Shown: positions 1-64,000 of the stretch, piece after piece | Layout: every line of letters begins with the position of its first letter | Numbering within the stretch: the stretch's first letter is position 1 | IMG/VR virus record: IMGVR_UViG_3300013094_000017 | Location: 186,001 to 250,000 of that record | DNA length: 64,000 nucleotides | Direction: 5' to 3' (one strand) | Program-made: the position numbers and the translations under genes | The notes under the pieces: model-generated | Told to the model about the DNA's origin: nothing | The model's database searches: none | Seen by the model: only the letters and a program-made list of their open reading frames with translations

Positions 1-1368
1 AACATTAGCAGAATCGAATAATACCCACCAACGGAAACCATCCCATTGTATGATATCATTTGCGTGAGCTATGGTTGCAACCACTGAATTATCATTAGGT
101 GGAGGTGTTCCTACTCCAGTCCACGCTTCGGTAACACCCTCGCCTTGATTAAGCACAACATCTTCTAAGATAAGATATCTAAGATCGACGTTTTCGCCTT
201 CTGTAGTGTGAGGATTAAATGTCTGAGGATTAATAATAGCATCAATGGTGCCTCGGCTTACCAAGTGAATGTGATCAGTTAAGATTGTGTTAGCAGGTAC
301 AGTATCTTGATCAAAGTTCAGTGCCATCAATGCTTCATTGGTTGGATTAAGACTAATGTAAGCAACTATCTCATTACCGTCTGGTTTGGTCAAGCGTATT
401 TGACTTAGCCCCGCATTAAATTTACCAGGATATAGATCCAATAAATTCATCCAACTTGGACGATCTGGCACTAGATTAGGATCAATCCAGCCCTCGCTGA
501 CATTCATATAATCGTGCGGAACTAATACCGCGGTATTGTTTAATACTAATAATCCGTAATCACCTGATGTAACAACAATCTTACTATCCGGAGTTAGTCC
601 GCCAAATATATTTCCACCATAGAACGCATCATCGTATCCGCCTGCATCGCCTGTGCCGGTTGGTTCAGCAAATACATTTGAAATAATTTTAGTAATGATA
701 CCGAGTTTCTTTACCTTGGCCGGTGGACTGATCCACGCAGGTGCTGTAAATTGTAAAGAAGCAATGCTAAGATCATTATTAAGGCCCTGAGGAATTGCAC
801 GTGATTCAAATGTAGATGTGTCCATCAGTTCAAGATAGCTCAGACTTGTCCAGTCAACATAGTTGTCTGTGGTCTGTAATTCAATTGCTGGATTAAACAA
901 TACAGTAATTTGTTCCCATAGTTGTAATTTTTGATCAAAATTTGATGTCCATATATCAGCCGTAAACGATATCATATAAGGAGTTGGCATCAATCTTTCA
1001 ATGGTATAATTGCCGCCTTGTATGTTTGCGTATTCATTGATAGTTTGTCCGTATGTTGGACTATTAGGATCTTCATCTTCGTATCCGTACTGTCTTTCAC
1101 GTATATTAAGTTTGCTTATATAAGTAGGATCCTGCATGCGCTCGCGATCAAATTTTAGTTCTTTAATATAGCAGGCAATAAACGGTGCGCTGGGCATTAC
1201 GTTTTCAGTATTTTTGTTTAAGATAGCACTAGCTTGTCTAGAAGCATCGCCGTAGCGCACAGGCACTCGAATTACATTGCCGCTTGCGTCTTTATAGGAA
1301 AAATTACTCATTAATCGCATAAACTGCGTTAGATAACGTCTTATTTGACCATCATAGAACCATTCGAT
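1..1368 (-). CDS. T4 gp15-like tail terminator/sheath stabiliser with C-terminal extension (runs off window start; probable non-AUG start)
   Basis: Manual translation: (I)EWFYDGQIRRYLTQFMRLMSNFSYKDASGNVIRVPVRYGDASRQ..., a gp15-like N-terminus next to gp14/gp13-like genes. In-frame TAA at 1384-1386 with no ATG/GTG/TTG between it and this motif. Confidence 0.6.
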   Translation of the reverse strand, partial: MEWFYDGQIRRYLTQFMRLMSNFSYKDASGNVIRVPVRYGDASRQASAILNKNTENVMPSAPFIACYIKELKFDRERMQDPTYISKLNIRERQYGYEDEDPNSPTYGQTINEYANIQGGNYTIERLMPTPYMISFTADIWTSNFDQKLQLWEQITVLFNPAIELQTTDNYVDWTSLSYLELMDTSTFESRAIPQGLNNDLSIASLQFTAPAWISPPAKVKKLGIITKIISNVFAEPTGTGDAGGYDDAFYGGNIFGGLTPDSKIVVTSGDYGLLVLNNTAVLVPHDYMNVSEGWIDPNLVPDRPSWMNLLDLYPGKFNAGLSQIRLTKPDGNEIVAYISLNPTNEALMALNFDQDTVPANTILTDHIHLVSRGTIDAIINPQTFNPHTTEGENVDLRYLILEDVVLNQGEGVTEAWTGVGTPPPNDNSVVATIAHANDIIQWDGFRWWVLFDSANV

Positions 1369-1420
1369 AATAGTACATCGGCGTTAAACCGAAGCTCCTT
1401 GTGTTTTCTGTATACGCATC

Positions 1421-2620
1421 TTAATTGTCTGCCTTAGGTTTCAATACTTGACTCAATGCTTGACGTTCCGGTACAACCTCGCCAGCGATTGTAGCAGTAT
1501 TATTATTATTGATAAAGCTAGTTTTTTGTGTTTGACGTGTTAGGCTATTGTCTGCCGGCAATCCGTCGACTGGTTTATTAGTCATTGTCATGCGCACATT
1601 ATCTTCAAATTTAATCCAATTTCTACCATTCCAACGGAACAGTCTGTTAGGGAAATAATCAGTGCGTAGATGGAATTGACCATCTACCACGCCATCTGGA
1701 AAACTAGCACCAAATGTATATGGAGCACCGTTAGGTGTTTTATTATCACCAGTTAAATATCCAACGTAGAAATCCTTATCTGGACTGCGTAATACCATGC
1801 TAGCATCAAGTGCAGCAGTTTCGCTGTCTACAGTATCAGTGTCATCGCTGGCATCTGCTGTGTTAACAATTCCGTTGTCACGGGTAGGAATAACATAGAA
1901 TTGATTTGTGTCGTAGCCACTTAACGGAGCATCTGCTTCTGCTTGGGCAATAATAGCATCATTGATAGCAATATTTTGATTGTATGTACTGATGATATCA
2001 CGTAGAGTTTTGTTGCCATCTCCTGCCGGAGCATTAAGAATCTCAGCAAACTCTTGGCTATCAACGAGTGGTTGACATTTAGCACGTAAGAGATGTGGAT
2101 ACCAAGTTTGACTGTAGCCTGTACTAGGACGGGTTACTTCTGTGATCACATAGTATCTGCGCAGGGCAACCATGGCATCATCTAATGCATATTCATCCTT
2201 TTGATGCGGCAATTCGATAACATCACCTGCCATTACCTTACGTCCCAAGGCTTCAAATGTGCTGCGTAAATGAAAGTGTACTAGGATCTCATCATTACTT
2301 AAGAATAGACCAAACTGTGCTAGATTAAACACGCTGTCCATCATTGTGTAAATACCGCGTAGTCTGTAGACATCTGGATCATAATGGCGATCACGGTTTT
2401 CCATAAACACTAGATCTTGTATGCCTAATTCTGGGATAGGATTGGTATTATTTGGAATACTTGGTGTAGCAGTTCCACCCACTTCGTCTGGATTTACGGG
2501 ACCTAAATATTTGTGTATCATACAGTCAGTACCGCCAACTTGAAACTGCTCGTTGATCACACGGTCTAATAATTTAAAGTCGTTGCCCTTCTCCGGGCGA
2601 TATAAGGAAAGTCTTGGCAT
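1421..2620 (-). CDS. Neck protein, T4 gp14-like, with C-terminal extension
   Basis: ENRDRHYD, FNLAQFGLFL, VMAGDVIELPH motifs; late TAAATA upstream at 2629-2634; divergent from gp13-like gene. Confidence 0.7.
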   Translation of the reverse strand: MPRLSLYRPEKGNDFKLLDRVINEQFQVGGTDCMIHKYLGPVNPDEVGGTATPSIPNNTNPIPELGIQDLVFMENRDRHYDPDVYRLRGIYTMMDSVFNLAQFGLFLSNDEILVHFHLRSTFEALGRKVMAGDVIELPHQKDEYALDDAMVALRRYYVITEVTRPSTGYSQTWYPHLLRAKCQPLVDSQEFAEILNAPAGDGNKTLRDIISTYNQNIAINDAIIAQAEADAPLSGYDTNQFYVIPTRDNGIVNTADASDDTDTVDSETAALDASMVLRSPDKDFYVGYLTGDNKTPNGAPYTFGASFPDGVVDGQFHLRTDYFPNRLFRWNGRNWIKFEDNVRMTMTNKPVDGLPADNSLTRQTQKTSFINNNNTATIAGEVVPERQALSQVLKPKADN

Positions 2621-2649
2621 AGTAATGTTATTTATGGCTAAATATCTGT

Positions 2650-3408
2650 ATGACTGAATTAGAAAACGAACGCCAGATAGTAATCGATTATATCAAAACC
2701 TTCTTAGGTGACGGAATCGTAGACGTAGAATTAGATCCTATCCACTATAATACTGCCATTGATCGAGCTCTTATGCGCTATCGCCAGCGCAGCCAAAACT
2801 CAACCGAAGAAAGTTTTGGATTTATAACCCTACAGGTAGACCAAAATGAATATTTCCTTCCTAAAGAAGTTATGGAAGTTCGTCAGTTATTCCGTCGTAG
2901 TATTGGTAGTCGTAGCGGAGGTGGCGATGGCGGTAGCTTGTTTGAACCGTTTAACCTAGCTTATTCAAATACTTACTTACTATCTAGCTCAAATATGGGC
3001 GGATTAGGCACATATTTTGCTTTTGCTAGTTATCAAAACCTAGTGGGCAAAATGTTTGGTAGCTTTATTAACTTTGATTTCAATCCAACAACAAAGAAAC
3101 TACGTATAGCACAACGTCCTAGAACAGAAGAAAGCGTGCTCATGTGGATGTATAACTATCGTCCAGATTTCAATTTATTCCAAGACAACTACGCAGGTAT
3201 TTGGATCAAGGATTATGCACTGGCCAATGCCAAGATTATGCTAGGCGAAGCACGTGAAAAATTCGCAACTATTGCAGGTCCACAGGGTGGTACTAGCCTA
3301 AATGGTGCGGCAATTAAAGCAGAAGGTACTGCAATGATTGAAAAACTTGACCTAGAATTAACCAATAACTTTGACGGACAAAAACCAATGACATTTGTTA
3401 TTGGCTAA
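2650..3408 (+). CDS. Neck protein, T4 gp13-like
   Basis: LGDGIVDVELD, WIKDYALANAKIMLGEAREKF, PQGGTSLNG motifs; late promoter upstream. Confidence 0.75.
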   Translation: MTELENERQIVIDYIKTFLGDGIVDVELDPIHYNTAIDRALMRYRQRSQNSTEESFGFITLQVDQNEYFLPKEVMEVRQLFRRSIGSRSGGGDGGSLFEPFNLAYSNTYLLSSSNMGGLGTYFAFASYQNLVGKMFGSFINFDFNPTTKKLRIAQRPRTEESVLMWMYNYRPDFNLFQDNYAGIWIKDYALANAKIMLGEAREKFATIAGPQGGTSLNGAAIKAEGTAMIEKLDLELTNNFDGQKPMTFVIG

Positions 3409-3414
3409 AATTAT

Positions 3415-3443
3415 TTGACATTGTAATCTAATTGTATTATAAT
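3415..3443 (+). promoter_or_regulatory. sigma70-type promoter for dNMP kinase
   Basis: TTGACA (3415-20), 17-nt spacer, TATAAT (3438-43); GGAG RBS downstream. Confidence 0.8.
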
Positions 3444-3461
3444 TGTGCATAGGAGACAATT

Positions 3462-4130
3462 ATGATCATTGGTATTTGCGGTTTCATTGGCGCGGGAAAA
3501 GACACTGCCGCCGACTACTTACAAAACTTCCACGAATTTAGACGCGAATCATTTGCCTGCACACTCAAAGATGCAGTTGCGGCTGTGTTCGGTTGGGATC
3601 GAACCTTGCTTGAAGGGCGGACAAAAGAAGCTCGCGAATGGCGAGAACAGGTAGATCCGTGGTGGGCCGAACGCTTAGGTATGCCAGATCTTACCCCACG
3701 TTGGGTATTACAATACTGGGGCACTGAAGTGTGCCGTCGAGGATTCCATGATGACATTTGGATCTCTAGCTTAGAAAACAAACTTCGCAATAGTAAAGAT
3801 AATGTGGTCATCAGTGACTGCCGTTTTCCAAATGAGATTAACGCAATCAAACGTGCAGGTGGTAAGATTATTTGGGTTACTAGAGGGCCGTTACCTGAAT
3901 GGTACGATGCTGCTGTTAGTATGAACCTAGGGCCAAAACGCAATATGAGTTGGGCTATTAGCACTCATAAGATTGAACAGTTAGGTATTCATGCCAGTGA
4001 AACTGCGTGGGTTGGTACTAAATTTGATGCGGTAATCGACAACGATGGCAGCATTCAAGACCTGTATGATCAGTTACAAGAGATTATTAATGATCAGGAG
4101 TTAGATCTCCCTGTCTCCAAGAAACATTAG
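3462..4130 (+). CDS. Deoxynucleoside monophosphate kinase (T4 gp1-like)
   Basis: IIGICGFIGAGKDT P-loop, TPRWVLQYWGTE, VISDCRFPNE. Confidence 0.9.
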   Translation: MIIGICGFIGAGKDTAADYLQNFHEFRRESFACTLKDAVAAVFGWDRTLLEGRTKEAREWREQVDPWWAERLGMPDLTPRWVLQYWGTEVCRRGFHDDIWISSLENKLRNSKDNVVISDCRFPNEINAIKRAGGKIIWVTRGPLPEWYDAAVSMNLGPKRNMSWAISTHKIEQLGIHASETAWVGTKFDAVIDNDGSIQDLYDQLQEIINDQELDLPVSKKH

Positions 4131-4422
4131 TAGAATGTAGTACTCGCTGGCAATTTGCGCAGACTGTCTTTAGATTATCATATCGGCAGTTACGTAAATT
4201 GCCATCAACATGATAGACATTAAACTGTTGTGGAAATTTACTAATATATCCACAGCGATCACATTTAAGTTTTTTCCTATATCCTGCCTTAAACCAACTA
4301 GGCATCCCTTCCTTAGATACTCGAGCACAATGGTCACACTGTGACCTATAATGTGGTTTACCCTCTTTATGGTAGTTAATTGCCACTGGTCTTTGCCCGC
4401 AGGTCTTACATAATTTTCGCAT
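4087..4422 (-). CDS. Small HNH endonuclease-like protein with Zn ribbons
   Basis: CDRCG...VYHVDGNLRNCRYDNLKTVCANC; start ATG 4422 preceded by GTAAATA. Confidence 0.65.
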   Translation of the reverse strand: MRKLCKTCGQRPVAINYHKEGKPHYRSQCDHCARVSKEGMPSWFKAGYRKKLKCDRCGYISKFPQQFNVYHVDGNLRNCRYDNLKTVCANCQRVLHSTNVSWRQGDLTPDH

Positions 4423-4537
4423 ATTGTATTTACACGCCCTTTGTCGCGCCCTTTGATCATGCATTTAACCGTGTATTTTTTCCACTTGCCACTAAATATA
4501 ACAAAGTAATATAGTAATCCATTAAGGAGATCAAGAA

Positions 4538-7500
4538 ATGGCAACATTACAATCACCAGGCGTACAGGTTCAAGTTATTGACGAAAGTTTCTACACCCCT
4601 GCTGCTCCAGGAACAGTTCCTCTAATATTTGTGGCAAGTGCTTCAAATAAAGAAAATGCTAGCGGCACAGGTACAGCAGCTGGTACATTAGCAGCTAACG
4701 CTGGTCAAGTTTGGACAATTACAAGTCAACGTGATTTAACAGATACATTCGGTACCCCAATTTTCTACACAGATTCAAACAGCAATCCACTTAACGGTGA
4801 CGAGCTAAACGAGTACGGTCTACAAGCTGCTTACAGTTTGTTAGGTGTAAGCTCAAAAGCCTATGTTGTTCGTGCTGATTTAGATCTAGGTCAATTAGTT
4901 CCACAGGCTAGTGTTCCGGAAGGTTCAGCAGTAAGTGGTACATATTGGGTAGATACCAGCAACACATTATACGGTGTTAACGAGTGGGATGCAGTTAACA
5001 AAGTATTTGTTACTAAAACTCCATTAGTTATTGACGACAGCAATGCTAGTACCGCAGCTGATTTAGTTAGCGAAACATATTTCCCTAAAGCAAGTTTTGG
5101 TGTTAAAGGCGATTACGCAGCCGTAGTTACTAAACAAGACACTAACCAAATTTGGTTTAAAAATAGCGATAACGTTTGGGTAGTAGTTGGTTCTAACGAA
5201 GAAACTAATTTCTCTTCAAGTGGCTTTACAAGTGCTTGCTGGCAAACCAGCTGGCCTGTTGCTACAAGCTCAGGATTCGGTGCTGTTACTACAGCTACAA
5301 CATTCTATGTAAACAGTATTCTTGTAACACTAGGTGGCGATGTAACTCCAACAGGAGTAGCAGCAAGTATTAATGCTGCAATGCACACATACGGAGTTGG
5401 CGCAAGAGTAAATTCATCAGGATACTTAGCTTTATATGCAGATGCTACTGCTAAATCAAATGGCACAGCAGTAGATGGTAAAATCTTATTAACACCTGGT
5501 ACATTAACAGATATTACCAAACTTGGACTAGCAACTACAACATACGGTGCTGTTACATTAACTGTAGCTTCGCACACACAAGTTCCACAATACGGTACAG
5601 GTAATAATCCTTCAGGAAGTGTTTACGTTAAAACAACAAGTCCTAATCTAGGTGCTAACTGGGCAATCAAGTATTACAATGGTGCTACACAAACATGGGG
5701 TACAGTAAGTGCTCCAATTTACGCATCATCAGAAGCAGCAATCTACGGTATCGATCAAGCAGGTGGCAAAAATATTGCTACAGGTACATTGTTTATTGAA
5801 AGCAATTATGATCACGGTGATGGTTCTACTGTTGATTCTCCTAAACTAGCAGAATTCAAAGTGTATCGTCGTTCAGCAGTTAGTCCTACAACTGTAAGCA
5901 CTGTGGCAACTACTTCAACATTTGGTAGCACATCAACATTTACAATTCAAGAAACACTAGCAGGTAGTGCAACATATTCTAATGCTGCTACTGTACATAT
6001 TGCTGCTGGCGCAAGTTTAGCAGATTTTGTTACTGCGGTTAGTGCAGCAGGATTAGTAAACGTTTCGGCTTCATACAACGCACTATCAGGCACAGTAAGT
6101 TTAAGCCATAAATTAGGCGGTGACTTTAAATTAGTAGATGGCACACATACTCCATTGGCAACAACATTAGGGTTTACTGCGTATGATTTAACCACACGTA
6201 CAGGTACTGCTAATCTTTATGGTCCTGCTGCGTTTGATACATTTACATTCAAAGCAAGTAACTGGAAACCATTAGCATACGAATCAAAATCAACTGCTCC
6301 GTACACTAATCCAGCAGATGGCCAATTATGGTACAGTTCAATCGTTGACGAAGTTGACGTATTATACCACAATGGTACAACATGGGTAGGTTACCAAGAT
6401 GCTACAGCGTTCCCAACAAGTGATCCAATGGGTCCACAAGTTGTTGCGCTAGCACCAACTACACAAAGCGATGGCACAGACCTAGTAGACGGCGATATCT
6501 GGATTAGCACAGCTGATACAGAAACATATGGCCAAAACATCTACGTTTGGAATGCTACTACATTAAAATGGATCAAACAAGATCCAGCAGATCAAACAAC
6601 ACCAAATGGTTGGTTGTTTGCAGATGCACGTTGGGCTACAAGTGGCCAAGCGTCAGATCCTGCTACAATCGTAGCATTGTTAGGTAGCAACTATTTAGAT
6701 CCAGATGCTCCAGATCCTGCACTATACCCACAAGGTATGCGTTTATGGAACACTCGTCGTAGTGGTTACAATGTTAAGAAATATGTTCAAAACTACATTA
6801 ACATCTATGCTAACAACGGTGAAAATGCTCGCTACGGTAATGATCCAATGGATGGTTCAAATATGACAGTCCCATACTTTGCTGATCGTTGGGTAACAGC
6901 AAGTCCAAATGCAGCAGACGGTTCAGGTTCATTCGGTCGTCACGCACAACGTAGTTTTGTTGTAGAAGGATTCAAAGCATTGATTGATACTAATCAAGCT
7001 ATCCGTGACACAGACACATTAGTGTTTAACTTAATTGCTTGCCCTGGTTATCCAGAAGCTATTCAAAACATGATCGCATTTAACACTGATCGCGGAATTA
7101 CAGCGTTCGTAGTTGGCGATACACCGTTCCGTTTAGCATCAGATGGCACTTCATTAGCTACTTGGGGTAATAACCTAAATAGCGCATTAGATAATAATGA
7201 TACCGGCGCAGTAAGTTACGATGACTTTATGGCTATGTTCTACCCAAGTGGTTACACAAATGACAACACAGGCAACTACATTGTTGTTCCACCAAGCCAT
7301 ATGATGTTACGTACAATTGCTAACAGTGATGCTAAATCATATCCATGGTTTGCTCCAGCAGGCCTACGTCGCGGTGGTGTTGACAATGCTACAGCAGTTG
7401 GTTACTTACTAAATGGTGAGTTCCAAGCAGCTCCACTACCGGAAGCAATTCGTGATGTATTAGCAGGTGTTAAAATTAATCCAATTGCTACATTCCCAGG

Positions 7501-7876
7501 TTCAGGTATTGTTAACTTTGGTAACTACACTCGTGCTAACGCAGCCAGCGCATTAGATCGTATTAACGTGGCTCGTTTAGTTTGCTACCTACGTAGACAA
7601 TTAGAAATCCTTGCTCGTCCGTTCTTATTTGAACCAAACGACAAGATTACACGTAACGAAATCAAATCAGCAACCGAAAGCCTATTGTTAGAATTAGTAG
7701 GACAACGTGCATTGTATGACTTCGTTGTAGTATGCGATGAGTCAAACAATACAAATGCTAGAATTGACCGTAGCGAATTATGGTTAGATATCGCTATAGA
7801 ACCAGTTAAGGCTGTAGAATTTATCTACATCCCACTACGTTTGAAAAATACTGGCGCTATCGCAGCTGGTCTATAA
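4538..7876 (+). CDS. Contractile tail sheath protein (gp18-like) with large inserted domains
   Basis: N-terminal SPGVQVQVIDES; C-terminal PWFAPAG, RINVARL, LFEPND, PVKAVEFIYI. Confidence 0.92.
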   Translation: MATLQSPGVQVQVIDESFYTPAAPGTVPLIFVASASNKENASGTGTAAGTLAANAGQVWTITSQRDLTDTFGTPIFYTDSNSNPLNGDELNEYGLQAAYSLLGVSSKAYVVRADLDLGQLVPQASVPEGSAVSGTYWVDTSNTLYGVNEWDAVNKVFVTKTPLVIDDSNASTAADLVSETYFPKASFGVKGDYAAVVTKQDTNQIWFKNSDNVWVVVGSNEETNFSSSGFTSACWQTSWPVATSSGFGAVTTATTFYVNSILVTLGGDVTPTGVAASINAAMHTYGVGARVNSSGYLALYADATAKSNGTAVDGKILLTPGTLTDITKLGLATTTYGAVTLTVASHTQVPQYGTGNNPSGSVYVKTTSPNLGANWAIKYYNGATQTWGTVSAPIYASSEAAIYGIDQAGGKNIATGTLFIESNYDHGDGSTVDSPKLAEFKVYRRSAVSPTTVSTVATTSTFGSTSTFTIQETLAGSATYSNAATVHIAAGASLADFVTAVSAAGLVNVSASYNALSGTVSLSHKLGGDFKLVDGTHTPLATTLGFTAYDLTTRTGTANLYGPAAFDTFTFKASNWKPLAYESKSTAPYTNPADGQLWYSSIVDEVDVLYHNGTTWVGYQDATAFPTSDPMGPQVVALAPTTQSDGTDLVDGDIWISTADTETYGQNIYVWNATTLKWIKQDPADQTTPNGWLFADARWATSGQASDPATIVALLGSNYLDPDAPDPALYPQGMRLWNTRRSGYNVKKYVQNYINIYANNGENARYGNDPMDGSNMTVPYFADRWVTASPNAADGSGSFGRHAQRSFVVEGFKALIDTNQAIRDTDTLVFNLIACPGYPEAIQNMIAFNTDRGITAFVVGDTPFRLASDGTSLATWGNNLNSALDNNDTGAVSYDDFMAMFYPSGYTNDNTGNYIVVPPSHMMLRTIANSDAKSYPWFAPAGLRRGGVDNATAVGYLLNGEFQAAPLPEAIRDVLAGVKINPIATFPGSGIVNFGNYTRANAASALDRINVARLVCYLRRQLEILARPFLFEPNDKITRNEIKSATESLLLELVGQRALYDFVVVCDESNNTNARIDRSELWLDIAIEPVKAVEFIYIPLRLKNTGAIAAGL

Positions 7877-7899
7877 TTAAAGGATAAGGAGCACTTACA

Positions 7900-8526
7900 A
7901 TGGCAATTTCAAGTTTAAGCAAGTTAGGGGTACCGTTAAGCGGTTCCCAAAGTGCTAGCAATCAAGGGTTGTTAATGCCGAAGCTGCAATATCGCTTCCG
8001 TGTATTATTTCAAAACTTCGGAGTTAGCAAACCAACAACAGAATTAACTAAACAGGTTATCTCTTCATCACGTCCGTCACCGGAATTTGAAGAAATCACT
8101 CTAGATGTTTACAACAGCAAGGTTAAACTAGCTGGTAAACCAAAATGGAATGATATCTCAGTAGTAGTACGTGATGATGCAGGTGGTGCAGTTAGCAAGT
8201 TAGTTGGCGAACAATTACAGAAACAATTCGACTTCTTTGAACAAAGTTCTGCATCTTCTGGTATTGATTACAAATTTACTACAGTTATTGAATTATTAGA
8301 CGGTGGTAATGGCGCATACGATCCAGTGGTATTAGAAACATTTGAATTGTATGGCTGCTATGTTAAGAAAGCAGAATACAAACAAGCTGAATACAAAACA
8401 AGTGAAGCAATGGATATCACATTAAGCATTGCTTACGATAACGCTTTACAAGTTAACTCAGCAGGTCAAGCAGTTGGTATTGGTGCAGCAGTTGGTCGTA
8501 CAGTACGTACACTAGCTACAGGCTAA
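7900..8526 (+). CDS. Tail tube protein (gp19-like)
   Basis: Follows sheath; MPKLQYRFRV, KLAGKPKWNDISV.VRDD, ITLSIAYDNA. Confidence 0.85.
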   Translation: MAISSLSKLGVPLSGSQSASNQGLLMPKLQYRFRVLFQNFGVSKPTTELTKQVISSSRPSPEFEEITLDVYNSKVKLAGKPKWNDISVVVRDDAGGAVSKLVGEQLQKQFDFFEQSSASSGIDYKFTTVIELLDGGNGAYDPVVLETFELYGCYVKKAEYKQAEYKTSEAMDITLSIAYDNALQVNSAGQAVGIGAAVGRTVRTLATG

Positions 8527-8541
8527 TAACAGAAACACAAG

Positions 8542-8570
8542 AAAGGGCGTATACTATACGCTCTTTTTTT
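8542..8570 (+). terminator. Rho-independent terminator
   Basis: GGGCGTAT/ATACGCTC stem followed by T7. Confidence 0.7.
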
Positions 8571-8586
8571 GCGACTAAATAATTGC

Positions 8587-9786
8587 ATGGCCAATGCTTT
8601 CGTAAATTTTCTTAGTGAAGCTGTAAATGCTTCCGGTAATCTTAGAGACTATCAACATGCTAGTAGATTGTATGTTAATAATTTCTACGACCTTGCTCCG
8701 AAGGCAGGGTGGATTTACTATGTGGTAATGAATGTTAATCCTGCAATAGCTGGGACAATCACTGATCCAGCAGTATCAGCAGCCTTTCAAACTTGGTATG
8801 CTAGATATCACGGTAGTGTGGGATTACTGGCTAAACAAGCAGATCTACCAAAGTTCACAATAGAAACAGAAGTATTAAATCAATACAACAGAAAGACAGT
8901 AATTCAAAAAAAGATTAATTACAATCCATTAAGTTTCACATTCCATGATGATATGGCTAATGCTACAACTAACCTATGGAAGAGTTATTATCAATATTAC
9001 TTTTCAGATAGTCTAGGTGCTAGCAATTCGGGAATCTCTACTTCAATTGTTCCAAAATATGTAGATACCAAGTACCAAGATACAAATGTAAATCAATACG
9101 GTTTAAACAACGGACAGACAGTTCCTTTCTTTATTTCAATTGACATGTATCAGTTAAATCGACAACAATTTACATCATTCAAAATTGTCAATCCGATAGT
9201 TAAAGAATGGGCGCATGATCAATTAGATCAAACACAAGGTAATAGAGTAATGTCAAGTAAGATGACTGTGGAATATGAAACAGTTATATATAATACCGAT
9301 CCTACTAATTTCAGCAGTTTACAAAATCCAGGATTCGCTGCCAGTCATTACGATAATACACCTAGTCCGTTAAGTATTGGCGGAGTAGGCACTAACAGTA
9401 TATTAGGCCCAGGCGGCATTATGGCAGGTGCTAGCGATGTATTTGGATCATTAGCCAACATCGGATCAGCAAGTCCATTAGACATATTAAATACCGCTAT
9501 CAAAGGCGCAAACCTAGTGAGAAATGCTAAGAGTATTTCCAGTGCAGGGATATCACAAGAAGCTAGCGGATTGGTAACAGGAGTGCTAGGTAACATCAGT
9601 GCAACTCCAGCAGGAGTAGTAAACTTAGATGGGACTATTTCACAGGTACCTGCTAGTAATAGAATATCTCAAGGTGTATCGCAATCAGCAGCCGGAATAC
9701 AGCAGGTAATAAGCCCAGCTGGAGTAAATCTACCGTCAATCGGCGGATCTACTAACATAGTGTCTGCTATCGCTAAAATATTATAG
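8587..9786 (+). CDS. Tube-fold baseplate/tube initiator protein (gp54/gp48-like)
   Basis: LAKQADLPKFTIETEVLNQYNRK, LSFTFHDD (gp19-like fold); start after late promoter at 8576. Confidence 0.5.
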   Translation: MANAFVNFLSEAVNASGNLRDYQHASRLYVNNFYDLAPKAGWIYYVVMNVNPAIAGTITDPAVSAAFQTWYARYHGSVGLLAKQADLPKFTIETEVLNQYNRKTVIQKKINYNPLSFTFHDDMANATTNLWKSYYQYYFSDSLGASNSGISTSIVPKYVDTKYQDTNVNQYGLNNGQTVPFFISIDMYQLNRQQFTSFKIVNPIVKEWAHDQLDQTQGNRVMSSKMTVEYETVIYNTDPTNFSSLQNPGFAASHYDNTPSPLSIGGVGTNSILGPGGIMAGASDVFGSLANIGSASPLDILNTAIKGANLVRNAKSISSAGISQEASGLVTGVLGNISATPAGVVNLDGTISQVPASNRISQGVSQSAAGIQQVISPAGVNLPSIGGSTNIVSAIAKIL

Positions 9787-9794
9787 GATATAAC

Positions 9795-10178
9795 ATGGCT
9801 GTAACATATAACAACGTACCTAAAGCACCTGCATCGTCGGCATCTAGTTCAGACCAAACCGTACAGGCATTTGATCAATATTATCAAACTCCTATCGCAT
9901 TAAACAATAATGACCTAGTAGCAATGACTGGATTCTTTGAGAAGCGAGGATTTGGAGTAGATTCAGCAGAGTCAACTGCATTGGTAATCCTACAACAGGC
10001 CAAGAAAGATGGGTTTAGTGCCATGCAGGTGATGGATACGTTATCTGGGTTGAACCCTGTAGAAATTAGTGCCCTAGTTGCTGAGATCTTAAATTACAAT
10101 AGATTTAAAACCAGCAGTCTTGGTACATCGCAGAATTATGCACCGTCATCGGAAGTTACAAGAAATATTATAGCATGA
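9795..10178 (+). CDS. Hypothetical virion-cluster protein
   Basis: 127-aa ORF with RBS in structural operon. Confidence 0.6.
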   Translation: MAVTYNNVPKAPASSASSSDQTVQAFDQYYQTPIALNNNDLVAMTGFFEKRGFGVDSAESTALVILQQAKKDGFSAMQVMDTLSGLNPVEISALVAEILNYNRFKTSSLGTSQNYAPSSEVTRNIIA

Positions 10179-10615
10179 GTTTAAAGTTTAGCCAAGGTGT
10201 TTATAAGGTAAAGAATCCTGAAAAATATGTAGGGTTAGGAAATCCTCGCTATCGCAGTTCGTGGGAAATATCCGTTATGAAGATGTGCGATGAAAATCCT
10301 GCCATCGTACAATGGGCCAGTGAAAGTGTTAAGATACCTTATAGAGATCCACTAACAGGCAAGGCAACAGTGTATGTACCAGACTTCCTTGTGGTGTTCG
10401 TGGACAACAAGAATAAGAAACGTGCTGAACTTTGGGAAGTAAAACCAATCAACCAAACTTTACTCGAGAAGGTAGGAAAGAATAAGTACAATCAAGCACA
10501 GTTCGTTAAGAACCAAGTGAAATGGGCAGCAGCTAAGAACTGGTGCAAACAGAATGGCCTAACATTTAGGATCATTACAGAACACGATTTATATCATCAA
10601 GGTAAAAAACTATGA
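10175..10615 (+). CDS. Head completion nuclease (T4 gp4-like, TnsA-like)
   Basis: YRSSWE, WASE...IPY, YVPDF, EVKP, N..KW.AA motifs. Confidence 0.85.
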   Translation: MSLKFSQGVYKVKNPEKYVGLGNPRYRSSWEISVMKMCDENPAIVQWASESVKIPYRDPLTGKATVYVPDFLVVFVDNKNKKRAELWEVKPINQTLLEKVGKNKYNQAQFVKNQVKWAAAKNWCKQNGLTFRIITEHDLYHQGKKL

Positions 10616-11088
10616 CTAAGAAATTAGAAGAGATCTTAGATATCAACCAAAAAGAAGAAACAGTAATTCCTTTATCAGAAGCACCAAAGGCACAGCCGAT
10701 CTTAGATCTACAAGAAAAGCTAGAAGAATTTGATAAGATTTCAGCAGCCTTGCCTAGAGTTAAAGGCCTCGGCGATATGGCAGATGATGAACTAGATGCT
10801 CTGGCTAATAAAGCAGAACAAGCATACGATGATCTAATGGATCTAGGCATGAATGTTGATGCACGCTATGGTTCAAAAATGTTTGAAGTAGCGGCAAATA
10901 TGCTTAATGCGGCTATTACAGCAAAGACAAATAAGATTGAAAAGAAACTTAAAATGGTTGATTTGCAGTTAAAGAAATACAATATTGACAAGAAAACTGC
11001 ACAAGATAACGGTACTGAAGTGCAGGGCGAAGGGTATATACTTACCGATCGTAACAGCATATTAGAGAAACTTAAGAATCTTAAATAA
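10612..11088 (+). CDS. Putative small terminase subunit (gp16-like)
   Basis: Helical 158-aa protein with a YDDLMDLG...SKMFEVAANML pattern reminiscent of gp16; near TerL. Confidence 0.45.
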   Translation: MTKKLEEILDINQKEETVIPLSEAPKAQPILDLQEKLEEFDKISAALPRVKGLGDMADDELDALANKAEQAYDDLMDLGMNVDARYGSKMFEVAANMLNAAITAKTNKIEKKLKMVDLQLKKYNIDKKTAQDNGTEVQGEGYILTDRNSILEKLKNLK

Positions 11089-11111
11089 ATAAAGCATAGG
11101 AACAAACAACC

Positions 11112-11726
11112 ATGACTAAACAATTTAAAGACTATCTAGCAGAAAGCACACGCAAATACGATTTCCGAATCAAAATTGCAGGTGAAGTATCTGCTGATAA
11201 AGAAGCACTTATTAAAGCATTGCTTGGAAAATTTCAATTAGCAGAATTTAAGAAAGCAGGAGTTACTCCAATTCAGGAGTTGCCATTAGACTTTCCTAAG
11301 ATTAAAAATGCTAGTGTGAATATCTATGAAGTAACATTAGATTATCCGGCTACACAGTGGGAACTATCAGAATACATTTGCGCCAATGCAAATATTGTTC
11401 CAGAATCAATTGTAGTGCGTCGCCCACACGAAGCATTAGAAGAATATCAACAACCGCAAGAAGCTCGCACAGAAGCACTATTAACAGATAGTGAATATAA
11501 AGAATCACCAAATGCTAACTTTGATGACTACTATGGCGACAAATACAACACAGGCTTCGTTAAAGAACTTAACGATATCTTAAAATTACAACGCAAAGAA
11601 CGCGGTGAAGAAATCCCAGAATCTAAAGCAGACGATGTTATTAAGAATCCAGGCAAAACTTCAAATGAAATTCCACAATACAAAAATAGTCCAATCAAAC
11701 AAACAGACTATGATCCAAGGAAATAA
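11112..11726 (+). CDS. Hypothetical late protein (possible internal head protein)
   Basis: Late promoter; N-terminal MTKQFKDYLAES resembles T4 capsid-targeting/processing sequences. Confidence 0.55.
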   Translation: MTKQFKDYLAESTRKYDFRIKIAGEVSADKEALIKALLGKFQLAEFKKAGVTPIQELPLDFPKIKNASVNIYEVTLDYPATQWELSEYICANANIVPESIVVRRPHEALEEYQQPQEARTEALLTDSEYKESPNANFDDYYGDKYNTGFVKELNDILKLQRKERGEEIPESKADDVIKNPGKTSNEIPQYKNSPIKQTDYDPRK

Positions 11727-11728
11727 TT

Positions 11729-13312
11729 ATGAACATGAACGATTTATTAAAAAAACTAGCCGGCTTAGATACTAAGAAAACTTCAGTATTGAAAGAAAGC
11801 GTTAACGAACGCGGTATGTCTATGAATGTAGATGAATGGGAAACAGATCCTGCTGCACACGATCAAGAGTTAATTGACTCATGGCATGATCAGGTAGTTG
11901 ATGCTTTAAATCAATACGAAATTGATGGCCCGCTATCGGATAAAGAATTAGAAGAACTTTGTCGCGCAGTGTCTAGTGATCTAAACGATGAAGTAGATCA
12001 CAAAACTGTTCATAAAATTATTGCAGGTGAATTAGACCAACGTGAACACGATCATGCTAATGATGGGTCATATGACAGCAGTGATGATGCAGCGGCATTG
12101 GCATCAGCAGGTCACGGCAGTGATGAAGATTACGGCACTTATGAAGAAGGTGCAGAGTTTGGCGCATACGATTACGAACAACTAGCACAAGCAGTATACG
12201 ATAAGATCCCACACTTAGATACCAGTGGAAGAGCTGCTGAACTTATCAGCACAGGACACATCTTTGCTAAAAAAATGTTTGGTGATAAAGAAGCCAACTA
12301 TTTGTTTAGACACGAAGACTTCCCTGCAGACTTCGTAAGTTCATATTCATATCTACAAAAACAACACGCAGGAAAAGAAAGCGCAGGTGCTCAAGGTGAC
12401 GTCGGTGGCGCACACGGTGAAGAAACAATCAGCCCAGTACATGGAGAAAGTATGGAAAAAGATCTATCAATGGAAAGTTTAAGAGTACTTTCTGGCTTGA
12501 ACAAAGCAATCAATGAATGTGGTATCCCATCTGCAATGGGCGCAAGCACACCGGCAAGTATTAATATTACCGCTGCCAATGGTTCAGAACTAACTGGAAT
12601 GTTAAAAGACATTATGAATTTAGCTGGCGTACAACAAGTTACTCCGCAACACATGCCGATTGATGTAATAGCATCTCCGGCAGAAGTTGATCATATGCCA
12701 GTAGCACAACACGAACCAGATATGGCCACGCTTATCAAAGCAGTCGACCAACCAGAAGCAAATACTGATAGCATGAATGATCATGAAGAAGAAACAGACG
12801 AATCAAGTGGCGAGAAAGAAGAGAATCGTCCTTGGGATTCTAGCCCACACGAAAAGATTCGTCAAGACGGTGTTCGTAAATTTGGTGATTCAAATTCAGG
12901 AGATGGTAAAGGACGTATTGGTACACAACCAAACGCACGTACAACAGAATCAGTTGCAGAACGTTTATACTCTGAATATAAAAAATTCGTAGCAGAAGCC
13001 GCAGCAGACGAACCAGCAGCTCCGGATGCAGATGCTATTGCTAAACGTAAACGTCTACAAGCAATTAAAGATCGTCAAGAAGATGCAGCAGCAGAAAAAT
13101 CATATAAGAAAGATAGCAATGTTCGCGTGCATCATGCTAAACACGATGATGCTGATATGGACGAAGGATACGATAGCCGTGATGCATATCAAAAGTCTGA
13201 TCCTAAACATCCAGATTTCAAAAAGAACTTTGAAAAGTATCATGCAGCAAATTCTCATAAATCAAGATCAGATGCACTAGCTGATTTTGTTAAGAAGATG
13301 AAATCAAGATAA
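11729..13312 (+). CDS. Acidic low-complexity protein, probably prohead core/internal protein
   Basis: 527 aa, very D/E-rich; repeated L-[AS]-G-[LV] motifs. Confidence 0.55.
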   Translation: MNMNDLLKKLAGLDTKKTSVLKESVNERGMSMNVDEWETDPAAHDQELIDSWHDQVVDALNQYEIDGPLSDKELEELCRAVSSDLNDEVDHKTVHKIIAGELDQREHDHANDGSYDSSDDAAALASAGHGSDEDYGTYEEGAEFGAYDYEQLAQAVYDKIPHLDTSGRAAELISTGHIFAKKMFGDKEANYLFRHEDFPADFVSSYSYLQKQHAGKESAGAQGDVGGAHGEETISPVHGESMEKDLSMESLRVLSGLNKAINECGIPSAMGASTPASINITAANGSELTGMLKDIMNLAGVQQVTPQHMPIDVIASPAEVDHMPVAQHEPDMATLIKAVDQPEANTDSMNDHEEETDESSGEKEENRPWDSSPHEKIRQDGVRKFGDSNSGDGKGRIGTQPNARTTESVAERLYSEYKKFVAEAAADEPAAPDADAIAKRKRLQAIKDRQEDAAAEKSYKKDSNVRVHHAKHDDADMDEGYDSRDAYQKSDPKHPDFKKNFEKYHAANSHKSRSDALADFVKKMKSR

Positions 13313-13332
13313 TACCTTAGACATAGTCAACC

Positions 13333-13360
13333 AAATAGCCTCTACGGAGGCTATTTTTTT
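13333..13360 (+). terminator. Rho-independent terminator
   Basis: AAATAGCCTC-TACG-GAGGCTATTT plus T tract. Confidence 0.85.
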
Positions 13361-13374
13361 CATTAAATAAACAT

Positions 13375-14964
13375 ATGGCAAGTAAATCATTAGACGGTAA
13401 CCTAGTAAAGAAAGCACACTCTACTCAGAAGTATACCAATCAACAAATTGAAGACCTTCTAAAGTGTAGCGATCCTAGTACGGGTCCGGCATATTTTCTA
13501 GCAAACTTTTTCTTTATACAGCATCCTACTAAAGGTAAGATCTCGTATAAAGCATTCCAATATCAGGAAGAATTATTAGAAAGCTATCACTCACATAGAT
13601 TCAGTGTAAACATGCTAGGTCGTCAGATGGGTAAAACGACCACTGCCGTGGGATATCTCTTATGGTATGCTATGTTTGTTGACAACAGCACTATCTTAAT
13701 TGCCGCACACAAATACACAGGTGCTAAAGAAATTATGCAACGCTTACGCTACGCATATGAAACTTGCCCAGATCATATTCGATGCGGTGTTACAAGTTAC
13801 AATAAAGAATCAATTGAATTTGACAACGGTAGCCGCATAGTAGCACAGACAACAACAGAAACAACAGGTCGTGGTATGTCACTATCACTACTATACTGTG
13901 ATGAGTTTGCGTTCGTTCCACCTAACGTAGCTTCTGAGTTTTGGACTTCAATATCTCCTACACTAGCCACAGGTGGTAAGGCTATTATTACAAGTACTCC
14001 AAACAGTGATGAAGATCAATTTGCACAGATTTGGAATGAAGCTAATAAGCGATTTGACGAATACGGTAACGAAACTGAAGTAGGACGTAACGGCTTTGCT
14101 CCTTACATGGCTATTTGGAATCAGCATCCAGATCGCGATGAAAAATGGAAAGCAGAAGAAATGTCGCGTGTGGGCGAAGAACGTTTCCGCCGTGAACATA
14201 ATTGCGAATTCTTAATCTTCGACGAAACCTTGGTTAACGCTATTAGCCTTTCTGATATGGAAGGCAGAGAACCTATTATGAAAATGGGGCAAGCACGTTG
14301 GTACAAGAAAATCAATCCTGCTAGCACATACATTGTATCATTAGATCCTAGCCTGGGCACAGGTGGAGATTATGCTGCTATTGAGATCTTAGAAGTACCT
14401 AGTATGGAACAAGTAGGTGAGTGGCATCATAATATGACACCCGTACAAGCACAAGCCCGTATACTACGAGACCTATTAAAGTATATCGAAGATCAATGTT
14501 CCTTACAGGGTGTTACCCCGAGCATTTATTATTCTATCGAAAACAATACAGTAGGCGAAGCTGCCTTGGTTGCTATTAATGAATTAGGTGAAGAATCATA
14601 CCCCGGCATGTTCTTAAGCGAGCCGATTAAGAAAGGACACGTTCGTCGTTTTCGTAAAGGATTTAACACAACACATTCGGCTAAAATCAATGCCTGTGCC
14701 AAACTAAAACAACTAATCGAATCACGCCAGCTTAAGGTGTACAGTAAGACCTTAATTAGCGAACTCAAAACATTTGTGGCTGCAGGTATTACCTACAAAG
14801 CCAAAACAGGACAGCACGACGACTTAGTTTCAAGCCTGTTGCTGGCCATGCGTATGATATTAATACTGCAAGATTGGGATCCAAGCATCTATGAAAAGAT
14901 GCGAGATCATACAGGGTTAGAGGAACACGATCTTCCTATGCCTATCTATATCAGCTCTTACTAA
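13375..14964 (+). CDS. terL: Terminase large subunit (gp17-like)
   Basis: GRQMGKTT Walker A, LLYCDEFAF Walker B, IITSTPN, RNase H-like SLDPSLG..GDY, HDDLV. Confidence 0.95.
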   Translation: MASKSLDGNLVKKAHSTQKYTNQQIEDLLKCSDPSTGPAYFLANFFFIQHPTKGKISYKAFQYQEELLESYHSHRFSVNMLGRQMGKTTTAVGYLLWYAMFVDNSTILIAAHKYTGAKEIMQRLRYAYETCPDHIRCGVTSYNKESIEFDNGSRIVAQTTTETTGRGMSLSLLYCDEFAFVPPNVASEFWTSISPTLATGGKAIITSTPNSDEDQFAQIWNEANKRFDEYGNETEVGRNGFAPYMAIWNQHPDRDEKWKAEEMSRVGEERFRREHNCEFLIFDETLVNAISLSDMEGREPIMKMGQARWYKKINPASTYIVSLDPSLGTGGDYAAIEILEVPSMEQVGEWHHNMTPVQAQARILRDLLKYIEDQCSLQGVTPSIYYSIENNTVGEAALVAINELGEESYPGMFLSEPIKKGHVRRFRKGFNTTHSAKINACAKLKQLIESRQLKVYSKTLISELKTFVAAGITYKAKTGQHDDLVSSLLLAMRMILILQDWDPSIYEKMRDHTGLEEHDLPMPIYISSY

Positions 14965-14973
14965 ATATACATT

Positions 14974-16944
14974 ATGGACGCTATCAATTTAATATCACAA
15001 GATTTATTCGACAAGGTGCGTAGCCGCTATTCTAACCTAGAAATGGGTGACGAAGATGGCAACGTAACGTCAGATCCTCGCGAAGCACGCTTTTTTGACT
15101 TTGATTACACTGTTGAAGGTAACAATATAGGCCGTGTTAGTATTTCAATCAACGAGCGCGGATCACTTAAAGTATTCTACGGACAAGGTATCTTAGAAGG
15201 TACTGATCCAATAACACAAGAAATGTGGTTTGATTTCTTAAGAGAAATGCGATTATTTGCCAAACGTAGATTAATGCGTTTTGATACACGCGATATTACC
15301 AAGTCCAATTTAGATAAAAACGATTTTCAATACCTAGCAAACACAGGGTCAAAGGAAGAGAACATGTCAGAAAGCAAAATGTACGGTAGCTCAAAAAGCA
15401 GTTACCTCCCACTAGAAAAAACACGCCTAATTATCCGTCACAACAAAGCAGTTGACGAAGAACAACGTGGATCACGTAGCCGCAACATCAACGCATTATA
15501 CGTTGAAAATGCCGAAGGCGAGCGTTTCAAATATCCATATATTCATCTAGCAGGTGCCAAAGCCATGCAACGCCATGTGGCCAACGGCGGTCGTCCGTAC
15601 GATGAGTGTGGCAATGCTATTATTAAAATGAGTGAACAGATTGCTCAGTTAAATGCTTTCAAACGTCACGTTGGTAAACATGATAGCATGCACAATGAAG
15701 CAAACGATATCATGGAAAAAGCCAGCATGAAGCTAGAACACCTACGTGGGCAGATCAATGCTTTATGCAAACAAGGACACTACGAAAGTTGGAAAGAAAG
15801 TTATATTCCAGAAGAAGGTGGCGAGATTGGCAACATTGATCAAGCAACTATGGAAAACTACAAGAGCAAATTTACAGTTAGTACATTTGCTGAAGACCTA
15901 GCACAGTACTTCCCACTTATACACTCTATTATGCAAGAAGCAGGTACAGTTGATTTAGATGACTATGTAGGCGAAGCTAAAGAAGAATATTGCGATAGTT
16001 GCGATAAAGTTATTAGCAAATGCACCTGCGATGAAGACGACCTAGACGAGCATGTAGGATTTGATGCATTTGAATCATGGGCTAACGCAGTAACTGAAGG
16101 CAAACTAACAGATGACGAAATTGCTAATTTGAAAGATTTGATCAGTGGCCAAGACTTTACTCTAGGAGTAGACGGTACTAATGCTATTGAATCATTACAG
16201 GATATCGGTATTGATGATCCTGATCTACTCGCAGCATTGGCAGAATTAGCCAACGTAAATTCAGAAGCAGATCCAAAACCAACTATTGGCGCATGGTTAA
16301 GTAAATTCGATCCAGATGCTGCTCACGCATTAGGATTAGAACATGAACAGTCTGCTGCCCCTGCTCCGGAAGAAGCACCAGCTGAAGAAGAAGGCTATGA
16401 AGATCATATGGCCACAAACAAATTTGCACATTATAATAAAATGAAAACAGCAGGTGCAAAACCAAAAGAGCCAAATTTAAGTGTGGGTCAAAAACTTAAG
16501 AGTATTGTTAAAGGTGCTCAAGCATGGGTTAACAATAAACCAGATAGCGACAGTGATTTGGATCTTGGTGAAGAAGATGAAATCGGTGGCGAAATGCCAC
16601 AAGAAGAAGTTACTCTACAAGATATTGCCGAAATGGTTAAGAGCTTCTATGATAGAGAAACTAAGAAGTTTCCACTAGGCAAAACCGGTGTTGTTACTAA
16701 AGTACGTAAAGAGATGGGCGACAATGCTGCCGAATTAGCAGAACGTTTAGTGGACCATTTAGAAGATACCTGCGATGAAGAGCAACAAAACGATATGGCA
16801 CTTGAACCAAACGATAGTCAAAGCCCAATACACGGCGGAGAACCACGCAGCCCAGAAACAGATGACAGAGGTTGGTTTGGTCACGACGAGGTAGAACAAG
16901 AAGCATTTGAAGATATTCTACGTTTATCAGGCATCAAAAAATAA
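14974..16944 (+). CDS. Conserved hypothetical late protein, acidic C-terminus
   Basis: 656-aa ORF under late promoter 14962; ends EDILRLSGIKK. Confidence 0.6.
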   Translation: MDAINLISQDLFDKVRSRYSNLEMGDEDGNVTSDPREARFFDFDYTVEGNNIGRVSISINERGSLKVFYGQGILEGTDPITQEMWFDFLREMRLFAKRRLMRFDTRDITKSNLDKNDFQYLANTGSKEENMSESKMYGSSKSSYLPLEKTRLIIRHNKAVDEEQRGSRSRNINALYVENAEGERFKYPYIHLAGAKAMQRHVANGGRPYDECGNAIIKMSEQIAQLNAFKRHVGKHDSMHNEANDIMEKASMKLEHLRGQINALCKQGHYESWKESYIPEEGGEIGNIDQATMENYKSKFTVSTFAEDLAQYFPLIHSIMQEAGTVDLDDYVGEAKEEYCDSCDKVISKCTCDEDDLDEHVGFDAFESWANAVTEGKLTDDEIANLKDLISGQDFTLGVDGTNAIESLQDIGIDDPDLLAALAELANVNSEADPKPTIGAWLSKFDPDAAHALGLEHEQSAAPAPEEAPAEEEGYEDHMATNKFAHYNKMKTAGAKPKEPNLSVGQKLKSIVKGAQAWVNNKPDSDSDLDLGEEDEIGGEMPQEEVTLQDIAEMVKSFYDRETKKFPLGKTGVVTKVRKEMGDNAAELAERLVDHLEDTCDEEQQNDMALEPNDSQSPIHGGEPRSPETDDRGWFGHDEVEQEAFEDILRLSGIKK

Positions 16945-16968
16945 CCGAAAATAATTGTCAATTAACCA

Positions 16969-16998
16969 TTGACATGATAAATAAAGCTGTGTTATAGT
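16969..16998 (+). promoter_or_regulatory. Nested sigma70 and late promoter for gene 32
   Basis: TTGACA 16969-74, extended -10 TGnTATAGT 16990-98, TAAATA 16978-83 inside the spacer. Confidence 0.7.
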
Positions 16999-17079
16999 TA
17001 ACGCTATGCACAGTTTTTTCTTTTAGTCAGTTGGCTTTAAGAGAATGGCACATTAAATTTTATAATAAGGAAAATCATT

Positions 17080-18102
17080 ATGGCAACACTCGCAGAAATC
17101 AGAGCAAAACTTCAAGCATCAAGTCAACAAAACGGCGACCGTCAAGGTGGCGGTGACAACGCAATTTACCCACATTGGAATATCGCAGAAGGAACAAACG
17201 CAACCGTACGTTTCTTACCTGACGCAGATCCAAACAACACTTTCTTCTGGATCGAACGAGCAATGATCAAATTGCCTTTCGCAGGAGTTAAAGGTGAAAC
17301 AAATAGTAAACCAGTAACTGTACAAGTACCTTGTATGGAAATGTGGGGCGAAACTTGTCCAATCTTAACTGAAGTACGTCCTTGGTTTAAGGATAAGAGT
17401 TTAGAAGAACAAGGTCGTAAGTACTGGAAAAAGAAATCATATCTATTCCAAGGCTTTGTGGTAGATAGTAGCTATCAAGAAACTGGTACACCACCAGCAA
17501 ATCCAATCCGTCGATTCATTATCGGAAGTCAAATCTTTAATATCGTTAAGGCAGCATTGCTTGACCCAGATATGGAAGAATTGCCAACAGATTATGTACG
17601 TGGCGTTGATTTCAAAATCACTAAGACATCGAAAGGTGGCTATGCAGATTACTCAACTTCAAATTGGGCTCGTCGTGAACGTGCGTTAAGCGAAGAAGAA
17701 TTGTCAGCAATTAAGACAAACAACTTGTTTAATCTCAAGGACTTCTTACCTAAGAAACCAGGTGATGTAGAACTTCAAGTTATGAAAGAAATGTTTGAAG
17801 CATCAGTAGATGGTGAAGCATATGACGCAGATCGTTGGGGTCAATACTTTAAACCTAGTGGTTACAATGCTCCAGCAGGCTCAGCAGCAGCGGCTCCAGT
17901 AGCTGAAAGTGCACCGGCAGCAGTGGCAGCACCTGTAGTTAAGGCAGCACCAATTCCTGAAATCAATGAAGATGAAGATTTACCATTTGACGCAGATGCT
18001 CCAGTAGCAACAGCCAGCGCACCTACTCCAACAGGTAGTGACAGTGCTAGCTCACGTGCTCAAGACATCTTAGCAGCAATCCGCAATCGCTCACAAGCGT
18101 AA
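17080..18102 (+). CDS. Single-stranded DNA-binding protein (T4 gp32-like)
   Basis: VRFLPD, PC.E.WG..CP, YWKKKSY, ADYSTS; acidic/Ala-rich tail. Confidence 0.9.
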   Translation: MATLAEIRAKLQASSQQNGDRQGGGDNAIYPHWNIAEGTNATVRFLPDADPNNTFFWIERAMIKLPFAGVKGETNSKPVTVQVPCMEMWGETCPILTEVRPWFKDKSLEEQGRKYWKKKSYLFQGFVVDSSYQETGTPPANPIRRFIIGSQIFNIVKAALLDPDMEELPTDYVRGVDFKITKTSKGGYADYSTSNWARRERALSEEELSAIKTNNLFNLKDFLPKKPGDVELQVMKEMFEASVDGEAYDADRWGQYFKPSGYNAPAGSAAAAPVAESAPAAVAAPVVKAAPIPEINEDEDLPFDADAPVATASAPTPTGSDSASSRAQDILAAIRNRSQA

Positions 18103-18112
18103 GGGGTGCTAA

Positions 18113-19174
18113 ATGAAATCATTTGATATCTCAAAATTCCGCAAGGGATTGACTAAAAGTATTGATGGTCTTGGTATTGGATTTAACGATCCAACCGATT
18201 GGATTTCAACTGGCAACTATGCACTAAACTATCTTATCTCAGGGGACTTCTTTAAGGGAGTTCCCCTTGGTAAGGTAACAGTGTTTGCTGGTGAATCTGG
18301 TGCAGGAAAATCATACATCTGTTCAGGTAACATTATCAAGGCAGCACAAGAGCAAGGCATTTACGTTATCTTAGTTGATAGCGAAAACGCACTTGACGAA
18401 GCATGGTTACATGCTTTAGGTGTTGATACTACAGAAGATAAACTTCTTAAGTTAAACATGGCTATGATTGATGATGTGGCAAAAACTATCAGTGAGTTTA
18501 TGAAAGAATATAAAGGTATGCCTGCAGAAGAGCGTCCAAAAGTATTATTTGTAATTGACTCATTAGGCATGTTATTAACTCCAACTGATGTAAATCAATT
18601 TGAAGCAGGTGAAATGAAAGGTGATATGGGTCGTAAACCTAAAGCACTTACAGCACTTGTACGTAATTGTGTAAATCAGTTTGGTACATATAATGTAGGT
18701 ATGGTGTGTACTAATCACACATACGCAAGTCAAGATATGTTTGATCCAGATGACAAAATTTCCGGCGGTCAGGGCTTTATCTATGCAAGTTCAATTGTAG
18801 TAGCAATGCGTAAATTGAAACTTAAAGTAGATGCAGACGGTAACAAAACTTCAGAAGTGCATGGCATTCGTTCGGCATGTAAGATCATGAAAACACGTTA
18901 TGCTAAACCTTTTGAAGCTGTTCAAGTTGAAATTCCTTACACAACAGGTATGGCACCAACTAGTGGACTAGTTGACCTATTTGAAGCAAAAGGTGTATTA
19001 ACTAAGAGCGGTAATAAGTTACAATATGTAAACAAAGCAACAGGTGAAATTACATCAGAGTTTCGTAAGAATTGGTCAGAAGAAAAACTAATGGCCATTA
19101 TGAAAGAATGGGATGATACTGCTACAACTGTTAGTAGCGAAGCATTAGTAGATACAGAAGGCGAGGACGCATAA
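18113..19174 (+). CDS. uvsX: RecA-like recombinase UvsX
   Basis: STGNYALNYLISG, GESGAGKS, FVIDSLGML, NHTY, ISGGQG. Confidence 0.95.
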   Translation: MKSFDISKFRKGLTKSIDGLGIGFNDPTDWISTGNYALNYLISGDFFKGVPLGKVTVFAGESGAGKSYICSGNIIKAAQEQGIYVILVDSENALDEAWLHALGVDTTEDKLLKLNMAMIDDVAKTISEFMKEYKGMPAEERPKVLFVIDSLGMLLTPTDVNQFEAGEMKGDMGRKPKALTALVRNCVNQFGTYNVGMVCTNHTYASQDMFDPDDKISGGQGFIYASSIVVAMRKLKLKVDADGNKTSEVHGIRSACKIMKTRYAKPFEAVQVEIPYTTGMAPTSGLVDLFEAKGVLTKSGNKLQYVNKATGEITSEFRKNWSEEKLMAIMKEWDDTATTVSSEALVDTEGEDA

Positions 19175-19175
19175 A

Positions 19176-19424
19176 ATGGATGACAGTTTAATTATGGAAA
19201 TATGGGATACATTCAAAGAGTATATCCCGGAAAAAAATAAAGACACAGCGGCAAATCATTATGTCGATTATCTGTTAGGTAAGGATGTAGAACCAAGTGT
19301 CTTAGAAACTTTCGTAGGTTACGATTCACATCTTGACGATGCTATTAAGGCAGTAGTTGAAGAAGAAAAAGGCTACGAGGAAGAAGAAAGTGATTGGAGT
19401 GATGACTCGGACGAGGATTACTAA
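19176..19424 (+). CDS. Hypothetical acidic protein
   Basis: Coupled ORF between uvsX and uvsY. Confidence 0.6.
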   Translation: MDDSLIMEIWDTFKEYIPEKNKDTAANHYVDYLLGKDVEPSVLETFVGYDSHLDDAIKAVVEEEKGYEEEESDWSDDSDEDY

Positions 19425-19882
19425 TGGCACACTGGTACGCAAAGGTTAGTAAGGACATTACTCACCTACCAGAGTGTATCGATCACTTCTATAAAGAACT
19501 GGAAGATGCTAAACGCGAAGTTAAGATCTATGGTAACATAGAAAAGGCCAGCGCGGCACTTCCAGGCATTGTAGAGCAACGTTTCAATCAGCTTCAAGAA
19601 ATTGAAGCTGTATTGGAATACCTAAACATTGAACTACGTCGGGTTAGATCTAAGACATTTAAGAAATATCTTGAGAACTATCAACGTGCGTTAAGTTCGC
19701 GTGATGTTGAAAAATATGTTGATGGAGAAGCAGACGTAGTTGATATGGAAAAGATCATTAACGAGTTTGCCCTACTACGCAACCAATGGATCGGCATTAT
19801 CAAAGCCGTTGACCAAAAGCAATGGCAAATTACTAATATTGTTAAACTGCGAGCAGCAGGCCTAGAAGACGCGAGTCTATAA
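19424..19882 (+). CDS. uvsY: Recombination mediator UvsY
   Basis: YQRALSSRDVEKYVDGEADV...KQWQITNIVKLRAAG. Confidence 0.85.
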   Translation: MAHWYAKVSKDITHLPECIDHFYKELEDAKREVKIYGNIEKASAALPGIVEQRFNQLQEIEAVLEYLNIELRRVRSKTFKKYLENYQRALSSRDVEKYVDGEADVVDMEKIINEFALLRNQWIGIIKAVDQKQWQITNIVKLRAAGLEDASL

Positions 19883-21081
19883 TGTACATTGAAGATTTGA
19901 TTGACCGTTTAGCCTGTTACGGGAATTACCTATTTCATTCTCCGTTGACTATTGCTTATGTCGATATTACTATCGTAACTAGTTTATCTGACCAGATACA
20001 ACGAGGCAACGCATACACTGAGAAGCAGCGTGGTTTGGCCTTACGGATAGTATCAAAGTATGTTGGAGTATTATCTGCCGATCTAGGATTTGATGTTGGC
20101 ACATTGTTAAAGAATCCACAGTTTAGTAATCCCATACGAGTAATATCTGGTATTAAATCTATCAGCATTGTAGACCGCGGGACTGGTCCAGTTCTAGCAG
20201 TACAGTTTCCGTATAATCAAGAGCTAGTTGATAATATTAAGAAATATAAAGACAGCTTAACAAATTTTCAAGCAATTAATATCAATTGGAATTCTGAAGA
20301 GAAATATTGGGAATTTGGTTTCACTGAACCTAATATTCAATTCTTATGTTCATTTATTGACATAGGGTTTGTTGCAGACGAGCAATTTCTAAAATACAGA
20401 ACTGAAATACAAGAAATAGAACATCGCATAGATGAATATGTTCCTATCGTAGAATATGTCAATGGACACTTTAGATATCGTAATGTAGTAGATCATATTC
20501 CACAACCTACTTCACTGAATCTTGTAGAAGTATTATTACATGCAAGGCGGCACGGTATTAATTGTTGGGACGAATCTATAGACATCGCATTAGAATCAGT
20601 TGATCCGGTAATATATAAATTTCTAAAGAATTCATCAGGTGAAGTTTCATTTCCGCCCGGTGAAACAGAATTAGATCAAATAAGTGATATACTTACCTTC
20701 TCAGAGAATGTATTATTTGTAATACCCGGCGGCACAGAGATAGATCACTTAAAGTATGTACATGAGTATCTAAACTCATCTAAGTATCAAAACGAACAAA
20801 TGACTGTGATGTTTAGATTAGACAGTAGCTCAGGTAGAATGTGTAATGAATATATTAAAGAACATAAACTAAACACACCACTGTCTGATAAGATTAAATT
20901 TGTTTTTGTTAGTGGTAAGATTCCTAAACCACTAATCGAATCGGGCAAGACCTTTGATGTCATTGTTCACTTTGGTACGAACAGTGCTCATTATACATTA
21001 AAGAATTTTGTTAAGAATCATCACAATGTTATTAGTATGAACCTACCTAACAGAAAAAATAGGGAAATAAATTTTGGCTAG
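19882..21081 (+). CDS. Hypothetical protein
   Basis: 399-aa ORF coupled to uvsY and uvsW. Confidence 0.6.
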   Translation: MYIEDLIDRLACYGNYLFHSPLTIAYVDITIVTSLSDQIQRGNAYTEKQRGLALRIVSKYVGVLSADLGFDVGTLLKNPQFSNPIRVISGIKSISIVDRGTGPVLAVQFPYNQELVDNIKKYKDSLTNFQAININWNSEEKYWEFGFTEPNIQFLCSFIDIGFVADEQFLKYRTEIQEIEHRIDEYVPIVEYVNGHFRYRNVVDHIPQPTSLNLVEVLLHARRHGINCWDESIDIALESVDPVIYKFLKNSSGEVSFPPGETELDQISDILTFSENVLFVIPGGTEIDHLKYVHEYLNSSKYQNEQMTVMFRLDSSSGRMCNEYIKEHKLNTPLSDKIKFVFVSGKIPKPLIESGKTFDVIVHFGTNSAHYTLKNFVKNHHNVISMNLPNRKNREINFG

Positions 21082-22528
21082 TTGTAAAATAGTAATTAAA
21101 GACGAAGTGAATATTAAGATTGAAAATCTCGATCTTGATACTCGCAAGGCCTTGGTTAGAAAATTCAAGTACGAAGATCCAACTGCACGCTATCGTCCTA
21201 GCTATAAATTAGGCAGATGGGATGGTGCGGTTAGTTTCTTTGGCCTAGGTGGTACAACATATCTGTATATGCTACCACAGGTACTTGAGGAACTTGAGAA
21301 ACGAAATTACTATATCGAAGTAGAAGATCTGCGCACTAGTCCGTTACTTGAATTTGATCTAGTAGATGAAGAATATTGGGGTGATTTATGCTGGCCCGAA
21401 GGACACAGATTTGCTGGTGAACCTATTAGACTGCGTGACGATCAGGTTGAAGTTGTAAACAAATTCTTGGAAAATCCGCAGTGTATCCAAGAAATCGCAA
21501 CGGGCTTTGGTAAGACAATTACTACTGCTACACTTGCTAAGATATGCGAAAAGTATGGACGTACTATTACTATTGTTCCAAACAAAAGTTTAGTTGAGCA
21601 AACAGAAGAAGACTTTATTAACTGTAGATTAGATGTAGGAGTGTACTATGGAGATCGTAAAGATTTAAACAAGACACATACTATCTGTACTTGGCAAAGT
21701 TTAAACATACTTGATAAGAAAAATCAAGATGATAACGAACTATTAAGTATTGCAGAATTCCTAGAAGGGGTTAGTACAGTAATGGTCGATGAAGTACATA
21801 TGGCCAAAGCAGAAGTCCTAAAGAAATTGTTAACACACAATATTTCTCATGCACCAATACGTTGGGGCCTGACTGGTACTGTGCCTAAAGCAGAAATTGA
21901 TCAACTAAACATCAAGGTGTCATTGGGCGAAGTTGTACACGAAGTCAAAGCTCACGAGTTACAAGAGAAGGGCGTGCTAAGTAATTGTCACGTTAACATC
22001 GTTCAAACCGCAGAATGGAAAGAGTTTGGAGGGTACGCTGAGGAACTAAAATACCTCGTAACTAATAAAGAGCGAATGGATTTTGTTACTAGATTAGTAC
22101 AGTCAATAGGTGATACAGGTAATACATTAGTTCTGGTTGACAGAATTGAAACAGGACGTATAATAACAGATGCTATCGAAGATTCAGTCTTCATCAGCGG
22201 CAACGTGAAAACTACTAAGAGAAAAGAAGAATATAATGAAGTGGCAATTAATGATAACAAGATTATTGTGGCGACTTACGGTGTGGCCGCTGTGGGTATT
22301 AATATCCCTCGTATTTTTAATATGGTTCTTTTGGAGCCCGGAAAGAGCTTTGTTCGAGTTATCCAAAGTATTGGACGAGGCATTAGAAAAGCCGACGACA
22401 AAGACTTCGTTCAAATATGGGACATCACTGCTAGCACAAAATACGCTAAACGACATTTAACAGAAAGAAAACGGTTCTATAAAGAAGCAAAGTATCCGTT
22501 TACAATTGACAAGGTAAAGTACCAATAA
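21074..22528 (+). CDS. uvsW: SF2 helicase UvsW
   Basis: TGFGKT, DEVH, GLTGT, QSIGRGIR; TTG start. Confidence 0.92.
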   Translation: MASCKIVIKDEVNIKIENLDLDTRKALVRKFKYEDPTARYRPSYKLGRWDGAVSFFGLGGTTYLYMLPQVLEELEKRNYYIEVEDLRTSPLLEFDLVDEEYWGDLCWPEGHRFAGEPIRLRDDQVEVVNKFLENPQCIQEIATGFGKTITTATLAKICEKYGRTITIVPNKSLVEQTEEDFINCRLDVGVYYGDRKDLNKTHTICTWQSLNILDKKNQDDNELLSIAEFLEGVSTVMVDEVHMAKAEVLKKLLTHNISHAPIRWGLTGTVPKAEIDQLNIKVSLGEVVHEVKAHELQEKGVLSNCHVNIVQTAEWKEFGGYAEELKYLVTNKERMDFVTRLVQSIGDTGNTLVLVDRIETGRIITDAIEDSVFISGNVKTTKRKEEYNEVAINDNKIIVATYGVAAVGINIPRIFNMVLLEPGKSFVRVIQSIGRGIRKADDKDFVQIWDITASTKYAKRHLTERKRFYKEAKYPFTIDKVKYQ

Positions 22529-23245
22529 TTAAGTGGCTCGTTTAGAATCCCAATATGCTTTCCGTGCTGCTGACATTCGTTGTTTAGTTTCGTTAGACAT
22601 TACTCTGCCTTTCATTTTATTAGACATGTCTTTTTTCTGAGCATCTGTTTTAGCAGGCATAGATTTACCCTTGTTACCTTTTGATATTTTTTGTTTAGTT
22701 TCTTCAGAGTGTTTATACCCTTTTCTTGATTCTAATATTTTATCAACTGTTGATTGGGCAACAACCTTTCCTTTATGTGATTCTGATAATTTTAGTTTTT
22801 GTTTATCGGACATTGATTTGCCTTTATTTGGACTAGGTTTGCCTTTACGGGCTGCTGACATTTTTTGTCGTGTTTCTGCTGAAACGATTTTACCTGCGTG
22901 ACGTATAGACATTGCCTGGGAAAAGTTTAATTTTGCTATTTCGTAGAATTTACCTTTAGATACATGCCTTATTTGATTGGAATTTTCTACCCGTAGTACC
23001 ATCCACGCAGCGTACCACATCTTGTTAATGTGATCTATATCCTCTAACATTTTTGGCAATAGTATGTGAACTAATCGATGTTCTTGTGCTGTGAGAGAAA
23101 CTAAATTATTTTTATTATTCCCTCCACCTAGACATTTTGGAATAATGTGATGAATTTCTTTATATGTTTCTTTTGATAATTCTCTTGATCTTGCTCGATC
23201 AATGATGCTATAATAACACTTAGTATACTTGTTATCTAAATACAT
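22529..23245 (-). mobile_element. Free-standing HNH homing endonuclease with NUMOD3 repeats
   Basis: EIHHIIPKCLGGGNNKNNLVSLTAQEHRLVH; repeated xSxETxxKMS; own TAAATA and RBS. Confidence 0.85.
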
Positions 23246-23295
23246 AGGTAATGTCCTTTTGTAAAATATAGTATACGTATTTACGGAGATTTAAA

Positions 23296-23799
23296 ATTCA
23301 AATCCTAACTTTAGAAAATAAAACGTACTACCTAAATGATCTACCAGATGAAGTAGATGATGATCTCAGATTTAGTGTATTAGATAATAGTGATTCGAAT
23401 AATCCAGATTACTTTTTCATTCCACTGATCTTCTTAGAATCATTTACCGCGCCGGCAGCAGTATTGAAAGTTGGTCCTTACGAAATTACTATGCCATTAG
23501 ATTGGTGTACTATTGTAGGTGATGCAGACGGTCCTGAGATGGAAGTATTACCATTGACCAGTTTAAATGATAGAGGATTCAAAACATTTTGTTTCAATCC
23601 ATTAGAATCATTTCGCCCGGAACTACTAGAGATTGATATCATTAATGTCTATCAAGATGTCAAATGGTATTTTCCAAAGATGAAACCCGGACAATTATTA
23701 TGCACTCCCTTACACAGCGGTGAGAATCCAACGTGTGCTTATTTTGTTAAAGAAGTAAGTCGTCAGAGTGAAATAGTAGATTACACCAAGTGTTGGTAA
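23296..23799 (+). CDS. Conserved hypothetical protein downstream of uvsW; ATT start
   Basis: Frame is open 56 codons upstream of the track's TTG (IQILTLENKTYYLNDLPDEVDDD...); GGAG RBS 7 nt before ATT; in-frame TAG at 23269. Confidence 0.7.
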   Translation: MQILTLENKTYYLNDLPDEVDDDLRFSVLDNSDSNNPDYFFIPLIFLESFTAPAAVLKVGPYEITMPLDWCTIVGDADGPEMEVLPLTSLNDRGFKTFCFNPLESFRPELLEIDIINVYQDVKWYFPKMKPGQLLCTPLHSGENPTCAYFVKEVSRQSEIVDYTKCW

Positions 23800-23800
23800 T

Positions 23801-24019
23801 ATGATATTTAATAATACAACTGGTCACTATAACACAGTAGTCGGAAATCATGCCTTATCTAACAACAACACAGGAAATTATAATGTTGCATTTGGATATC
23901 AGGCAATGGGATATGTTACTCCTGCAGAACCGTTTACTGAATGGTATAAAGCCGCAGTTAAAGAAAAAGGATTAACTCCACATAAGGTAGATGAAGATGG
24001 CAGAACATTTGGATATTAA
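23801..24019 (+). CDS. Small protein with NTTGxxNxxxG repeats
   Basis: NTTGHYNTVVG / NNTGNYNVAFG. Confidence 0.5.
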   Translation: MIFNNTTGHYNTVVGNHALSNNNTGNYNVAFGYQAMGYVTPAEPFTEWYKAAVKEKGLTPHKVDEDGRTFGY

Positions 24020-24458
24020 ACGAGAACTAGCAGGGGTAGATCTTAGGAACTACAATTTCTACGACAACCTAACTGAAGGTGAAAAGAAATCATTTAGTCC
24101 TTATATCCTGATGCGATACGTTAGTAATTCGGACGGGGACAGAGAAATACAAGAATGGTTTATTGAGATGACCAATGAGCTAGTGAATAAAGATCACTGG
24201 AATCTTAGTAAGAATCATAAAGCTCTACTATGGAAACTATTTGCAGGTGTAGGAGTTGGTGCTCATATGCGCCATCAATATCTTAAAGCTGGCGCAAAAG
24301 AAAAAGCAAATAAGATTGAAAAACTACTATGCGAACTCTATCCAGCGATGAAAATGAGTGATATTAAATTGCTTGCTAGTATGATGACCAAAGAAGATAA
24401 ACAAGAGTTATTTGACAAAATGGGCTTTGATAAGAAGCAAAGAAAGGAGTATGAATAA
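23997..24458 (+). CDS. Putative clamp-loader small subunit (gp62-like)
   Basis: KKSFSPYILMRYVS...EMTNELVN pattern; replication cluster. Confidence 0.5.
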   Translation: MAEHLDIKRELAGVDLRNYNFYDNLTEGEKKSFSPYILMRYVSNSDGDREIQEWFIEMTNELVNKDHWNLSKNHKALLWKLFAGVGVGAHMRHQYLKAGAKEKANKIEKLLCELYPAMKMSDIKLLASMMTKEDKQELFDKMGFDKKQRKEYE

Positions 24459-24763
24459 TGGAAAATCCAAATCGTTGGGTTATTGTAGAAATTAAGACAC
24501 CTAAGGAAACTATCCAAAAAGTATTTGCTGGATGGAGTGGTGGATACTTAGATGGTGACAGTTGGAAACTTAATAGCGGTATTGTAGAAGCCAAAGAAGA
24601 TGGCGACTATTGGTTATTCACTGGCCACAGTGGCAATGTATATCGCTGTTTCAAATATGGTTACGGCATGACCAATTATATGGGCAGTATTTACAGCAGT
24701 TGGATTAACCAACTGCCTGAAGACACAACTATGACTATATTAGACAATTATCCTGCAGCCTAA
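24458..24763 (+). CDS. Hypothetical phage protein
   Basis: RWVIVEI...WSGGYLDGDSWKLNSGI; coupled ORF. Confidence 0.65.
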   Translation: MENPNRWVIVEIKTPKETIQKVFAGWSGGYLDGDSWKLNSGIVEAKEDGDYWLFTGHSGNVYRCFKYGYGMTNYMGSIYSSWINQLPEDTTMTILDNYPAA

Positions 24764-25458
24764 TGATTAAACTAGAAGAGCAACCATTCGGATGTGTGCA
24801 TTGTGGCAAGAGTTTTATGAAAGAAAAAACTCTGATTGCTCACATGTGCGAGCAAAAAAGACGAGCTCTTCAAAAAGATGAGAAGCGGGTACTAACAGGT
24901 ATGATTACCTATAACCGATTCTATCAATTGACTCAAAATGCCAAGAAGAACAAGACCTATGAAGAATTCTGTAAGAGTTCTTATTACAATGCGTTTGTTA
25001 AATTTGGCAGCTTTGTTAACAATGTAAATCCATTGTATCCAGATAAGTTTATCGACTTTGTGATCAAAAGCGGAGTTAAACTAGATCACTGGTGTCGTGA
25101 CGAACTGTACGAAACATACTTGTACGAGATGTTGAAAGTAGAACCAGTTGAGGCAGCAGTACAGCGCACACTTACAACCATGATGGAATGGGGTGATATC
25201 AGCCAAGCGCAGTTCAATCATTACTTTAACTATGTTAATCATAATCGAGCAGTTAGTGATATACGCAATGGCAAGATTAGTCCGTGGGTTATGTTAAATT
25301 GTAAGAGTGGCAAAGATATGGTCAGTGGGTTTAATGATGAGCAGTTAGAAATGATAGCACCTGCGTTTGATGTACCATTTTGGTTAAAGAAGTTCAAGAC
25401 AACACCAGCAGACGTTACCCTAGTTAAAGAGATATGCAAGGAAGCAGGCATAGCATGA
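24763..25458 (+). CDS. C2H2 Zn-finger-containing hypothetical protein
   Basis: FGCVHCGKSF....L..HMC at N-terminus. Confidence 0.65.
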   Translation: MIKLEEQPFGCVHCGKSFMKEKTLIAHMCEQKRRALQKDEKRVLTGMITYNRFYQLTQNAKKNKTYEEFCKSSYYNAFVKFGSFVNNVNPLYPDKFIDFVIKSGVKLDHWCRDELYETYLYEMLKVEPVEAAVQRTLTTMMEWGDISQAQFNHYFNYVNHNRAVSDIRNGKISPWVMLNCKSGKDMVSGFNDEQLEMIAPAFDVPFWLKKFKTTPADVTLVKEICKEAGIA

Positions 25459-26051
25459 GAGTACAATGCGACATTGATATAGACTTTGCCAATAGAGAAG
25501 ATATCCTGGCCAAAATACCTCATGTGATTGCCACTCGCAACGACAAGGGTGAAATTAAGAAACACAACACAGGTGTATATCTACAAAAGATTCCTGTAGA
25601 TCCCATGACCAATATGGCCACTATTGATTACGAGACTGCAGAAGCTCGAGGATACTTTAAGATAGATTTCTTAAATGTTAATGTCTATCAGGGTGTTAAG
25701 AACGAAGAGCATATTAACCAATTGATGAGTGTTGAGCCGCTTTGGGATTTACTATATGAAAAAGAAGTATGTGATCAACTATTTCATGTCAACGGATATG
25801 ATAGATTACTAGCAGGACTCAAACCTACAAGTATATTAGAGCTTGCCACAGTGTTGGCACTTATACGTCCAGGTAAGAAACATCTAGTGGTTAAATGTGC
25901 GGCTGAAGGATTTGATAGTATACAAGATGAGGTATGGGCCAAGACTGATGAAGGGTACAGCTTTAAACGTTCTCACGGAGTAGCCTACGCACATGTGATT
26001 GTAATGCAGTTAAATCTTATCTGTGAAAGAGTTAGTTACGGTTTTTCTTAA
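25455..26051 (+). CDS. Miniature DnaE (C-family polymerase) catalytic-core-like protein
   Basis: DIDIDF, KHNTGVY, GYFKIDFL, LALIRPG, FKRSHGVAY motifs in about 198 aa. Confidence 0.75.
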   Translation: MRVQCDIDIDFANREDILAKIPHVIATRNDKGEIKKHNTGVYLQKIPVDPMTNMATIDYETAEARGYFKIDFLNVNVYQGVKNEEHINQLMSVEPLWDLLYEKEVCDQLFHVNGYDRLLAGLKPTSILELATVLALIRPGKKHLVVKCAAEGFDSIQDEVWAKTDEGYSFKRSHGVAYAHVIVMQLNLICERVSYGFS

Positions 26052-26415
26052 CGCTACGAATTAACTGAATTGATTTACGTTTAACTCTTTTCTCAGCTAG
26101 CTCGCTTAAATTAACAATCGGCCCAAATACTATTTCAATATCTTTGCTGTTGAATGTTTTGATGTATTCACGATAAGGAATCATATCCTGCTTTAAGAAT
26201 ATGTTAATTGGAATTTTTCTATTAGACTCCCACCACCATACTTCGCCGGATTCTAAGAATGCTTTCTTTTCTTCTTCAGTTCGTATAATAGCAAAATCGT
26301 ATATGCTAGTTACATTTGAATCGAAGTTGATTAGTATGCCTATGTATTCTAGATCATTTGATCTAACACAGGTCATAAAAGGATAATTGGTTTTGAACTC
26401 GTTTCTAGTTGTCAT
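26032..26415 (-). CDS. Hypothetical protein
   Basis: Start ATG 26415; WWWESNRKIPINIFL. Confidence 0.6.
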   Translation of the reverse strand: MTTRNEFKTNYPFMTCVRSNDLEYIGILINFDSNVTSIYDFAIIRTEEEKKAFLESGEVWWWESNRKIPINIFLKQDMIPYREYIKTFNSKDIEIVFGPIVNLSELAEKRVKRKSIQLIRSVKKNRN

Positions 26416-26435
26416 TGATCGCCATAAATACACAT

Positions 26436-27272
26436 ATGAAATTACCAGTCTATTTATATACCAACCTATTCGAAGTAATACTAGATTTGGACAACAACAA
26501 TAGGATTAACAACGTTATGTATCAACGCGAGCTAAAATTACAAAAAGGACTGAAGAATACAGTACAGCTCCAGTTCAAAAATAGTGACCAAAAACTGTTA
26601 AATATCTCCTCAAATCAATTCGTTTTCACTCTATTTGACACCGTAAATCAACGAAATCTGATCGAAAAGGATGTAGAAATTTTAGACGATGGTACTACCC
26701 TAGCTTTGCGTGGATTAGGTCAAGTTACATTAACGGAAAGTGATTTAGAAGGTTGCGAAAGTGTATATTATAGTGCTGCTATTAAAGCATTAGACAGTGA
26801 CGGAAGTTATGTTCCTACGTATGCTAACACCTATTACGGCGTTGGTGCTACTGTAGAAGTGCGTCACGATATATTTCCTGTGCTACTACCTAGCCAAGAA
26901 GTTAATAACTTCGATGTGTATTTCAACGCAGATCAAAATGCACAGCGGTACGAATACTACAGTGGCAACCTAAACGGGCATCCAGAGTTCAAATCAAACG
27001 TAGCATTGCACACAGTGGCCACATACATGACCAAATATAAAGGACAGGTCATTATCGAAGGTACCTTAGAAAACGATCCAGCTACATTTGGTAATTATGC
27101 TGTTATCAGCACCAAAACATATAATGGCGCTTCGGGTATCGATTACACAAACTTTAACGGATTATTTTCAAAGATACGTATCCGTTACATACCAGCAAAG
27201 AATCCAGTAACACAATTAAACAATGATACCGTATATGCAGGAACGGTTGACAGAGTGCTCTATAGAAGTTAA
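26436..27272 (+). CDS. Hypothetical late (likely structural, beta-rich) protein
   Basis: Late promoter at 26425; ATG 26436. Confidence 0.6.
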   Translation: MKLPVYLYTNLFEVILDLDNNNRINNVMYQRELKLQKGLKNTVQLQFKNSDQKLLNISSNQFVFTLFDTVNQRNLIEKDVEILDDGTTLALRGLGQVTLTESDLEGCESVYYSAAIKALDSDGSYVPTYANTYYGVGATVEVRHDIFPVLLPSQEVNNFDVYFNADQNAQRYEYYSGNLNGHPEFKSNVALHTVATYMTKYKGQVIIEGTLENDPATFGNYAVISTKTYNGASGIDYTNFNGLFSKIRIRYIPAKNPVTQLNNDTVYAGTVDRVLYRS

Positions 27273-27298
27273 AATATTTGTTTTAACTGTGAGTTGAC

Positions 27299-27357
27299 TA
27301 AATAAGAATGTAGTTCGCGGGCGTCGGAACCCCAACTACTTTAACATTATTAAGGAA
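27299..27357 (+). promoter_or_regulatory. Late promoter plus conserved structured leader of homing endonuclease
   Basis: TAAATA, then GTAGTT-CGC-GGG-N8-CCCC-AACTAC hairpin, TAACA, AAGGAA RBS; near-identical copy at 60248-60307. Confidence 0.7.
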
Positions 27358-27364
27358 TGTCAAC

Positions 27365-28123
27365 GTGATTATTTACCCTTCATCAAGAGTATTACCGTAT
27401 GTTTACATCGGAATACATAAAATAACTGGTCATATCTATATCGGATCAAGAACTGCAGAGAATTTAAAATTACCGTCTCATTTAGATTTATTTAGATACC
27501 GAACTTCTTCTAAAACAGTTAGACCCGAGTTTGATCAATATAATTGGACGATTGTAGCAGAGTTTTTCAATGGGAACGACGCATATGATTTCGAACAAGA
27601 ATTAATTTATTGTAATTGGCACAACCTATTACTTATGAACAAAAATTGTCATTACAATAGCAAAAAAAGATTTAAAGCCGTTAAAGGAATACCTAAACCG
27701 GAAGGATTTGGACAAATAGTTCGTGATAGAATGATAGGTAAATGCAAAGGCCCACAATCTAAAGATCATATAGAGAAAAGAGCAAATTCTCGCAGAGGGA
27801 AAACCGCGACCGATGAACAAAAACAAAAATATAGTTTAGCCCAACAAAAGAGGTACAGTACAACAGCAGATTCTGAAATAACTAGAAAAAGAAAAAGCGA
27901 TTCACATAACGGGGTCTATGAAATAAAATCCCCAGATGGTAGAGTTTGGATAACTGATGTTGGATTAAAAGAGTTTGCTACGATACATCAGGATGAATTA
28001 AAGATTTCATATTGGCAGTTGTTCAATGCTTATAGAAAGTGCTATAATAATACTAGCACCATCCGTAAAAGAAAAGATAACAACAATTGGCAGGTAACTA
28101 GAATTGACAAATTTGATAACTGA
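27365..28123 (+). mobile_element. GIY-YIG (Seg-like) homing endonuclease with NUMOD3
   Basis: YVYIGIHKITGHIYIGSR, AYDFEQELI, QSKDHIEKR; overlaps primase start. Confidence 0.8.
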
Positions 28124-29108
28124 TACAGTACTCCTACTCTGGAAAACAGGAAGAAAAACAAAACAGACTTCTAGCGGATGGATTTCCGGAAATGCTCCTT
28201 GTTGTGTACATCGAGGAGAAAAACCAGATCGAAGAGGTCGTGGCGGAATCTTGACTGCAAGTGGAGGGTTCCAGTGGCACTGTTTCAATTGCGGATTTAA
28301 AGCAGGATGGCAACCAGGTAAGCTACTCAGCAAGAACACTAAAGATTTACTCACATGGATGGGTCTACCCGACACCGAGCTCAACAAACTAAACTTAGAA
28401 GCCCTACGTGAAAAAGACGCAATACCCGCACCTACTAAGACATTTTCATTTGAACTACTAGATGTAGCCTTGCCTGAAGAGTGCAAGCCCATACTTGAGT
28501 GGGCTGCCGAGGGGTGTACCGAGTCCGACCTAGCAGATGTTATAGAGTACATACTAAGTAGAGGACTAACACTAGAAGACTATACGTGGCATTGGAGTGC
28601 GGCTGCTGGCTATCGTGATAGGGTCATTATACCCTTCTATGCTGGTAAAGGACAGATAGTAGGCTACACTGGTCGTAAGATTAAAGATGGCAAGCCCAAA
28701 TACCTTACCCATGCTCAAAATGGGTATGTGTTTAATCTAGATGCCCAAACCAACGATAGGAAGTATTGCATAGTAGTAGAAGGTCAATTTGACGCCATAG
28801 CTATAAGCGGTGTTGCTATTATGCATAACGATCCTAACGACATACAGGTAGCACGCATTAACGCATTAGCACGTGAAGTAATAGTGGTACCAGACAGAGA
28901 CAGAGCTGGCGCTAAGATGTTAAATGCCGCAATAGCTAATGGGTGGAGCATGAGTCTACCACCGTGGGGTGATGATGTTAAGGATGTAGCGGACGCAGTG
29001 AAGAAATATGGCAAGGTCTATACCCTAGCCACAATCTTACACTATCGAGAATCAAATAAGATTAAATTAGAGATACAAAAGAAAAAACTAGAGAGCCTAC
29101 ATGACTAA
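28104..29108 (+). CDS. DNA primase (gp61-like; Zn finger plus TOPRIM)
   Basis: NAPCCVH...HCFNCG, VVEGQFDA, VPDRDRAG, DVKDVAD. Confidence 0.85.
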   Translation: MTNLITDTVLLLWKTGRKTKQTSSGWISGNAPCCVHRGEKPDRRGRGGILTASGGFQWHCFNCGFKAGWQPGKLLSKNTKDLLTWMGLPDTELNKLNLEALREKDAIPAPTKTFSFELLDVALPEECKPILEWAAEGCTESDLADVIEYILSRGLTLEDYTWHWSAAAGYRDRVIIPFYAGKGQIVGYTGRKIKDGKPKYLTHAQNGYVFNLDAQTNDRKYCIVVEGQFDAIAISGVAIMHNDPNDIQVARINALAREVIVVPDRDRAGAKMLNAAIANGWSMSLPPWGDDVKDVADAVKKYGKVYTLATILHYRESNKIKLEIQKKKLESLHD

Positions 29109-30555
29109 TACAGATTACAGCTATGATATACAGAAACTATACTTGGAGATGTTCTTAAGCGACGCAGAAACGTTTGTTCGCTGTCAAAGCATCTTTGAGC
29201 CCGAAAACTTTGATCAAAAGTTACGTGAGACAGCCAAGTTTATGACTGAGTATGTAGATCAATACAAAGTTATGCCAGAGGCAAGTATTATCAATGCTAG
29301 CTGTAAGATGACATTAGAACCAGCAGTATTACCTAAACAAAACTACGAGTGGTTACTAACAGAGTTTGAAAACTTTAGTCGTCACAAGGGACTTGAGCGT
29401 GCTATTCTTAAATCAGCTGACCTGCTTGAAAAGGGCGATTACGGTCCTGTAGAAAAGCTAGTTAAGGATGCTATACAGATTAGCCTAACCAAAGACATGG
29501 GCACAGACTACTGGCATGACCCTAGAGCACGCCTAATGAAGCTCAAAGACAATGCAGGACAGGTCAGTACAGGTTGGCCCACTGTAGATCGTAAACTATA
29601 CGGCGGCTTTAAACGCGGCGAATTAAACATTTGGTGTGCAGGTTCAGGGGGTGGTAAGAGTTTATTCCTTGCTAACTTGGGCGTTAACTTTGCACTTGCT
29701 GGACTCAATGTCATTTACTTTACATTCGAGTTGAGCGAAGAACTAGTGGGCATGCGTGTGGACAGTATGGTTACAGGTGTAGCCACACGTGATGTATTCA
29801 AGAGCTTAGATGATGTGGAAATGAAGGTTAAATTGACGGGTCGGAAGGCAGGAGGAATGCAGATAAAATACATGCCTTCTGGGAAGAATTGTAATGATTT
29901 GAGGTCGTATTTGAAGGAATATGAAGTCAAAACAGGCAAAAAACCTGACATATTATTAGTGGACTACTTAGACCTTATGATGCCTCTATCGGTGAAGGTT
30001 AGTCCAAGTGATTTATTTGTTAAAGACAAGTATGTAAGTGAAGAACTACGTAACCTTGCCATGGAAAGTCAAACAGTGGTTGTAACTGCGGCACAGTTGA
30101 ATCGTGCGGCTGTAGAAGAGATTGAGTTTGATCACAGTCATATTAGTGGCGGGTTAAGTAAGATTCAAACAGCAGATAACGTAATTGGTATCTTTACTAG
30201 CCGTGCTATGAAAGAACGCGGTCGCTATCAAATACAGTTTATGAAAACACGTAGTTCAAGCGGTGTTGGACAGAAAGTAGATCTAGAGTTTAATGTAGAC
30301 AGTCTACGCATCAGCGACCTAGGTGAAGAAGAAGGTGAGCAATCCTTTAATCAACAACGTACTGGCACTACAGCTAATATTGTAAATCAGTTTAAAAAGA
30401 CCAGCACAGTAACAGCCAACAACGTAGATACCGAAACAGGTGAGATACGCAGTGCTGATCCAGCAGATGGTGTAGCAGTGGGCAAGGTACGAGGATCAGC
30501 TGGTAGTAGCAAGATTCGCGAGATGCTGGCTAATCTAAACTCAGAAAAAGATTAA
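29101..30555 (+). CDS. Replicative helicase (gp41/DnaB-like)
   Basis: STGWPTVD, AGSGGGKSL, LVDYLDLM, AAQLNR, KTRSS. Confidence 0.92.
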   Translation: MTNTDYSYDIQKLYLEMFLSDAETFVRCQSIFEPENFDQKLRETAKFMTEYVDQYKVMPEASIINASCKMTLEPAVLPKQNYEWLLTEFENFSRHKGLERAILKSADLLEKGDYGPVEKLVKDAIQISLTKDMGTDYWHDPRARLMKLKDNAGQVSTGWPTVDRKLYGGFKRGELNIWCAGSGGGKSLFLANLGVNFALAGLNVIYFTFELSEELVGMRVDSMVTGVATRDVFKSLDDVEMKVKLTGRKAGGMQIKYMPSGKNCNDLRSYLKEYEVKTGKKPDILLVDYLDLMMPLSVKVSPSDLFVKDKYVSEELRNLAMESQTVVVTAAQLNRAAVEEIEFDHSHISGGLSKIQTADNVIGIFTSRAMKERGRYQIQFMKTRSSSGVGQKVDLEFNVDSLRISDLGEEEGEQSFNQQRTGTTANIVNQFKKTSTVTANNVDTETGEIRSADPADGVAVGKVRGSAGSSKIREMLANLNSEKD

Positions 30556-30563
30556 ATAGTCAT

Positions 30564-31247
30564 ATGACTAAGTTTGCCCCACCTATTGAACCACATAAAG
30601 AACTAAATCCTGCTCTATGGGATGGTAACACCATTAAACCCGAAGTACAGGTTGCACTGCTACGCATTGCCAAGGAGTTCTTTAAGTTCCTTGAGATCAA
30701 TACCAAGATCAACGATATAGTTATTTCGGGCAGCCAAGCAAACTATAACTACACCAGTCATAGTGATATTGACCTACACTTAATAGTTCCAATGGAAAAT
30801 ATCCAATGTGACGAACCAATTGAAGCACTGTTTGATACCAAACGCAAACTATGGAAGGCCAAACATACTATTGATATCTACGGTATTCCAGTAGAGTGTT
30901 ACGCAGAAGATCGTGCCAAACCGGCTGTTAGCTCCAGCTACAGTCTAATACATAATAAGTGGATTAAAGAACCAGACAGCAGTCGTGTAGAATATAACAG
31001 ATCACAAGTAGAACACTCTGTCAAGGTGTGGACTACATTGATCGATCACGCAGTTGGTACTCAAGACCTAACAGAGCTACAACGACTAACAGAACTACTA
31101 ATGACCTATCGTAAAGTTGGACTGGCCCAGCAGGGTGAGTTTGGTCCAGCTAATCTTACGTTTAAGAGCCTACGTAATGCAGGCACCCTTGAGCGCCTAC
31201 ATACTGCATTGAATCAAACTCGAGACAACGACCTTAGCTTGGATTAG
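30564..31247 (+). CDS. Pol-beta superfamily nucleotidyltransferase
   Basis: ISGSQANYNYTSHSDIDLH (GS...DxD); late promoter 30553. Confidence 0.75.
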   Translation: MTKFAPPIEPHKELNPALWDGNTIKPEVQVALLRIAKEFFKFLEINTKINDIVISGSQANYNYTSHSDIDLHLIVPMENIQCDEPIEALFDTKRKLWKAKHTIDIYGIPVECYAEDRAKPAVSSSYSLIHNKWIKEPDSSRVEYNRSQVEHSVKVWTTLIDHAVGTQDLTELQRLTELLMTYRKVGLAQQGEFGPANLTFKSLRNAGTLERLHTALNQTRDNDLSLD

Positions 31248-31896
31248 CGGGAACTACCTGCGGGATATATTTCATAGCTAGATTTACACGCATCTGCGGA
31301 CTTTGTCCGGGCCAGTGCATGATCCAATCGCCCGGCTGCCATTGACCACTGGTGCCTAATTTATCCAACTGACTATCAGCATCGGTATGACAGCCATCGG
31401 AAAAGCAGGCCGCATTAAGTGTACGCTGCGGCACAATCTTAACAATATCCTTGTATTCTTCTAGAGTATCAATCATAACCTGCTGTTCTTTCCAATCATG
31501 GTGTTGATATTGAGGCATCTTGCTCATGATCATTTCTAACCAGCCGCGCCCTTGTTCTGTATTACGAACCATGAGCATGCCCGCATTGATACCGTTCCAA
31601 TAGGTGGCCAGCATCACATGATAGTTGTTATCAGCTACATCTTCTATCTTGGTGCTGAAGTTTGTGATCAGTGCATCGCAGTCTTTCCATAGAATCCATT
31701 CTACCTCGGGATTCATGCGACAAATAGCCAGTAGGCCGTCTATCTTGGCAAAGCCCGGAGGCATGCCGTAGTTGCTGTCCAGCACAGCAAATGGATAGCC
31801 ATGTGCTTCACAGTACTTTAATCCATTTTGATCCCAGGTCAAAGGACTGAGATAAGCGTATCCTTGATCGTGCATAGTTGCCACTGCCATTACCAT
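31234..31896 (-). CDS. Glycosyltransferase, GT34 (GMA12/MNN10)-like
   Basis: YCEAHGY, FAKI, WILWKDCDALITN, INAGMLMVRN, EQQVM. Confidence 0.75.
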   Translation of the reverse strand: MVMAVATMHDQGYAYLSPLTWDQNGLKYCEAHGYPFAVLDSNYGMPPGFAKIDGLLAICRMNPEVEWILWKDCDALITNFSTKIEDVADNNYHVMLATYWNGINAGMLMVRNTEQGRGWLEMIMSKMPQYQHHDWKEQQVMIDTLEEYKDIVKIVPQRTLNAACFSDGCHTDADSQLDKLGTSGQWQPGDWIMHWPGQSPQMRVNLAMKYIPQVVPANPS

Positions 31897-31906
31897 ATTA
31901 GGTTCC

Positions 31907-32683
31907 TTAAAAGTAAAATATATTTGGACGCCATGGATAGTTAACTTCCAAGCGTTCTAGTGTTTCGTTCTTGCGTGTTTCTATCCACATGGTCTTGCCC
32001 AGAGCCAGCCCCACAGCGCAGGGGCTACTCATACTGGTGATCAGCATTTCGCTGCCCTGTATGACCTGTGCCATGTTATAGAATGTGGGCGTAACATGGT
32101 GAGGTACAGAAACATTCATAGTGGAGCAGAACCAATCGTGATCCTCTTTGAGTCCAATGAACACTGCTTGATCAGCTAGCCCCCAATCCAACCAACTGCG
32201 CCATTGAGGGCTTTCCACTGCATTGCCTTCTTGATAGCGAGGGCCCCGGAAGATCACATAGGGACGGCCGGGAATCTTAATGGGCTCGCGACATTCCATG
32301 TAGGGTTCAACCTGTAGGGGTATGCGATACTGATCTAGGTCCATGCCCAGAGCTCGAGCATATTGATTGGCAAAGTTACGGGGAAATACACCAGTTTCAT
32401 GATGTCGAGCCGCTTCGTCTAGATCATAGTCCACTGGTTCACCCTGCCAGACGGTAAAGCCCGAGATATAAGGTTGATGCAGAATAAAATCCCGCATGCT
32501 GTCAAAGTCCTCAATACGCATGCGACCTCGATGCACACCAACATCACCCCAACCTAGTTTTTCTCGCACCATCTGCTCTAGATTGTGTAGTTTAAGATAT
32601 AAGTGTCCCCCACCTAGAGCTCGCACCACGCTCAGAGAGTTGAACACATCCCCTGTAGTACCTGAATGGCTGAATGTTTTCAT
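31907..32683 (-). CDS. GT9-like glycosyltransferase-related protein
   Basis: SHSGTTGDVFNSL; paralogue of 59448-60233; late promoter upstream. Confidence 0.55.
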   Translation of the reverse strand: MKTFSHSGTTGDVFNSLSVVRALGGGHLYLKLHNLEQMVREKLGWGDVGVHRGRMRIEDFDSMRDFILHQPYISGFTVWQGEPVDYDLDEAARHHETGVFPRNFANQYARALGMDLDQYRIPLQVEPYMECREPIKIPGRPYVIFRGPRYQEGNAVESPQWRSWLDWGLADQAVFIGLKEDHDWFCSTMNVSVPHHVTPTFYNMAQVIQGSEMLITSMSSPCAVGLALGKTMWIETRKNETLERLEVNYPWRPNIFYF

Positions 32684-32796
32684 ATAGACTATTTAAACGG
32701 GGGTCAGGACAGGCTGCCAAGATCCGAGCGCGAAGCGCCTAGCGCGAAAAAATTCTAGGTCTTTAACTGCGCAGTTAACTCCAGCTGGATCAGTCT

Positions 32797-33009
32797 CTAG
32801 CCCAGGTCCTGTCCCTGGTTTAACAGCTCTATAGCATCAACTACCTGATCGTGGTCCACATAGTAACGTATATGCTGCTGTCCTCGGGGATCCTGCCAAC
32901 GTAAGAGCCACGTGGTGCCAATCTCAGCCACAGCAAATACATAGCCTAATTGATTACGTATGGGTCCTATACGCCAGTGTGTGACAGCGTGAAAATCGTG
33001 ATCGAACAT
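32797..33009 (-). CDS. Hypothetical protein
   Basis: TTAAATA immediately upstream. Confidence 0.5.
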   Translation of the reverse strand: MFDHDFHAVTHWRIGPIRNQLGYVFAVAEIGTTWLLRWQDPRGQQHIRYYVDHDQVVDAIELLNQGQDLG

Positions 33010-33086
33010 ATGGTTATTTAACTCGAGTTGACAGCAGGACTAAGATAGTGTATAATATAAGCTCACAATCTGATATAAGGTGTTAT

Positions 33087-33275
33087 ATGAGCAATCCCTG
33101 TCAACACTGCCGTAAGGACATGCCATTCGGAGCCATGATATGTCCATGGTGTAGAAGTAGAGTAGATACATTAGATACTGGTATCATTGGATGGTTTCTA
33201 TTGGTCATAGCCTTGGCTTGGATTTGGGTCAACTGGTTACTGCCCTTATGGCATTGGCTCACACACATATTCTGA
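33087..33275 (+). CDS. Double Zn-ribbon plus TM small protein
   Basis: CQHC...CPWC then hydrophobic helix; sigma70 promoter upstream; paralogue at 49488. Confidence 0.65.
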   Translation: MSNPCQHCRKDMPFGAMICPWCRSRVDTLDTGIIGWFLLVIALAWIWVNWLLPLWHWLTHIF

Positions 33276-33346
33276 TCTATATATAGACCAAAAAAAATTG
33301 TGCAAAAAAATTTTAAACCATGAAATCTATTCCTTAAGGACTAATC

Positions 33347-33589
33347 TTGTACATACAACTGACCAACAGTCATCCAGACTACCTAAATGAACCTATTATA
33401 ATTAACACACATAACATAGTGACTGTCTACACACAAGAAGTGGCACCTAACCTTAGAGTAACATGTATACACTGTCCTCCCTACGGTACTTGGAATGTGC
33501 AGGAAAGCATAAGTGAAGTAAGAGCCAGGTTAGACCGGGTAACGCCTAGTGAAAGGCAAAAGGCTGTACCTGAGGTTAAGAGTGCATAA
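33347..33589 (+). CDS. Hypothetical (FlbD-like small beta protein)
   Basis: YIQLTN...IIINTHNI...VQESISEV; TTG start with AAGGA RBS. Confidence 0.55.
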   Translation: MYIQLTNSHPDYLNEPIIINTHNIVTVYTQEVAPNLRVTCIHCPPYGTWNVQESISEVRARLDRVTPSERQKAVPEVKSA

Positions 33590-33884
33590 GCATAGAGTCA
33601 CCCTGTATAGTGAGAACATATACGTATGGGATGCTTTGAGCCTATACGATACTTACTCGAATATGCCTACTCCTAGAGCTAACCTGCCCGTAGATGATCT
33701 AACTGTGATCGAATACTTTAGTCATACCCGAGAAGCAGCATGGGCAGAGCAGCAGGCTGATATTCAGCTAATACTGGTCAAAGATGAAGTCAAGCATGCT
33801 TATACTTGTGAAGTTAGTATATGTGCGGACCTAACTGATAGACAGTATGCGGACTATATACTCCGAGGCCTACGTATAGAGTAA
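33582..33884 (+). CDS. Hypothetical protein
   Basis: GTG start coupled to previous gene; ends ADLTDRQYADYILR, a possible distant LKW-family member. Confidence 0.55.
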   Translation: MHKHRVTLYSENIYVWDALSLYDTYSNMPTPRANLPVDDLTVIEYFSHTREAAWAEQQADIQLILVKDEVKHAYTCEVSICADLTDRQYADYILRGLRIE

Positions 33885-34059
33885 AAAAATTGCCGCGCAA
33901 AAATTTAAATGGTTGGAGAACCATGGCCATGGTGATTGCGCTCCACTGATGGAAGATTTGGCAAGCTAGCTGCTGCTGCAAGCATGCTTGTAGCATGTAT
34001 ACCGGTCCACCCCACCTGGCCCCACCATCCCCCACCACCCCCCACCTGGTGCCTCAAGC

Positions 34060-34085
34060 CAAAAAAAAGGGCACCTAAGTGCCCC
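34060..34085 (-). terminator. Rho-independent terminator closing the early cassette array
   Basis: - strand GGGGCAC-TTAG-GTGCCC plus T9. Confidence 0.85.
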
Positions 34086-34100
34086 CTAATGACCTCAGCT

Positions 34101-34451
34101 CTAATCTAATCTACTGCCACCATAGGCCTTCAAGCCTAGCTCGTTAACTAATACTTCAGCGTAGGCATACGCACCCGCTTCCTTAACGCTAACGCTCTGC
34201 GTAGGATAGCCTGCTGGATCCCACAACTGTAAGCCTCCATTGTATGCTTTACGGAAGCCTACACTGGCTAACCACTTGCCCAACTTGCTGTTCGTGCGCA
34301 CATCGTATACAGTGACCCAACCAAAGCCACATGCATCACGCTCGCCTACCTTGCTGTACATGTCAGCAGCCGCTAGCTTGCTTACTGCTAGAGCCTTGGC
34401 TAATACTTGTTCTACGAAGTCTTGCTTTAGTTCAGTTGCTTTTAGTTCCAT
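34101..34451 (-). CDS. Early hypothetical protein
   Basis: Cassette leader; CGFGWV...TQSVSVKEAGAYAYA. Confidence 0.7.
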   Translation of the reverse strand: MELKATELKQDFVEQVLAKALAVSKLAAADMYSKVGERDACGFGWVTVYDVRTNSKLGKWLASVGFRKAYNGGLQLWDPAGYPTQSVSVKEAGAYAYAEVLVNELGLKAYGGSRLD

Positions 34452-34515
34452 TTTGTTTCTCCGTTGTGTTAGTGTATACGTAGTATAATATCAAACCTGC
34501 CAGCTGTCAACTACT

Positions 34516-34830
34516 TTATGCCAACTCCTTAAGCTCACGCTGTAGCTTCTTCAATTGCTTCTGTAAGTCCTTAAGCTTCACAGCCGCGCTAATATCAATC
34601 GCATGCTTAAACTTCTTATTCTCCCAATCTCTGTCACTAACAATAGCATCCACATACATGTCAACAATAGTCTTTAGTGTAGCGTTCCACTTAGCACCGT
34701 CTAAGCACGTGTCCCAACATTCAATCTCATACTTGTCTGCAATGTAGTCATCAAGCTCACTTAAGCGTTCAATCACTTCTGTTTCAATGTCGTTAGCTAC
34801 ATCGTCAATTGTTTTAATTTTCTTAGCCAT
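34516..34830 (-). CDS. Early hypothetical protein
   Basis: Cassette leader. Confidence 0.65.
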   Translation of the reverse strand: MAKKIKTIDDVANDIETEVIERLSELDDYIADKYEIECWDTCLDGAKWNATLKTIVDMYVDAIVSDRDWENKKFKHAIDISAAVKLKDLQKQLKKLQRELKELA

Positions 34831-34891
34831 TTTGTTTACCTCGTTGCGTTAGTGTCTGTGTAGTATACTATCGATTAAACCCTAAGTCAAC

Positions 34892-35086
34892 CTATTTCTT
34901 TACTCGAACAGTGAATAGACTGCCTAGTAGGGCTGTGGCTAACCAAGTGTTGAATGTGTAGGGAATAGCCAATGCGGGGAATAAAGTATCCAATGACCAT
35001 ATGGTTAAGATAGGTCCTAGAATGACTGCTAAGATACCTAATACTACTAGGCCTAGTACGCCAAAGGCTTTGGTGGATGATTTCAT
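34892..35086 (-). CDS. Early small membrane protein
   Basis: Two hydrophobic segments. Confidence 0.6.
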   Translation of the reverse strand: MKSSTKAFGVLGLVVLGILAVILGPILTIWSLDTLFPALAIPYTFNTWLATALLGSLFTVRVKK

Positions 35087-35385
35087 TAGTTTAGATCCTT
35101 ATGATAGAATTGGTCCATTTGGTATAGGCTCACACAGGTTAGTACGAGGATACCTAATAGTCCCAATGTTGAGGGTGTGTTAACTTCATATGCTATAAGA
35201 GCAAGTAGCAAGGCCTTGCTGGTATATATCTTAATCATTTAATTTCTCCTAGTGTTGTAATGCATGAGTGCATTATATAGTCTAAGCGGCCTTATGTCAA
35301 CTTCGGATGGCACGGATGCCTAGGGTGAGGATGAGGCCAAACACTAGGATCACTGCTATAGGTATTAGGGCTACTAGGTTGTACA

Positions 35386-35649
35386 TTATAATACTCCTTC
35401 TGATTCTAGTTCAGCTACTGCTTCGTTGAATAGGCTTTCTAGGTCGCGGACTTGGTTGGCCACTCTAATGTCTTTCCGACGCTTACGGAGTGCTGTGCCT
35501 TTCTGATACATTAAAGGGTGATGCAGTTTACAGTATACTGCACCATCCACTAGGTCCTTTGATCCACACTCGGTTGGATTATCGCCAAGCCATTGACATC
35601 CGAGTGCTCTAACCAGGGCTAGATCAAGTACCGGATTATTTGTTTTCAT
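35386..35649 (-). CDS. Early Zn-finger protein
   Basis: CQWLG...CG......YC..H (GcrA C-terminal-like finger). Confidence 0.6.
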   Translation of the reverse strand: MKTNNPVLDLALVRALGCQWLGDNPTECGSKDLVDGAVYCKLHHPLMYQKGTALRKRRKDIRVANQVRDLESLFNEAVAELESEGVL

Positions 35650-35872
35650 TGTTAACCATCTTCTTTACTAGTTTTTCAGTATCGATGCCCATATCTTTTA
35701 ATATGATCAGCATGACTGTTGATGTTTCTACTCGGCCGGCAGTGCGTTCCTGGTGTGCAATGATCACCAAGAGGGCAATCAAACTCCACCACTGCCAACC
35801 CCAACCTAAGTTGAGGGTGGCCAGTACTAGACCGTAGGTTAGATATAATGCTACGTTTAATATCTTATCCAT
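35636..35872 (-). CDS. Early small membrane protein
   Basis: Hydrophobic N-half; coupled. Confidence 0.55.
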   Translation of the reverse strand: MDKILNVALYLTYGLVLATLNLGWGWQWWSLIALLVIIAHQERTAGRVETSTVMLIILKDMGIDTEKLVKKMVNNENK

Positions 35873-36732
35873 TAGGCACGACGCATACAGGTTGTTGAAG
35901 CCATAGCCTGCCAGTTGCTGGGAAAGCTCTTGCGCAGGTCAGCTACCTTAAGTACCATGCGTAGGCTTAGCTCTCTGAGCTTGGCCGCGTTCACAGTGAT
36001 GAAGTTAACGATCTCATCTTTGGTCACCTGTTCAAACTCATAGTCATCTAACATACCTTCATTAACAATCTGCTTGATGCGCAGGATCTTCTCGCGGTCT
36101 GTGTCCATCTCTAAGTCGATGTAATGGCAACGACTTTCGAGCGCATCTAAGTGGTCCTTCAATCGTTTGCTTTTCACATGATGGAATTTAATATTAGTGA
36201 TAAAGATCGCCGCACCTTTGAACTCAAACCTGTCTGGAATGCCTTCACTGCGTAGCATACGGCTGTCAGTGTTCCAAGCAATGTATCGCTTCTTGCTACT
36301 ATCTAATGCGCCCTTGAGGATGTTAAGGCTAAGGTCTTCCATAAGAATACTGTCGCAGTCATCGAACACTATAACGTTGCCTTCGTCTGCGAATTCGTAT
36401 AACTTAGCATATAGTCCGAGGCTACTCATCGCACCTTTGACCACTTCGTATTTAGGTTTCTTATTACCTAACGTGTTGAATAGATCGTCCTTGCTGAGTA
36501 CTGCCTCAACACCAAAGCTCTTACCTACACCTGGGGGACCACTTACGATCATAGCACGTACATCGCCATGCTTGACTGCTTTGGTCATGTCAGTTAAGAT
36601 ACTGAAGCGAGCACTTAGGCGTTCAATGATCTCTTCGTCAGTCTCTAAAGCCACTGATAGTTCTAAGGCCTTAATCGCATCGGTATCAAACTCTAGTACT
36701 GATACGCCACCACTCTTATTTGCTTTTGCCAT
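35872..36732 (-). CDS. AAA+ ATPase
   Basis: SGPPGVGKS Walker A, IVFDDCD Walker B, IFITN, LESRC. Confidence 0.85.
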   Translation of the reverse strand: MAKANKSGGVSVLEFDTDAIKALELSVALETDEEIIERLSARFSILTDMTKAVKHGDVRAMIVSGPPGVGKSFGVEAVLSKDDLFNTLGNKKPKYEVVKGAMSSLGLYAKLYEFADEGNVIVFDDCDSILMEDLSLNILKGALDSSKKRYIAWNTDSRMLRSEGIPDRFEFKGAAIFITNIKFHHVKSKRLKDHLDALESRCHYIDLEMDTDREKILRIKQIVNEGMLDDYEFEQVTKDEIVNFITVNAAKLRELSLRMVLKVADLRKSFPSNWQAMASTTCMRRA

Positions 36733-36994
36733 TTGCTTTCCTTGTTTTGTTAGTGTAAGTGTGTATTATAACACCTAGCCTAGGCCTTGTCAACCACTTC
36801 TTTTTCAACAGTGGCGCCTGTATACTTCTGGCCTGCCTTGTGAATCAATCCCCAAGGATAGTATGTAATAGTTCCGCCCGAAGCAGAAGTTTTTGTAGTG
36901 CCTGGTGTGTTCATGTTATACTCCGAATACCAATTTGCCTAATAAGAACCCTGCAAAAAACAGGGCCACCCAACCTACTAAACGATCTCCCCAG

Positions 36995-37201
36995 TTAGGC
37001 TCCATAGTATTCTGCTCCTTCATCATACTCGTCGGCAGTGTCTTCGTCTTCTTCAAAGAAGCCTTCCAACTCAGTAGCGCAGAAGTCCTCGACAGCCGCT
37101 TCGCTCATTGTGGTCATTAAGCTGGTTGCCAACCACATTGGGTCAACGATGCCTTCTACCATTAGATCATAAAGCCTGTTAGTGTATTTGCGTGTTGCCA
37201 T
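36995..37201 (-). CDS. Early acidic hypothetical protein
   Basis: Cassette leader. Confidence 0.65.
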   Translation of the reverse strand: MATRKYTNRLYDLMVEGIVDPMWLATSLMTTMSEAAVEDFCATELEGFFEEDEDTADEYDEGAEYYGA

Positions 37202-37261
37202 TTTGTTTCTCCGTTGTGTTAGTGTAAGTGCATTATAGCAGGAGTTAGCCCAAATGTCAAC

Positions 37262-37417
37262 CTATGTTCTTGCTATGATAGCCTGTGAGTAGATGATAGA
37301 TCCCAGAACCTCTGCGGAGGAGGTCACTCCACCTTGTAGCTCCCAACCATTGGCCAAGGCTGCACGTATTTCCTTTTCAACCTCTGCTAAGGTACCTGTG
37401 ACAATCTTGTATCGCAT
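37262..37417 (-). CDS. DUF1737-like small protein
   Basis: Manual translation MRYKIVTGTLAEVEKEIRAALANGWELQGGV...YSQAII. Confidence 0.6.
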   Translation of the reverse strand: MRYKIVTGTLAEVEKEIRAALANGWELQGGVTSSAEVLGSIIYSQAIIART

Positions 37418-37418
37418 A

Positions 37419-37676
37419 TTAACCTTTCTCTGCTAGTTCCTGACACCAGACGCATCGTGTGCAGCCTAGGATGGCCTGTCTGCGAGGTTCCGGAATGGCC
37501 TCACCACAGTCCTCACACTCGGTTAGACTTGGTTGTGCCGCTTGCTCTGCTAGTCGACGCTGAACATCAGCTACCGCGTTCATGTTTAGGTGGATGGCGT
37601 GAATCTGGCCTAACTCTTCTTCGGCTCTGTTATCCATGAAGTTATCTTCTTGGTGCAATACATCTTTAGTTGTCAT
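37419..37676 (-). CDS. DksA/TraR-family C4 Zn-finger protein
   Basis: CEDCGEAIPEPRRQAILGCTRCVWCQ. Confidence 0.85.
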   Translation of the reverse strand: MTTKDVLHQEDNFMDNRAEEELGQIHAIHLNMNAVADVQRRLAEQAAQPSLTECEDCGEAIPEPRRQAILGCTRCVWCQELAEKG

Positions 37677-37812
37677 TAGATTTGCCTTTGTGTTTGGTCT
37701 TGCGGGTGAACTTGGTACGGTCCTTCTCTACCTTTGCTTTGAAAGGAAGATCCTTGTTGAATAGTGCATAGTGTCTGCGTACTGTCATTTTAATCTTTCT
37801 GCTCGTTTTCAT
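37666..37812 (-). CDS. Basic 48-aa protein, ArfA-like
   Basis: Manual translation ...LFNKDLPFKAKVEKDRTKFTRKTKHK; own promoter. Confidence 0.5.
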   Translation of the reverse strand: MKTSRKIKMTVRRHYALFNKDLPFKAKVEKDRTKFTRKTKHKGKSNDN

Positions 37813-37996
37813 AGTGTAAGTATTATACTACCTTAAACCTCTGATGTCAACCCCTAAATGAGGTCAAGAGAAAGCCCGCAACATGCAGGCTTTTTCTTAG
37901 GTCTAGCTATATGTTAGGTTTAGTAACTTTACATACCATGCCCTTTCTTCAAAATTGATTTAAGTGTTATCTCTTACTAAACTACATTATACTATC

Positions 37997-38440
37997 TTAA
38001 ACGAATCCTGTCAATGCTCGTTGGTATCGTTCCTCTTGGTGTCGTGCCCAACTCATCTCTAGGCCATGCTGTATACGCTCCCTATCAAACCATTCAGCTA
38101 GGGCAGGAAACTCGATTAACGGTAGTTCTATACCATAGTCATCTTCGAACCAATCTGTTCTGATCTTCCAGGTCTCTGGTACCAAGTTTCGATGCACACC
38201 GATGTTGGTTTCGATCATTAATCGTTTCCATTTGCGAACCAATGTGTTTATGGTATTGGTCCAATAGGTATTGGCCCATGTGTTTGGTTGTGTCCTGGAC
38301 AATGCTTCTCGAGCTTGGTCTAATCGAATGCCCAAGGCATCCAACTCATACTCAGTGGGGAATAGGTTCTTAGGTTCCCAATCGCCTAGATCTAAGGGCA
38401 ATACCACTGCCTCTGGCTCTTTAGGTTTAAACCAACGCAT
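37997..38440 (-). CDS. Early hypothetical protein
   Basis: 147-aa ORF. Confidence 0.6.
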   Translation of the reverse strand: MRWFKPKEPEAVVLPLDLGDWEPKNLFPTEYELDALGIRLDQAREALSRTQPNTWANTYWTNTINTLVRKWKRLMIETNIGVHRNLVPETWKIRTDWFEDDYGIELPLIEFPALAEWFDRERIQHGLEMSWARHQEERYQRALTGFV

Positions 38441-38711
38441 CTTCTAACTCCTCGGGAATGTCATTTAGGACCTTGCGCTTCTTAGTCTCTGCTATCAAGC
38501 AGGCCTGCACTTCTGCATTGCCGTTGGCAAAGCCTATGGCGAATAGGAATGCCAGTGCATCCTCTTTGGTGCTGGGATACTTAAGTTCCACTAGGTCGAT
38601 GTCCTTGTGTCCGCATTTGATTAGGATCTTTACTCGGTGATAACTGTTGGCATATCGAACTTTGAGTTTACCGTCGAGTCTACTAACGCCTGCGTGTGTG
38701 TATGATTTCAT
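38427..38711 (-). CDS. Early hypothetical protein
   Basis: YTHAGVSRLDGKLKVRYAN...IDLVEL. Confidence 0.65.
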   Translation of the reverse strand: MKSYTHAGVSRLDGKLKVRYANSYHRVKILIKCGHKDIDLVELKYPSTKEDALAFLFAIGFANGNAEVQACLIAETKKRKVLNDIPEELEDALV

Positions 38712-38766
38712 AGGTCTTTCCTGTTCTATCAGTGTATAGCTAGTATACTACCATTAGCCCAAAATG

Positions 38767-38940
38767 TCAATAGACTTCTTTGGTGATATAGAATACTTCC
38801 GCGGGATACTTCTCTTTGAACTCATCCGTGCCTGTGAACTTGTTCAGTTCAGTAGCATTGAAGAATACCTTATGCAATGCTGTCTTATGTGTCTTACGAT
38901 CACTGACCGTTAGATAAACTGATGTGGCGCGTCCTGCCAT
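38767..38940 (-). CDS. Early hypothetical protein (57 aa)
   Basis: Manual translation MAGRATSVYLTV...; its TGA stop lies inside the next -35 box. Confidence 0.6.
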   Translation of the reverse strand: MAGRATSVYLTVSDRKTHKTALHKVFFNATELNKFTGTDEFKEKYPAEVFYITKEVY

Positions 38941-38941
38941 G

Positions 38942-39139
38942 TTAGACCTCTTCTATTGAATGTGGAGGAAAGCTGAACTTCAAACTGTTCCTGCCTGTGT
39001 TGGCTGCCTCTGCACGTTTGAATGCTTCAAGTGCGCCTTCTTTAGTATCTGCTTCTACGACGATGTGATCAGTCTCAGTGTGGTTAAATTCATCCCATCC
39101 CGGCATCTCATATTCGTAGCGTACAATGTATCTTGCCAT
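38942..39139 (-). CDS. Early hypothetical protein
   Basis: Start at cassette ATG 39139. Confidence 0.65.
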   Translation of the reverse strand: MARYIVRYEYEMPGWDEFNHTETDHIVVEADTKEGALEAFKRAEAANTGRNSLKFSFPPHSIEEV

Positions 39140-39199
39140 TTTGTTTCTCCGTTGCGCTAGTGTATGTGTTATTATAGCATACACTAGCCCAAAAGTCAA

Positions 39200-39457
39200 C
39201 TAGTATTGCACCACACGCACAATCTGCGTTAAGTAAGCCCAACGCGGCTCACCTTTAGTGTCTGTGTAGTCACAACCTGCACGTCCATTCTTAATGTCTG
39301 CTTCTACGTTTTCTAACGTAACAGTTTCTGCAGGCTCACTGCCAAACCCACTGCGTATAACTACCACGCTACCTGCACGTACATCATCAATGTCAACGCC
39401 AGTGCCAGCAATGCCACTGCGTCTAATTGCGCTAATTAAATCTAATGTGTTGCTCAT
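39200..39457 (-). CDS. Early hypothetical (SH3-like) protein
   Basis: Start at cassette ATG 39457. Confidence 0.65.
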   Translation of the reverse strand: MSNTLDLISAIRRSGIAGTGVDIDDVRAGSVVVIRSGFGSEPAETVTLENVEADIKNGRAGCDYTDTKGEPRWAYLTQIVRVVQY

Positions 39458-39519
39458 TTTGTTTCTCCGTTTTGTTAGTGTAAGTGCATTATAGCGCATT
39501 TCTGCGCTATTGTCAACCA

Positions 39520-39729
39520 TTATTTTTCTTGCATTACAATGTTGTTAGTGCGTAATTGTTCTGCAGCCTGCGCAAATGCACGCACAACATCTTCTTCGTT
39601 GTTATAATCGCTACTAATAAAGCTAGCGTTACGTTGTGTTAGCGTGTCGTATGTAAAGCCTACAATAAGTCTAAACAGACCCTTGTTTGTTTTTAATACT
39701 TTTGCGTGTGCTAGTGTGTTTGTTTGCAT
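39520..39729 (-). CDS. Early hypothetical protein
   Basis: Cassette leader. Confidence 0.65.
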   Translation of the reverse strand: MQTNTLAHAKVLKTNKGLFRLIVGFTYDTLTQRNASFISSDYNNEEDVVRAFAQAAEQLRTNNIVMQEK

Positions 39730-39794
39730 TTGTGTTGCTCCGTTTTGTTAGTGTAAGTGCATTATAGCACCCACACTAACATTTGTCAACCTCT

Positions 39795-40064
39795 TTATGC
39801 CTGTACGCAGGTACCTCTGACCATGTGAAGGCTTCTGCGCCCAGTGCGTGTGCTGGCAGTTAACCCATGTGCATTTAACAATGCTTCCGTCCTTCCTGCT
39901 ACCTTCTCGCCTAGCCCGTGATATACCACCATGCCCACATAGCGTTTACTTTCCCAGGTGCGGTGGTTTGCGCTGTCAGTCCATGCCATGCCTAGCTCTG
40001 CGCCCAATTGTTTGGCCGCGGTTCTTACTGCATTACGGAATTCTAATGTGTTTGCTGTTTGCAT
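39795..40064 (-). CDS. Early hypothetical protein
   Basis: Cassette leader. Confidence 0.65.
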   Translation of the reverse strand: MQTANTLEFRNAVRTAAKQLGAELGMAWTDSANHRTWESKRYVGMVVYHGLGEKVAGRTEALLNAHGLTASTRTGRRSLHMVRGTCVQA

Positions 40065-40122
40065 TTGTTTCTCCATTTGTTTAGTGTAAGTGTATTATAA
40101 CACAGGTATTACCAAAAGTCAA

Positions 40123-40377
40123 CTATCTTTTGGGCCATATGGCGTCTAGAGTCTCTACCTTCTGGCGATTCATTTCCTGGGTGATCTGTTCGTCCTTACC
40201 ATATACTCGTTCGCGGTACATGCGTTCGAAGCAACGACCCAGACCTTCTGCACTCTTATTACCCCAGGAGGTTTCGTAGCGACCATCGTCATTGGTCTTT
40301 AGATCTAACATCTGGGCTATCTCTAGCCCAAATGCTTCTGCTTCTGCGGATGTAGAAAATTTACTTACGATCATCAC
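40123..40377 (-). CDS. Early hypothetical protein
   Basis: AGGAG RBS; GRYETSWGNKS. Confidence 0.6.
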   Translation of the reverse strand: MMIVSKFSTSAEAEAFGLEIAQMLDLKTNDDGRYETSWGNKSAEGLGRCFERMYRERVYGKDEQITQEMNRQKVETLDAIWPKR

Positions 40378-40382
40378 TGCTC

Positions 40383-40706
40383 CTATGCTAGGTTATAACG
40401 ATAGATGATGCCCTGTGGAGTAACCTTCTTAACAAAGCCCAGCTCTGTCCAGTCCTCTTCCAACCAAGCCAATGTCTTAGGATTCTTAAGCCATCCTCCA
40501 TCAATCTTAATGCTCACACCCTTCTTACCATATGCTTCATAAATTTTGCCAGTGGTAATCTCGCCTAATGCCACCATCATCGCATCAACTTGACGGCGTA
40601 GAGAAAATGGATAGTGACTCTTGTTGTTTAGATTGCGTTGACGAGCGTCTTGTGATGCCCACCATTTGTTTGGTGCTTCTTCAGTGTTGAGTAATAGTGT
40701 TTTCAT
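40383..40706 (-). CDS. Early hypothetical protein
   Basis: Cassette leader. Confidence 0.65.
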   Translation of the reverse strand: MKTLLLNTEEAPNKWWASQDARQRNLNNKSHYPFSLRRQVDAMMVALGEITTGKIYEAYGKKGVSIKIDGGWLKNPKTLAWLEEDWTELGFVKKVTPQGIIYRYNLA

Positions 40707-40878
40707 TTTGTTGCTCCGTTGTGTTAGTGTAAGTGCATTATAGCATAGGTATTACCTGTTGTCAACCCCTATCTTATGCCAAGAGAAAGGGCTGTGAACA
40801 ACATTATGTCCACAGCCCTTATGATAGGGTGGGCTTACCGTAAGCCACTACCTCACAAACCACACCCCACGGAGCAAC

Positions 40879-41319
40879 CTATGCAAAGTCTTTGTTATAT
40901 TGATTACGCTTTGCCTCACACTTGTCTTTAAACTCTGCCCAAGTGCCTGAAAAAATTACGTTGTCGTTGTTAGTGCCAACAGTGACAACCTCAACCTTGT
41001 TCTTGTAAACATGGTACTCATATTCCTGCCAATTGTCCACACCTGGCTTAGGTGGATACAAGTAGAACTGCCCTGGACCATCTTTAAAGTGTGCTACCAA
41101 CTGCGCGGCCAAACATCCCATACCATTGGCAACCTTTTCTGTCTTAGCACCCAAACCATTTACAATTGCAATTGGGCTAAGGAATTCAGCAAGCTCTAAA
41201 CCATGTCCTTCCATGTAGCCATCATATTGGCGATATAACTTAATGATTGGCGTGTGCTTCTCTTTGCCATTCTTTTGAGTGTAAGTGTCATAAACCCATG
41301 TTAAACTGCGTGTACCCAT
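40879..41319 (-). CDS. Early conserved phage protein (MGTRS... type)
   Basis: MGTRSLT..YRQYDGY..GHG..L, NGMGCLAAQLVAHFK. Confidence 0.7.
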   Translation of the reverse strand: MGTRSLTWVYDTYTQKNGKEKHTPIIKLYRQYDGYMEGHGLELAEFLSPIAIVNGLGAKTEKVANGMGCLAAQLVAHFKDGPGQFYLYPPKPGVDNWQEYEYHVYKNKVEVVTVGTNNDNVIFSGTWAEFKDKCEAKRNQYNKDFA

Positions 41320-41400
41320 TTTGCTTCTCCGTGTTGTTAGTGTAAGTGCATTATAGCACCCCCTAGGGGTTTTGTCAACCCCTTTAAGCGGGGTCTTACT

Positions 41401-41835
41401 CTAGGAGTCTTGTTCTTCTTCCTCGTACTCAGGTTCATCGTACGGTGGGTCAGTGTCAATAACAACCTTACCGAATGTAAGCTCAGCACCATCACTGCCT
41501 ACTGCAAACTGCTCTTCGAAGTCTACTACGTTGCCACCTTCCATCCATAGGCTGTCCGAAGTATCGTTGATGTCACTAAGTAGGATACACCCAATGCCAC
41601 CTGCATCCACAGGATACTCACGGCCTTGCTCATCCTCATAGTTACCATCACCGTGGGCGGTACTGAAGTAAGCAAAGCGAACACCATTGGCTAATTTGAA
41701 TACACCTTGTGCACCGCGCCAGTTGTCTTGTCCCTTAGGAAAGAACAGCTCACACGCTTCTTGCCACTGTGGGTGCATTACATAGCACAAGTCACCGATC
41801 CAATACTTTCCTGCTGGCATAGTTCCGTAATTCAT
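41401..41835 (-). CDS. Early hypothetical protein
   Basis: YWIGDLCYV...TAHGDG.Y...VDAGGIG. Confidence 0.7.
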   Translation of the reverse strand: MNYGTMPAGKYWIGDLCYVMHPQWQEACELFFPKGQDNWRGAQGVFKLANGVRFAYFSTAHGDGNYEDEQGREYPVDAGGIGCILLSDINDTSDSLWMEGGNVVDFEEQFAVGSDGAELTFGKVVIDTDPPYDEPEYEEEEQDS

Positions 41836-41897
41836 TTTGTTTCTCCGTTGTGTTAGTGTAAGTACATTATAACATCGGTATTACCACTTGTCAACCC

Positions 41898-42113
41898 CTA
41901 GATAGCATCAGCCTCTTCAACGTTATACTGCGTGATGTCGTCCTCAAGGATCTCAATAGCCGTCACACGCACTTCGTTATCAGTGGTCATACCGCCGAGG
42001 ACATTCTTGTAGTCCAAGAGTTCTTGTGCATACTCAAGAGCCTGGTCTCGGTTATCGAACGGTTCGTCGTGTGTGATCTCAGCACGCACTGTGGTGTAGA
42101 TGACTGTCTTCAT
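41898..42113 (-). CDS. Early hypothetical protein
   Basis: Coupled ORF. Confidence 0.6.
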   Translation of the reverse strand: MKTVIYTTVRAEITHDEPFDNRDQALEYAQELLDYKNVLGGMTTDNEVRVTAIEILEDDITQYNVEEADAI

Positions 42114-42316
42114 TCTGCTGTCTCCATTGACATCTCTTGCAAGCGGTCATACGCATTAACAAAGTCCTCGCAAAGCAGACGCATACGATGCATAGCCTGC
42201 TCTTCGCTGTCGCTTAGGCCAATGTCTTCAAAGTCGTAACCGTCTTCTAGAACATTAACGCAATCGCGCAAATCACCTAAGGTGTTTTCGAACCTGCAAT
42301 AACTCATATTAGCCAT
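42110..42316 (-). CDS. Early hypothetical protein
   Basis: MANMSYCRFENT..DL; cassette leader. Confidence 0.7.
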   Translation of the reverse strand: MANMSYCRFENTLGDLRDCVNVLEDGYDFEDIGLSDSEEQAMHRMRLLCEDFVNAYDRLQEMSMETAE

Positions 42317-42378
42317 TTTGTTTCTCCGTTGTGTTAGTGTAAGTGCATTATAGCAGGTAAAACCTGCTATGTCAACCC

Positions 42379-42579
42379 CTAATTAGCAAACTCTTCTATG
42401 CAATCTAATACTTCTTCTAACTGCATAATAACATCTTCGATGTTGTTGTGGATAGTGTAGCAGACATCCTCGTCTTCAGGAAGTGCATCTTTGTAGACTG
42501 CAAATGCTTTCTGTTGCAAGCGGTTTGCAGTGTGAAGTGCTTCGATAGCGGCTTCTAGGTGTTGTTTGGCTAGTGACAT
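42379..42579 (-). CDS. Early hypothetical protein
   Basis: Cassette leader. Confidence 0.65.
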   Translation of the reverse strand: MSLAKQHLEAAIEALHTANRLQQKAFAVYKDALPEDEDVCYTIHNNIEDVIMQLEEVLDCIEEFAN

Positions 42580-42634
42580 AATGTTTCTCCGTTGTGTTAG
42601 TGTAAAGCTATTATAGCACCAATGGTAAAACCTG

Positions 42635-42856
42635 TCAACCGATATAGTGAACTATTAATCCAACTACGCCTGTGAGCAGCATCACACCGTTCACAACGAT
42701 TAAGCTGGCCTTGCGCCATTCTATAGCTATAGCAAACCATATAGCACCGCCTACGCACAGCAACAGGGGCCCTTGTGGGTAGTATCCTAAGCTGTTAACT
42801 GCTGTGCCAACGATTAAGATCGTTGTAGCTATCCATTCTAATATTAAGATTCTCAT
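42635..42856 (-). CDS. Small 3-TM membrane protein
   Basis: Start ATG 42856; three hydrophobic helices. Confidence 0.6.
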   Translation of the reverse strand: MRILILEWIATTILIVGTAVNSLGYYPQGPLLLCVGGAIWFAIAIEWRKASLIVVNGVMLLTGVVGLIVHYIG

Positions 42857-43437
42857 ATGTCTAAAGTACTTCCTAATCCTTTGTGATAGAACAAATGTTG
42901 TCCCACCTTGGTTATATACTGCGTACGGTCTGCCCAAGCCGGCGATACATATGATGCATGATACATTAAAGCCTGCTGTAGGGGTCTTACACGTACCTTA
43001 TCCACCAGCACGCTATGCGCAATCATTTGACTCTCAGCCCACAACACACCCTTGGGCTTGTCCAACTTCTTCTTAAGTGTCCACGAGAACTGTGCCTTTG
43101 CGTGGACTACCTTGCACACACTGTTACCCCAATGGCCCGTCTTGAGTCTGTTTAAGGTTACCTGTGCAACTGCGTATTTGCCCTGCACCGGCTCCACCCC
43201 AGCTTCGTAGTATACATTCTCTGCTAGACAAGTCAAGTCATTTTTTGTGTAATGGACATTCTCATCTGTCTGCACAAGAAAAGCCTTGATCTCACGGACC
43301 TCATTGTGGACCTCAGTGATCTCACGTTGCTGGAACGACAGCAATGCTACCACTGCCGTTCCAGTTGCCGCTATGAGTAAATTACTCTTCGTCAACACTG
43401 TCTGCTTCCCACATCTCTTGGTTTTCGGAGATGGCAA
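42853..43437 (-). CDS. Cell wall hydrolase SleB/Hydrolase_2
   Basis: CLAENVYYEAG, AVAQVTLNR, QFSWT, ALMYHA, VGQHLFY; exact start uncertain. Confidence 0.85.
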   Translation of the reverse strand: MPSPKTKRCGKQTVLTKSNLLIAATGTAVVALLSFQQREITEVHNEVREIKAFLVQTDENVHYTKNDLTCLAENVYYEAGVEPVQGKYAVAQVTLNRLKTGHWGNSVCKVVHAKAQFSWTLKKKLDKPKGVLWAESQMIAHSVLVDKVRVRPLQQALMYHASYVSPAWADRTQYITKVGQHLFYHKGLGSTLDI

Positions 43438-43954
43438 AAGTATCGTCTAACTCTTGCGGTAGTTGATCACGAGCGCCTTGTGCATCACCCCAGTCTTGGT
43501 AGTAGTCATCATTGCCGTCTTGATAGATGCCAGCGAACTGCATACCACCTTCATAGTAGTAGCCAAGCACATCAAAGCCCGCTTCTTCCAAGAACGCATA
43601 AGCGCCTACTGGCGGAGCCCAAGCACTGTCAAAGTGCAGGGTGATGCTGTGGAAGCCGTCAATGGTCTCATTGATCTCGTAGTATTCATCCTCACTGCCA
43701 ACATCCCACTTGGTTCCCCAATTGCTCACGCACCAGTCATACCAAGTGCTGTAGCCATATTTCTCAAGGTTGGCTTCATATAGGGCCTGTAGTTCAGCAT
43801 CATCAGTACCTGGAGCACTGGTGATCATCAAAGCCTCGGGCACAGGAGCGAACTCCTGTAGCAATACCCCACGCTTAAAGGCCTCTTCGACACGCTGGAT
43901 CTGACCAGCATCTTTGTGAGTAAGTGTTACGATATTCTGGCACCAGTTTGGAAT
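43382..43954 (-). CDS. YubB/DUF1281-like ferredoxin-fold protein; ATT start
   Basis: (I)PNWCQNIV...WYDWCVSNWGTKWD...FDSAWAPP; in-frame TAG 4 codons upstream of ATT. Confidence 0.75.
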   Translation of the reverse strand: MPNWCQNIVTLTHKDAGQIQRVEEAFKRGVLLQEFAPVPEALMITSAPGTDDAELQALYEANLEKYGYSTWYDWCVSNWGTKWDVGSEDEYYEINETIDGFHSITLHFDSAWAPPVGAYAFLEEAGFDVLGYYYEGGMQFAGIYQDGNDDYYQDWGDAQGARDQLPQELDDTFAISENQEMWEADSVDEE

Positions 43955-44022
43955 TTTGGGTTCCTACCTTTCTTAATTTGTTAGTGTAAGTGCATTATAG
44001 CACCTTTCGGTGCTATGGTCAA

Positions 44023-44277
44023 CTAGCATTCGTAAAGTTTAACTCCAGGATCTAACTGCTTCAACTCATTCGCCGCCTGTGTTAGAAACTTAAAATTCCT
44101 ACGAACAGTGGCCGCATCTAGCTCGCCATCACAGGTCAAGTTCTCTGGTGATAGTTTGCCATCGATGATATCTGCAATGTGTTGTCGGTCTTGGGCAGTG
44201 GCCAACGACAGAGGTTTATTCCCCCATATGGCACGCCATTGGTTTTCTGCTTGGATAAAGGACTTTAGTGTTTTCAT
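44023..44277 (-). CDS. Early hypothetical protein
   Basis: LSPENLTCDGE motif; cassette leader. Confidence 0.7.
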   Translation of the reverse strand: MKTLKSFIQAENQWRAIWGNKPLSLATAQDRQHIADIIDGKLSPENLTCDGELDAATVRRNFKFLTQAANELKQLDPGVKLYEC

Positions 44278-44343
44278 TACGTTTCTCCGTGTTGTTAGTG
44301 TAAGTGCATTATAGCACCTACACTAATCTCTGTCAACCTCTAT

Positions 44344-44616
44344 CTAGGCCATCTCTACCATGTTAGCAGGCACACGCCAAGCACCTTGTGGTGTATCGAT
44401 AACGATGTTCTTAATAGCGATCTTCTTAACGGTGCCTCGAATGGTTTGACGGCTACGGCTTGAAGTAAACTGGACAGCGTCACCTACACGGAATGTTCTT
44501 AGGTTCAATCGAGCGTTACGGCTTCGGACATACTTGATTGACTCTACGATTGAGTTGATATCCGCATCAGTCAATTCTGAAGTTAGGATTAGTTCATTGA
44601 TTTTGGCTACTGACAT
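44344..44616 (-). CDS. Early SH3-like protein
   Basis: FRVGDAVQF...GTVKKI...WRVP. Confidence 0.65.
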   Translation of the reverse strand: MSVAKINELILTSELTDADINSIVESIKYVRSRNARLNLRTFRVGDAVQFTSSRSRQTIRGTVKKIAIKNIVIDTPQGAWRVPANMVEMA

Positions 44617-44669
44617 AGTCTGCTCCTTAAGTGTTTAAGTGTGTAGTATAACATCGGTATTACCAAATG

Positions 44670-44951
44670 TCAACCTAAAAAGAATTCAATCTCTTTAATA
44701 AGATCTTCCTTCACTGGCTTGTCTTCGTCGCCATGCACATACGCGGCGAACTCCTCTTCATGCCAGCGTTCAAATGTGCTAGTCATTAGCCAATTGAATA
44801 TCTTTTCTGCTGACTCCTGCTTAACCTTAGCGCGGAACGCTTCCAATGCCTTAGCACTGTCGCCTTCTGTCCAGTAGGTAAGTCCGTCTTGCTCAACTAG
44901 CAGGCCTGCTTCGATTGCTAGTTGTTCTGTTGCGGAAAAGGTTGTGCTCAT
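44670..44951 (-). CDS. Early hypothetical protein
   Basis: AAGGAG RBS. Confidence 0.6.
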   Translation of the reverse strand: MSTTFSATEQLAIEAGLLVEQDGLTYWTEGDSAKALEAFRAKVKQESAEKIFNWLMTSTFERWHEEEFAAYVHGDEDKPVKEDLIKEIEFFLG

Positions 44952-45075
44952 GCCATTACTCCTTGTTTAACCTTGCGCCAATCCCAACGTGCCTGTGTGT
45001 ATGCACGACGGCTAAGTGTAAAGCCTGGGCAGTTCTTGCAGGCCCAAGCTACGAAGTGAACTTGCTCTACGTTAC

Positions 45076-45231
45076 TCATAAGCCACAAGCCTCGTAGAAG
45101 CGTCCATAGTCAAAGCGACTGTTCATTGCCTTAGCAACATCTGCAAAAGCCTTAGCCGCTTGCTTGCGTGCATCCAAGTCTGCGATACCTGCTAGTTCTT
45201 TTGCCATTGCAATAAAGTGTTTACGTGACAT
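45076..45231 (-). CDS. Early 51-aa protein
   Basis: Manual translation MSRKHFIAMA...NSRFDYGRFYEACGL; cassette leader. Confidence 0.65.
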   Translation of the reverse strand: MSRKHFIAMAKELAGIADLDARKQAAKAFADVAKAMNSRFDYGRFYEACGL

Positions 45232-45284
45232 CTTGTGTTTCTCCGTTTTGTTAGTGTGTAGCTATTATAACACCGGTTTTACCT

Positions 45285-45530
45285 TTAGTCAACCTCAATT
45301 AACTTTAATTCGTAGAACATATCCTGCGCCAAGTCTACGCTGACAAAGTCAATAGCATACTCTTCGCCACTCTCTTCACCTGTACCGTAGAAGCGACCTG
45401 TACTGAGATCCTCTCCCAGATCTAATAAGTCCTGGTCAGTATCCCAATAGTCAATGCGGATGCCCTCGCAATTGAATGGAACATACACTGCGGCACGGCC
45501 TACGATCTCTTTAACCTTATCTAAGCTCAT
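45285..45530 (-). CDS. Early acidic hypothetical protein
   Basis: Coupled ORF. Confidence 0.6.
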   Translation of the reverse strand: MSLDKVKEIVGRAAVYVPFNCEGIRIDYWDTDQDLLDLGEDLSTGRFYGTGEESGEEYAIDFVSVDLAQDMFYELKLIEVD

Positions 45531-45913
45531 ACCTTCTCCTTTGCAACAATCTTAGGTTCACGTCCACTGCCATCGCTGATGTAGCCTAACACTAAGGTCT
45601 CCATAGCCCGCTTAGCCTCTTGCACGGCTTCCCAAGCAAGGTCTTCTGCGGTGCCGTCTTTGAATACTTCCATGGCATCCTCGTACAAGAAGCCACCTAC
45701 ATAAGCATCACCTAGCTCGATGTCCTTGTAGTAGGCCACAGCGCGAAGCATGAACCAATCTAATTCATACGCATCAATCTTGCGACAAAGGTCTTCAACG
45801 TCTGTTACAGTGTCATCAAAGCAGTCTCTGGGGCTAATATCTTCCCAGGACTTTTCGATCTTAACAGTAAAGCCATCCATTTCAAGCTGGCCTAGTGTTT
45901 CCCAATGGCGCAT
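45527..45913 (-). CDS. Early hypothetical protein
   Basis: Cassette leader. Confidence 0.65.
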   Translation of the reverse strand: MRHWETLGQLEMDGFTVKIEKSWEDISPRDCFDDTVTDVEDLCRKIDAYELDWFMLRAVAYYKDIELGDAYVGGFLYEDAMEVFKDGTAEDLAWEAVQEAKRAMETLVLGYISDGSGREPKIVAKEKV

Positions 45914-45967
45914 ATCATTCTCCGTTTGTTTAGTTTAAGTGCATTATAGCACAGGTATTACCAAAGG

Positions 45968-46129
45968 TCAATCCCAAAATTTATTAATAATCTCTTCTGC
46001 TTCCCTCATAGCACCATCAAAGTCACCAGCACCTAAGCAGAAGATCTCTCCGCTGTAGTGTAAGCACCAGCAGTTCAAGTGTAGATCAAATTCTACATCG
46101 TAACCAGTTTCTAATACATGTACAGCCAT
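45968..46129 (-). CDS. Early small protein
   Basis: AAGGAG RBS before ATG 46129. Confidence 0.55.
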   Translation of the reverse strand: MAVHVLETGYDVEFDLHLNCWCLHYSGEIFCLGAGDFDGAMREAEEIINKFWD

Positions 46130-46139
46130 AATATTCTCC

Positions 46140-46307
46140 TTATAAACTTGCGGTATCAATTTCTACGTCCGCTAGGACAATAGTAACATCCCACGGCTTC
46201 TTAGCACCTAGTAGGCCTGCTGCGAGTCTTTGTGCGGCAAAGCTAGACTCTGCTTTCACTTCAATCTTCTTGCTCTTGTAGAACGCTATATACATATATG
46301 TTCGCAT
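46140..46307 (-). CDS. Early 55-aa protein
   Basis: Manual translation MRTYVYIAFYKSKKIEVKAESSFAAQ...; cassette leader. Confidence 0.6.
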   Translation of the reverse strand: MRTYMYIAFYKSKKIEVKAESSFAAQRLAAGLLGAKKPWDVTIVLADVEIDTASL

Positions 46308-46447
46308 AGTGTACTCCTTGTTGTTAGTGTGTAAACATTATAGCGTAGGTTTTTCCATTTGTCAAGCATTATATTGGTAATATTTTGGTTGACAGGTATT
46401 ACCAGCGATGCTATACTACGTATACACTAACAACACGGAGAACTAAA

Positions 46448-46642
46448 ATGGGTACACCACTAATTGGAATGACGCTTGCAGATGCCTGCAGTATTGTTAA
46501 GGCCTATGCTGATCTACAAGGCTTACCGTTCTTAGAAGGTTTGATGGAAATGGATGCAGGCTATGATGACTTGGACCTTGAGGATCAAAGGGCCTGCAAC
46601 ATGGTATTGAAAGCTGGTCGAGAGATGTTTGCCCCAGTGTAG
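46448..46642 (+). CDS. Early hypothetical protein (inverted cassette)
   Basis: TTGACA-17-TATACT plus ACACTAACAACACGGAGAACTAAAATG. Confidence 0.65.
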   Translation: MGTPLIGMTLADACSIVKAYADLQGLPFLEGLMEMDAGYDDLDLEDQRACNMVLKAGREMFAPV

Positions 46643-46647
46643 TATAG

Positions 46648-46856
46648 TGGGAGTAGGTACGCAGGACACATCCTACTCCCCCGTCCTGCTTGTTTTGGGC
46701 TAACATAGGCCACTACCTAACCACTGATCAGAACGTGGTCGCAGGTTAACACAGGCGCGGCATCACTATGTATAGCCTCATAGGGTTTCCTATAGGAGCA
46801 ATCGATCAGCATCCTCCTAACTCTCTCCCTCTTTATGCCTGACGTTCACGGTTTAC
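46648..46856 (-). ncRNA. Candidate structured ncRNA downstream of tRNA
   Basis: No credible ORF; multiple stems and a 9-bp + 7-bp H-type pseudoknot. Confidence 0.45.
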
Positions 46857-46933
46857 TGGTGCTCCGTCAGGGATTCGAACCCTGCCTCCCACGTTATGAG
46901 CATGGTACTCTCTACCTAGTGAGTTACCAGAGC
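46857..46933 (-). tRNA. tRNA with CAU anticodon (elongator Met or Ile2)
   Basis: GCTCTGG acceptor, ACTC/GAGT D stem, CCATG-CTCATAA-CGTGG, CAGGG-TTCGAAT-CCCTG, encoded ACCA. G1-C72 pair and no 3GC anticodon stem, so not initiator-type. sigma70 promoter upstream. Confidence 0.9.
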
Positions 46934-46985
46934 AAAAACTTATACATTAATAATACTATATCTATTCAGTTTTGTCAACTGTTAG

Positions 46986-47706
46986 TGGGCCTACCTTGAC
47001 TCGAACTAAATACTATTATGAAACTAGAACTTACTCCGCAGCGTATTGCAGCTAACAAAAAGAACTGCCTACTAGGAGGAGCAGCATTTGCCGCTAAAAT
47101 GTCATCAGCATATAATGCTAATCCCAGCTATTGTAATCAATGCAGCACTATATTACCTCAGAGCAAGAAAAACAATAAATTCTGTAATTCCTCTTGTTCT
47201 GCAAAATATAGCAATGCACGCAAGGACTATTCAAAGTTCACACCAGGACCTGTTCCTAAACCTAAAGATCCTACAGCGGGGTCAGCACCCTATAGTACAT
47301 TATTCCGTTGTGAGTGTAAACATTGCGGAGTAATTAAGCTGTATCGATCTCAAACCAAGTATTGTCCTGAACACAGGGATCTTTATAGCCACGCAGGCCG
47401 AGCTAAGTATTGGTTCACATTTAACGTGTTTCATTACCCTGATCTGTTTGATCTAAACTGGGTTAACTCTGTGGGATTTCGAAGCTCTTCTAATCCCAAT
47501 GGAGTTACTAGGGATCATAAAGTAAGTGTCAATGACGCCATTCGAAACAACTATGATCCCTATTACATAAAGCACGTACTCAACTGTGAGCTAATGCTAT
47601 TCGCTGAAAATAATAAAAAGAAAACCAAGTCCTCTATCACCTATGCAGAGCTAGTCATACAAGTTAACCTGTATGATCAGTCTCTGACCAACTGAGCTAC
47701 AGGCCC
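46986..47706 (-). pseudogene. tRNA (Ile-like) split by HNH endonuclease insertion
   Basis: 5' half GGGCCTGTAGCTCAGTTGGTCAGAG (47706-47682); 3' half GTTCGAGTCAAGGTAGGCCCA (47006-46986); anticodon arm absent. Confidence 0.75.
47018..47695 (+). mobile_element. HNH homing endonuclease with N-terminal Zn fingers
   Basis: CNQC...FCNSSC, CKHC...YCPEH, TRDHKVSV...NCELMLFAENNKK; TAAATA 4 nt before ATG. Confidence 0.75.
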
Positions 47707-47716
47707 TAAAACTACA

Positions 47717-47794
47717 GTGTGAGATCCCAAAGTATCCTTATGGGACGATTTATCTATCCGCTGCGCAGTACTATGTACATCGCCAATCTCACAC
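47717..47794 (-). ncRNA. Candidate 78-nt three-way-junction RNA under perfect late promoter
   Basis: 9-bp terminal stem GTGTGAGAT/ATCTCACAC; TATAAATA 5 nt upstream. Confidence 0.5.
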
Positions 47795-47846
47795 TTCTTT
47801 ATTTATAACTCAAATGATGTTATACTACACTATATGACTTATAGTA

Positions 47847-48125
47847 TTACCTAGAATAAGTTAACTTGTTCAACAGTTCCTGCCCACAGACTCCCTCAGC
47901 AATGTCCATGAGTGCAGCCACAGTAGGTTGATGAGCATGTACTTGAGTGGGATCATTTCGCCCAGAGATTAATCTAGCAGTCTGAATCTCACGAGCTCGA
48001 ACACTGGCACCTAGAATCAAATAGAATGATTCATTGGCGAACCGCTCCATGGCAGGAGTATTATCATATACCTGCTGAACTTTTCTCACTATCTTCTTTG
48101 GTTTATATACTTTAACTTCACTCAT
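47847..48125 (-). CDS. Hypothetical protein
   Basis: AAGGA RBS. Confidence 0.6.
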   Translation of the reverse strand: MSEVKVYKPKKIVRKVQQVYDNTPAMERFANESFYLILGASVRAREIQTARLISGRNDPTQVHAHQPTVAALMDIAEGVCGQELLNKLTYSR

Positions 48126-48144
48126 ATCATTTCCTTAAGGTTAT

Positions 48145-48680
48145 GCAGCGGGGTCACTACATATATAGTGTTATACTATAAGATACATTATACACTATAT
48201 ACACTAGTAAGTCAATGTATACTGTATATAGTATAGAATATAAGCTATTAAGATATAGTGAGTATAGTATATAGTATAAGAGATCTATATATACTATACA
48301 GCGGGGTCACTACATATACAGTAATATAGTATACAGTAATACAGTATACTGTATATACGGTGGGACCTATCGATATATAAGAGGGTATTAGGCAAGGTCA
48401 GAACCGCTAGGCCAAGGTCTAAATATGGTCAAGAATGGTGGCCAAATGGTGGATTCATGGGAGGTTTTTCTGTGAGATTATGGTAAAATCACTATAGAAA
48501 CTGTGGGAAAATTGCTGCAAAATTTTTTGAAGGTGGGTGGGGAGAGAGGCTATGCTAGAATACTTCCCCAATGGTTCACCTATTTTCTCATACCTTGTTC
48601 ACCTATTTTCTCATACCTTGTTCACCTATTTTCTCATACCCTGTTCTTACTATTCTCACAGTTCTCATGCAGCGGGGTCA
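48145..48680. repeat. Dispersed (G)CAGCGGGGTCA(CTACATATA) repeat x3
   Basis: Copies at 48145-48165, 48299-48318, 48669-48680. Confidence 0.85.
48574..48642. repeat. 23-bp tandem repeat x3 (GTTCACCTATTTTCTCATACCTT)
   Basis: Read directly; third copy has one substitution. Confidence 0.9.
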
Positions 48681-49215
48681 TACTGTATATAGTATATATA
48701 GTAATAAGTTCCCACTATAGCAAAAGCTCTTTAACTAGGTGTATAGTTCTAGCATACTCTCTTATACTGTATATAGTGTGTATACACTGCATGTATTAGA
48801 TATACTGCATATAAGGTTATATGTATTAGATATAGTGTATATAGTGTATAGTATTGACTTCTAGTAGTATATAGTGTATACTGACTGTATGTATAGATTA
48901 TGAGTAGCAGAGTATATATAGATACCAGCACTTATACATAGTCTATTAATATTGTCCTCACCCACTCAAGGATCTACTATGTTTGCCATATGGTCAGCTA
49001 TTATACTATTATTGCTTAATGGTTCTATACTCAGTGCAGTATTTGTTTTAACCATATACATGATCAAGTGCGGTTAATGAACCTATTAGATTTCGTATAG
49101 TTTAATTTATTCACTGTATATAAACTCATAGTTTAGTTATACGTATATATTTAAACTCTCAAGATCTTCCTCTAACTCCTAGAGTATCTAGTAAATATCC
49201 ATTTGGATCCTGCCT

Positions 49216-49425
49216 ATGTTATTATTCTTTAGTTTATACATTATCTTTGGTCTAGCCCTGGCTGCTCTTGCACACTACCTACTGGATCAGGACCTGATCA
49301 CTGAACAGCATATGGTTCTGCACTTTGGTCTAATTGTTCTAGTCAGTTTGATCTTTAGTCTTCCATTTATAGTCTATGTGTTGGTCAATGCGTTATGGAA
49401 CTGCTTTAGTGAGTCTAAGCTCTAG
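49216..49425 (+). CDS. Small 2-TM membrane protein
   Basis: Hydrophobic; TAAATA upstream. Confidence 0.5.
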   Translation: MLLFFSLYIIFGLALAALAHYLLDQDLITEQHMVLHFGLIVLVSLIFSLPFIVYVLVNALWNCFSESKL

Positions 49426-49487
49426 CCTCTTGACCCCGTGAGTCATTTAGTCTATACTATAAGTGACTTCACTTAAGGAAAATTCTC

Positions 49488-49643
49488 ATGCGCCCATGTC
49501 CCCACTGCACCCGAAGGGTTGATGACTCAGCTAATCGGTGTCCCTACTGCACCAGTTGGATCACTCCCGTACCCAATACTGAGGTCAGGGATCTAATTGG
49601 TCTGGTCATAGTCATATGGCTCATATATAAGTTTTGGGGCTAA
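49488..49643 (+). CDS. Double Zn-ribbon plus TM small protein
   Basis: Manual translation MRPCPHC...CPYCTSW...LIGLVIVIWLIYKFWG; promoter and RBS upstream. Confidence 0.65.
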   Translation: MRPCPHCTRRVDDSANRCPYCTSWITPVPNTEVRDLIGLVIVIWLIYKFWG

Positions 49644-49644
49644 C

Positions 49645-49893
49645 ATGACTTGGCGTAGGGATCTTGATGTACTGCAAAAGAACTTCACCAATTGGATCTT
49701 CACCAATTGGATGCTGATACCTCTTGTTAATAAGGCCAGTGGACTAGCTGATGTTAATCAAAGGATGCAGGCCCTGTACCCTGGTCCCTATAGTGTAATA
49801 GAAAAATTTGATCCCCGTCGAGGGTTGTTTGTTCTAGACCTAGAGTTTGCTAGCCCTCAAGCTCGTACTTTATGGCTACTCAAGTGGAGTTAA
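49645..49893 (+). CDS. LKW-motif family protein
   Basis: Ends FASPQARTLWLLKWS. Confidence 0.65.
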   Translation: MTWRRDLDVLQKNFTNWIFTNWMLIPLVNKASGLADVNQRMQALYPGPYSVIEKFDPRRGLFVLDLEFASPQARTLWLLKWS

Positions 49894-49894
49894 T

Positions 49895-50137
49895 ATGAAA
49901 TACTTTTGGCCCGGACCCGGTGCAGATCCTGTACTCACCCACAGATTTAAAGTTAGCCTAGTCACTGATGAAATGTGGCTGTGGTGCGAACAATATGATA
50001 GTGGTCTGAGTGTAGACCGTGACTTTAGACGTTGGAATATTGAGTTTGGCCAGAACCGAGGCCGTGACCATGATGTCATACAGTTTGAATGGGAGCAGGC
50101 GGCAATTATGTTTGCTCTAAAGTTTGAGACCCTATAA
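49895..50137 (+). CDS. LKW-motif family protein
   Basis: Ends FEWEQAAIMFALKFETL. Confidence 0.65.
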   Translation: MKYFWPGPGADPVLTHRFKVSLVTDEMWLWCEQYDSGLSVDRDFRRWNIEFGQNRGRDHDVIQFEWEQAAIMFALKFETL

Positions 50138-50523
50138 TGTGGGATAAGATTCAGGACTGGTATCTAACCTGGCGCACTGGCCGACCTCGCCAGGTACGTG
50201 AGTTTGAAGCATGGGCAGAAGTTACAATAGTCAAGCGTGCTAACACAGCCGAGGCTATGTTTAGGAACTTCAAGTATGTGTTTACAGTTGACTACAACAA
50301 GTTCTTTTTTGATGCTGGCATGTTTATGGAGTTAGACCCAGGAACTAAACCATATATGTTTCCACAGCGTGAGTTAGGTGATAACTTAGTCTATGCTCAC
50401 CTGCGTGGAGAGGAAATGCCAATTGGCCTGTTTCTTATAACTGACTTAGGTGATGAAGATAGACTTTATGTTGCCACAAACAACGGCAAGGATGCTACTA
50501 TGATAGCACTATTATACGGTTGA
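50137..50523 (+). CDS. LKW-motif family protein (divergent)
   Basis: Ends TNNGKDATMIALLYG. Confidence 0.6.
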   Translation: MWDKIQDWYLTWRTGRPRQVREFEAWAEVTIVKRANTAEAMFRNFKYVFTVDYNKFFFDAGMFMELDPGTKPYMFPQRELGDNLVYAHLRGEEMPIGLFLITDLGDEDRLYVATNNGKDATMIALLYG

Positions 50524-50815
50524 CTTTTTTGGTAATACCGTGTATACTTAATTTTTGTTAATAGAAAGCTCTATATGAAAAAGATCTCTCGACTAAGTGA
50601 TTTCCCTTATTCGATTCTTAAAACGAGAAAAGGACCTAACATGGTTCAGATTATGGCAAGGAAACTAACATGCGAGAAATATTTGCACTAACAGTATTGT
50701 TTATGGTGTTTATTGGAATTCCATTGATCTTATACTGGCACTACATTACCCTAGCCTCTAAAGCAGAATCCGATATTGAACAGTTTACTCGTCAACTACG
50801 TGAAGAAAGAAACAA

Positions 50816-51001
50816 ATGAAAATCTACTTTGAAAAATTAAATTGGGCCCGTGCGATTGCAATCGCATTTACTATTTGGGGCAGTGTATGCAACTATCCAG
50901 AACGCGGCCTATGGGGCATTGTTGATGCTGTAGTTCTTGTTTGGCTATTATACGCTTTAGGCTATTGGGCCGCGGAGACCGATCGTGCGTCACAAGATTA
51001 A
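50816..51001 (+). CDS. Small membrane protein
   Basis: Hydrophobic ORF. Confidence 0.5.
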   Translation: MKIYFEKLNWARAIAIAFTIWGSVCNYPERGLWGIVDAVVLVWLLYALGYWAAETDRASQD

Positions 51002-51138
51002 CACACCAACTGTGTACACTTTACCTTCGGCGGGCGAAGCACATGCTTTCGTTAAAGGAGTTAACGTTGGATCAAAAAGTAAGGATAAAACTATAGTTGT
51101 TTACCCTTGGGGTCGAGAGGAAGTTGAGGTAATAGTAT

Positions 51139-51396
51139 ATGCGTCATAGAACTAAAACCTTACGCGAAGGCCGTTGGTACAAACTATTCAAAAGTACTAA
51201 TCCTAAAACTGGTCGATCCAGCTATACCATACAGGTTGATGTGTATAATTTACGAGCGTGGGATAATGATGTGATACGCAAGCATTTTGACCCAGCAGGC
51301 AATCGTGGTAGTAAACACGGCACACGTTGGAAGTACGGTAATAAAGAAACGGCAGAAAAAGTATTGCTAATGGCAATGATAAAATTTGGAGAATAA
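51139..51396 (+). CDS. Hypothetical protein
   Basis: GAGGT RBS. Confidence 0.6.
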   Translation: MRHRTKTLREGRWYKLFKSTNPKTGRSSYTIQVDVYNLRAWDNDVIRKHFDPAGNRGSKHGTRWKYGNKETAEKVLLMAMIKFGE

Positions 51397-51397
51397 T

Positions 51398-51661
51398 ATG
51401 GATTACAAAAGATTTCGATTTTGGTTTATGCTGTCATTCTGTGTAAATTTTCTAATAGGATTCTCCCAACTGATCTTTGGCTACAATCATTACATTGATC
51501 ACAAATGGTTACTGTTAAGAGTTAGTCTAATTCTTAGTACCTGTAATTTTGTCTGTGCCAAAGTAATGTACACTAGATATAAGCAGGTCATCCAAGATGA
51601 AAAGGATGAAGTGTGGAGAATCTTATCAACTAACTATGAACATCAAATGGAGACCTTCTAA
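51398..51661 (+). CDS. 2-TM membrane protein
   Basis: GGAG RBS; two hydrophobic helices. Confidence 0.55.
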   Translation: MDYKRFRFWFMLSFCVNFLIGFSQLIFGYNHYIDHKWLLLRVSLILSTCNFVCAKVMYTRYKQVIQDEKDEVWRILSTNYEHQMETF

Positions 51662-51823
51662 TGGAAATGTTTTTTGGATTTGCCATGGGCCTGGGAACAG
51701 GGGTATGGGCAATGAATTATCTTTGGGAAGAAAAAATCCGAGAGATTATTCGTACAGGCGAGTATACCAGTCTGGTCAACCCTCCAGTTGACAAACCCTA
51801 ACATCTAGTATATACTATACAAT

Positions 51824-52027
51824 ATGAATGTACAAAGATTAAGCGAATTAATTAATAACGCACATATTCTAGCTCGGGTATGCGTGGCCAACCCTCGATT
51901 GACCAAAGATGAACAGGATATATGTGAGAGTAATCTACGCACCTTAATTGCAGGGCTGTATGCAGAACTAAACGAATCAGCCCCGAATCATGAACGGCTA
52001 CCGGACTCTATAAAGAGTGATTACTAA
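51824..52027 (+). CDS. Hypothetical protein, probably leaderless transcript
   Basis: TTGACA-17-TATACT-7 nt-ATG, no RBS. Confidence 0.6.
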   Translation: MNVQRLSELINNAHILARVCVANPRLTKDEQDICESNLRTLIAGLYAELNESAPNHERLPDSIKSDY

Positions 52028-52214
52028 TATGCATGAACTATCTCCTTGGATTGCTAGCCTACTTGCTGCCGTGGTAGCAGTGAATATATTTGCTTTGGTA
52101 TTCCTTATCATATATGGGCTAGCACACCTATGGGAACGTAAATACAAGGAAGAGGATCAATGAGATATAAGAAAATCTACATAGCGGTTATGGCCGCACT
52201 TCACGGGCATAAGC

Positions 52215-52448
52215 GTGATCCACTTGCGTCCTCACACTGGTACTAATATCATGCTAGATCCTATTCGTCAACAAGTATTAACTATTGCTAATAATAACTC
52301 GATGATGTATGTTCACGAAACATATCTTGTTCGTTACACCCGTGATATTGTATTAGCCACTATTGCAGATTTAGAGCTCAACGGCTATGACGATGCAGCC
52401 AATCAACTCAGAGTTACATGGAAAGGACTCCTAGATGACCCCCAATAA
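52215..52448 (+). CDS. Hypothetical protein
   Basis: ORF in coupled operon; start uncertain. Confidence 0.5.
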   Translation: MIHLRPHTGTNIMLDPIRQQVLTIANNNSMMYVHETYLVRYTRDIVLATIADLELNGYDDAANQLRVTWKGLLDDPQ

Positions 52449-52671
52449 ACTTCATGCATTAAAGGGTATTGCTTTTCTTTTGGTAGTAGTAATATCAGTA
52501 CTGATCCTAGTATGTCACCTAGGAGTAACACCTAGACTGTCAGATGATCAGCGGGCTAAGAATGCCGCAGAAGATCTGGGCTGTGAGTACCTGGGTCGCA
52601 CCCATGATGTACCTCGTGTGGGCTTTATGGACTGCGGTGACGGTGACATTCAAATGATGAGGGTATACTAA
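52435..52671 (+). CDS. Membrane-anchored small protein
   Basis: N-terminal TM; Cys pair. Confidence 0.55.
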   Translation: MTPNKLHALKGIAFLLVVVISVLILVCHLGVTPRLSDDQRAKNAAEDLGCEYLGRTHDVPRVGFMDCGDGDIQMMRVY

Positions 52672-52898
52672 TGAAACCTGTAATTAAACAAATGTGGCAG
52701 GATGCATTTGATTATGCATTTGATGTCAGTGAACGAGGTCCTAACCTCAGCATGGCCCATATGAATGAAGTGGCATTAGAAAAGTTTGCTGAACTGGTTG
52801 TTCGAGATTGTGCTGATCATATACTCAACTGTACTGATAGATATCGTAAAGAGTATTTTGCACACTTAATTTTAGACCAATATGGGATTAAAGAATAA
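52671..52898 (+). CDS. Hypothetical protein
   Basis: LEKFAELVVRDCA motif common in phage small proteins. Confidence 0.65.
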   Translation: MKPVIKQMWQDAFDYAFDVSERGPNLSMAHMNEVALEKFAELVVRDCADHILNCTDRYRKEYFAHLILDQYGIKE

Positions 52899-53086
52899 TG
52901 GAATGTGTATATAGTTTAGGGCCTTTTTGTTGGCATACTGCTCTCAAGTTTTATATTTGGTTGGCTGGTATTATAATGATTTGGACCATGGTGGGTGTTA
53001 ACTGGTATGTGAGTTACAAAAATAATCAACGCATTAAAGAACTACGTGCTCGTATTAGAGCTCGTGAAGGAAAGGATAGCATATGA
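52898..53086 (+). CDS. Small membrane protein
   Basis: Coupled ORF. Confidence 0.5.
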   Translation: MECVYSLGPFCWHTALKFYIWLAGIIMIWTMVGVNWYVSYKNNQRIKELRARIRAREGKDSI

Positions 53087-53274
53087 ATCGTAGCGCATGG
53101 TGGTTGTATTGGGTATCGATGATTTATCTAACAGTGGGTATGTTTGATATATTCATCTACAGGTTTTGTCGTACAGGGTATATCCAAGCAGTATGGGTAG
53201 TGGTATTAAGTTTGCCATTATGGATTAGACCATTGGCACGCAAGTTAAACATGAAATGTGTCTGGGAGGCATGA
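53083..53274 (+). CDS. Small membrane protein
   Basis: Coupled ORF. Confidence 0.5.
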   Translation: MNRSAWWLYWVSMIYLTVGMFDIFIYRFCRTGYIQAVWVVVLSLPLWIRPLARKLNMKCVWEA

Positions 53275-53441
53275 TGAGTCATTTTAGAGATTGGTATCAA
53301 GAAAACGATGTAGAGATTACTTGGGCCTTAATTGGTTCTTTAACTGCATTTGGTATTACAGAACTAGGTCAAGGTGATTACCTGTGGGCTACTTTTGATT
53401 TTGCCTTTGCCTGTATTAATTTTATGTTTAGAAAGGCATAA
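53271..53441 (+). CDS. Small membrane protein
   Basis: GGAGG RBS. Confidence 0.5.
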   Translation: MMSHFRDWYQENDVEITWALIGSLTAFGITELGQGDYLWATFDFAFACINFMFRKA

Positions 53442-53442
53442 T

Positions 53443-53664
53443 ATGGCTTATGTTGACGTTGAAGTAGAAGTAGAGTTAGATATGTTCAGTGATAAGGAAC
53501 TTATCGAAGAATGTAAATTACGTGGAATGTCTGTTGATGGGGGTGTAGAACATTACTCTGCTCATGATGTCATCCGTGACATCTATAATGCCAAGGCCCG
53601 TGGACAAGACTACGAGCCTTTGTTACGTGATCTATTCTATCGCACACTTGGACGGGTATGCTAA
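53443..53664 (+). CDS. Hypothetical protein
   Basis: VEVELDMFSDKELIEECKLRG...LFYRTLGR. Confidence 0.65.
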   Translation: MAYVDVEVEVELDMFSDKELIEECKLRGMSVDGGVEHYSAHDVIRDIYNAKARGQDYEPLLRDLFYRTLGRVC

Positions 53665-55265
53665 CTGATATAGAAATTAATCAAGGGTACAAGCCCTTAA
53701 AGCTCTCAAAGCTGGCCTCTGGGCTAGGCATTGGGGGTAGCGTACAAGAGTGGGGGCCAAATAAGGCCAAGATAGCATTTGATGAAGTTAAGAGCCTTAC
53801 CCAGGGTAAATTGATCTTAGTCACAGCCATCACCCCCACCCCCGCAGGTGAGGGTAAGACCACAACCACCATAGGCCTAGCTGATGGGCTACGCAAATTA
53901 AACTACTCAAGCATAGTATGCCTACGTGAGCCAGCCCTGGGCCCGGTGTTTGGTATGAAGGGTGGGGCTACCGGGGGTGGTCATGCCCAGGTCTACCCTA
54001 TGGAGGATATCAACTTACACTTTACAGGTGACTTCCACGCAGTTGCCTGCGCACACAACTTACTCAGCAGTATGATTGATAATCACTTACATTGGGGCAA
54101 TGCGCTACGGTTAGACACTAGCAAGATCACATGGCGCAGAGTCAGCGAAATGAATGACCGTAGCTTACGCAGTACAGTAGTAGGGTTAGGAGCTCATAAC
54201 AGCATCACCCGTGAAGAGGGCTTTGATATAGTAGTAGCCTCTGAGGTAATGGCTATATTGTGTCTAGCTGAAGATTTCAAAGACCTAAAGAAACGTCTGG
54301 GTAAGATCACAGTTGGGTATACCTTAGATGGTAAGCCCGTTACAGCTAAACAGTTAAAGGCGCATGGGGCTATGGCAGCCTTACTTAAAGATGCTGTCAA
54401 CCCTAACCTAGTACAGACTTTAGAAGGTACCCCAGCACTAGTTCATGGCGGCCCATTTGCTAACATAGCACACGGATGTAATAGTGTTATTGCTACCAAG
54501 TTAGGTTTGAAACTTGCTGACTATGTGGTAACAGAAGCAGGCTTTGGTGCTGACCTAGGTGCTGAGAAGTTTATTAATATTAAGTGTCGTAAGAGTGGAT
54601 TACGGCCAGATGCAGTAGTCCTTGTGGCCACTGTTAGAGCAATTAAGTACTGGGGTAATTATGATAATTTGGACAAACATATGGCTAACATCAAAGGTTG
54701 GTATAACTTACCTTGTATCGTGGCTATTAATCGTTTTGCAGACGATTCTGATGAAGATATTGCTGAACTAATAGAACATTGTCGAGAAAGAGATGTTGAA
54801 GCAGTAGAGTGTACACATTTTGCAGATGGCGGGGTAGGTGCTCAAGAACTAGCACACGAAGTTGTCTTGGCCATTGACCAATCAAGCAAGCAGATGGAAT
54901 TGACCTATGCTGATGAAGATACATTATGGACTAAGATAAATCATATTGCCAAGAGAATATACGGTGCCGAAGGTGTTCATATGGATGCTAAAGTATCAGC
55001 ACAGTTAGATCTACTACAGAAACATTATGGAAAGTATCCAATCTGTATTGCCAAAACACAGAGCAGTTTCAGTGATGATCCTACAGATAAGAACTCAGCA
55101 ACAGACATACACACACTAACTGTGCGTGAGCTACGCCTGTGTACCGGAGCAGAGTTTATTGTGGCAGTATGCGGTAACATCATGACCATGCCAGGACTAC
55201 CAGAACGGCCAAACGCTGAACGTATTGGTATTGACCGACAAGGGCGTATTGAGGGATTAGACTAA
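53658..55265 (+). CDS. fhs: Formate--tetrahydrofolate ligase
   Basis: TAITPTPAGEGKTTT, LREPALGPVFGMKGGATGGG, INLHFTGDFHA, GPFANIAHGCNSV, EAGFGADLGAEKF, IMTMPGLP. Confidence 0.97.
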   Translation: MLTDIEINQGYKPLKLSKLASGLGIGGSVQEWGPNKAKIAFDEVKSLTQGKLILVTAITPTPAGEGKTTTTIGLADGLRKLNYSSIVCLREPALGPVFGMKGGATGGGHAQVYPMEDINLHFTGDFHAVACAHNLLSSMIDNHLHWGNALRLDTSKITWRRVSEMNDRSLRSTVVGLGAHNSITREEGFDIVVASEVMAILCLAEDFKDLKKRLGKITVGYTLDGKPVTAKQLKAHGAMAALLKDAVNPNLVQTLEGTPALVHGGPFANIAHGCNSVIATKLGLKLADYVVTEAGFGADLGAEKFINIKCRKSGLRPDAVVLVATVRAIKYWGNYDNLDKHMANIKGWYNLPCIVAINRFADDSDEDIAELIEHCRERDVEAVECTHFADGGVGAQELAHEVVLAIDQSSKQMELTYADEDTLWTKINHIAKRIYGAEGVHMDAKVSAQLDLLQKHYGKYPICIAKTQSSFSDDPTDKNSATDIHTLTVRELRLCTGAEFIVAVCGNIMTMPGLPERPNAERIGIDRQGRIEGLD

Positions 55266-55507
55266 TGGCAGTTGTTTGGGAAAATAGAGAAAAGAGTAGA
55301 TTCTTAGTATCAGGACCTTTCGATGAAAGTATGCCTAATCTATATGTTATTATTGCTGATTTTGGTTGGTATATCGAGCATACTGACGAAATAGAATATT
55401 GGATGGATCAGCATTTGCCTCAAGGAAGACATCATCGAGAGGGGATGGTTATATCGTTTGATAATCCCAAAGACTGTTCGCATTTCTTATTAAGGTGGAT
55501 GGTTTGA
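55265..55507 (+). CDS. LKW-motif family protein
   Basis: Ends FDNPKDCSHFLLRWMV. Confidence 0.65.
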   Translation: MAVVWENREKSRFLVSGPFDESMPNLYVIIADFGWYIEHTDEIEYWMDQHLPQGRHHREGMVISFDNPKDCSHFLLRWMV

Positions 55508-55812
55508 GTCATTCTGCCTATAGAGAAATTACAAAACCTTATTGGGATCATCATGACGATGTATATGCCGATGAAGTAGAAAATGGTTGGGAGCCAAAGT
55601 TTACATCTTGGTATCAACACACTATTGTAAACGACATTGCCCGTGGTGGATTTGATTGGCATTTTGATACCTACGAACAGATTGCCAAATGGATTCCTGA
55701 GAACGTGGAAGATTGGGCTAACAATGCACAATGGCTCAAGGTCAGTGATTGCATCTATGTTAGATTTAAGCGTGAAAAAGATTATGTTTGGTTTATGTTG
55801 AAGTGGGGCTAA
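55495..55812 (+). CDS. LKW-motif family protein
   Basis: Ends FKREKDYVWFMLKWG. Confidence 0.65.
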   Translation: MDGLSHSAYREITKPYWDHHDDVYADEVENGWEPKFTSWYQHTIVNDIARGGFDWHFDTYEQIAKWIPENVEDWANNAQWLKVSDCIYVRFKREKDYVWFMLKWG

Positions 55813-55813
55813 T

Positions 55814-56029
55814 ATGCCAAGAAACGGCGAATACGAATTGTTTACCTATAAAGGTACAATTGTCTGCATGGATGACCCGGATATCCCGAGAATAGAATTC
55901 TCTGAAGAAATTGCCGAGTGGATACGTGAGCAAGACCATTTAATGTGGCGTTCATTATCACCGCCCAATCAAGATATATTCTACCTAAAACCTAAACTAT
56001 ATATGATGTGGAAGTTAAAGTGGGTATGA
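55814..56029 (+). CDS. LKW-motif family protein
   Basis: Ends LKPKLYMMWKLKWV. Confidence 0.65.
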   Translation: MPRNGEYELFTYKGTIVCMDDPDIPRIEFSEEIAEWIREQDHLMWRSLSPPNQDIFYLKPKLYMMWKLKWV

Positions 56030-56229
56030 ATGGTTTCCAACAATCAGTACAATCAATAAAGGAAAATTTTGCTTGGTCTACAATCTGTAGCAGCCGAGAC
56101 TTTAGACATCAAGCTCAATGGGTTATTGATAATCTAGGCCCGCAAGGTATTAGATGGGAATATTCTCAAACAAAATACTACTTAAAAACAGAACAAGACA
56201 AATTATTATTTCTATTGAGGTGGAGTTAA
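56026..56229 (+). CDS. LKW-motif family protein
   Basis: Ends LKTEQDKLLFLLRWS. Confidence 0.65.
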   Translation: MNGFQQSVQSIKENFAWSTICSSRDFRHQAQWVIDNLGPQGIRWEYSQTKYYLKTEQDKLLFLLRWS

Positions 56230-56414
56230 TGCTAATACCTGTTGAAACTGTACATAAGGCTGTTAGGGATCTCGAATCTCACGGGGATATAACCCAAACT
56301 ATGTTTGAAGATCGTTATCGCTGTAGTCTTTGTCCCAGCGATAGTCTAGAGCATTATGATGTTATTTTTGATACACCTCAAGCTGCTATTATGTTTATAA
56401 TGAAATGGTCATGA
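56229..56414 (+). CDS. LKW-motif family protein
   Basis: Ends FDTPQAAIMFIMKWS. Confidence 0.65.
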   Translation: MLIPVETVHKAVRDLESHGDITQTMFEDRYRCSLCPSDSLEHYDVIFDTPQAAIMFIMKWS

Positions 56415-56415
56415 G

Positions 56416-56739
56416 ATGAAAACAATTTGGTTAAAGAGTCCTATTGCAGAACTATGGTGGAAGTTCTGGCCTGGGAAGATCATTGACCTACCGATGCCAG
56501 ATGGCTTTATGTCTGAAATTGTATGGGGTGTTGTAACAGTAGGAACAAATATGTCTGAGCAGTATTACAATATGCTGGTCTGGATGGAAGAACATGTAGG
56601 AGTAAAAGGACGTGATTGGAATTGGCAAATTCATACAACTACTGAATTATTACACTATAAATCTGAAACTAGATTAGCTATTAAACTTCGACGTGGTAAA
56701 GAAAAACAAGCAAGTATAATAGCATTAAAATTCTCATGA
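56416..56739 (+). CDS. LKW-motif family protein
   Basis: WMEEHVGVKGRDWNW...KQASIIALKFS. Confidence 0.65.
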   Translation: MKTIWLKSPIAELWWKFWPGKIIDLPMPDGFMSEIVWGVVTVGTNMSEQYYNMLVWMEEHVGVKGRDWNWQIHTTTELLHYKSETRLAIKLRRGKEKQASIIALKFS

Positions 56740-57038
56740 TATTAAATCGTACACAATTTGCCATACACTTTAACAATCTGCAACCTGGACTAGGTAATCG
56801 CAGTAGTGCCTTATGGAGTCCCGAAGAATATCTTAGAGTAAACAAATCTGTGGCATTTGTTTGTGTTAAACCTATTAACGTATCGGCGATAGGAAAAATA
56901 GTATATTGGAACTGGTGCAAGAAACACTTACAAGGAAAAGTAGCCTGCTACAGCAGCGATGATATTAACGAAGAAGAATGGTGGGGATTTACTAATCCCG
57001 ATGATATTGTATTTTGGATGCTAAGATGGGCGAACTAA
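56736..57038 (+). CDS. LKW-motif family protein
   Basis: Ends FTNPDDIVFWMLRWAN. Confidence 0.65.
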   Translation: MILNRTQFAIHFNNLQPGLGNRSSALWSPEEYLRVNKSVAFVCVKPINVSAIGKIVYWNWCKKHLQGKVACYSSDDINEEEWWGFTNPDDIVFWMLRWAN

Positions 57039-57316
57039 TAAACTCAAATACATTCGCTGATAATACAGAGAACTCTAAAGACAGAGAAGATTGGTTACTT
57101 AGACGTAACAGATACTGGATGAGATTGCGTGCAGTCCATCGTGAGTTTAATGCTCTTAAAGGTGGGAATTACTCAGCAGGTGACGAACTTTTTGTCAAAT
57201 ACCTGCAAGATACCTACGGAGTTCAAATGCATGTTGAAAACACCCATATTACTGCCCTCTACAATGTAGTAGACAAATCAAAATATCTGTTATTCTTAAT
57301 GAAATTTGATGTATGA
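57026..57316 (+). CDS. LKW-motif family protein
   Basis: Ends VVDKSKYLLFLMKFDV. Confidence 0.65.
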   Translation: MGELINSNTFADNTENSKDREDWLLRRNRYWMRLRAVHREFNALKGGNYSAGDELFVKYLQDTYGVQMHVENTHITALYNVVDKSKYLLFLMKFDV

Positions 57317-57705
57317 GTTTTGGCGGCTTTTCGTTACCGTTTATAGGCACTAAAGAGGAATATCAAGAGCTAATGGCCAAACAAGAAATAGCAAAACGTA
57401 CACTCAATCTGTATAAGAATCTATTATGGCGGTATCGTCTTAGGACTGAGATCTCTATCAAGTGGCCCATTGGGTGGACACCACAGGATCATTTGGGCAA
57501 TAGTGCTGAAAGCTCAGACCCTAATGTTTGGTACCGTGATTGGTTTGAACAGCATGCTGGTCGTCAAGGATGGGCATGGGATTGGCGTATTGGTCAAACG
57601 CATACTTACGAACTTGATCCATTAGTTGAGGTGCATGATACATTACGCATTAAGTTTCGTGACCCAAAAATAGCAACCTTGTTTATATTAACTTGGGTAA
57701 GATAA
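57313..57705 (+). CDS. LKW-motif family protein
   Basis: WFEQHAGRQGWAWDW...FRDPKIATLFILTWVR. Confidence 0.65.
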   Translation: MSFGGFSLPFIGTKEEYQELMAKQEIAKRTLNLYKNLLWRYRLRTEISIKWPIGWTPQDHLGNSAESSDPNVWYRDWFEQHAGRQGWAWDWRIGQTHTYELDPLVEVHDTLRIKFRDPKIATLFILTWVR

Positions 57706-58017
57706 ATGGCAAAAAGTAGTTTTGAAGAGAGTCTTGAGGATATGATAATTCAGGAATGGTCTGAAAGTTGGGATCATGCCGTCTTAGATGAGCTATGGGG
57801 AAATACACCTAAGACCTACAGCATAAAAAAATCTTGGCGTGATCGCAGAGGCAGACAGATGCATCGCATTTCGGTCAGCGGTCGTGTGCTGGAATGGTTA
57901 GAAACTACACAGTCACAATACGGTAAATCAAATCCAGAATGGTGGAAGTTCCAAAATGAGATCAACATCACAGATAAGATGTTAAGTATGTTGATACTAA
58001 GATGGGGTAAGGAATGA
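57706..58017 (+). CDS. LKW-motif family protein
   Basis: Ends ITDKMLSMLILRWGKE. Confidence 0.65.
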   Translation: MAKSSFEESLEDMIIQEWSESWDHAVLDELWGNTPKTYSIKKSWRDRRGRQMHRISVSGRVLEWLETTQSQYGKSNPEWWKFQNEINITDKMLSMLILRWGKE

Positions 58018-58283
58018 TGTATAAAGTAACAAAATTAGATGGTAGATTTGCTGGATCAGATCGATACAAGTATTACATCAGCCCTAAGGGAAGAACTCCG
58101 TTTAATATAGTTAAACCTTTGTTCAACGATTGGCGCACATGGTGTTGGGCCACATGGGGACCAGCTAGCGAACGTGATTGGTATGCAAATGTTGACTGGG
58201 CATGGGATACTGAACACAATCATCTACGCATCTATCTGCGCAGTGATAAACAATTATCTATGTTCCACCTCAAGTGGGGTTAA
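58014..58283 (+). CDS. LKW-motif family protein
   Basis: WCWATWGP...LRSDKQLSMFHLKWG. Confidence 0.65.
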   Translation: MMYKVTKLDGRFAGSDRYKYYISPKGRTPFNIVKPLFNDWRTWCWATWGPASERDWYANVDWAWDTEHNHLRIYLRSDKQLSMFHLKWG

Positions 58284-58291
58284 ATAGTCGT

Positions 58292-58480
58292 ATGAGCAAC
58301 TACAACAAAGTACAGAATCAGATCAAACTGTTAGAAATCAAATTGAATAAATTTAGATTATACGAGCAAGAGATAAGATCAACAGATCAATGGAATACGA
58401 GACGTATTGATGATTGTGTTAAATCTCAGGAGAAATTAGTTGAGATGATCAAGTACTGGCGTGGTAAATTGCCTAGCTAG
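58292..58480 (+). CDS. Small late coiled-coil protein
   Basis: TTAAATA at 58280-58286. Confidence 0.5.
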   Translation: MSNYNKVQNQIKLLEIKLNKFRLYEQEIRSTDQWNTRRIDDCVKSQEKLVEMIKYWRGKLPS

Positions 58481-59234
58481 CAGCAAATATTACCTGTGCC
58501 GCGCCACTACCTGCTGGCGCATCTAAGATAGTCCAATCCATGCCCAAGACTGGTGTTTGGTGTATATGGCTACGTGGTATCCAATACTTATCTACATCAA
58601 TCTTAAGTTGATCAACGATATTGCTAAACACACTGTCCAAACAGATAACTGCCTGAGCGCCTTCGATTACCTTAAGCCAATCAAACACACAATCAGTAAT
58701 ACCTTCTGTGATATTAATCACTTGCCAGTCAGCGGGAACATTACTTAGATCTGGTTCACATTTAAACGAACTACCTTCTGTATGAGTTACAATGTAGTTT
58801 TTGTTCTTAACTACTCGATCATATAGAGCTGTTTCACGTGCAGGATTGCGGGTAATACATTCATCTAATTTCCATTTGTTTAGGAATGGAACACCTGCTT
58901 TGGTATATTTGAATTCATCAAAGTGTTGTATTTGAAAATAAGGAACTTGAGCAAGTTCCGGAACTGCATTAAGACTTTGGTACAAGCAAATAGTTTCTGT
59001 TACGCCCAATGCTTTGAGTCGTTTCATTGGTTCAGAATAAAAGAAATCACCTCGACTATCGACTGGGATTGGAATCCAGTTGACCCAGGGCGCCACATCG
59101 CGCACACTGGACCAAAAGGGTTCACAAATTGGCCAATAAATTTCATTTCCTTGATCTGCATAGTATTTGGCAATAGGAAGACCTATAACTAAATCCCCCA
59201 GCCCTCTCGATTGTAGTATTCCTAATTTACTCAT
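58473..59234 (-). CDS. GT9 (heptosyltransferase)-like glycosyltransferase
   Basis: QSRGLGDLVIGLPIAKYY, VICLDSVFSNI. Confidence 0.7.
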   Translation of the reverse strand: MSKLGILQSRGLGDLVIGLPIAKYYADQGNEIYWPICEPFWSSVRDVAPWVNWIPIPVDSRGDFFYSEPMKRLKALGVTETICLYQSLNAVPELAQVPYFQIQHFDEFKYTKAGVPFLNKWKLDECITRNPARETALYDRVVKNKNYIVTHTEGSSFKCEPDLSNVPADWQVINITEGITDCVFDWLKVIEGAQAVICLDSVFSNIVDQLKIDVDKYWIPRSHIHQTPVLGMDWTILDAPAGSGAAQVIFAAS

Positions 59235-59383
59235 TAATAATTGTCCATCCATACTGATAAAACATTAGCCTGTCCGTATATAGCATAGGCTTGTTGTGTT
59301 GCTTCGTAATTGTTACGGGCTGAAACTACAGTCTCACCCCAACCACCATTTGGAAAACGATAACGTACCTTAAAGCTAAACAT
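59234..59383 (-). CDS. 49-aa early-type protein
   Basis: Manual translation MFSFKVRYRFPNGGWGETVVSARNNYEATQQAYAIYG; own sigma70 promoter. Confidence 0.55.
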   Translation of the reverse strand: MFSFKVRYRFPNGGWGETVVSARNNYEATQQAYAIYGQANVLSVWMDNY

Positions 59384-59447
59384 AATATGCCCTTTCTAAG
59401 TTAACAGCATAAACATATTATAGTATCTATTACCGGTTTTGTCAACC

Positions 59448-60233
59448 TTAAAAGTAGTGTAATCCCGGGTGTTCTTTGAAGTAACATTCATTTCTAGTTA
59501 TCTCTAAATCTCTACGTGCTTCACACCAAATTTCCTGATGTCCTAGTCCAATTGCCACGCTGAGCGCCACGCTTTGATTGCCTATAAATGCATCAGCACC
59601 TGCGATGTATTCAGCTACTTCAAGTAGAGAGCCTGTAGGTTGATAAGGAATTTCCCAACCTGTTGCAGATTTAAATGCTTCGTACTCTTCTGGCAAGCCC
59701 AAAAAGAATGCTCGATCTTCAAAACCCTGTAAGGCCCAATCATTCCAAATAGGACTTAACTGAGGTGGTAACCATCGTGCAGTACGATTGATAGCAATGT
59801 TACGTCCTTCAACAGTCTTAATATCTGGTACTGTGAGCCAAGCATTATTTCGTAGTTCTGTTAACACTTCCGGATCTACAATACCAAACGCAGCCCCATA
59901 TACATCTACATAATTGCCCGGATGACGAATAAACAGTGGACGAAACTTATCTAGGTTATGTGTGATTTCGTCTACTGAAGGATTTAATTTAGCAAACTTT
60001 GTGATATAAGGTTGTGCTTCTAACAGACCTTTGATGAATTCGTAGTCCGTGTCGTTCATACGCCCTGCATGGAATGAGGGACTTTCTACACCATAATAAT
60101 GTCGACTAAGAAAGTCAATTTGGTCCATGTGTAGATAAAACGCACCACCACCAAAATGTTGTACTATGGGCAAACTGTAGATTAAGTCACCTGTTGTACC
60201 GCTATGGACGAAAGAGTTTGAAGTAATAATCAT
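59448..60233 (-). CDS. GT9-like glycosyltransferase-related protein
   Basis: HSGTTGDLIYSLP, LLEAQPYI, FIGNQS; paralogue of 31907-32683. Confidence 0.6.
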   Translation of the reverse strand: MIITSNSFVHSGTTGDLIYSLPIVQHFGGGAFYLHMDQIDFLSRHYYGVESPSFHAGRMNDTDYEFIKGLLEAQPYITKFAKLNPSVDEITHNLDKFRPLFIRHPGNYVDVYGAAFGIVDPEVLTELRNNAWLTVPDIKTVEGRNIAINRTARWLPPQLSPIWNDWALQGFEDRAFFLGLPEEYEAFKSATGWEIPYQPTGSLLEVAEYIAGADAFIGNQSVALSVAIGLGHQEIWCEARRDLEITRNECYFKEHPGLHYF

Positions 60234-60247
60234 AATATTCCTTAATA

Positions 60248-60307
60248 TATAAATATGTGTAGTTCGCGGGATTGGCGTCCCCAACTACTCTAACAGTTTA
60301 CAAGGAA
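60248..60307 (+). promoter_or_regulatory. Late promoter plus conserved structured leader of homing endonuclease
   Basis: TATAAATA; GTAGTT-CGC-GGGA-TTGGCG-TCCC-C-AACTAC; TAACA; AAGGAA. Confidence 0.7.
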
Positions 60308-60316
60308 CTATCAGCA

Positions 60317-61108
60317 ATGACTATTTACTACCTATATATCAAGACCCACAAAATAACTGGACTTAAATATCTCGGGCAAACATCTGCATCTGATCCGCAT
60401 AAGTATCCTGGCTCAGGAGTTGATTGGAAAAATCATCTTAAAGAACACGGATATAACTATACTACTGAAATTCTAAGAGAATGTCAATCAAAAGACGAAC
60501 GTAGAGAATGGGGATTATATTATAGTAATTTATGGAATGTAGTAGAAAGTGAAGAATGGGCTAATCGTATTCCAGAAACTGGCGGCGGTGGCAATATCAC
60601 CCCAGAAGGTTGTGCAAAAGCAGTTAATACTAGAAAACAAAAAGGAAGTTATAAACGAAATGAATCTGCTATTGCAAAAGGATTAGAAACAAGATTACTA
60701 AAATACGGAACAACAAATACCTCAACTCCTGCTGGTATAGTCAAAGGACTTGAAACTAAAAAACGAAATGGAACATCTGGTAATAATTTAACTCCTGAAC
60801 GTATTGCTAAATGTTTAGAGACTAAGAAGAAAAATGGTACAATGAATAGCAATACCCCTGAGTCAATTGCTAAAGGACTTAATACTAAAACAATTAACAG
60901 AAATACACCAAATTCACCCACGGTAATATCTAAGGCACTTGAAACTCGCCGTCGAAATGGCACCATGAATACATCAACTCCTGAATCGATTGCAAAACGA
61001 ACAGAAACTCGCAAAAAACGCATACAAGAAGGTACAGACGGAGTAATAATGAAGGTAGTTTGTCCACATTGTAATAAAGAAGGCGGGCAATCGATTATGG
61101 CACTTTGA
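60317..61108 (+). mobile_element. GIY-YIG (Seg-like) homing endonuclease with about 7 internal repeats; frameshifted C-terminus
   Basis: YYLYIKTHKITGLKYLGQT, YPGSG..W, WANRIPE; repeats TPExIAKxLETxxxNGT. Confidence 0.8.
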
Positions 61109-61246
61109 TAATTGCAAAAATCGCAATACTTGACAGATCTTGAGCAAGGTGTTATTATATATAAAGTTATCTCAGGGAGGTAAATGGGATAACTAAACTT
61201 GCGTCACCAAAATATCGGTGGTGCTAAACAAAGGGAGGTGCAAAGT

Positions 61247-61768
61247 ATGAGAGTATTTTTCTCAAAGATAGCGGCCTTGGTCGTAGCTCTAACAATATGT
61301 ATGACAGCTAGAGCGAATGAAGTAACCGACGTGCAGTTAACACGTCAGCTAACATGTTTAGCACAAAACATTTACCATGAAGCAGGCAGTGAAAGTATTC
61401 AAGGTAAAGTGGCTGTAGCACAAGTGACAATTAACCGTGCCAACAGTGGTAGATTTCCTAGTACCATATGTGGTGTAGTAAATCAAAAGACAGTCGTAGC
61501 AGATAAAACAATCTGCCAGTTCGATTGGGCCTGTGACCCTATTGCTCTAAACCGCAGAATATATAATGCGGCCTATCAAGAGAGTTACAGGGTAGCAGAG
61601 TTAGTTCTACTAGGTGGTAAGAGAGTAGAAGAGCTAGGCGAAAAGACCATGTATTTTCATAATACACAATCTAATCCACACTGGCCATTGCAACGTATTG
61701 CCCGCATAGGCAACCACGTATTCTATACCAGTGATACAGAAACAAGAAAGGTAGCATATAATAAATAA
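61247..61768 (+). CDS. Cell wall hydrolase SleB/Hydrolase_2
   Basis: CLAQNIYHEAGSE, AVAQVTINR, CQFDW, MYFHN, IGNHVFY; GGGAGGT RBS before ATG 61247. Confidence 0.9.
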   Translation: MRVFFSKIAALVVALTICMTARANEVTDVQLTRQLTCLAQNIYHEAGSESIQGKVAVAQVTINRANSGRFPSTICGVVNQKTVVADKTICQFDWACDPIALNRRIYNAAYQESYRVAELVLLGGKRVEELGEKTMYFHNTQSNPHWPLQRIARIGNHVFYTSDTETRKVAYNK

Positions 61769-61772
61769 GACT

Positions 61773-62453
61773 ATGAGAGCTAGAGAATTTATTATTGAAA
61801 ACAAGCGAGGTACACCAGAGGTTTTCCTAGATATGGATGGTGTCCTTGCTGACTTTTTTGCAGAGTATGCTAACCTAGCAGGAGTGAAAAGCGGTAGCTA
61901 TCGTGACATTCCTCCAGCTAAAGCAGATCCAACGCTACAAAAAATGGTGGGCACTGATTTCTTTGCCCGCCTTCCTAAATTTCCAAGTACTGACAGTCTA
62001 GTCAGTATGACAGTAAAGATGTTTGGACACTATCATATTTGCAGTAGCCCATTACGTGGCGACTTTGAAGGTAGTGAAAAATACAAAAAGATTTGGATCA
62101 AACAACATTTGAATCCACAACCAGTAGACATCCTTATTACACCAAACAAAGCCAAATATGCAGTACAAGCAGATGGTACTCCAAACATCTTAATTGATGA
62201 CCGTGGTAGTAACATCAGTGCTTGGGAAGCCGCAGGCGGAGTTGGTATTAAATATCAAGCAGATGAAGATGGTCTTGATGTAGTATTAGCAGGCTTCAAG
62301 CGTGCAGTAGATATCGTCAAAGGTCGTATGAAACACGAGCCACAGCAACTGACCAGCAAAGATAGATCAAGTGGCAAACTAATTGCCAAGAGTGGCGATG
62401 AAGAAGAACATCCAAGTTCGCCAGCAGATCTAAAGAATAAAGAAGTAGCATAA
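61773..62453 (+). CDS. HAD-family 5'(3')-deoxyribonucleotidase (NT5C-like)
   Basis: FLDMDGVLADF, K..WI..HL, ILIDDRGSNISAWEAAGG.GI. Confidence 0.85.
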   Translation: MRAREFIIENKRGTPEVFLDMDGVLADFFAEYANLAGVKSGSYRDIPPAKADPTLQKMVGTDFFARLPKFPSTDSLVSMTVKMFGHYHICSSPLRGDFEGSEKYKKIWIKQHLNPQPVDILITPNKAKYAVQADGTPNILIDDRGSNISAWEAAGGVGIKYQADEDGLDVVLAGFKRAVDIVKGRMKHEPQQLTSKDRSSGKLIAKSGDEEEHPSSPADLKNKEVA

Positions 62454-62466
62454 GGTAAATACTTGT

Positions 62467-63174
62467 ATGAGAGCAAATGAATTAATATCAGAAATGGGTT
62501 GGGGCGCAGACAGCCAAAAAGCAGGCACTGAACAAAATGCCCGTGATTGGGAACATGTTATGGCCAAACATACTAACAGTAGCCCAGAGGTCAAAACAAT
62601 CTTAAAGATGCTACGCCAAGGCAATTGGAAAGCAGCCTACGCTGAGAAAGAAGCCCTAGGTAACGGTGGCAAGAGTGTTGACTTTTGGCTAGCACATGCC
62701 AAGAAACAAGGCTATACAGAATCACTTGAAAAACGTCTTGCAGAAGAAATCGATCAAGACGAGTATACCAACGAAGCAGACATGGTGCAGAGTAATTTAC
62801 ACACTATTATCCGTATGGCAGAAGAATTAAGCAAGATCCTAGAAGTTAACGAAGATATGGCAGAATGGGCTCAAGAAAAGATTGCCGTGGTTAAATCTAT
62901 GATTGTTACTGTTGGAGATTATATCATCAGCCAACATGAACAGGGTAATGTACAACATACAGACGAAGAATTTGAACTAGATGAAAAGACATCACCTAAA
63001 CTATGCCGCAGTGGTAAACGTCTAGGACGTAGCGACTATTCAAGTTGCGTATCACAAGGGTTAAGAGCCCACACATCAAAAGGTAAAGGCCATACAGATG
63101 GACATGGCAACTATCTAAAAGGTAAGAAAGCCAAAAGTACTAGATACGGTGGCGATGTACCTGACTACAGCTAA
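62467..63174 (+). CDS. Probable internal head protein
   Basis: Late promoter; MRANELISE N-terminus; modular acidic/basic composition. Confidence 0.55.
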   Translation: MRANELISEMGWGADSQKAGTEQNARDWEHVMAKHTNSSPEVKTILKMLRQGNWKAAYAEKEALGNGGKSVDFWLAHAKKQGYTESLEKRLAEEIDQDEYTNEADMVQSNLHTIIRMAEELSKILEVNEDMAEWAQEKIAVVKSMIVTVGDYIISQHEQGNVQHTDEEFELDEKTSPKLCRSGKRLGRSDYSSCVSQGLRAHTSKGKGHTDGHGNYLKGKKAKSTRYGGDVPDYS

Positions 63175-63273
63175 CACAAATAATCAAGCCCATTTAGGGC
63201 TTGACTTATATCTGCATCTATGCTACTATTATGTTATAAATATCTTTAGTAAACCTTTTCAAGGAGTAAGATA

Positions 63274-63612
63274 ATGAAAAAACTATTAGTAGCTCTAGTA
63301 TTAACAATGTTCGCAACATCAGCAATGGCACATGGATACGGTCGCGGAGGATATTATGGCGGGTACCACGGTGGATACGGTGGCGGTTATGGTTGGGTCG
63401 CACCATTAGCAATCGGCGGGTTGATTGGATATGAATTATCACAACCACGAACAGTCGTAGTTACACCTCCTCCTGTGGTATATCAACAACAACCTATTAT
63501 CGTACAACAAGCCCCTAGTGTGTTGCCTCCAGCACCGTACGGTTATCACTACGAAAATATGTTAGATGCTAATTGTAACTGCTATAAAACTGTGTTAGTA
63601 GTCAATCAATAA
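63274..63612 (+). CDS. Secreted Gly/Pro-rich protein (PXPV-like)
   Basis: Signal peptide ending SAMA; GY-rich and P/V-rich tracts. Confidence 0.7.
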
Positions 63613-63944
63613 TGGTACCTACAATAACAGTAACTGAATCAGCAGTTAATAAAGTAAGCAAACTATTAGCCGACGAAGGTAATCCCAATCTTAAACTACG
63701 CATCTTTGTCGAAGGTGGCGGATGCACAGGATTCCAATATGGATTTACCTTTGAAGAAAATCAAAACGATGATGACTTTGTTATCACTCAAAATGAAGTT
63801 ACATTCTTAGTTGATACTATGAGCTATCAGTATATGGTTGGTTCGGAAATAGATTATACAGAAAGTCTAATGGGTAGCCAATTCCAAATACGTAATCCTA
63901 ATAGTATCGGAACTTGCGGTTGCGGAAGTAGTTTCGCAGTATAA
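63612..63944 (+). CDS. erpA: Fe-S cluster insertion protein ErpA/IscA family
   Basis: [23 protein letters not shown]...TCGCGSSF. Confidence 0.92.
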
Positions 63945-64000
63945 TGCTATATCAAGCACTGAAACCATATTCTATCCTATTGCAACATGACGAAACTCGC

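What the first reader, a model, noticed from the sequence alone, without database searches (positions are those of the whole stretch)
23296..23298. ATT (AUU) start codon with perfect RBS on a core gene
Seen: GGAG-ATTTAAA-ATT CAA ATC CTA ACT... opens a 167-codon frame. The in-frame TAG at 23269 leaves no ATG/GTG/TTG until codon 57. Established: AUU starts are rare (E. coli infC, pcnB) and are policed by IF3. Together with 43954 and 1368 this gives three cases in one window. Inference: the phage may use IF3-sensitive starts as an expression dial, or may relax initiation fidelity during infection.
Basis: partly seen in the sequence, partly recalled or inferred. Interest (0 to 1): 0.68.

Follow-up and report, generated by a model that had tools for sequence, protein, structure and literature searches.

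The report
Genuine AUU start on phage gene
A conserved jumbo-phage gene here very probably does start with the rare codon AUU, paired with a strong ribosome-binding site, in a layout that replaced translational coupling to the neighbouring helicase gene where a homing-endonuclease cassette sits between them; this is a clear natural case of start-codon and ribosome-site strength trading off, not a sign that the phage loosens start-codon fidelity.

Summary
ATT at 23296 lies 6 nt after GGAGA, behind an in-frame TAG, and opens a 167-codon frame whose first canonical start is codon 57.

The ATT aligns codon-for-codon with the start codon of every homologue examined. Codons 2-56 are under the same strong purifying selection as the rest of the gene.

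In relatives the gene normally overlaps the stop of the upstream helicase (TAATG), with ATG and a weak SD. In the window an HNH/NUMOD3 homing endonuclease (minus strand) sits between them. It carries an early-type promoter (TTGATC-N15-TGcTATAAT), a strong SD and ATT.

Across IMG/VR, every allele of this gene with a strong SD has ATT (one CTG). GGAGA plus ATG never occurs for this gene. A second, more distant clade repeats the rule with ATT, CTG, ATC and ATA, mostly without an endonuclease.

The best reading is a real AUU start kept by selection as the weak half of a strong-SD/weak-start initiation region that holds output down.

Global relaxation of initiation fidelity is not supported: only 2-3 of about 285 genes are affected, and there is no IF3 homologue or initiator tRNA.

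Reads could not be checked.

The protein has a Hint (intein-like) fold.

The parts
21074..22528 (+). UvsW-like DNA helicase gene (484 codons, TTG start, TAA stop at 22526-22528). In most relatives its stop overlaps the start of the downstream gene (TAATG).
   Evidence: PHROG/Pfam ResIII, DEAD and Helicase_C matches. Synteny in Phosso, PA5oct, Atu_ph07 and 121Q. Junctions in 55 coupled alleles.
22529..23245 (-). Free-standing HNH/NUMOD3 homing endonuclease gene (238 codons). It is inserted exactly between the helicase stop and the downstream gene and is absent from the closest relatives L005 and L006.
   Evidence: phrog_655 at 6.5e-42 and NUMOD3 at 5.9e-20. Homologues at 59-70% identity sit at the same site and orientation in L026/29, L028, L033 and L044. 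Remnants are seen in L182/196/207 and in L173, L176 and L187.
23185..23214 (+). Sigma-70-like promoter with an extended -10 (TTGATC, 15 nt, TGcTATAAT). It is embedded antisense in the first codons of the endonuclease, 81 nt upstream of the ATT.
   Evidence: Consensus scan, 10 of 12 matches. It is the same class as 20 other TTGAC-N14-16-TGnTATAAT sites in the genome, against 0.25 expected. It is conserved in endonuclease-bearing loci and kept in endonuclease-less derivatives L176, L173, L182 and L187. Its function is inferred, not shown.
23285..23289 (+). Shine-Dalgarno GGAGA, 6 nt before the start codon.
   Evidence: Sequence. Duplex energy is -6.6 kcal/mol. Every ATT or CTG allele has GGAGA 6-7 nt upstream.
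23296..23298 (+). ATT (AUU) initiation codon.
   Evidence: It aligns with the annotated or aligned start codon of all homologues. ATT recurs in at least 14 distinct alleles of this clade and 7 of a second clade.
23296..23799 (+). Gene for a 167-residue protein with a Hint (intein-like) fold (phrog_11279), function unknown.
   Evidence: phrog_11279 at 5.5e-45, residues 2-156 on profile positions 2-155. AlphaFold model with pLDDT 92.6. Foldseek and VIA-align give Z 10-12.7 to about 70 intein, Hedgehog and BIL chains. Purifying selection acts on codons 2-56.
23269..23271 (+). In-frame TAG that closes the frame upstream of the ATT.
   Evidence: Sequence.
23464..23466 (+). TTG at codon 57, the first canonical in-frame start codon. 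It is an ordinary Leu codon, not a start.
   Evidence: SD energy is -2.0 kcal/mol. Codon 57 is TTA, CTA, CTT, CTG or TTG across alleles, and TTG in only 2 of 17 non-ATG alleles.

Best explanation
ATT at 23296 is the real initiation codon of a conserved gene for a Hint-fold protein.

In the common, apparently ancestral arrangement the gene is translated by coupling to the upstream helicase gene. Stop and start overlap as TAATG, the start is ATG, and the SD is weak.

In the window's lineage a free-standing HNH homing-endonuclease cassette sits between the two genes on the opposite strand, and coupling is gone. The gene is now served by a self-contained module: an early-type extended -10 promoter embedded in the endonuclease's 5' codons, an unstructured A/U-rich leader, a strong SD (GGAGA, 6 nt) and the weak start AUU.

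The weak start is not a tolerated defect. Selection holds it as the counterweight to the strong SD, and probably to the private promoter, so that initiation stays at the low level that coupling used to give.

What is shown: positional homology, conservation of the N-terminus, the exclusive strong-SD/weak-start association, and its repetition in a second clade. What is inferred: initiation with fMet at AUU, low output, promoter activity and IF3 sensitivity.
For: 1. Start position. Annotated homologue starts in Phosso, Atu_ph07 and 121Q (ATG) and in PA5oct (TTG) align exactly with the ATT; compare M-K/N-I-L-T with I-Q-I-L-T. The same holds in 79 IMG/VR loci at 81-96% identity.

2. N-terminus is translated. 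For codons 2-56, pN is 0.03-0.15 with pS 0.7-1.1, the same as codons 57-167. All alleles have intact frames.

3. No alternative start. In 17 non-ATG alleles the first canonical codon falls anywhere from codon 4 to 66, without an SD.

4. Association in the unbiased sample. Coupled alleles are 55 ATG and 0 non-ATG. Uncoupled alleles are 4 ATG and 10 non-ATG (8 ATT, 1 CTG, 1 GTG; Fisher 3e-9). In that sample SD energy is -4.5 to +1.9 for ATG alleles and -6.6 to -8.7 for ATT and CTG alleles, and the GTG allele is intermediate at -5.6. The further ATT alleles came from a scan that required GGAGA, so their SD strength is no independent evidence.

5. Whole-collection control. GGAGA-N5-7-ATH plus the gene's 5' codons found at least 16 loci of this gene. 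All are ATT, none ATA or ATC. The same pattern with ATG found 54 stretches, none of them this gene.

6. ATT persists through endonuclease decay. Spacers of 803, 244, 183, 167, 63, 46, 25 and 14 nt all keep GGAGA and ATT, although synonymous sites are saturated.

7. Held-out clade at about 57% identity. Among 60 distinct loci, all 12 near-cognate starts (7 ATT, 2 CTG, 2 ATC, 1 ATA) have SD at or below -6.4, against 2 of 44 ATG alleles (p = 1.6e-10). Only one of the 12 has an endonuclease.

8. Phylogenetic control. In independent pairs on a 156-row tree, the traits move the same way in 8.5 pairs and the opposite way in 0, p about 0.004.

9. Literature. AUU gives 6-8 times less reporter than AUG in E. 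coli (PMC3592434). Weak starts tend to be compensated by stronger SDs (PMC5622118). Free-standing endonucleases in T4 carry embedded promoters for downstream genes (PMC2988022).
Against: No direct evidence of translation exists: no reads, RNA, ribosome profiling or proteomics. The host is unknown because the genome is a metagenomic contig.

The base itself could not be checked against reads. The only contig with this exact sequence is the source contig.

The claim of low output is an inference from E. coli data.

In the distant relative 121Q the gene has AAGGAG plus ATG, so a strong initiation region is not universally harmful for this family.

Part of the ATT sharing may be identity by descent of one mobile cassette rather than repeated selection. 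The gene tree is noisy because synonymous sites are saturated.

Sigma-70-like hits in 22300-23900 are no more frequent than in shuffles: 5 against 7.3.
Confidence: 0.72

Rival explanations
1. The weak start is kept mainly because it protects against the homing endonuclease. The G-to-T change destroys, or turns into a non-cleavable operator, the right half of the endonuclease's target at the helicase/gene junction. The strong SD is then a secondary compensation for the damaged start codon.
For: All seven distinct alleles with the minus-strand endonuclease have a non-ATG start: WIN, L026/29, L028, L033, L044 and L375. Short 'scar' alleles without the endonuclease keep ATT. I-TevI binds an operator resembling its homing site without cutting it (PMC2988022).
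Against: L033 has CTG, which keeps the G that ATT loses. What the alleles share is a weak start, not a particular base. In the second clade 11 of 12 near-cognate alleles have no endonuclease nearby. The insertion itself already splits the presumed target. The endonuclease's target is unknown.
Confidence: 0.15
2. The gene is N-terminally truncated or decaying. Translation starts at a downstream canonical codon (TTG at codon 57 or ATG at codon 73), and the first 56 codons are an untranslated relic.
For: Standard ORF finders report 23464-23799, 111 aa.
Against: Codons 2-56 are under the same purifying selection as the rest of the gene. They form the first strands of a confidently predicted single domain. 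Codon 57 is not conserved as a start and has no SD. All 26 or more non-ATG alleles keep the full frame open.
Confidence: 0.04
3. Assembly or sequencing error: the true codon is ATG.
For: The genome is a single metagenomic contig, and reads could not be inspected.
Against: The same ATT, after the same GGAGA, occurs in at least 14 other distinct alleles from independent metagenomes. The GGAGA-plus-ATG combination never occurs for this gene. An error would have to hit exactly this base and yield exactly the state typical of this cassette.
Confidence: 0.03
4. The phage globally relaxes start-codon fidelity, for example by acting on IF3, so that many genes can use AUU.
For: Two or three unusual starts lie in one 64-kb window.
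Against: A genome-wide scan of about 285 genes found only 23296 and 43954 as strong-SD AUH codons far upstream of the first canonical start. No IF3_N or IF3_C homologue was found. The two phage tRNA-Met lack initiator features. Contigs with ATT at this gene have ATG at the sheath gene. The ATT is always paired with an unusually strong SD, which would be unnecessary if fidelity were relaxed.
Confidence: 0.03

Closest known systems
E. coli infC (IF3) and pcnB AUU start codons
   Same: An AUU initiation codon with a functional SD limits translation of a gene whose dose matters. AUU is conserved by selection rather than being a defect. Sources: refs 5 and 6 cited in PMC3592434, which also reports AUU giving 6-8 times less reporter than AUG.
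   Different: Here AUU is polymorphic within one gene family: roughly 10-20% of alleles, with the rest ATG. It switches together with the architecture of the initiation region. No feedback loop like IF3 autoregulation is known or implied. IF3 dependence is untested and the host is unknown.
Start-codon/Shine-Dalgarno compensation in prokaryotes (Belinky, Rogozin and Koonin 2017, PMC5622118)
   Same: A weaker start codon goes with a stronger SD.
   Different: That work concerns GUG and UUG and a weak statistical tendency across genomes. Here the starts are near-cognate (AUU, CUG, AUC, AUA) and the separation within one gene is almost absolute: 0 of 55 against 10 of 14, and no GGAGA-plus-ATG allele in IMG/VR.
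Free-standing homing endonucleases of T4 (seg and mob genes) with embedded promoters for the downstream gene (Edgell et al. 2010, PMC2988022)
   Same: An HNH endonuclease ORF lies in the intergenic space between conserved genes and is present or absent among relatives. A promoter for the downstream gene lies inside the endonuclease coding region. An opposite-strand case (segD) is known, and segE sits next to uvsW.
   Different: Here the cassette also replaces the downstream gene's ribosome site and start codon, with ATG going to ATT. I found no description of such a change in that review or in my paper searches. Activity and target of this endonuclease are untested.
Inteins and Hint domains (for the encoded protein, not the start codon)
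   Same: The predicted fold matches about 70 intein, Hedgehog and BIL structures at Z 10-12.7 over 130-140 residues.
   Different: It is a stand-alone 167-residue ORF with no exteins and begins with Met. No Pfam Hint or intein match and no sequence-level PDB match were found.

Membership tests
Natural AUU (near-cognate) initiation codons of the infC/pcnB type | The AUU occupies the position homologous to the start codon of orthologues. | tested here: met
   Four annotated phages and 79 IMG/VR loci align start-to-start.
Natural AUU (near-cognate) initiation codons of the infC/pcnB type | No canonical in-frame start could give the conserved N-terminus, and the N-terminus is under protein-level constraint. 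| tested here: met
   A TAG lies 9 codons upstream and the first canonical codon is codon 57. For codons 2-56 pN is far below pS. Alternative starts are inconsistent across alleles.
Natural AUU (near-cognate) initiation codons of the infC/pcnB type | A Shine-Dalgarno sequence lies at functional spacing. | tested here: met
   GGAGA lies 6 nt upstream, at -6.6 kcal/mol, in an unstructured region.
Natural AUU (near-cognate) initiation codons of the infC/pcnB type | AUU is conserved by selection among orthologues. | tested here: met
   At least 14 distinct ATT alleles exist although synonymous sites are saturated. No ATA or ATC allele, and no strong-SD ATG allele, occurs in this clade.
Natural AUU (near-cognate) initiation codons of the infC/pcnB type | Initiation at AUU with fMet is shown biochemically, and it is repressed by IF3. 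| not testable with these tools
   No reads, RNA, ribosome profiling or proteomics are available.
Free-standing homing-endonuclease cassette (T4 seg/mob type) | An HNH or GIY-YIG ORF lies between conserved genes and is patchily present among close relatives. | tested here: met
   HNH and NUMOD3 matches. It is absent in the sister alleles L005 and L006, present in 5 other loci, and decayed in others.
Free-standing homing-endonuclease cassette (T4 seg/mob type) | A promoter for the downstream gene is embedded in the endonuclease ORF. | tested here: inconclusive
   A near-consensus extended -10 promoter lies at 23185-23214. It is conserved and retained in endonuclease-less remnants. No transcript data exist.
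Free-standing homing-endonuclease cassette (T4 seg/mob type) | Site-specific cleavage of the endonuclease-less allele, and homing. | not testable with these tools
   This needs an enzyme assay or co-infection crosses.
Intein / Hint domain | Hint fold. | tested here: met
   Z 10-12.7, rmsd 2.7-3.5 A, 117-142 residues aligned, 73 chains at Z 8 or more. Model pLDDT is 92.6.
Intein / Hint domain | Inserted in a host protein, with a nucleophile at residue 1 and the splicing sequence motifs. | tested here: not met
   It is a stand-alone ORF that begins with Met or Ile. No Pfam intein or Hint match and no PDB sequence match were found. Individual catalytic positions were not mapped.

The most novel reading that the evidence does not exclude
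This gene family is a natural titration experiment. Its translation initiation rate is under such tight stabilising selection that whenever coupling to the upstream gene is broken and a promoter plus strong SD is supplied, the start codon is driven to a near-cognate triplet (AUU, less often CUG, AUC or AUA). In this clade the break is caused by a homing-endonuclease cassette. In that case a mobile element would carry a portable 'promoter, SD, AUU' module that rewires, and perhaps makes IF3-dependent, the expression of its host's neighbouring gene.
Probability: 0.35. Interest if true: 0.7.

Novelty: new member of a known kind. Interest (0 to 1): 0.5.

Why it matters
Gene callers that allow only ATG, GTG and TTG truncate this conserved protein to 111 residues. 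The same will happen in roughly 10-20% of its relatives, so annotation of this very abundant environmental jumbo-phage group is systematically wrong at this locus.

Biologically, the locus is an unusually clean natural demonstration that start-codon strength and SD strength are traded against each other. It also shows how a genome absorbs a homing-endonuclease insertion that destroys translational coupling.

It offers a ready set of natural variants (ATG with a weak SD, GTG with a medium SD, ATT or CTG with a strong SD) for testing quantitative models of bacterial initiation and IF3 discrimination.

Tried and rejected
An exact 44-mer with NNN at the start codon found only the source contig in metagenome contigs.
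- Megablast of the locus against cultured phages: no match.
- Co-conversion tract: I compared 5' segments of the gene between WIN, other ATT alleles and the sister ATG alleles. No mosaic was visible, and synonymous saturation makes the test weak.
- Alternative readings of the frame. A 6-codon mini-ORF (ATG 23251 to TAG 23271) lies in the same frame. Read-through of that TAG would add 15 residues that no homologue has, so I rejected it.
- Phage-encoded IF3 or initiator tRNA: none found. The genome is estimated to be only 73% complete.
- Pfam and PDB sequence searches for the protein: nothing significant. Only the fold search was informative.
- The case at 43954: IMG/VR holds only one identical copy and one weak relative, so no allele series is available.

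Full report
**What is in the sequence**

The finding's coordinates are exact.
- GGAGA lies at 23285-23289.
- Six A/T bases follow, then ATT at 23296-23298.
- An in-frame TAG lies at 23269-23271.
- There is no ATG, GTG or TTG before TTG at 23464 (codon 57).
- The stop is at 23797-23799, giving 167 codons.

The initiation region is unstructured: minimum free energy -4.4 kcal/mol, weaker than 190 of 200 shuffles.

The window is part of a single 259,419-bp metagenomic virus contig. It has 39.5% G+C and an estimated completeness of 73%. It is a jumbo phage related to PA5oct, Phosso, Atu_ph07 and the Rak2-like phages.

**Is the ATT the start?**

The product matches phrog_11279 from residue 2 to profile position 2. 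In four annotated phages the homologue's CDS begins exactly where the tblastn match to residue 1 begins: ATG in Phosso, Atu_ph07 and 121Q, and TTG in PA5oct. The N-termini align as M-K/N-I/V-L-T against I-Q-I-L-T.

An IMG/VR scan gave 80 loci at 81-96% identity. At the aligned position 69 have ATG, 8 ATT, 1 CTG and 1 GTG.

Codons 2-56 are translated. Between the window and its relatives pN is 0.03-0.15 while pS is 0.7-1.1 (saturated), the same as for codons 57-167. Every allele keeps the frame open.

No alternative start is shared by the non-ATG alleles. Their first canonical codon lies anywhere from codon 4 to codon 66 and never has an SD. Codon 57 is just a Leu codon, TTG in 2 of 17.

In most relatives the gene directly follows a UvsW-like helicase gene. 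The helicase stop overlaps the start (TAATG), and only a weak AAGGT or AAAGT lies upstream.

In the window a 238-codon HNH/NUMOD3 homing endonuclease lies on the opposite strand at 22529-23245. It is inserted exactly after the helicase TAA. The two closest relatives (L005 and L006, 96% and 93% protein identity) lack it and have the coupled ATG arrangement.

Homologues of the endonuclease at 59-70% identity sit at the same place and orientation in L026/29, L028, L033 and L044. All of these have ATT, except L033, which has CTG.

Other loci show the endonuclease decaying: a 39-residue remnant, then spacers of 183, 167, 63, 46, 44, 25 and 14 nt. Every one keeps GGAGA-N6/7-ATT.

About 80 nt upstream of the ATT is a near-consensus extended -10 promoter, TTGATC-N15-TGcTATAAT at 23185-23214. 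It lies inside the endonuclease's first codons.
- It belongs to the class found 21 times in this genome, against 0.25 expected, usually about 30 nt before gene starts.
- It is conserved in the other endonuclease-bearing loci.
- It is retained in derivatives that have lost the endonuclease, such as L176, whose 63-nt spacer is essentially promoter plus SD plus ATT.

This matches what is described for T4 free-standing endonucleases, which carry promoters for the downstream gene (PMC2988022).

**The rule that emerges**

| Test | Result |
|---|---|
| Unbiased sample, coupled alleles | 55 ATG, 0 non-ATG |
| Unbiased sample, uncoupled alleles | 4 ATG, 10 non-ATG (Fisher 3e-9) |
| SD energy, ATG alleles | -4.5 to +1.9 kcal/mol |
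| SD energy, the GTG allele | -5.6 kcal/mol |
| SD energy, ATT and CTG alleles (unbiased sample) | -6.6 to -8.7 kcal/mol |
| IMG/VR scan, GGAGA-N5-7-ATH plus the gene's first codons | at least 16 loci of this gene, all ATT |
| IMG/VR scan, same pattern with ATG | 54 stretches, none this gene |

The four uncoupled ATG alleles have weak or no SD.

On a gene tree the non-ATG alleles are scattered, and well-supported branches force at least 4 changes. Either the module moves by recombination or it arose repeatedly.

As a held-out test I sampled a more distant clade (about 57% identity), in which a gene of about 110 residues lies between the helicase and this gene.
- Among 60 distinct loci there are 44 ATG, 7 ATT, 2 CTG, 2 ATC, 1 ATA, 1 GTG and 1 TTG, plus 2 whose aligned start was mis-registered by one codon.
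- All 12 near-cognate starts have SD at or below -6.4, against 2 of 44 ATG alleles (p = 1.6e-10).
- Of the non-ATG loci whose upstream region I inspected, only L375 has an endonuclease. Several non-ATG alleles again show a TGnTATAAT-like element before the SD.

With both clades on one tree, phylogenetically independent pairs that differ in SD strength differ in start-codon class the same way in 8.5 cases and the opposite way in 0, p about 0.004.

**Interpretation**

The ATT is a genuine initiation codon, and it is under selection. Synonymous sites are saturated among the ATT alleles, yet in this clade the T of ATT never drifts to G, A or C. The one departure is to another weak start, CTG.

The property shared by ATT, CTG, ATC and ATA is weak initiation. 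In E. coli reporters AUU gives 6-8 times less product than AUG (PMC3592434). A general tendency for weak starts to be accompanied by stronger SDs is known (PMC5622118).

I therefore read the locus as dose homeostasis. The gene is normally expressed at the low level that re-initiation after the helicase gene allows. When coupling is broken and an independent promoter and strong SD take over, the start codon is held weak. In this clade the break is caused by the endonuclease cassette.

That AUU initiation is policed by IF3 is established for E. coli infC and pcnB, but it is only an inference here.

A rival reading is that the mutated start protects the junction from the endonuclease. It fits the perfect co-occurrence with the minus-strand endonuclease. 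It is weakened by the CTG allele, which keeps the G, and by the second clade, where endonucleases are mostly absent. I give it about 0.15.

**What is not supported**

There is no sign of a global loosening of start-codon choice.
- A genome-wide scan of about 285 genes finds only 23296 and 43954 as strong-SD AUH codons far upstream of the first canonical start.
- There is no IF3_N or IF3_C homologue.
- The genome's 22 tRNAs include two tRNA-Met(CAT), and neither has initiator features.
- Contigs with ATT at this gene have ATG at the sheath gene.

**The two companion sites**

At 43954 (minus strand) the ATT is well supported. It has an SD of -7.8 kcal/mol. The CDS start of the Roseobacter phage CRP-207 homologue aligns with it. 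A consensus early promoter ends 39 nt upstream, whereas the first canonical start is 129 nt away.

At 1368 the gene is the tail sheath. The homologues' ATG aligns with ATC at 1368-1366, which is preceded by ATT at 1371-1369. The SD, however, is 23 nt upstream, and a small conserved hairpin lies between them. This is a different arrangement, and I do not count it as the same phenomenon.

**The protein**

An AlphaFold model built on 50 diverse homologues has pLDDT 92.6 and is all-beta. Its best structural matches are almost exclusively inteins, Hedgehog autoprocessing domains and bacterial intein-like domains. VIA-align gives Z 10-12.7 over 130-140 residues, with 73 chains at Z 8 or more.

There is no sequence-level match, and it is a stand-alone ORF. 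I call it a protein with a Hint-like fold and unknown function, not an intein.

**Limits**

The base at 23298 could not be checked against reads. There are no expression data. The host is unknown. The promoter is a consensus match supported by conservation only. The second pattern-selected set of ATT alleles was chosen for having GGAGA, so SD statistics rest on the two unbiased samples only.

Noticed in passing
window 1366-1400, minus strand: The tail-sheath gene (phrog_11196) has no canonical start at the conserved N-terminus. In 62 of 80 relatives an ATG aligns with ATC at 1368-1366, which is preceded by ATT at 1371-1369. The window and at least 5 distinct relatives (L098, L099, L113/114, L124, L129/130) instead carry AAGGAG(G) at 1400-1395, a small conserved hairpin (7 pairs, little covariation), and an out-of-frame ATG or TTG (1378-1376) 10 nt before the aligned start. 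At the aligned start they have ATC, ATA or ATT, but L113/114 have TCG. This could be a split ribosome site like T4 gene 38 (from memory), or a short uORF with a +1 shift. It is unresolved.
   Followed up: partly
window 43952-43954 (ATT) and 43994-44022 (promoter), minus strand: This is a second probable ATT start. The SD is -7.8 kcal/mol, and the first canonical start (TTG 43864) lies 30 codons downstream. The CDS start of the Roseobacter phage CRP-207 homologue aligns with the ATT. A consensus TTGACC-N14-TGcTATAAT promoter ends 39 nt upstream. Only one identical copy exists in IMG/VR, so there is no allele series.
   Followed up: partly
window 23296-23799: The encoded 167-residue protein (phrog_11279, unknown function, conserved downstream of the helicase in the PA5oct, Rak2, Atu_ph07 and Phosso records inspected) is predicted with high confidence to have a Hint (intein-like) fold. 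It is stand-alone and has no detectable intein sequence motifs.
   Followed up: partly
window about 36765-46365, minus strand: About 18 near-identical early-type promoters (TTGAC[ACT], 14-16 nt, TGnTATAAT) form an array. Most lie 29-32 nt upstream of a small gene's start. The spacers often contain GGTAATACC-like words. Genome-wide there are 21 such sites against 0.25 expected.
   Followed up: partly
outside the window: G000:C1:26830-27966, plus strand: Two open frames with high coding scores lie in the same frame and are separated by a single TAA (27076-27078). The first is Gly/Ala/Leu-rich. This could be read-through, a broken gene or two genes.
   Followed up: no
window 46857-46933, minus strand; G000:C1:218-11989: An isolated tRNA-Met(CAT) without initiator features lies in the early region. 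It is far from the 21-tRNA cluster at the start of the contig. That cluster includes a 92-nt tRNA-Ile(TAT) and one tRNA that ARAGORN could not assign.
   Followed up: partly
L131-L135, around position 1490-1510: In these sheath-gene relatives a GGAGGG SD is followed by a GTG that is out of frame with the conserved N-terminus. A run of seven T lies in between. This could be slippage or an assembly indel.
   Followed up: no
window 23251-23271, plus strand: A six-codon mini-ORF (ATG to TAG) lies in the same frame as the gene, in the 50-nt divergent spacer between the endonuclease start (23245) and the ATT. It is not conserved in other ATT alleles and is probably chance.
   Followed up: yes
window 21074-21081: The first canonical start of the helicase frame is a TTG that overlaps the end of the upstream 399-codon gene (19882-21081) by 8 nt. 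Its true start was not checked against homologues.
   Followed up: no

What the first reader, a model, noticed from the sequence alone, without database searches (positions are those of the whole stretch)
27299..27357. Conserved two-hairpin RNA leader shared by two divergent GIY-YIG homing endonucleases (second copy 60248-60307)
Seen: both HEGs are preceded by TAAATA-N3/5-GTAGTTCGCGGG-N8-CCCCAACTACT-Y-TAACA...AAGGAA. Hairpin 1 has an invariant outer stem and a variable loop. Hairpin 2 (ACATT/AATGT versus AGTT/AACT) shows compensatory change and overlaps the RBS. The proteins have different C-terminal domains, yet the non-coding leader is nearly identical. Established: T4 HEGs use RBS-sequestering hairpins. 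Here the late promoter lies upstream of the hairpins, so late transcription would not simply remove them. Inference: a dedicated cis-regulatory RNA motif (autorepression site) or a nuclease-associated RNA that travels with this HEG clade.
Basis: partly seen in the sequence, partly recalled or inferred. Interest (0 to 1): 0.7.

Follow-up and report, generated by a model that had tools for sequence, protein, structure and literature searches.

The report
Portable hairpin cassette heading phage homing-endonuclease genes
The two look-alike stretches are copies of a roughly 77-base promoter-plus-two-hairpin cassette that sits in front of hundreds of unrelated selfish nuclease genes in uncultured T4-like lake phages, and its hairpins appear to be built mainly for the strand opposite to the nuclease gene.

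Summary
The 30-nt hairpin core occurs exactly twice in the window (0 expected by chance), and a third copy lies just outside it in the same 259-kb T4-like phage record.

It belongs to a large family. Pattern scans and a covariance model found more than 200 copies in uncultured viral contigs. There were none in Rfam and none in cultured phage genomes.

The anatomy, from left to right:
- a T4-type late-promoter box (NATAAATA), then 3-5 nt;
- hairpin P1, 11 bp with two invariant bulged C;
- 1 nt, then hairpin P2, which holds the Shine-Dalgarno sequence;
- C, the start codon, then an inverted copy of the box (TATTTA), which is read in all three frames.

All P1 pairs and 6 of the 7 P2 pairs counted covary.

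The downstream genes are GIY-YIG, HNH and EndoVII-like nucleases. This argues against autorepression by one nuclease clade and against a guide-like RNA.

A·C mismatches outnumber G·U pairs 148 to 14, and the complementary strand folds better in 97% of copies. Selection therefore seems to act on an RNA antisense to the endonuclease leader.

Best reading: a self-contained late-expression cassette that damps endonuclease output, probably through a short convergent antisense RNA. The function is inferred; no RNA data could be obtained. Hairpins with a late promoter upstream of such genes were noted in 2009 (Dassa et al.), so this is a new variant of a known kind.

The parts
27298..27304 (+). Copy 1: late-promoter-like box CTAAATA (family consensus NATAAATA), 5 nt before hairpin P1
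   Evidence: Read. NATAAATA is enriched in this genome's non-coding DNA: 30 of 48 boxes lie in 6.4% of the sequence. The genome has a T4-type Gp23 capsid gene.
27310..27339 (+). Copy 1: hairpin P1. Lower stem GTAGTT/AACTAC, bulged C27316, pair G27317-C27333, bulged C27318, upper stem GGG/CCC, 8-nt loop.
   Evidence: Exact pattern match, predicted fold, all 11 pairs covary in 140 family members.
27341..27363 (+). Copy 1: hairpin P2 (TTAACATT / AATGTCAA). The Shine-Dalgarno AAGGA at 27352-27356 sits in the loop and 3' arm. The helix ends 1 nt before the start codon.
   Evidence: 6 of 7 pairs covary, including the basal C:G to U:A change seen in this copy (TTAA...CAAC).
27365..28123 (+). GIY-YIG-type homing endonuclease gene 1 (252 aa, GTG start). 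Its end overlaps the start of the DNA primase gene (28104-29108).
27370..27375 (.). Copy 1: TATTTA, the inverted copy of the promoter box (TAAATA on the minus strand) and the right border of the cassette
   Evidence: Conserved in three reading frames across the family. Other metagenome contigs stop matching at 27375.
60248..60255 (+). Copy 2: box TATAAATA, 3 nt before P1
60259..60288 (+). Copy 2: hairpin P1. Same lower stem and bulged C as copy 1, but a different upper stem (GGGAT/GTCCC) and loop.
60290..60314 (+). Copy 2: hairpin P2 (CTAACAGTT / AACTATCAG) with AAGGA at 60302-60306
60317..61108 (+). GIY-YIG-type homing endonuclease gene 2 (263 aa), with repeated motifs and a C-terminal zinc-finger-like CxxC. 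It is a paralogue of the third gene outside the window.
60322..60327 (.). Copy 2: TATTTA, the inverted box

Best explanation
The element is a portable expression cassette of about 77 nt for free-standing homing endonuclease genes of uncultured T4-like phages.

Parts, in order:
- a T4-type late promoter box;
- a bulged 11-bp hairpin (P1) that starts at or within 2 nt of the predicted late transcription start;
- a second hairpin (P2) that holds the Shine-Dalgarno sequence and the spacer up to the start codon;
- the start codon;
- an inverted copy of the promoter box inside codons 2-4.

Proposed mechanism. The left box gives the nuclease gene its own late promoter. It needs one because most copies sit antisense to their neighbours. 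On the mRNA, P2 partly occludes the ribosome binding site and keeps translation low.

The right, inverted box, at the same 5-nt distance from a conserved G on the opposite strand, starts a convergent RNA of about 70 nt. That RNA consists of the complement of P2 (anti-Shine-Dalgarno in its loop), the complement of P1, and a U-rich tail that is the complement of the left box. It would pair with the leader and damp endonuclease expression further.

Shown: the anatomy, the covariation, the restriction to nuclease genes of unrelated families, and the better folding of the opposite strand.

Inferred: that both boxes are promoters, where transcripts start and end, and any effect on expression.
For: - Family size and specificity. 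Two capped scans of viral contigs each returned about 120 loci. A covariance model gave 119 hits in 1.23 Mb, all with E at or below 2.4e-8 and none weaker. Of these, 105 precede ORFs homologous to the endonuclease set. The rest precede truncated or other nuclease-like ORFs, apart from one hit where no start codon was found.
- Structure. In 140 sequences, 92.3% of cells pair against 71.1% in shuffles. There are 559 double-change cells against 136, with 0 of 500 shuffles reaching this. All 11 P1 pairs and 6 of 7 P2 pairs covary, and the two bulged C are invariant.
- Left box as promoter. NATAAATA is about tenfold enriched in non-coding DNA of this genome. The genome has a T4-type capsid gene. 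The box-to-P1 spacing is 5 nt in 109 copies and 3 nt in 45 of 164, and P1 starts with G in 161 of 164. This fits a T4 late box about one helical turn upstream of the start (PMC2988020).
- Nucleotide-level constraint on TATTTA. It follows the start codon in frames 0, +1 and +2 (16, 9 and 75 cases). Members of one protein family carry MxIY, MYL or MIF in front of the same catalytic strand. The next base is T in 86% of copies against 70% TAT codon usage. Its distance to the conserved C before the start codon stays at 4-5 nt while the ATG slides.
- Opposite strand. There are 148 A·C or C·A cells against 14 G·U. The complement folds more stably in 97.4% of 191 copies, at -17.7 against -12.6 kcal/mol with Wilcoxon p 1.7e-32. 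Its mean z-score is -2.0 against -1.0. The 9 nt after the complement of P1 hold 5-6 T in most copies.
- Orientation. Both neighbours lie on the opposite strand in 70 cases, and both are co-oriented in 33 (crude gene calls).
Against: - No transcript data. No RNA run could be listed.
- The inverted box can be explained otherwise: by pairing with the left box, or in part by the conserved N-terminal IY of GIY-YIG enzymes.
- The U-rich tail is an automatic consequence of an A-rich promoter on the other strand. It is weaker than this phage's clear terminators, and the simple scan called no terminator at either window copy.
- In window copy 2 the divergent gene starts 26 nt beyond the complement of P1. 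Efficient termination there would silence that gene.
- About 18% of copies read GTAAATA rather than ATAAATA on the opposite strand.
- The T fraction and the tail composition do not differ between orientation classes.
- G+U richness explains about 2 of the 5 kcal/mol strand difference.
- A minimal version elsewhere in this genome has the two boxes only 10 nt apart, too close for two promoters.
Confidence: 0.4

Rival explanations
1. Sense-strand leader only. P1 is a 5'-terminal hairpin that stabilises the late mRNA against 5'-end-dependent decay and insulates it from upstream ribosomes. P2 is a constitutive attenuator of ribosome binding. The bulged C bind a phage or host protein. TATTTA is a translation-initiation or coding feature.
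For: - The promoter box, Shine-Dalgarno sequence and start codon are all on this strand.
- P1 begins at the predicted +1, with the 5-nt spacing in 109 of 164 copies and a T then G at positions -1 and +1.
- P2 encloses the Shine-Dalgarno sequence and spacer and covaries.
- The invariant bulged C suggest specific recognition.
- A hairpin just upstream of the ribosome binding site that does not sequester it is known for seg43(25) of Aeromonas phage 25 (PMC2988022).
Against: - The tenfold excess of A·C over G·U cells and the better fold of the complement are not expected for a sense-only RNA.
- It does not explain why TATTTA is kept in three reading frames at a fixed distance from the conserved C.
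- Sense folds of the window copies are no more stable than shuffles, with z of +0.27 and -0.44.
Confidence: 0.3
2. T4-style temporal gating by a long-range helix P0. In read-through transcripts made before late transcription, the box UAAAUA pairs with UAUUUA after the start codon. This closes a three-way junction around P1 and P2 and hides the start codon. Late transcripts begin after the box, cannot form P0, and are translated.
For: - The two hexamers are exact complements and pair in 91% of cells.
- With 10-nt flanks, the structure containing P0 is the minimum-energy fold in 49% of copies and within 1 kcal/mol in 66%. It was predicted for window copy 2.
- The seventh base is enriched for T, which extends the helix.
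- A minimal version in this genome keeps box-N10-TATTTA with the ATG in the loop.
- The logic matches I-TevI, segB and mobE.
Against: - There is no covariation, because both arms are invariant.
- With 40-nt flanks the median pairing probability is 0.014, and start-codon accessibility barely differs between long and late transcripts.
- Variants TACTTA and copies with degenerate boxes are not compensated.
- Most copies are antisense to their neighbours, so sense read-through transcripts should be rare.
- It does not explain the strand asymmetry of P1 and P2.
Confidence: 0.15
3. Autorepression operator, or an RNA partner of the nuclease. The endonuclease binds the hairpin region as DNA or RNA to shut off its own synthesis, or uses the RNA.
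For: I-TevI represses its own late promoter by binding an operator that resembles its homing site (PMC2988022). The invariant bulged C could be a protein contact.
Against: - The same cassette heads GIY-YIG, HNH and EndoVII-like genes with NUMOD3, zinc-finger or other DNA-binding parts. One contig can carry several cassettes with different stems. No single nuclease domain is common to all.
- Cassettes persist in front of truncated genes of 4-49 codons and beside a deleted gene.
Confidence: 0.04
4. DNA-level recombination module. The conserved block is a shared homology patch that lets endonuclease genes be swapped between loci, as proposed for the promoter-stem-loop (PeSL) modules of T4-type phages.
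For: - Very different genes share a sharply bounded block.
- The first codons belong to the cassette rather than to the protein family.
- Assemblies break at the block.
Against: - Pervasive compensatory change in both stems shows selection for pairing, not for sequence identity.
- Cassettes lie only at the 5' side of each gene.
- The comparison with PeSL rests on my memory of Arbiol et al. 2010 and was not checked here.
Confidence: 0.1

Closest known systems
Late-promoter plus RBS-sequestering hairpin control of T4-family homing endonuclease genes (I-TevI, I-TevII, I-TevIII, segB, and mobE of phage Aeh1)
   Same: There is a T4-type late box directly upstream of the endonuclease gene. A hairpin involves the Shine-Dalgarno sequence. 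The presumed purpose is low, late expression of a potentially toxic selfish nuclease (PMC2988022).
   Different: - In those cases the late promoter lies so that late transcripts lack part of the hairpin. Here both covarying hairpins lie downstream of the box and stay in the late transcript.
- Here the element is one conserved family shared by hundreds of genes of unrelated nuclease families.
- It also has a bulged first hairpin, an inverted second box, and a fold that is better on the opposite strand.
Conserved hairpins with TATAAATA upstream of free-standing endonuclease genes in metagenomic 'fractured genes' (Dassa, London, Stoddard and Pietrokovski 2009, PMC2677866)
   Same: Those are phage-like environmental loci, some from a freshwater lake. 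Hairpins were found in 15 of 16 endonuclease 5' UTRs, and 10 included the late-promoter box. [quoted passage not shown] One locus kept the hairpin after losing the endonuclease gene. The endonuclease gene overlaps the downstream gene, as gene 1 here overlaps the primase gene.
   Different: - Their motif sequences are in a figure and a supplement that I could not read, so identity with this cassette is likely but unproven.
- They interpreted a single sense-strand RBS hairpin.
- They reported no covariation analysis, second hairpin, inverted box, HNH-family members or strand asymmetry.
- The window copies are not inside split-intein genes as far as examined.
Short cis-antisense RNAs made from convergent promoters in phages and type I toxin-antitoxin systems (lambda OOP, P22 sar, Sok of hok/sok); cited from my own knowledge
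   Same: The predicted product is an RNA of about 70 nt with a 5' hairpin, a 3' hairpin and a U-rich tail. It is fully complementary to the translation initiation region of a potentially harmful gene.
   Different: Here nothing has been detected experimentally. Both promoters would be of the same late class, and the antisense promoter would lie inside the first codons of the target gene.
seg43(25) hairpin of Aeromonas phage 25
   Same: A stable hairpin lies immediately upstream of the ribosome binding site of a seg-type gene and does not sequester it, as with P1 (PMC2988022).
   Different: That is a single case without a described family, second hairpin or inverted box.

Membership tests
T4-type late-promoter/RBS-hairpin regulated homing endonuclease genes | T4-type late promoter box (TATAAATA-like) directly upstream of the endonuclease gene | tested here: met
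   A box of the form NTAAATA is present at all three genomic copies and in nearly all family members. The NATAAATA form is enriched in non-coding DNA of this T4-like genome. Promoter activity itself was not tested.
T4-type late-promoter/RBS-hairpin regulated homing endonuclease genes | RNA hairpin that sequesters the Shine-Dalgarno sequence | tested here: met
   P2 places GGAG half in the loop and half in the 3' arm, and pairs the spacer up to 1-2 nt before the start codon. 6 of 7 pairs covary. On the sense strand the helix is weak and interrupted by A·C cells.
T4-type late-promoter/RBS-hairpin regulated homing endonuclease genes | Late promoter placed so that late transcripts lack part of the inhibitory hairpin | tested here: not met
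   The box lies 3-5 nt upstream of P1, so both P1 and P2 are retained. Only the hypothetical box/TATTTA helix would be lost, and support for that helix is ambiguous.
Any Rfam 15 family | Covariance-model match at the family's gathering score | tested here: not met
   The only hit in the window is tRNA-Met. There is no hit at the three cassettes even at E up to 10.
Dassa et al. 2009 endonuclease 5' UTR hairpin motif | Hairpin in the 5' UTR of a free-standing endonuclease gene, with TATAAATA and two mutually complementary conserved motifs | tested here: inconclusive
   All described features are present, but the published motif sequences are not in the held text and no supplement is held.
Dassa et al. 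2009 endonuclease 5' UTR hairpin motif | Endonuclease gene lies between the halves of a gene split by an intein | tested here: inconclusive
   Gene 1 lies between a virion protein gene and the primase gene. Gene 2 lies between an unknown gene and an endolysin gene. Gene 3 lies beside the DNA ligase gene. No intein halves were seen, but none were searched for specifically.
cis-antisense regulatory RNA genes | Own promoter on the opposite strand | tested here: inconclusive
   The inverted box reads ATAAATA on the opposite strand in about 78% of copies. It lies 4-5 nt from a conserved C (a G on the other strand), which mirrors the sense geometry. There is no transcript evidence.
cis-antisense regulatory RNA genes | Defined 3' end (intrinsic terminator) | tested here: inconclusive
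   The complement of P1 is followed by AC and a U-rich run, with 5-6 T in 9 nt. The simple terminator scan made no call at the window copies.
cis-antisense regulatory RNA genes | Structure selected on the antisense strand | tested here: met
   A·C or C·A cells number 148 against 14 G·U. The complement is more stable in 97.4% of copies and has the lower z-score in 83%.
cis-antisense regulatory RNA genes | The RNA is detectable in infected cells | not testable with these tools
   No RNA run was listed for this sequence.
PeSL promoter-stem-loop shuffling modules of T4-type phages (recalled from memory) | Early-type promoter plus stem-loop flanking both sides of small variable ORFs | tested here: not met
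   The box here is of the late type. Cassettes occur once, at the 5' side of each nuclease gene. No conserved motif lies upstream of the box.

The most novel reading that the evidence does not exclude
Each cassette is a tiny two-promoter gene pair. The endonuclease mRNA and a convergent antisense RNA of about 70 nt start at mirror-image late promoters, one of them hidden in codons 2-4 of the nuclease gene. The hairpins are really the antisense RNA's 5' hairpin (with an anti-Shine-Dalgarno loop) and its terminator. Selfish homing endonucleases of unrelated families would then share an antitoxin-like RNA brake that moves with them. It may be kept by the phage after the nuclease gene decays, because it also supplies a promoter and leader for the neighbouring gene.
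Probability: 0.3. Interest if true: 0.8.

Novelty: new variant of a known kind. Interest (0 to 1): 0.62.

Why it matters
Free-standing homing endonucleases are the main mobile genes of T4-like phages, and how they avoid harming their carriers is known from only a handful of T4 and Aeh1 cases.

This is a single, sharply defined structured element. It has hundreds of natural variants, full covariation support and no Rfam entry, and it is shared by nuclease genes with unrelated catalytic folds. That makes it:
- a ready-made family for an RNA database;
- a marker for finding endonuclease genes and their remnants in viral metagenomes;
- a natural mutational series for testing how selfish nucleases are expressed.

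If the antisense reading holds, it would link homing endonuclease control to the logic of type I toxin-antitoxin systems. It would also show a promoter embedded in the first codons of a gene.

The repeat breaks metagenome assemblies of these phages, which is a practical point.

Tried and rejected
- Near and distant DNA searches of cultured phage genomes found nothing, for the loci or for an 89-nt cassette. No cultured model is available.
- Rfam gave nothing at the gathering threshold or at E up to 10.
- No RNA sequencing run was listed. The DNA runs laid on the window showed the cassette borders, but their joints had short, low-identity sides, so they cannot show presence or absence of the endonuclease gene.
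- Pfam searches for RegA and RegB in the held 259 kb found nothing, and the control genomes did not ring either, so absence is not shown. I did not know a family accession for gp55 and did not search for it.
- A conserved element upstream of the box: GTCAA occurs in only 34 of 191 copies at scattered distances, so I rejected it.
- I tested whether the inverted box or the U-rich tail differs between co-oriented and divergent contexts. They do not, so this test does not separate the models.
- The box/TATTTA helix gave conflicting thermodynamic results depending on flank length. I kept it as a rival rather than the main model.
- A full-text search for the core 10-mer found only unrelated primers. 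A search for an RNA motif associated with homing endonucleases found nothing relevant.
- A scan of species genomes found only three contigs, all in lake Bacteroidota MAGs. This is too weak for a host call.

Full report
**1. What is in the window**

The core GTAGTTCGCGGG-N8-CCCCAACTAC matches exactly at 27310-27339 and 60259-60288. There is no third match in the window even with three mismatches, and none in 100 shuffles.

Both copies precede ORFs that hit PHROG 314 (homing endonuclease). The first also has a weak GIY-YIG Pfam match; the second has no significant Pfam match. The two proteins share 26% identity over 80 residues and differ in the rest. DNA similarity begins at the promoter-like box and ends within the fourth codon.

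The window is part of a 259-kb virus record, about 73% complete and 39.5% G+C. The record encodes a T4-type Gp23 capsid protein. A third copy lies about 900 bp beyond the window's end on the minus strand. It has the same lower stem but a fully compensated upper stem (GATAT/ATATC instead of GGG/CCC), and it heads a third GIY-YIG gene next to the DNA ligase gene.

The genome holds about 12 endonuclease-like loci, and only these three carry the cassette.

**2. The family**

About 8 were chance matches without a hairpin. The rest share the whole layout.
- That scan fixes the lower stem by construction. I therefore ran a second scan anchored only on the box, CAGCATG and TATTTA. It gave 127 distinct sequences. 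Only 36 had the GTAGTT stem. The other 91 had compensated lower stems such as GTAGGT/ACCTAC, GTGAGT/ACTCAC, GTGTAT/ATACAC and GTCAGT/ACTGAC.
- On a 140-sequence alignment, 92.3% of cells pair, against 71.1% in shuffles and 23-46% when partners are slid. There are 559 cells with changes on both sides against 136 expected (0 of 500 shuffles). All 11 P1 pairs and 6 of 7 P2 pairs covary.
- A covariance model built from this alignment gave 119 hits in 1.23 Mb of held loci. All had E at or below 2.4e-8, with nothing between that and 0.01. Exactly two hits fell in the window.
- Rfam 15 has no match, and cultured phage genomes have none.
- Species genomes gave three contigs, all in lake Bacteroidota MAGs.
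- The window's DNA is held by lake and freshwater metagenomes.

**3. Anatomy**

The consensus, from left to right:

- NATAAATA, then 5 nt (109 of 164 copies), 3 nt (45) or 4 nt (7).
- P1: a 6-bp lower stem, a bulged C, a G-C pair (A-U in 11 sequences, A·C in 26), a second bulged C, a 4-5 bp upper stem, and a loop of 4-8 nt. The two bulged C are invariant in all 140 sequences although both stems vary.
- One U.
- P2: it starts with CU of CUAA and ends with AG of CAGC. The basal pair changes from C:G to U:A in six sequences, including window copy 1. GGAG lies half in the loop and half in the 3' arm.
- C, the start codon, 0-2 nt, then TATTTA.

Contigs of other phages in the same lakes match the window only from 27299 to 27375, which marks the borders of the cassette. 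Nothing is conserved upstream of the box.

**4. What the cassette is attached to**

Among 91 complete downstream ORFs, Pfam found NUMOD3 (32), several HNH families (HNH 10, HNH_5 7, HNH_3 6), GIY-YIG (5 by the strict model) and SegE-type GIY-YIG (3). PHROGs called homing or HNH endonuclease families for most.

Of the 119 model hits, 105 precede homologues of this set. The other 14 comprise truncated frames, EndoVII-like or other nuclease-like ORFs, and one hit where no start codon was found.

The cassette is therefore specific to free-standing nuclease genes but not to any one clade or fold. This argues against autorepression through the nuclease's own binding domain and against an RNA cofactor.

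Several cassettes stand before frames of only 4-49 codons, and one stands beside a deleted gene. Dassa et al. reported the same for one locus.

**5. The first codons belong to the cassette**

TATTTA follows the start codon at offset +2 in 75 cases, 0 in 16 and +1 in 9. Within one protein family, the same catalytic strand (FYVYAY) is preceded by MTIY, MYLHF or MIFSRK.... The hexamer is thus kept at the nucleotide level.

Its distance to the conserved C before the start codon stays at 4-5 nt while the ATG slides inside that spacer. The next base is T in 86% of offset-2 copies, against 70% TAT usage elsewhere in these genes.

TATTTA is the reverse complement of the box.

**6. Is the box a promoter?**

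In this genome, 30 of 48 NATAAATA copies lie in the 6.4% of DNA outside ORFs. Thirty-six genes have one within 150 nt upstream, many of them 5-35 nt from the start codon, including very large ORFs.

T4 late promoters are an 8-bp TATA box about one helical turn upstream of the start, followed by an AT-rich stretch and with no -35 element (PMC2988020; PMC7892883). With the usual geometry, which I state from my own knowledge as a start about 6 nt after the box, the late transcript would begin at the first base of P1. That base is G in 161 of 164 copies, preceded by T. Promoter activity is inferred, not shown.

**7. Which strand folds?**

Covariation cannot tell the strands apart, but wobble pairs can.

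- Among cells that are not Watson-Crick, 148 are A·C or C·A, 14 are G·U or U·G, and 45 are anything else.
- A·C on this strand is G·U on the complement. Both arise by single transitions, so the tenfold excess points to selection for pairing in the complementary RNA.
- Even after excluding three pairs whose assignment could be questioned (32-57, 68-96 and 69-95), 42 A·C or C·A cells remain against 13 G·U.
- The complement of the P1-P2 segment folds more stably in 97.4% of 191 copies, with mean -17.7 against -12.6 kcal/mol.
- About 2 kcal/mol of this difference is composition. The z-score is still -2.0 against -1.0, and it is lower on the complement in 83% of copies.
- On the complement, P2 becomes an unbroken 8-bp helix with two G·U pairs and an anti-Shine-Dalgarno loop. 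The complement of P1 is followed by AC and a U-rich run, which is the complement of the left box.

**8. Context**

With crude gene calls, both neighbours are on the opposite strand in 70 cases, both are co-oriented in 33, and the arrangement is mixed in 24. This explains why the cassette carries its own promoter. It also means that phage transcripts often cross it in the antisense direction.

In the window:
- Gene 1 is co-oriented. It lies between a virion protein gene and the DNA primase gene, which its end overlaps, and a DnaB-like helicase gene follows the primase gene.
- Gene 2 sits at a divergence point before an endolysin gene.
- Gene 3, outside the window, is antisense beside the ligase gene.

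**9. Mechanism**

I favour a self-contained cassette with a sense late promoter, P2 as a translational attenuator, and a convergent late promoter formed by the inverted box. That second promoter would yield an antisense RNA of about 70 nt that pairs with the leader. My confidence is 0.4.

The mirror geometry (box, 5 nt, G on both strands), the frame-independent TATTTA, the strand asymmetry and the U-rich tail fit this reading together.

Its weaknesses:
- There are no RNA data.
- The tail and part of the TATTTA conservation have trivial explanations.
- No terminator was called at the window copies.
- The divergent gene of copy 2 starts only 26 nt beyond the complement of P1.
- The orientation classes show no difference.
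- A minimal version has the two boxes only 10 nt apart.

The rivals are:
- a sense-only leader (0.3);
- T4-style gating by a box/TATTTA helix (0.15), which is thermodynamically marginal: median pairing probability 0.014 with long flanks, but the minimum-energy fold in 49% of copies with short flanks;
- a recombination module (0.1);
- autorepression (0.04).

**10. Relation to what is known**

The logic resembles the late-promoter and hairpin control of I-TevI, segB and mobE (PMC2988022). The defining placement of the promoter inside the hairpin is not met.

Dassa et al. 2009 described hairpins in 15 of 16 endonuclease 5' UTRs of metagenomic fractured genes. Ten of them had TATAAATA, and two conserved motifs complemented each other (PMC2677866).

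What is new here:
- the family-wide covariation;
- the second hairpin and the bulged C;
- the inverted box read in three frames;
- the spread across GIY-YIG, HNH and EndoVII-like genes;
- the prevalent antisense orientation;
- the strand asymmetry.

I therefore rate it a new variant of a known kind.

Noticed in passing
window 22529-23245 (-): A fourth endonuclease gene in the window (HNH type, PHROG 655, E 6.5e-42). It starts ATG TATTTA and has a CGTAAATA box about 30 nt upstream, but neither hairpin. It may be a cassette that lost P1 and P2, or a precursor form.
   Followed up: partly
genome C1 about 25840-25870 (-), outside the window: A minimal version in front of another GIY-YIG gene. GATAAATA is followed 5 nt later by ATG AA TATTTA, so the two inverted boxes are only 10 nt apart with the ATG between them and no Shine-Dalgarno sequence. 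The predicted late start would fall on the ATG, giving a leaderless mRNA.
   Followed up: no
L003 3569-3787 (+) and 613-945 (+), just beyond the window's end: The phage encodes a protein that looks like translation initiation factor IF-1 and an IscA/ErpA-like iron-sulfur assembly protein, next to the DNA ligase gene. I judged this from the translations only and ran no family search.
   Followed up: no
window 46857-46933 (-): A tRNA-Met gene (anticodon CAT). It is the only Rfam or ARAGORN hit in the window.
   Followed up: no
window 27247-27275 (+) and 60459-60487 (-): Near-consensus sigma-70-type promoters. TTGACA-17-TAAAAT (11 of 12) lies just before cassette 1. TTGACA-17-TAGTAT (10 of 12) lies inside endonuclease gene 2 and points leftward through the cassette toward the divergent gene. 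It could be an embedded promoter for that neighbour, as described for T4 seg and mob genes.
   Followed up: no
L015 752-782 (-), and several loci with frames of 4-49 codons (for example L050, L063, L102, L110): Intact cassettes stand in front of deleted or truncated endonuclease genes. The cassette seems to outlive the gene, which suggests that it does something for the phage or its neighbours.
   Followed up: partly
loci L004-L208 (IMG/VR contigs): Endonuclease genes with this cassette are mostly antisense to both neighbours (70 cases against 33 co-oriented, crude gene calls). In T4 only segD is arranged this way. In co-oriented cases the upstream ORF ends a median of 6 nt before the box and sometimes overlaps it.
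   Followed up: partly
L211, L212, L213: The only species-genome hits are three contigs in lake Bacteroidota MAGs (Mucilaginibacter, an unnamed Bacteroidetes, Haliscomenobacter). This is either a weak host hint or a binning artefact.
   Followed up: no
window 27237-27403, and many IMG/VR contig ends: Summed contig depth rises several-fold over the cassette in lake metagenomes, and many viral contigs end at or near it. This repeat of about 77 bp appears to break assemblies of these phages.
   Followed up: partly
genome C1 132349-132491: An HNH endonuclease gene sits directly after the Gp23 capsid gene, behind a clear terminator (GCACC-TTCG-GGTGC followed by T6). It has a plain CATAAATA box 5 nt before its ATG and no hairpins.
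   Followed up: no

What the first reader, a model, noticed from the sequence alone, without database searches (positions are those of the whole stretch)
34449..46450. 12-kb early gene cassette array: about 23 copies of one promoter-leader unit, each abutting the previous stop codon
Seen: about 37 small - strand genes, most preceded by GTTGAC-N17/18-TATAAT-GCACTTACACTAACACAACGGAGAAACAAAATG. The upstream stop codon often overlaps or lies within about 5 nt of the -35 box (e.g. 38767, 39200, 44023). Established: T4-type PeSL elements mediate modular shuffling of early genes, and SPO1 clusters host-takeover genes behind repeated strong promoters. Inference: the 30-nt transcribed leader is more conserved than promoter function needs. 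It could be a recombination hotspot for cassette exchange and a shared regulatory target, for example RegB-like GGAG cleavage, a RegA-like repressor or CsrA-type ACGGA binding, making the array a switchable regulon.
Basis: partly seen in the sequence, partly recalled or inferred. Interest (0 to 1): 0.75.

Follow-up and report, generated by a model that had tools for sequence, protein, structure and literature searches.

The report
Repeated early promoter-leader gene cassettes
A giant lake-water phage puts about 38 unrelated small genes behind 23 copies of one strong promoter plus short leader. Related phages have gained, lost, swapped and reordered these cassettes, often breaking inside the repeats, as already described for T4-type phages.

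Summary
Window 34066-46365 (- strand) holds 23 near-consensus sigma-70 promoters, all with a 17-nt spacer. In 20 of them a roughly 30-nt leader runs into a GGAG ribosome site and an ATG. One more unit points the other way at 46389. In 18 of 23 units the upstream stop codon overlaps the promoter or lies within 7 nt of its -35 box. The leader occurs only in this 12 kb of the 259-kb contig. Thirty other consensus promoters in the genome lack it. The 38 array proteins are unrelated to each other and are mostly of unknown function.

The contig is an uncultivated lake-water jumbo myovirus. Its nearest cultured relative is Pseudomonas phage PA5oct (terminase 55% identical). Related contigs carry the same kind of array, but each has its own leader version and a shuffled gene order. 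Their cassette-sized indels and replacements break inside the units 3.5 times more often than chance predicts. Leaders are more alike within the window's genome than between orthologous genes of different genomes.

The best reading is an analogue of the T4-type PeSL cassette: a portable expression module kept uniform by recombination. It is not a strict PeSL, because only 4 of 23 units have a stem-loop. No RegB, RegA or CsrA homologue was found. The proposed regulatory switch remains untested.

The parts
34066..46365 (-). Whole - strand early array: 23 promoter units, 38 small ORFs and 3 terminators
46305..46365 (-). Unit P46365 (-35 box to ATG), 55-aa ORF; the most upstream unit, back to back with P46389
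45911..45971 (-). Unit P45971; the upstream stop TGA lies inside TTGACC; the spacer holds GGTAATACC
45229..45292 (-). Unit P45292; spacer GGTAAAACC; the upstream stop TAA overlaps the end of the -35 box
44614..44673 (-). Unit P44673; TGA stop inside TTGACA; variant leader ending AAGGAGC
44275..44336 (-). Unit P44336; shares 36 identical nt with P41378
43952..44022 (-). Unit P44022; 8-bp stem-loop across the spacer and -10 box; truncated leader; ATT where homologues have ATG
42577..42638 (-). Unit P42638; TGA stop inside TTGACA; spacer GGTTTTACC
42314..42375 (-). Unit P42375; 9-bp stem-loop ATAGCAGGT/ACCTGCTAT; shares 46 identical nt with P37260
41833..41894 (-). Unit P41894; spacer GGTAATACC
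41317..41395 (-). Unit P41378 with GGGG/CCCC hairpins around the -35 box (41359-41395); the hairpin is also present in relative L094
40781..40818 (-). Internal terminator-like hairpin plus T-run after the 146-aa gene; conserved in L094
40704..40765 (-). Unit P40765; spacer GGTAATACC
40062..40122 (-). Unit P40122; the upstream TAG abuts the -35 box; spacer GGTAATACC
39727..39789 (-). Unit P39789; shares 31 identical nt with P39516; one contig of run X3 joins the two and skips 273 bp
39455..39516 (-). Unit P39516; 8-bp stem-loop ATAGCGCA/TGCGCTAT
39137..39199 (-). Unit P39199; the upstream TAG abuts the -35 box; spacer subfamily TTTGGGCTA
38709..38770 (-). Unit P38770; TGA stop inside TTGACA; diverged leader
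37866..38014 (-). Unit P38014: a perfect promoter inside the 3' end of the 147-aa gene, followed by about 110-120 nt without an ORF and a terminator (37866-37891)
37777..37850 (-). Unit P37850; shortened leader; 37-aa ORF (DUF7230)
37199..37260 (-). Unit P37260; exact consensus leader
36730..36793 (-). Unit P36793, in front of the 286-aa NrdC.10-like AAA protein, the most conserved gene of the array
35236..35300 (-). Unit P35300; the most diverged leader
34828..34890 (-). Unit P34890
34449..34510 (-). Unit P34510; the last unit; 116-aa ORF at 34101-34451
34066..34087 (-). Intrinsic terminator (9-bp stem plus T-run) that closes the array
46389..46450 (+). Divergent unit of the same family on the + strand, with a 64-aa ORF at 46448-46642; 24 nt separate it from P46365

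Best explanation

Each unit is a compact, portable expression module. It has a near-consensus sigma-70 promoter: GG-TTGACA, a 17-nt spacer, often an extended -10 TG, then TATAAT. Transcription probably starts about 7 nt after the -10 box. That would give a 5'UTR of about 24 nt that is A/C-rich, G-poor and unstructured, ending in GGAG, an A-rich 8-nt spacer and ATG. Each part of the leader has an ordinary job: initial transcribed sequence, ribosome-binding site and spacer.

The leader's near-identity across 20 unrelated genes is best explained in two parts. Unrelated ORFs have repeatedly been placed behind copies of one module. The copies are then kept alike within a genome by homologous recombination or gene conversion, that is, concerted evolution.

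The same 25-46-nt identical tracts would give the phage's own UvsX-type recombination machinery short patches of homology. Cassettes can then be deleted, inserted, replaced and reordered without breaking genes or their expression. This is the mechanism proposed for PeSL elements of T4-type phages.

Shown here: the anatomy, the confinement to this region, the lack of paralogy, the unstructured initiation regions, the genome-specific leader versions, the shuffled gene order, and the enrichment of breakpoints at units in relatives.

Inferred: early timing, the start site, recombination as the cause, and any circular intermediates.
For: Confinement to the array:
- The genome has 53 consensus promoters. 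Twenty-three are in the array (4.6% of the genome) and 21 of those carry the leader. Only 2 of the 30 promoters elsewhere match it, and only loosely.

The genes:
- The 38 array proteins show no similarity to each other at blastp E<=0.01.
- Most have no Pfam or PHROG function.

Translation initiation regions:
- The 5'UTR plus the first 36 nt folds at a mean of -3.0 kcal/mol, against -11.0 for random 60-mers of the same strand.

Homology available for recombination:
- 41 unit pairs share at least 20 identical nt, 7 pairs share at least 30, and one pair shares 46.
- Spacers fall into subfamilies (GGTAATACC, TTTGGGCTA, TTAGTGTRGGTGC), which shows that units were copied.
- A UvsX-like recombinase, an SSB and helicases are encoded in the window.

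Relatives:
- Fifty-five IMG/VR loci found through the NrdC.10-like protein, not through the motif, mostly carry arrays of 3-17 such units, each genome with its own leader version.
- Leader identity is 0.75 within the window, 0.61-0.76 between orthologous genes of different genomes, and 0.60-0.68 between non-orthologous genes of different genomes.
- Gene order is shuffled in all 21 relatives examined, while the conserved genes flanking the array keep their order.

Cassette indels and replacements at units:
- L094 against the window.
- L019 against L022, L050 against L051 and L058 against L059.
- 54 of 140 breakpoints lie in units that make up 11% of the sequence.

One contig of run X3 joins 39464 to 39738. 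It skips exactly one 273-bp cassette across a 31-nt identity.

PeSL anatomy and recombination are described in PMC2839356. PA5oct uses the host RNA polymerase and TTGAC/TATAATA promoters (PMC7318152).
Against: - No transcript data exist for this phage. Early timing, start sites and promoter activity are therefore inferred.
- The two near-identical assemblies of the same phage (L037 at 99.98% and L093 at 99.5%) show no cassette differences. Turnover is thus not seen at the shortest timescale.
- The X3 joint has exactly 31 nt of shared sequence, which I take from my own knowledge to be the assembler's word size, and the depth of the skipped part is 0. It may be an assembly artefact. The junction was not found in IMG/VR.
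- 61% of indel breakpoints between relatives are not in recognised units. The units are preferred sites, not the only ones.
- Concerted evolution and genome-specific selection by a co-evolving factor predict the same within-genome and between-genome pattern.
Confidence: 0.7

Rival explanations
1. The leader, the GGTWWWACC palindrome in the promoter spacer, or both are specific binding or cleavage sites for a phage-encoded factor. That factor would switch the whole array on or off together, like a RegB-type endonuclease, a RegA-type translational repressor or an early-promoter repressor. Under this reading the within-genome uniformity reflects co-evolution with the factor. This does not exclude the recombination role.
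For: - Conservation is sequence-specific (ACACTAAC), not only compositional, and is absent from 30 other consensus promoters in the same genome.
- Each related genome has its own uniform leader version.
- GGTWWWACC occurs 17 times in 259 kb. Nine are in array spacers and one is in the spacer of P50520. GGTAAAACC or GGTTTTACC recurs in the spacers of many relatives.
- A DksA/TraR-type zinc-finger protein is encoded in the array.
Against: - No RegB, RegA or CsrA homologue was found in the contig, although the contig is only about 73% complete.
- Every part of the leader already has a generic role: initial transcribed sequence, ribosome site and spacer.
- The palindrome is present in only 9 of 24 units.
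- The candidate small RNA encoded in the array is not complementary to the leader.
- No RNA or binding data are available.
Confidence: 0.2
2. The similarity is pure convergence or purifying selection for a single optimal promoter and leader in this host. Recombination plays no part in keeping the copies alike or in moving cassettes.
For: - The hexamers, the extended -10 TG, the GGAG site and the A-rich spacer are all textbook optima.
- The initiation regions are unstructured.
Against: - Identity extends into parts with no known optimum: spacer subfamilies, and 46-nt and 36-nt identical tracts that run from the spacer into the first codons.
- Related phages use different leader versions.
- Thirty other strong promoters in this genome use unrelated leaders.
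- Indel junctions in relatives are flanked by direct repeats of the unit.
Confidence: 0.07
3. The array arose by recent tandem duplication of a single gene with its promoter. The repeats would then be leftovers of gene duplication.
For: The units recur on one strand with a period of about 260-650 bp.
Against: - No pair of the 38 proteins is similar at E<=0.01.
- Orthologues of individual cassettes occur in other phages in other orders.
Confidence: 0.02

Closest known systems
PeSL (promoter-early stem-loop) cassettes of T4-type phages RB49/phi1, T4/PST and KVP40/nt-1 (Arbiol et al. 2010, PMC2839356; Comeau et al. 2014, PMC4122927)
   Same: - Repeated sigma-70-consensus early promoters are concentrated in a region of small ORFs of unknown function.
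- The conserved unit runs from the upstream stop codon through the -35 and -10 boxes to the ribosome site and ATG.
- Related genomes differ by insertion, deletion and replacement of cassettes, with crossovers inside the units, including between the -10 box and the ATG.
- A T4-type recombination system (UvsX, SSB) is encoded by the phage.
   Different: - Only 4 of 23 units have a convincing stem-loop, so the terminator half of a PeSL is mostly missing. Three ordinary terminators do that job instead.
[quoted passage not shown]
- The transcribed leader is much more uniform.
- The phage is not T4-like. It is a distant relative of PA5oct.
- Mini-circles have not been shown.
Host-takeover module of Bacillus phage SPO1 (about 24 small genes behind about a dozen strong early promoters with strong ribosome sites; recalled from my own knowledge of Stewart et al. 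1998, not checked here)
   Same: About 12 kb is packed with small genes of unknown function. Many strong host-sigma promoters each drive 1-3 genes, and the ribosome-binding sites are strong and uniform.
   Different: - The hosts belong to different groups: SPO1 infects Bacillus, while this phage's host is unknown.
- As far as I know, no conserved leader of this length has been described for SPO1, and no cassette shuffling at its promoters.
- SPO1's module lies in the terminal redundancy. That could not be tested for this incomplete linear contig.
Early region of Pseudomonas phage PA5oct (Arenbergviridae), the nearest cultured relative
   Same: - It shares the NrdC.10-like AAA protein (48% aa identity), and a cell-wall hydrolase lies among small hypothetical genes.
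- It depends on the host RNA polymerase, with TTGAC/TATAATA promoters.
   Different: The homologous 20-kb region of PA5oct has no repeated promoter-leader array.
T4 RegB and RegA control of early mRNAs
   Same: The early genes carry GGAG ribosome sites. These are the sequence that RegB cleaves in T4 (my own knowledge).
   Different: No RegB (PF10715) or RegA (PF01818) homologue is present in the contig, and there are no RNA data.

Membership tests
PeSL cassettes (T4-type phages) | Repeated sigma-70-consensus early promoter concentrated in a plastic region of small ORFs | tested here: met
   The array holds 23 of the genome's 53 consensus promoters in 4.6% of its length. The ORFs are small and mostly without known function.
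PeSL cassettes (T4-type phages) | The unit spans the upstream stop codon, the promoter, the Shine-Dalgarno site and the start codon of the next ORF | tested here: met
   In 18 of 23 units the stop overlaps the promoter or lies within 7 nt of the -35 box. In 20 of 23 units GGAG and ATG follow 28-33 nt after the -10 box.
PeSL cassettes (T4-type phages) | Stable stem-loop (terminator or attenuator) in or next to the promoter | tested here: not met
   Only P44022, P42375, P41378 and P39516 fold clearly better than controls with the spacer and upstream flank shuffled (z <= -3.2). The other 19 do not.
PeSL cassettes (T4-type phages) | AT-rich tract upstream of the -35 box | tested here: inconclusive
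   AT content from -25 to -3 is 62%, against 55% for the array as a whole (sd 10-13%). The two bases before the -35 box are mostly GG.
PeSL cassettes (T4-type phages) | Related genomes differ by cassette insertion, deletion or replacement with crossovers inside the units | tested here: met
   L094 against the window. L019 against L022, L050 against L051 and L058 against L059. 54 of 140 breakpoints lie in units that make up 11% of the sequence.
PeSL cassettes (T4-type phages) | Excised mini-circles formed by recombination between neighbouring units | not testable with these tools
   Only assembled contigs were available. One X3 contig lacks exactly one cassette, but this may be an artefact of the assembler's 31-nt word size. 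No circle junction could be sought.
PeSL cassettes (T4-type phages) | The host genome is a T4-like myovirus | tested here: not met
   The best terminase matches are PA5oct-type jumbo phages at 55% aa identity. Some T4-like core functions are present, including UvsX and an NrdC.10 homologue.
RegB/RegA-controlled early regulon (T4) | The phage encodes a RegB endoribonuclease or a RegA translational repressor | tested here: not met
   PF10715 and PF01818 gave no match at E<=1 in the 259-kb contig. The contig is estimated to be 73% complete.
RegB/RegA-controlled early regulon (T4) | Cleavage or binding at the GGAG of early mRNAs | not testable with these tools
   No RNA run was listed for this phage.
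CsrA-type regulation | A CsrA homologue encoded by the phage | tested here: not met
   PF02599 gave no match. A host CsrA cannot be assessed because the host is unknown.
Integron-like cassette array | A site-specific recombinase that acts on the repeats | tested here: not met
   No tyrosine recombinase (PF00589) or serine recombinase (PF00239) is present in the contig.

The most novel reading that the evidence does not exclude
The uniform leader, the GGTWWWACC spacer palindrome, or both are recognition sites for a dedicated phage-encoded protein that co-evolves with each genome's version of the unit. That protein could be a regulator that shuts off the whole early array at once. It could instead be a helper that targets recombination to the units. 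In the second case this would be an actively mobilised cassette system, comparable to an integron without an integrase, rather than a passive by-product of homologous recombination.
Probability: 0.12. Interest if true: 0.7.

Novelty: new variant of a known kind. Interest (0 to 1): 0.4.

Why it matters
- It extends promoter-cassette shuffling, so far described for T4-type phages, to a widespread uncultivated lineage of freshwater jumbo phages. It does so with evidence taken directly from metagenomes.
- The stem-loop half of the PeSL is largely missing here. The homology patch may therefore be the essential part of such elements, and the terminator may not be.
- The units flag a set of about 38 probable host-takeover genes of unknown function. 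They also offer a compact strong promoter and leader module that could be tested as an expression part.
- The lake time series that holds this phage in many samples could be used to measure how fast cassettes turn over in nature.

Tried and rejected
- DNA searches of the array against 50,697 phage records, near and distant, found nothing.
- The two near-identical assemblies (L037, L093) showed no cassette-level differences, so they could not test shuffling.
- RegB, RegA, CsrA, tyrosine recombinase and serine recombinase profiles gave no hit in the contig.
- I tested whether the roughly 110-nt non-coding transcript from P38014 could pair with the common leader. Its duplex energy was -6.8, against -8.4 for shuffles, so I rejected the idea.
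- Tandem gene duplication is rejected, because the array proteins are not paralogous.
- A stem-loop in every unit is rejected. Only 4 of 23 have one.
- Most loose ends in the laid contigs proved to be cross-mapping of other units of the same genome (P46389, P44673, P37260), not variants.
- The recombinant junction seen in run X3 was not found in IMG/VR.
- No RNA run was listed.
- The homologous region of PA5oct has no such array.
- Rfam found nothing in the array apart from the neighbouring tRNA.

Full report
**What is there**

The window is bases 186001-250000 of a single 259,419-bp viral contig from a lake-water metagenome. CheckV estimates it to be 73% complete. It encodes a 1,112-aa tail sheath, a large terminase, a UvsX-like recombinase, an SSB and DnaB-type helicases. 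The best terminase matches among 50,697 phage records are the PA5oct-type Pseudomonas jumbo phages, at 55% amino-acid identity. No phage record matches the array at the DNA level.

**Checking the observation**

A scan for TTGAC-N16-18-TATAAT finds 23 units on the - strand between 46365 and 34510, all with a 17-nt spacer. One more unit lies on the + strand at 46389, back to back with the first.

- Fourteen units match the two hexamers 12 of 12. Fifteen have the extended -10 TG. Nineteen have G just before the -35 box.
- In 20 units the -10 box is followed after 28-33 nt by an ATG that opens an ORF. The consensus leader is GCACTTACACTAACA(C/A)AACGGAGAAACAAA.
- Information content is 1.8 bits per position in the hexamers, 0.84 in the first 22 transcribed-side bases, 0.47 in the spacer and 0.35 upstream.
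- In 18 of 23 units the stop codon of the preceding gene overlaps the promoter or lies within 7 nt of the -35 box. Four times it is the TGA inside TTGACA/C itself.
- I count 38 - strand ORFs, with a median length of 82 aa.
- Three terminator-like hairpins punctuate the block, at 40781-40818, 37866-37891 and 34066-34087.

There are small corrections: the spacer is always 17 nt, three units are atypical, and the block ends at 34066.

**Is the leader special?**

The genome has 53 promoters that match the consensus at 11 of 12 positions or better with a 17-nt spacer. Twenty-three lie in the array, which is 4.6% of the genome, and 21 of these carry the ACACTAA leader motif. Of the 30 elsewhere, only 2 match it, and only loosely. 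Strong promoters in this phage therefore work with unrelated leaders, and the leader is a property of the array.

The 38 proteins are not paralogues. Only a few have any family match:

- a SleB-type cell-wall hydrolase
- a DUF6552 membrane protein
- a DksA/TraR zinc finger
- DUF1737
- DUF7230
- an NrdC.10-like AAA protein

**What the leader does on its face**

If transcription starts about 7 nt after the -10 box (inference), the mRNA begins ACACUAAC and has a 5'UTR of about 24 nt. That UTR has no G before the GGAG and an A-rich 8-nt spacer. The 5'UTR plus the first 36 coding bases folds at a mean of -3.0 kcal/mol. Random 60-mers of the same strand fold at -11.0 (sd 4.7). Shuffling the UTR alone gives -4.1, so composition explains most of the openness. 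The leader therefore looks like an optimised initial transcribed sequence plus ribosome-binding site.

**Relatives**

An exact-pattern scan of IMG/VR with the -10 box plus the leader returned 36 loci. Many hold several units of the same kind.

An independent search through the NrdC.10-like protein returned 55 loci at 49-100% identity. Most of these also hold arrays of 3-17 consensus promoters with short leaders, but each genome has its own leader version.

Leader identity was compared in three ways:

| Comparison | Leader identity |
|---|---|
| Units within the window | 0.75 |
| Units in front of orthologous genes, window against a relative | 0.61-0.76 |
| Units in front of non-orthologous genes, window against a relative | 0.60-0.68 |

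This pattern, alike within a genome and not by gene, is the signature of concerted evolution. It fits equally well with co-evolution with a genome-specific factor.

Spacer subfamilies exist within the window. Some pairs share identical tracts of up to 46 nt that run from the spacer into the first codons. Both observations show that units have been copied.

**Shuffling**

Numbering the window's genes 1-38, relatives show orders such as 8-3-9-10-21-31-25-38-32 (L013) and 5-15-25-36-32-34-17-9-10-11-38-18 (L041). Most cassettes have no counterpart at all. The conserved genes that flank the array keep their order in relatives.

L094 is 73-81% identical to the window at the DNA level. It runs from the homologue of gene 13 straight through a unit into the homologue of gene 17 and its terminator. 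A second unit then leads into the homologues of genes 22 and 23. It therefore lacks two and then three of the window's cassettes, and the homology ends in or next to promoter units.

Among relatives of each other:

- L022 has a 256-bp cassette (a unit plus a 65-aa ORF) that L019 lacks. It is flanked by a direct repeat of the promoter.
- L051 has a roughly 385-bp cassette that L050 lacks, with a 60-nt repeat at the junction.
- L058 and L059 differ by a replaced ORF, bounded on the left by the ribosome site and on the right by the next -35 box.

Over 12 related pairs, 54 of 140 breakpoints of indels of at least 100 nt fall in recognised units, which occupy 11% of the sequence. In 17 of 35 events at least two breakpoints are in units. 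Units are preferred breakpoints, but not the only ones.

**The same phage in nature**

Twenty-four DNA runs hold this sequence, and no RNA run was listed.

Contigs from four runs were laid on 38501-44500. One contig of run X3 joins 39464 to 39738. It skips exactly the 273 bp between the leaders of P39789 and P39516, across 31 shared bases. X3 has no depth in the skipped part.

This is what a recombinational deletion of one cassette would look like. However, 31 nt is, from my own knowledge, the assembler's word size and the coverage is low. The joint may therefore be an artefact, and the junction was not found in IMG/VR. The other loose ends were units of the same genome mapping onto each other.

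The two near-identical assemblies of this phage (99.98% and 99.5%) have no cassette differences.

**Comparison with the known**

The PeSL elements of T4-type phages consist of the upstream stop codon, an AT-rich tract, a sigma-70 early promoter, a stem-loop, the ribosome site and the start codon. They mediate indels and replacements between close relatives. They also form mini-circles, with crossovers seen between the -10 box and the ATG (PMC2839356; PMC4122927).

The present units share everything except the following:

- The stem-loop is present in only 4 of 23 units.
- The upstream tract is only weakly AT-rich.
- The phage is not T4-like.
- Mini-circles could not be tested.

I therefore describe the array as working like PeSLs, but I do not file it as a strict member.

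PA5oct, the nearest cultured relative, uses the host polymerase with TTGAC/TATAATA promoters (PMC7318152). It has no such array in the homologous region.

**The regulatory idea**

No RegB, RegA or CsrA homologue, and no site-specific recombinase, is encoded in the contig. A candidate small RNA in the array is not complementary to the leader.

One feature could be a protein-binding site. The palindrome GGT(A/T)3ACC occurs 17 times in the genome. Nine of these are in array spacers and one is in another promoter spacer. It recurs in the spacers of relatives. This keeps a regulon-type reading alive at low probability.

**Verdict**

The feature is real and striking. The most likely explanation is a known mechanism in a new lineage, with a somewhat different element anatomy. 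The regulatory-target idea is neither supported nor excluded.

Noticed in passing
window 37866-38014 (- strand): A perfect TTGACA-N17-TATAAT promoter (P38014) lies inside the 3' end of the 147-aa gene. It is followed by about 110-120 nt without an ORF and then a terminator hairpin. This may be a small RNA. It has no Rfam match, its fold z-score is -2.0, and it is not complementary to the common leader.
   Followed up: partly
window 43952-43954 (- strand): The 190-aa gene behind P44022 has ATT where six homologues have ATG (homologues start MPNWC..., the window reads IPNWC...). No ATG, GTG or TTG is nearby, and its leader has a different ribosome site (AAGGTAGGA). This is either a rare ATT start or a weakened gene. 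The region is unchanged in the two near-identical assemblies L037 and L093.
   Followed up: partly
window 46857-46933 (- strand): A tRNA-Met (CAT) lies just upstream of the array. It has its own near-consensus promoter at 46978, which lacks the array leader.
   Followed up: partly
window 42635-43437 (- strand); L172 15118-15684: A SleB-type cell-wall hydrolase with an N-terminal hydrophobic stretch and a 73-aa DUF6552 membrane protein sit inside the presumed early array. PA5oct also has a putative cell-wall hydrolase near its NrdC.10 homologue.
   Followed up: partly
window 48270-48660: The 99.5%-identical assembly L093 differs here by 9-nt and 15-nt deletions and a cluster of substitutions. 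The tract is rich in TAGTGTATA-type repeats and lies next to two more consensus promoters (48215 on the - strand, 48854 on the + strand). It looks like a second, different repeat-rich variable spot.
   Followed up: no
window 50520-50548 (+ strand): A consensus-like promoter outside the array has the same GGTAATACC palindrome in its spacer, but an unrelated leader.
   Followed up: partly
window 37419-37676 (- strand): An 85-aa protein with a DksA/TraR C4 zinc finger lies in the array. It may be an RNA-polymerase-binding regulator.
   Followed up: no
L020 (IMGVR_UViG_3300021131_000163), whole locus: This related contig has 20-22 units in 11.5 kb. In it the promoter spacer is itself nearly invariant (TTGACAATTAATTCATATTCGGCTAYAAT; 0.84 mean conservation). 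That is a more extreme homogenisation than in the window.
   Followed up: partly
L037 (contig 3300022602_000207), end at window 34025: A 99.98%-identical contig from another sample ends about 40 nt beyond the terminator that closes the array. Either the assembly broke there or the neighbouring sequence differs in that sample.
   Followed up: no
window 37666-37779 (- strand): A 37-aa, very basic ORF behind P37850 matches DUF7230 just below the Pfam cut-off (24.9 bits against 27).
   Followed up: no
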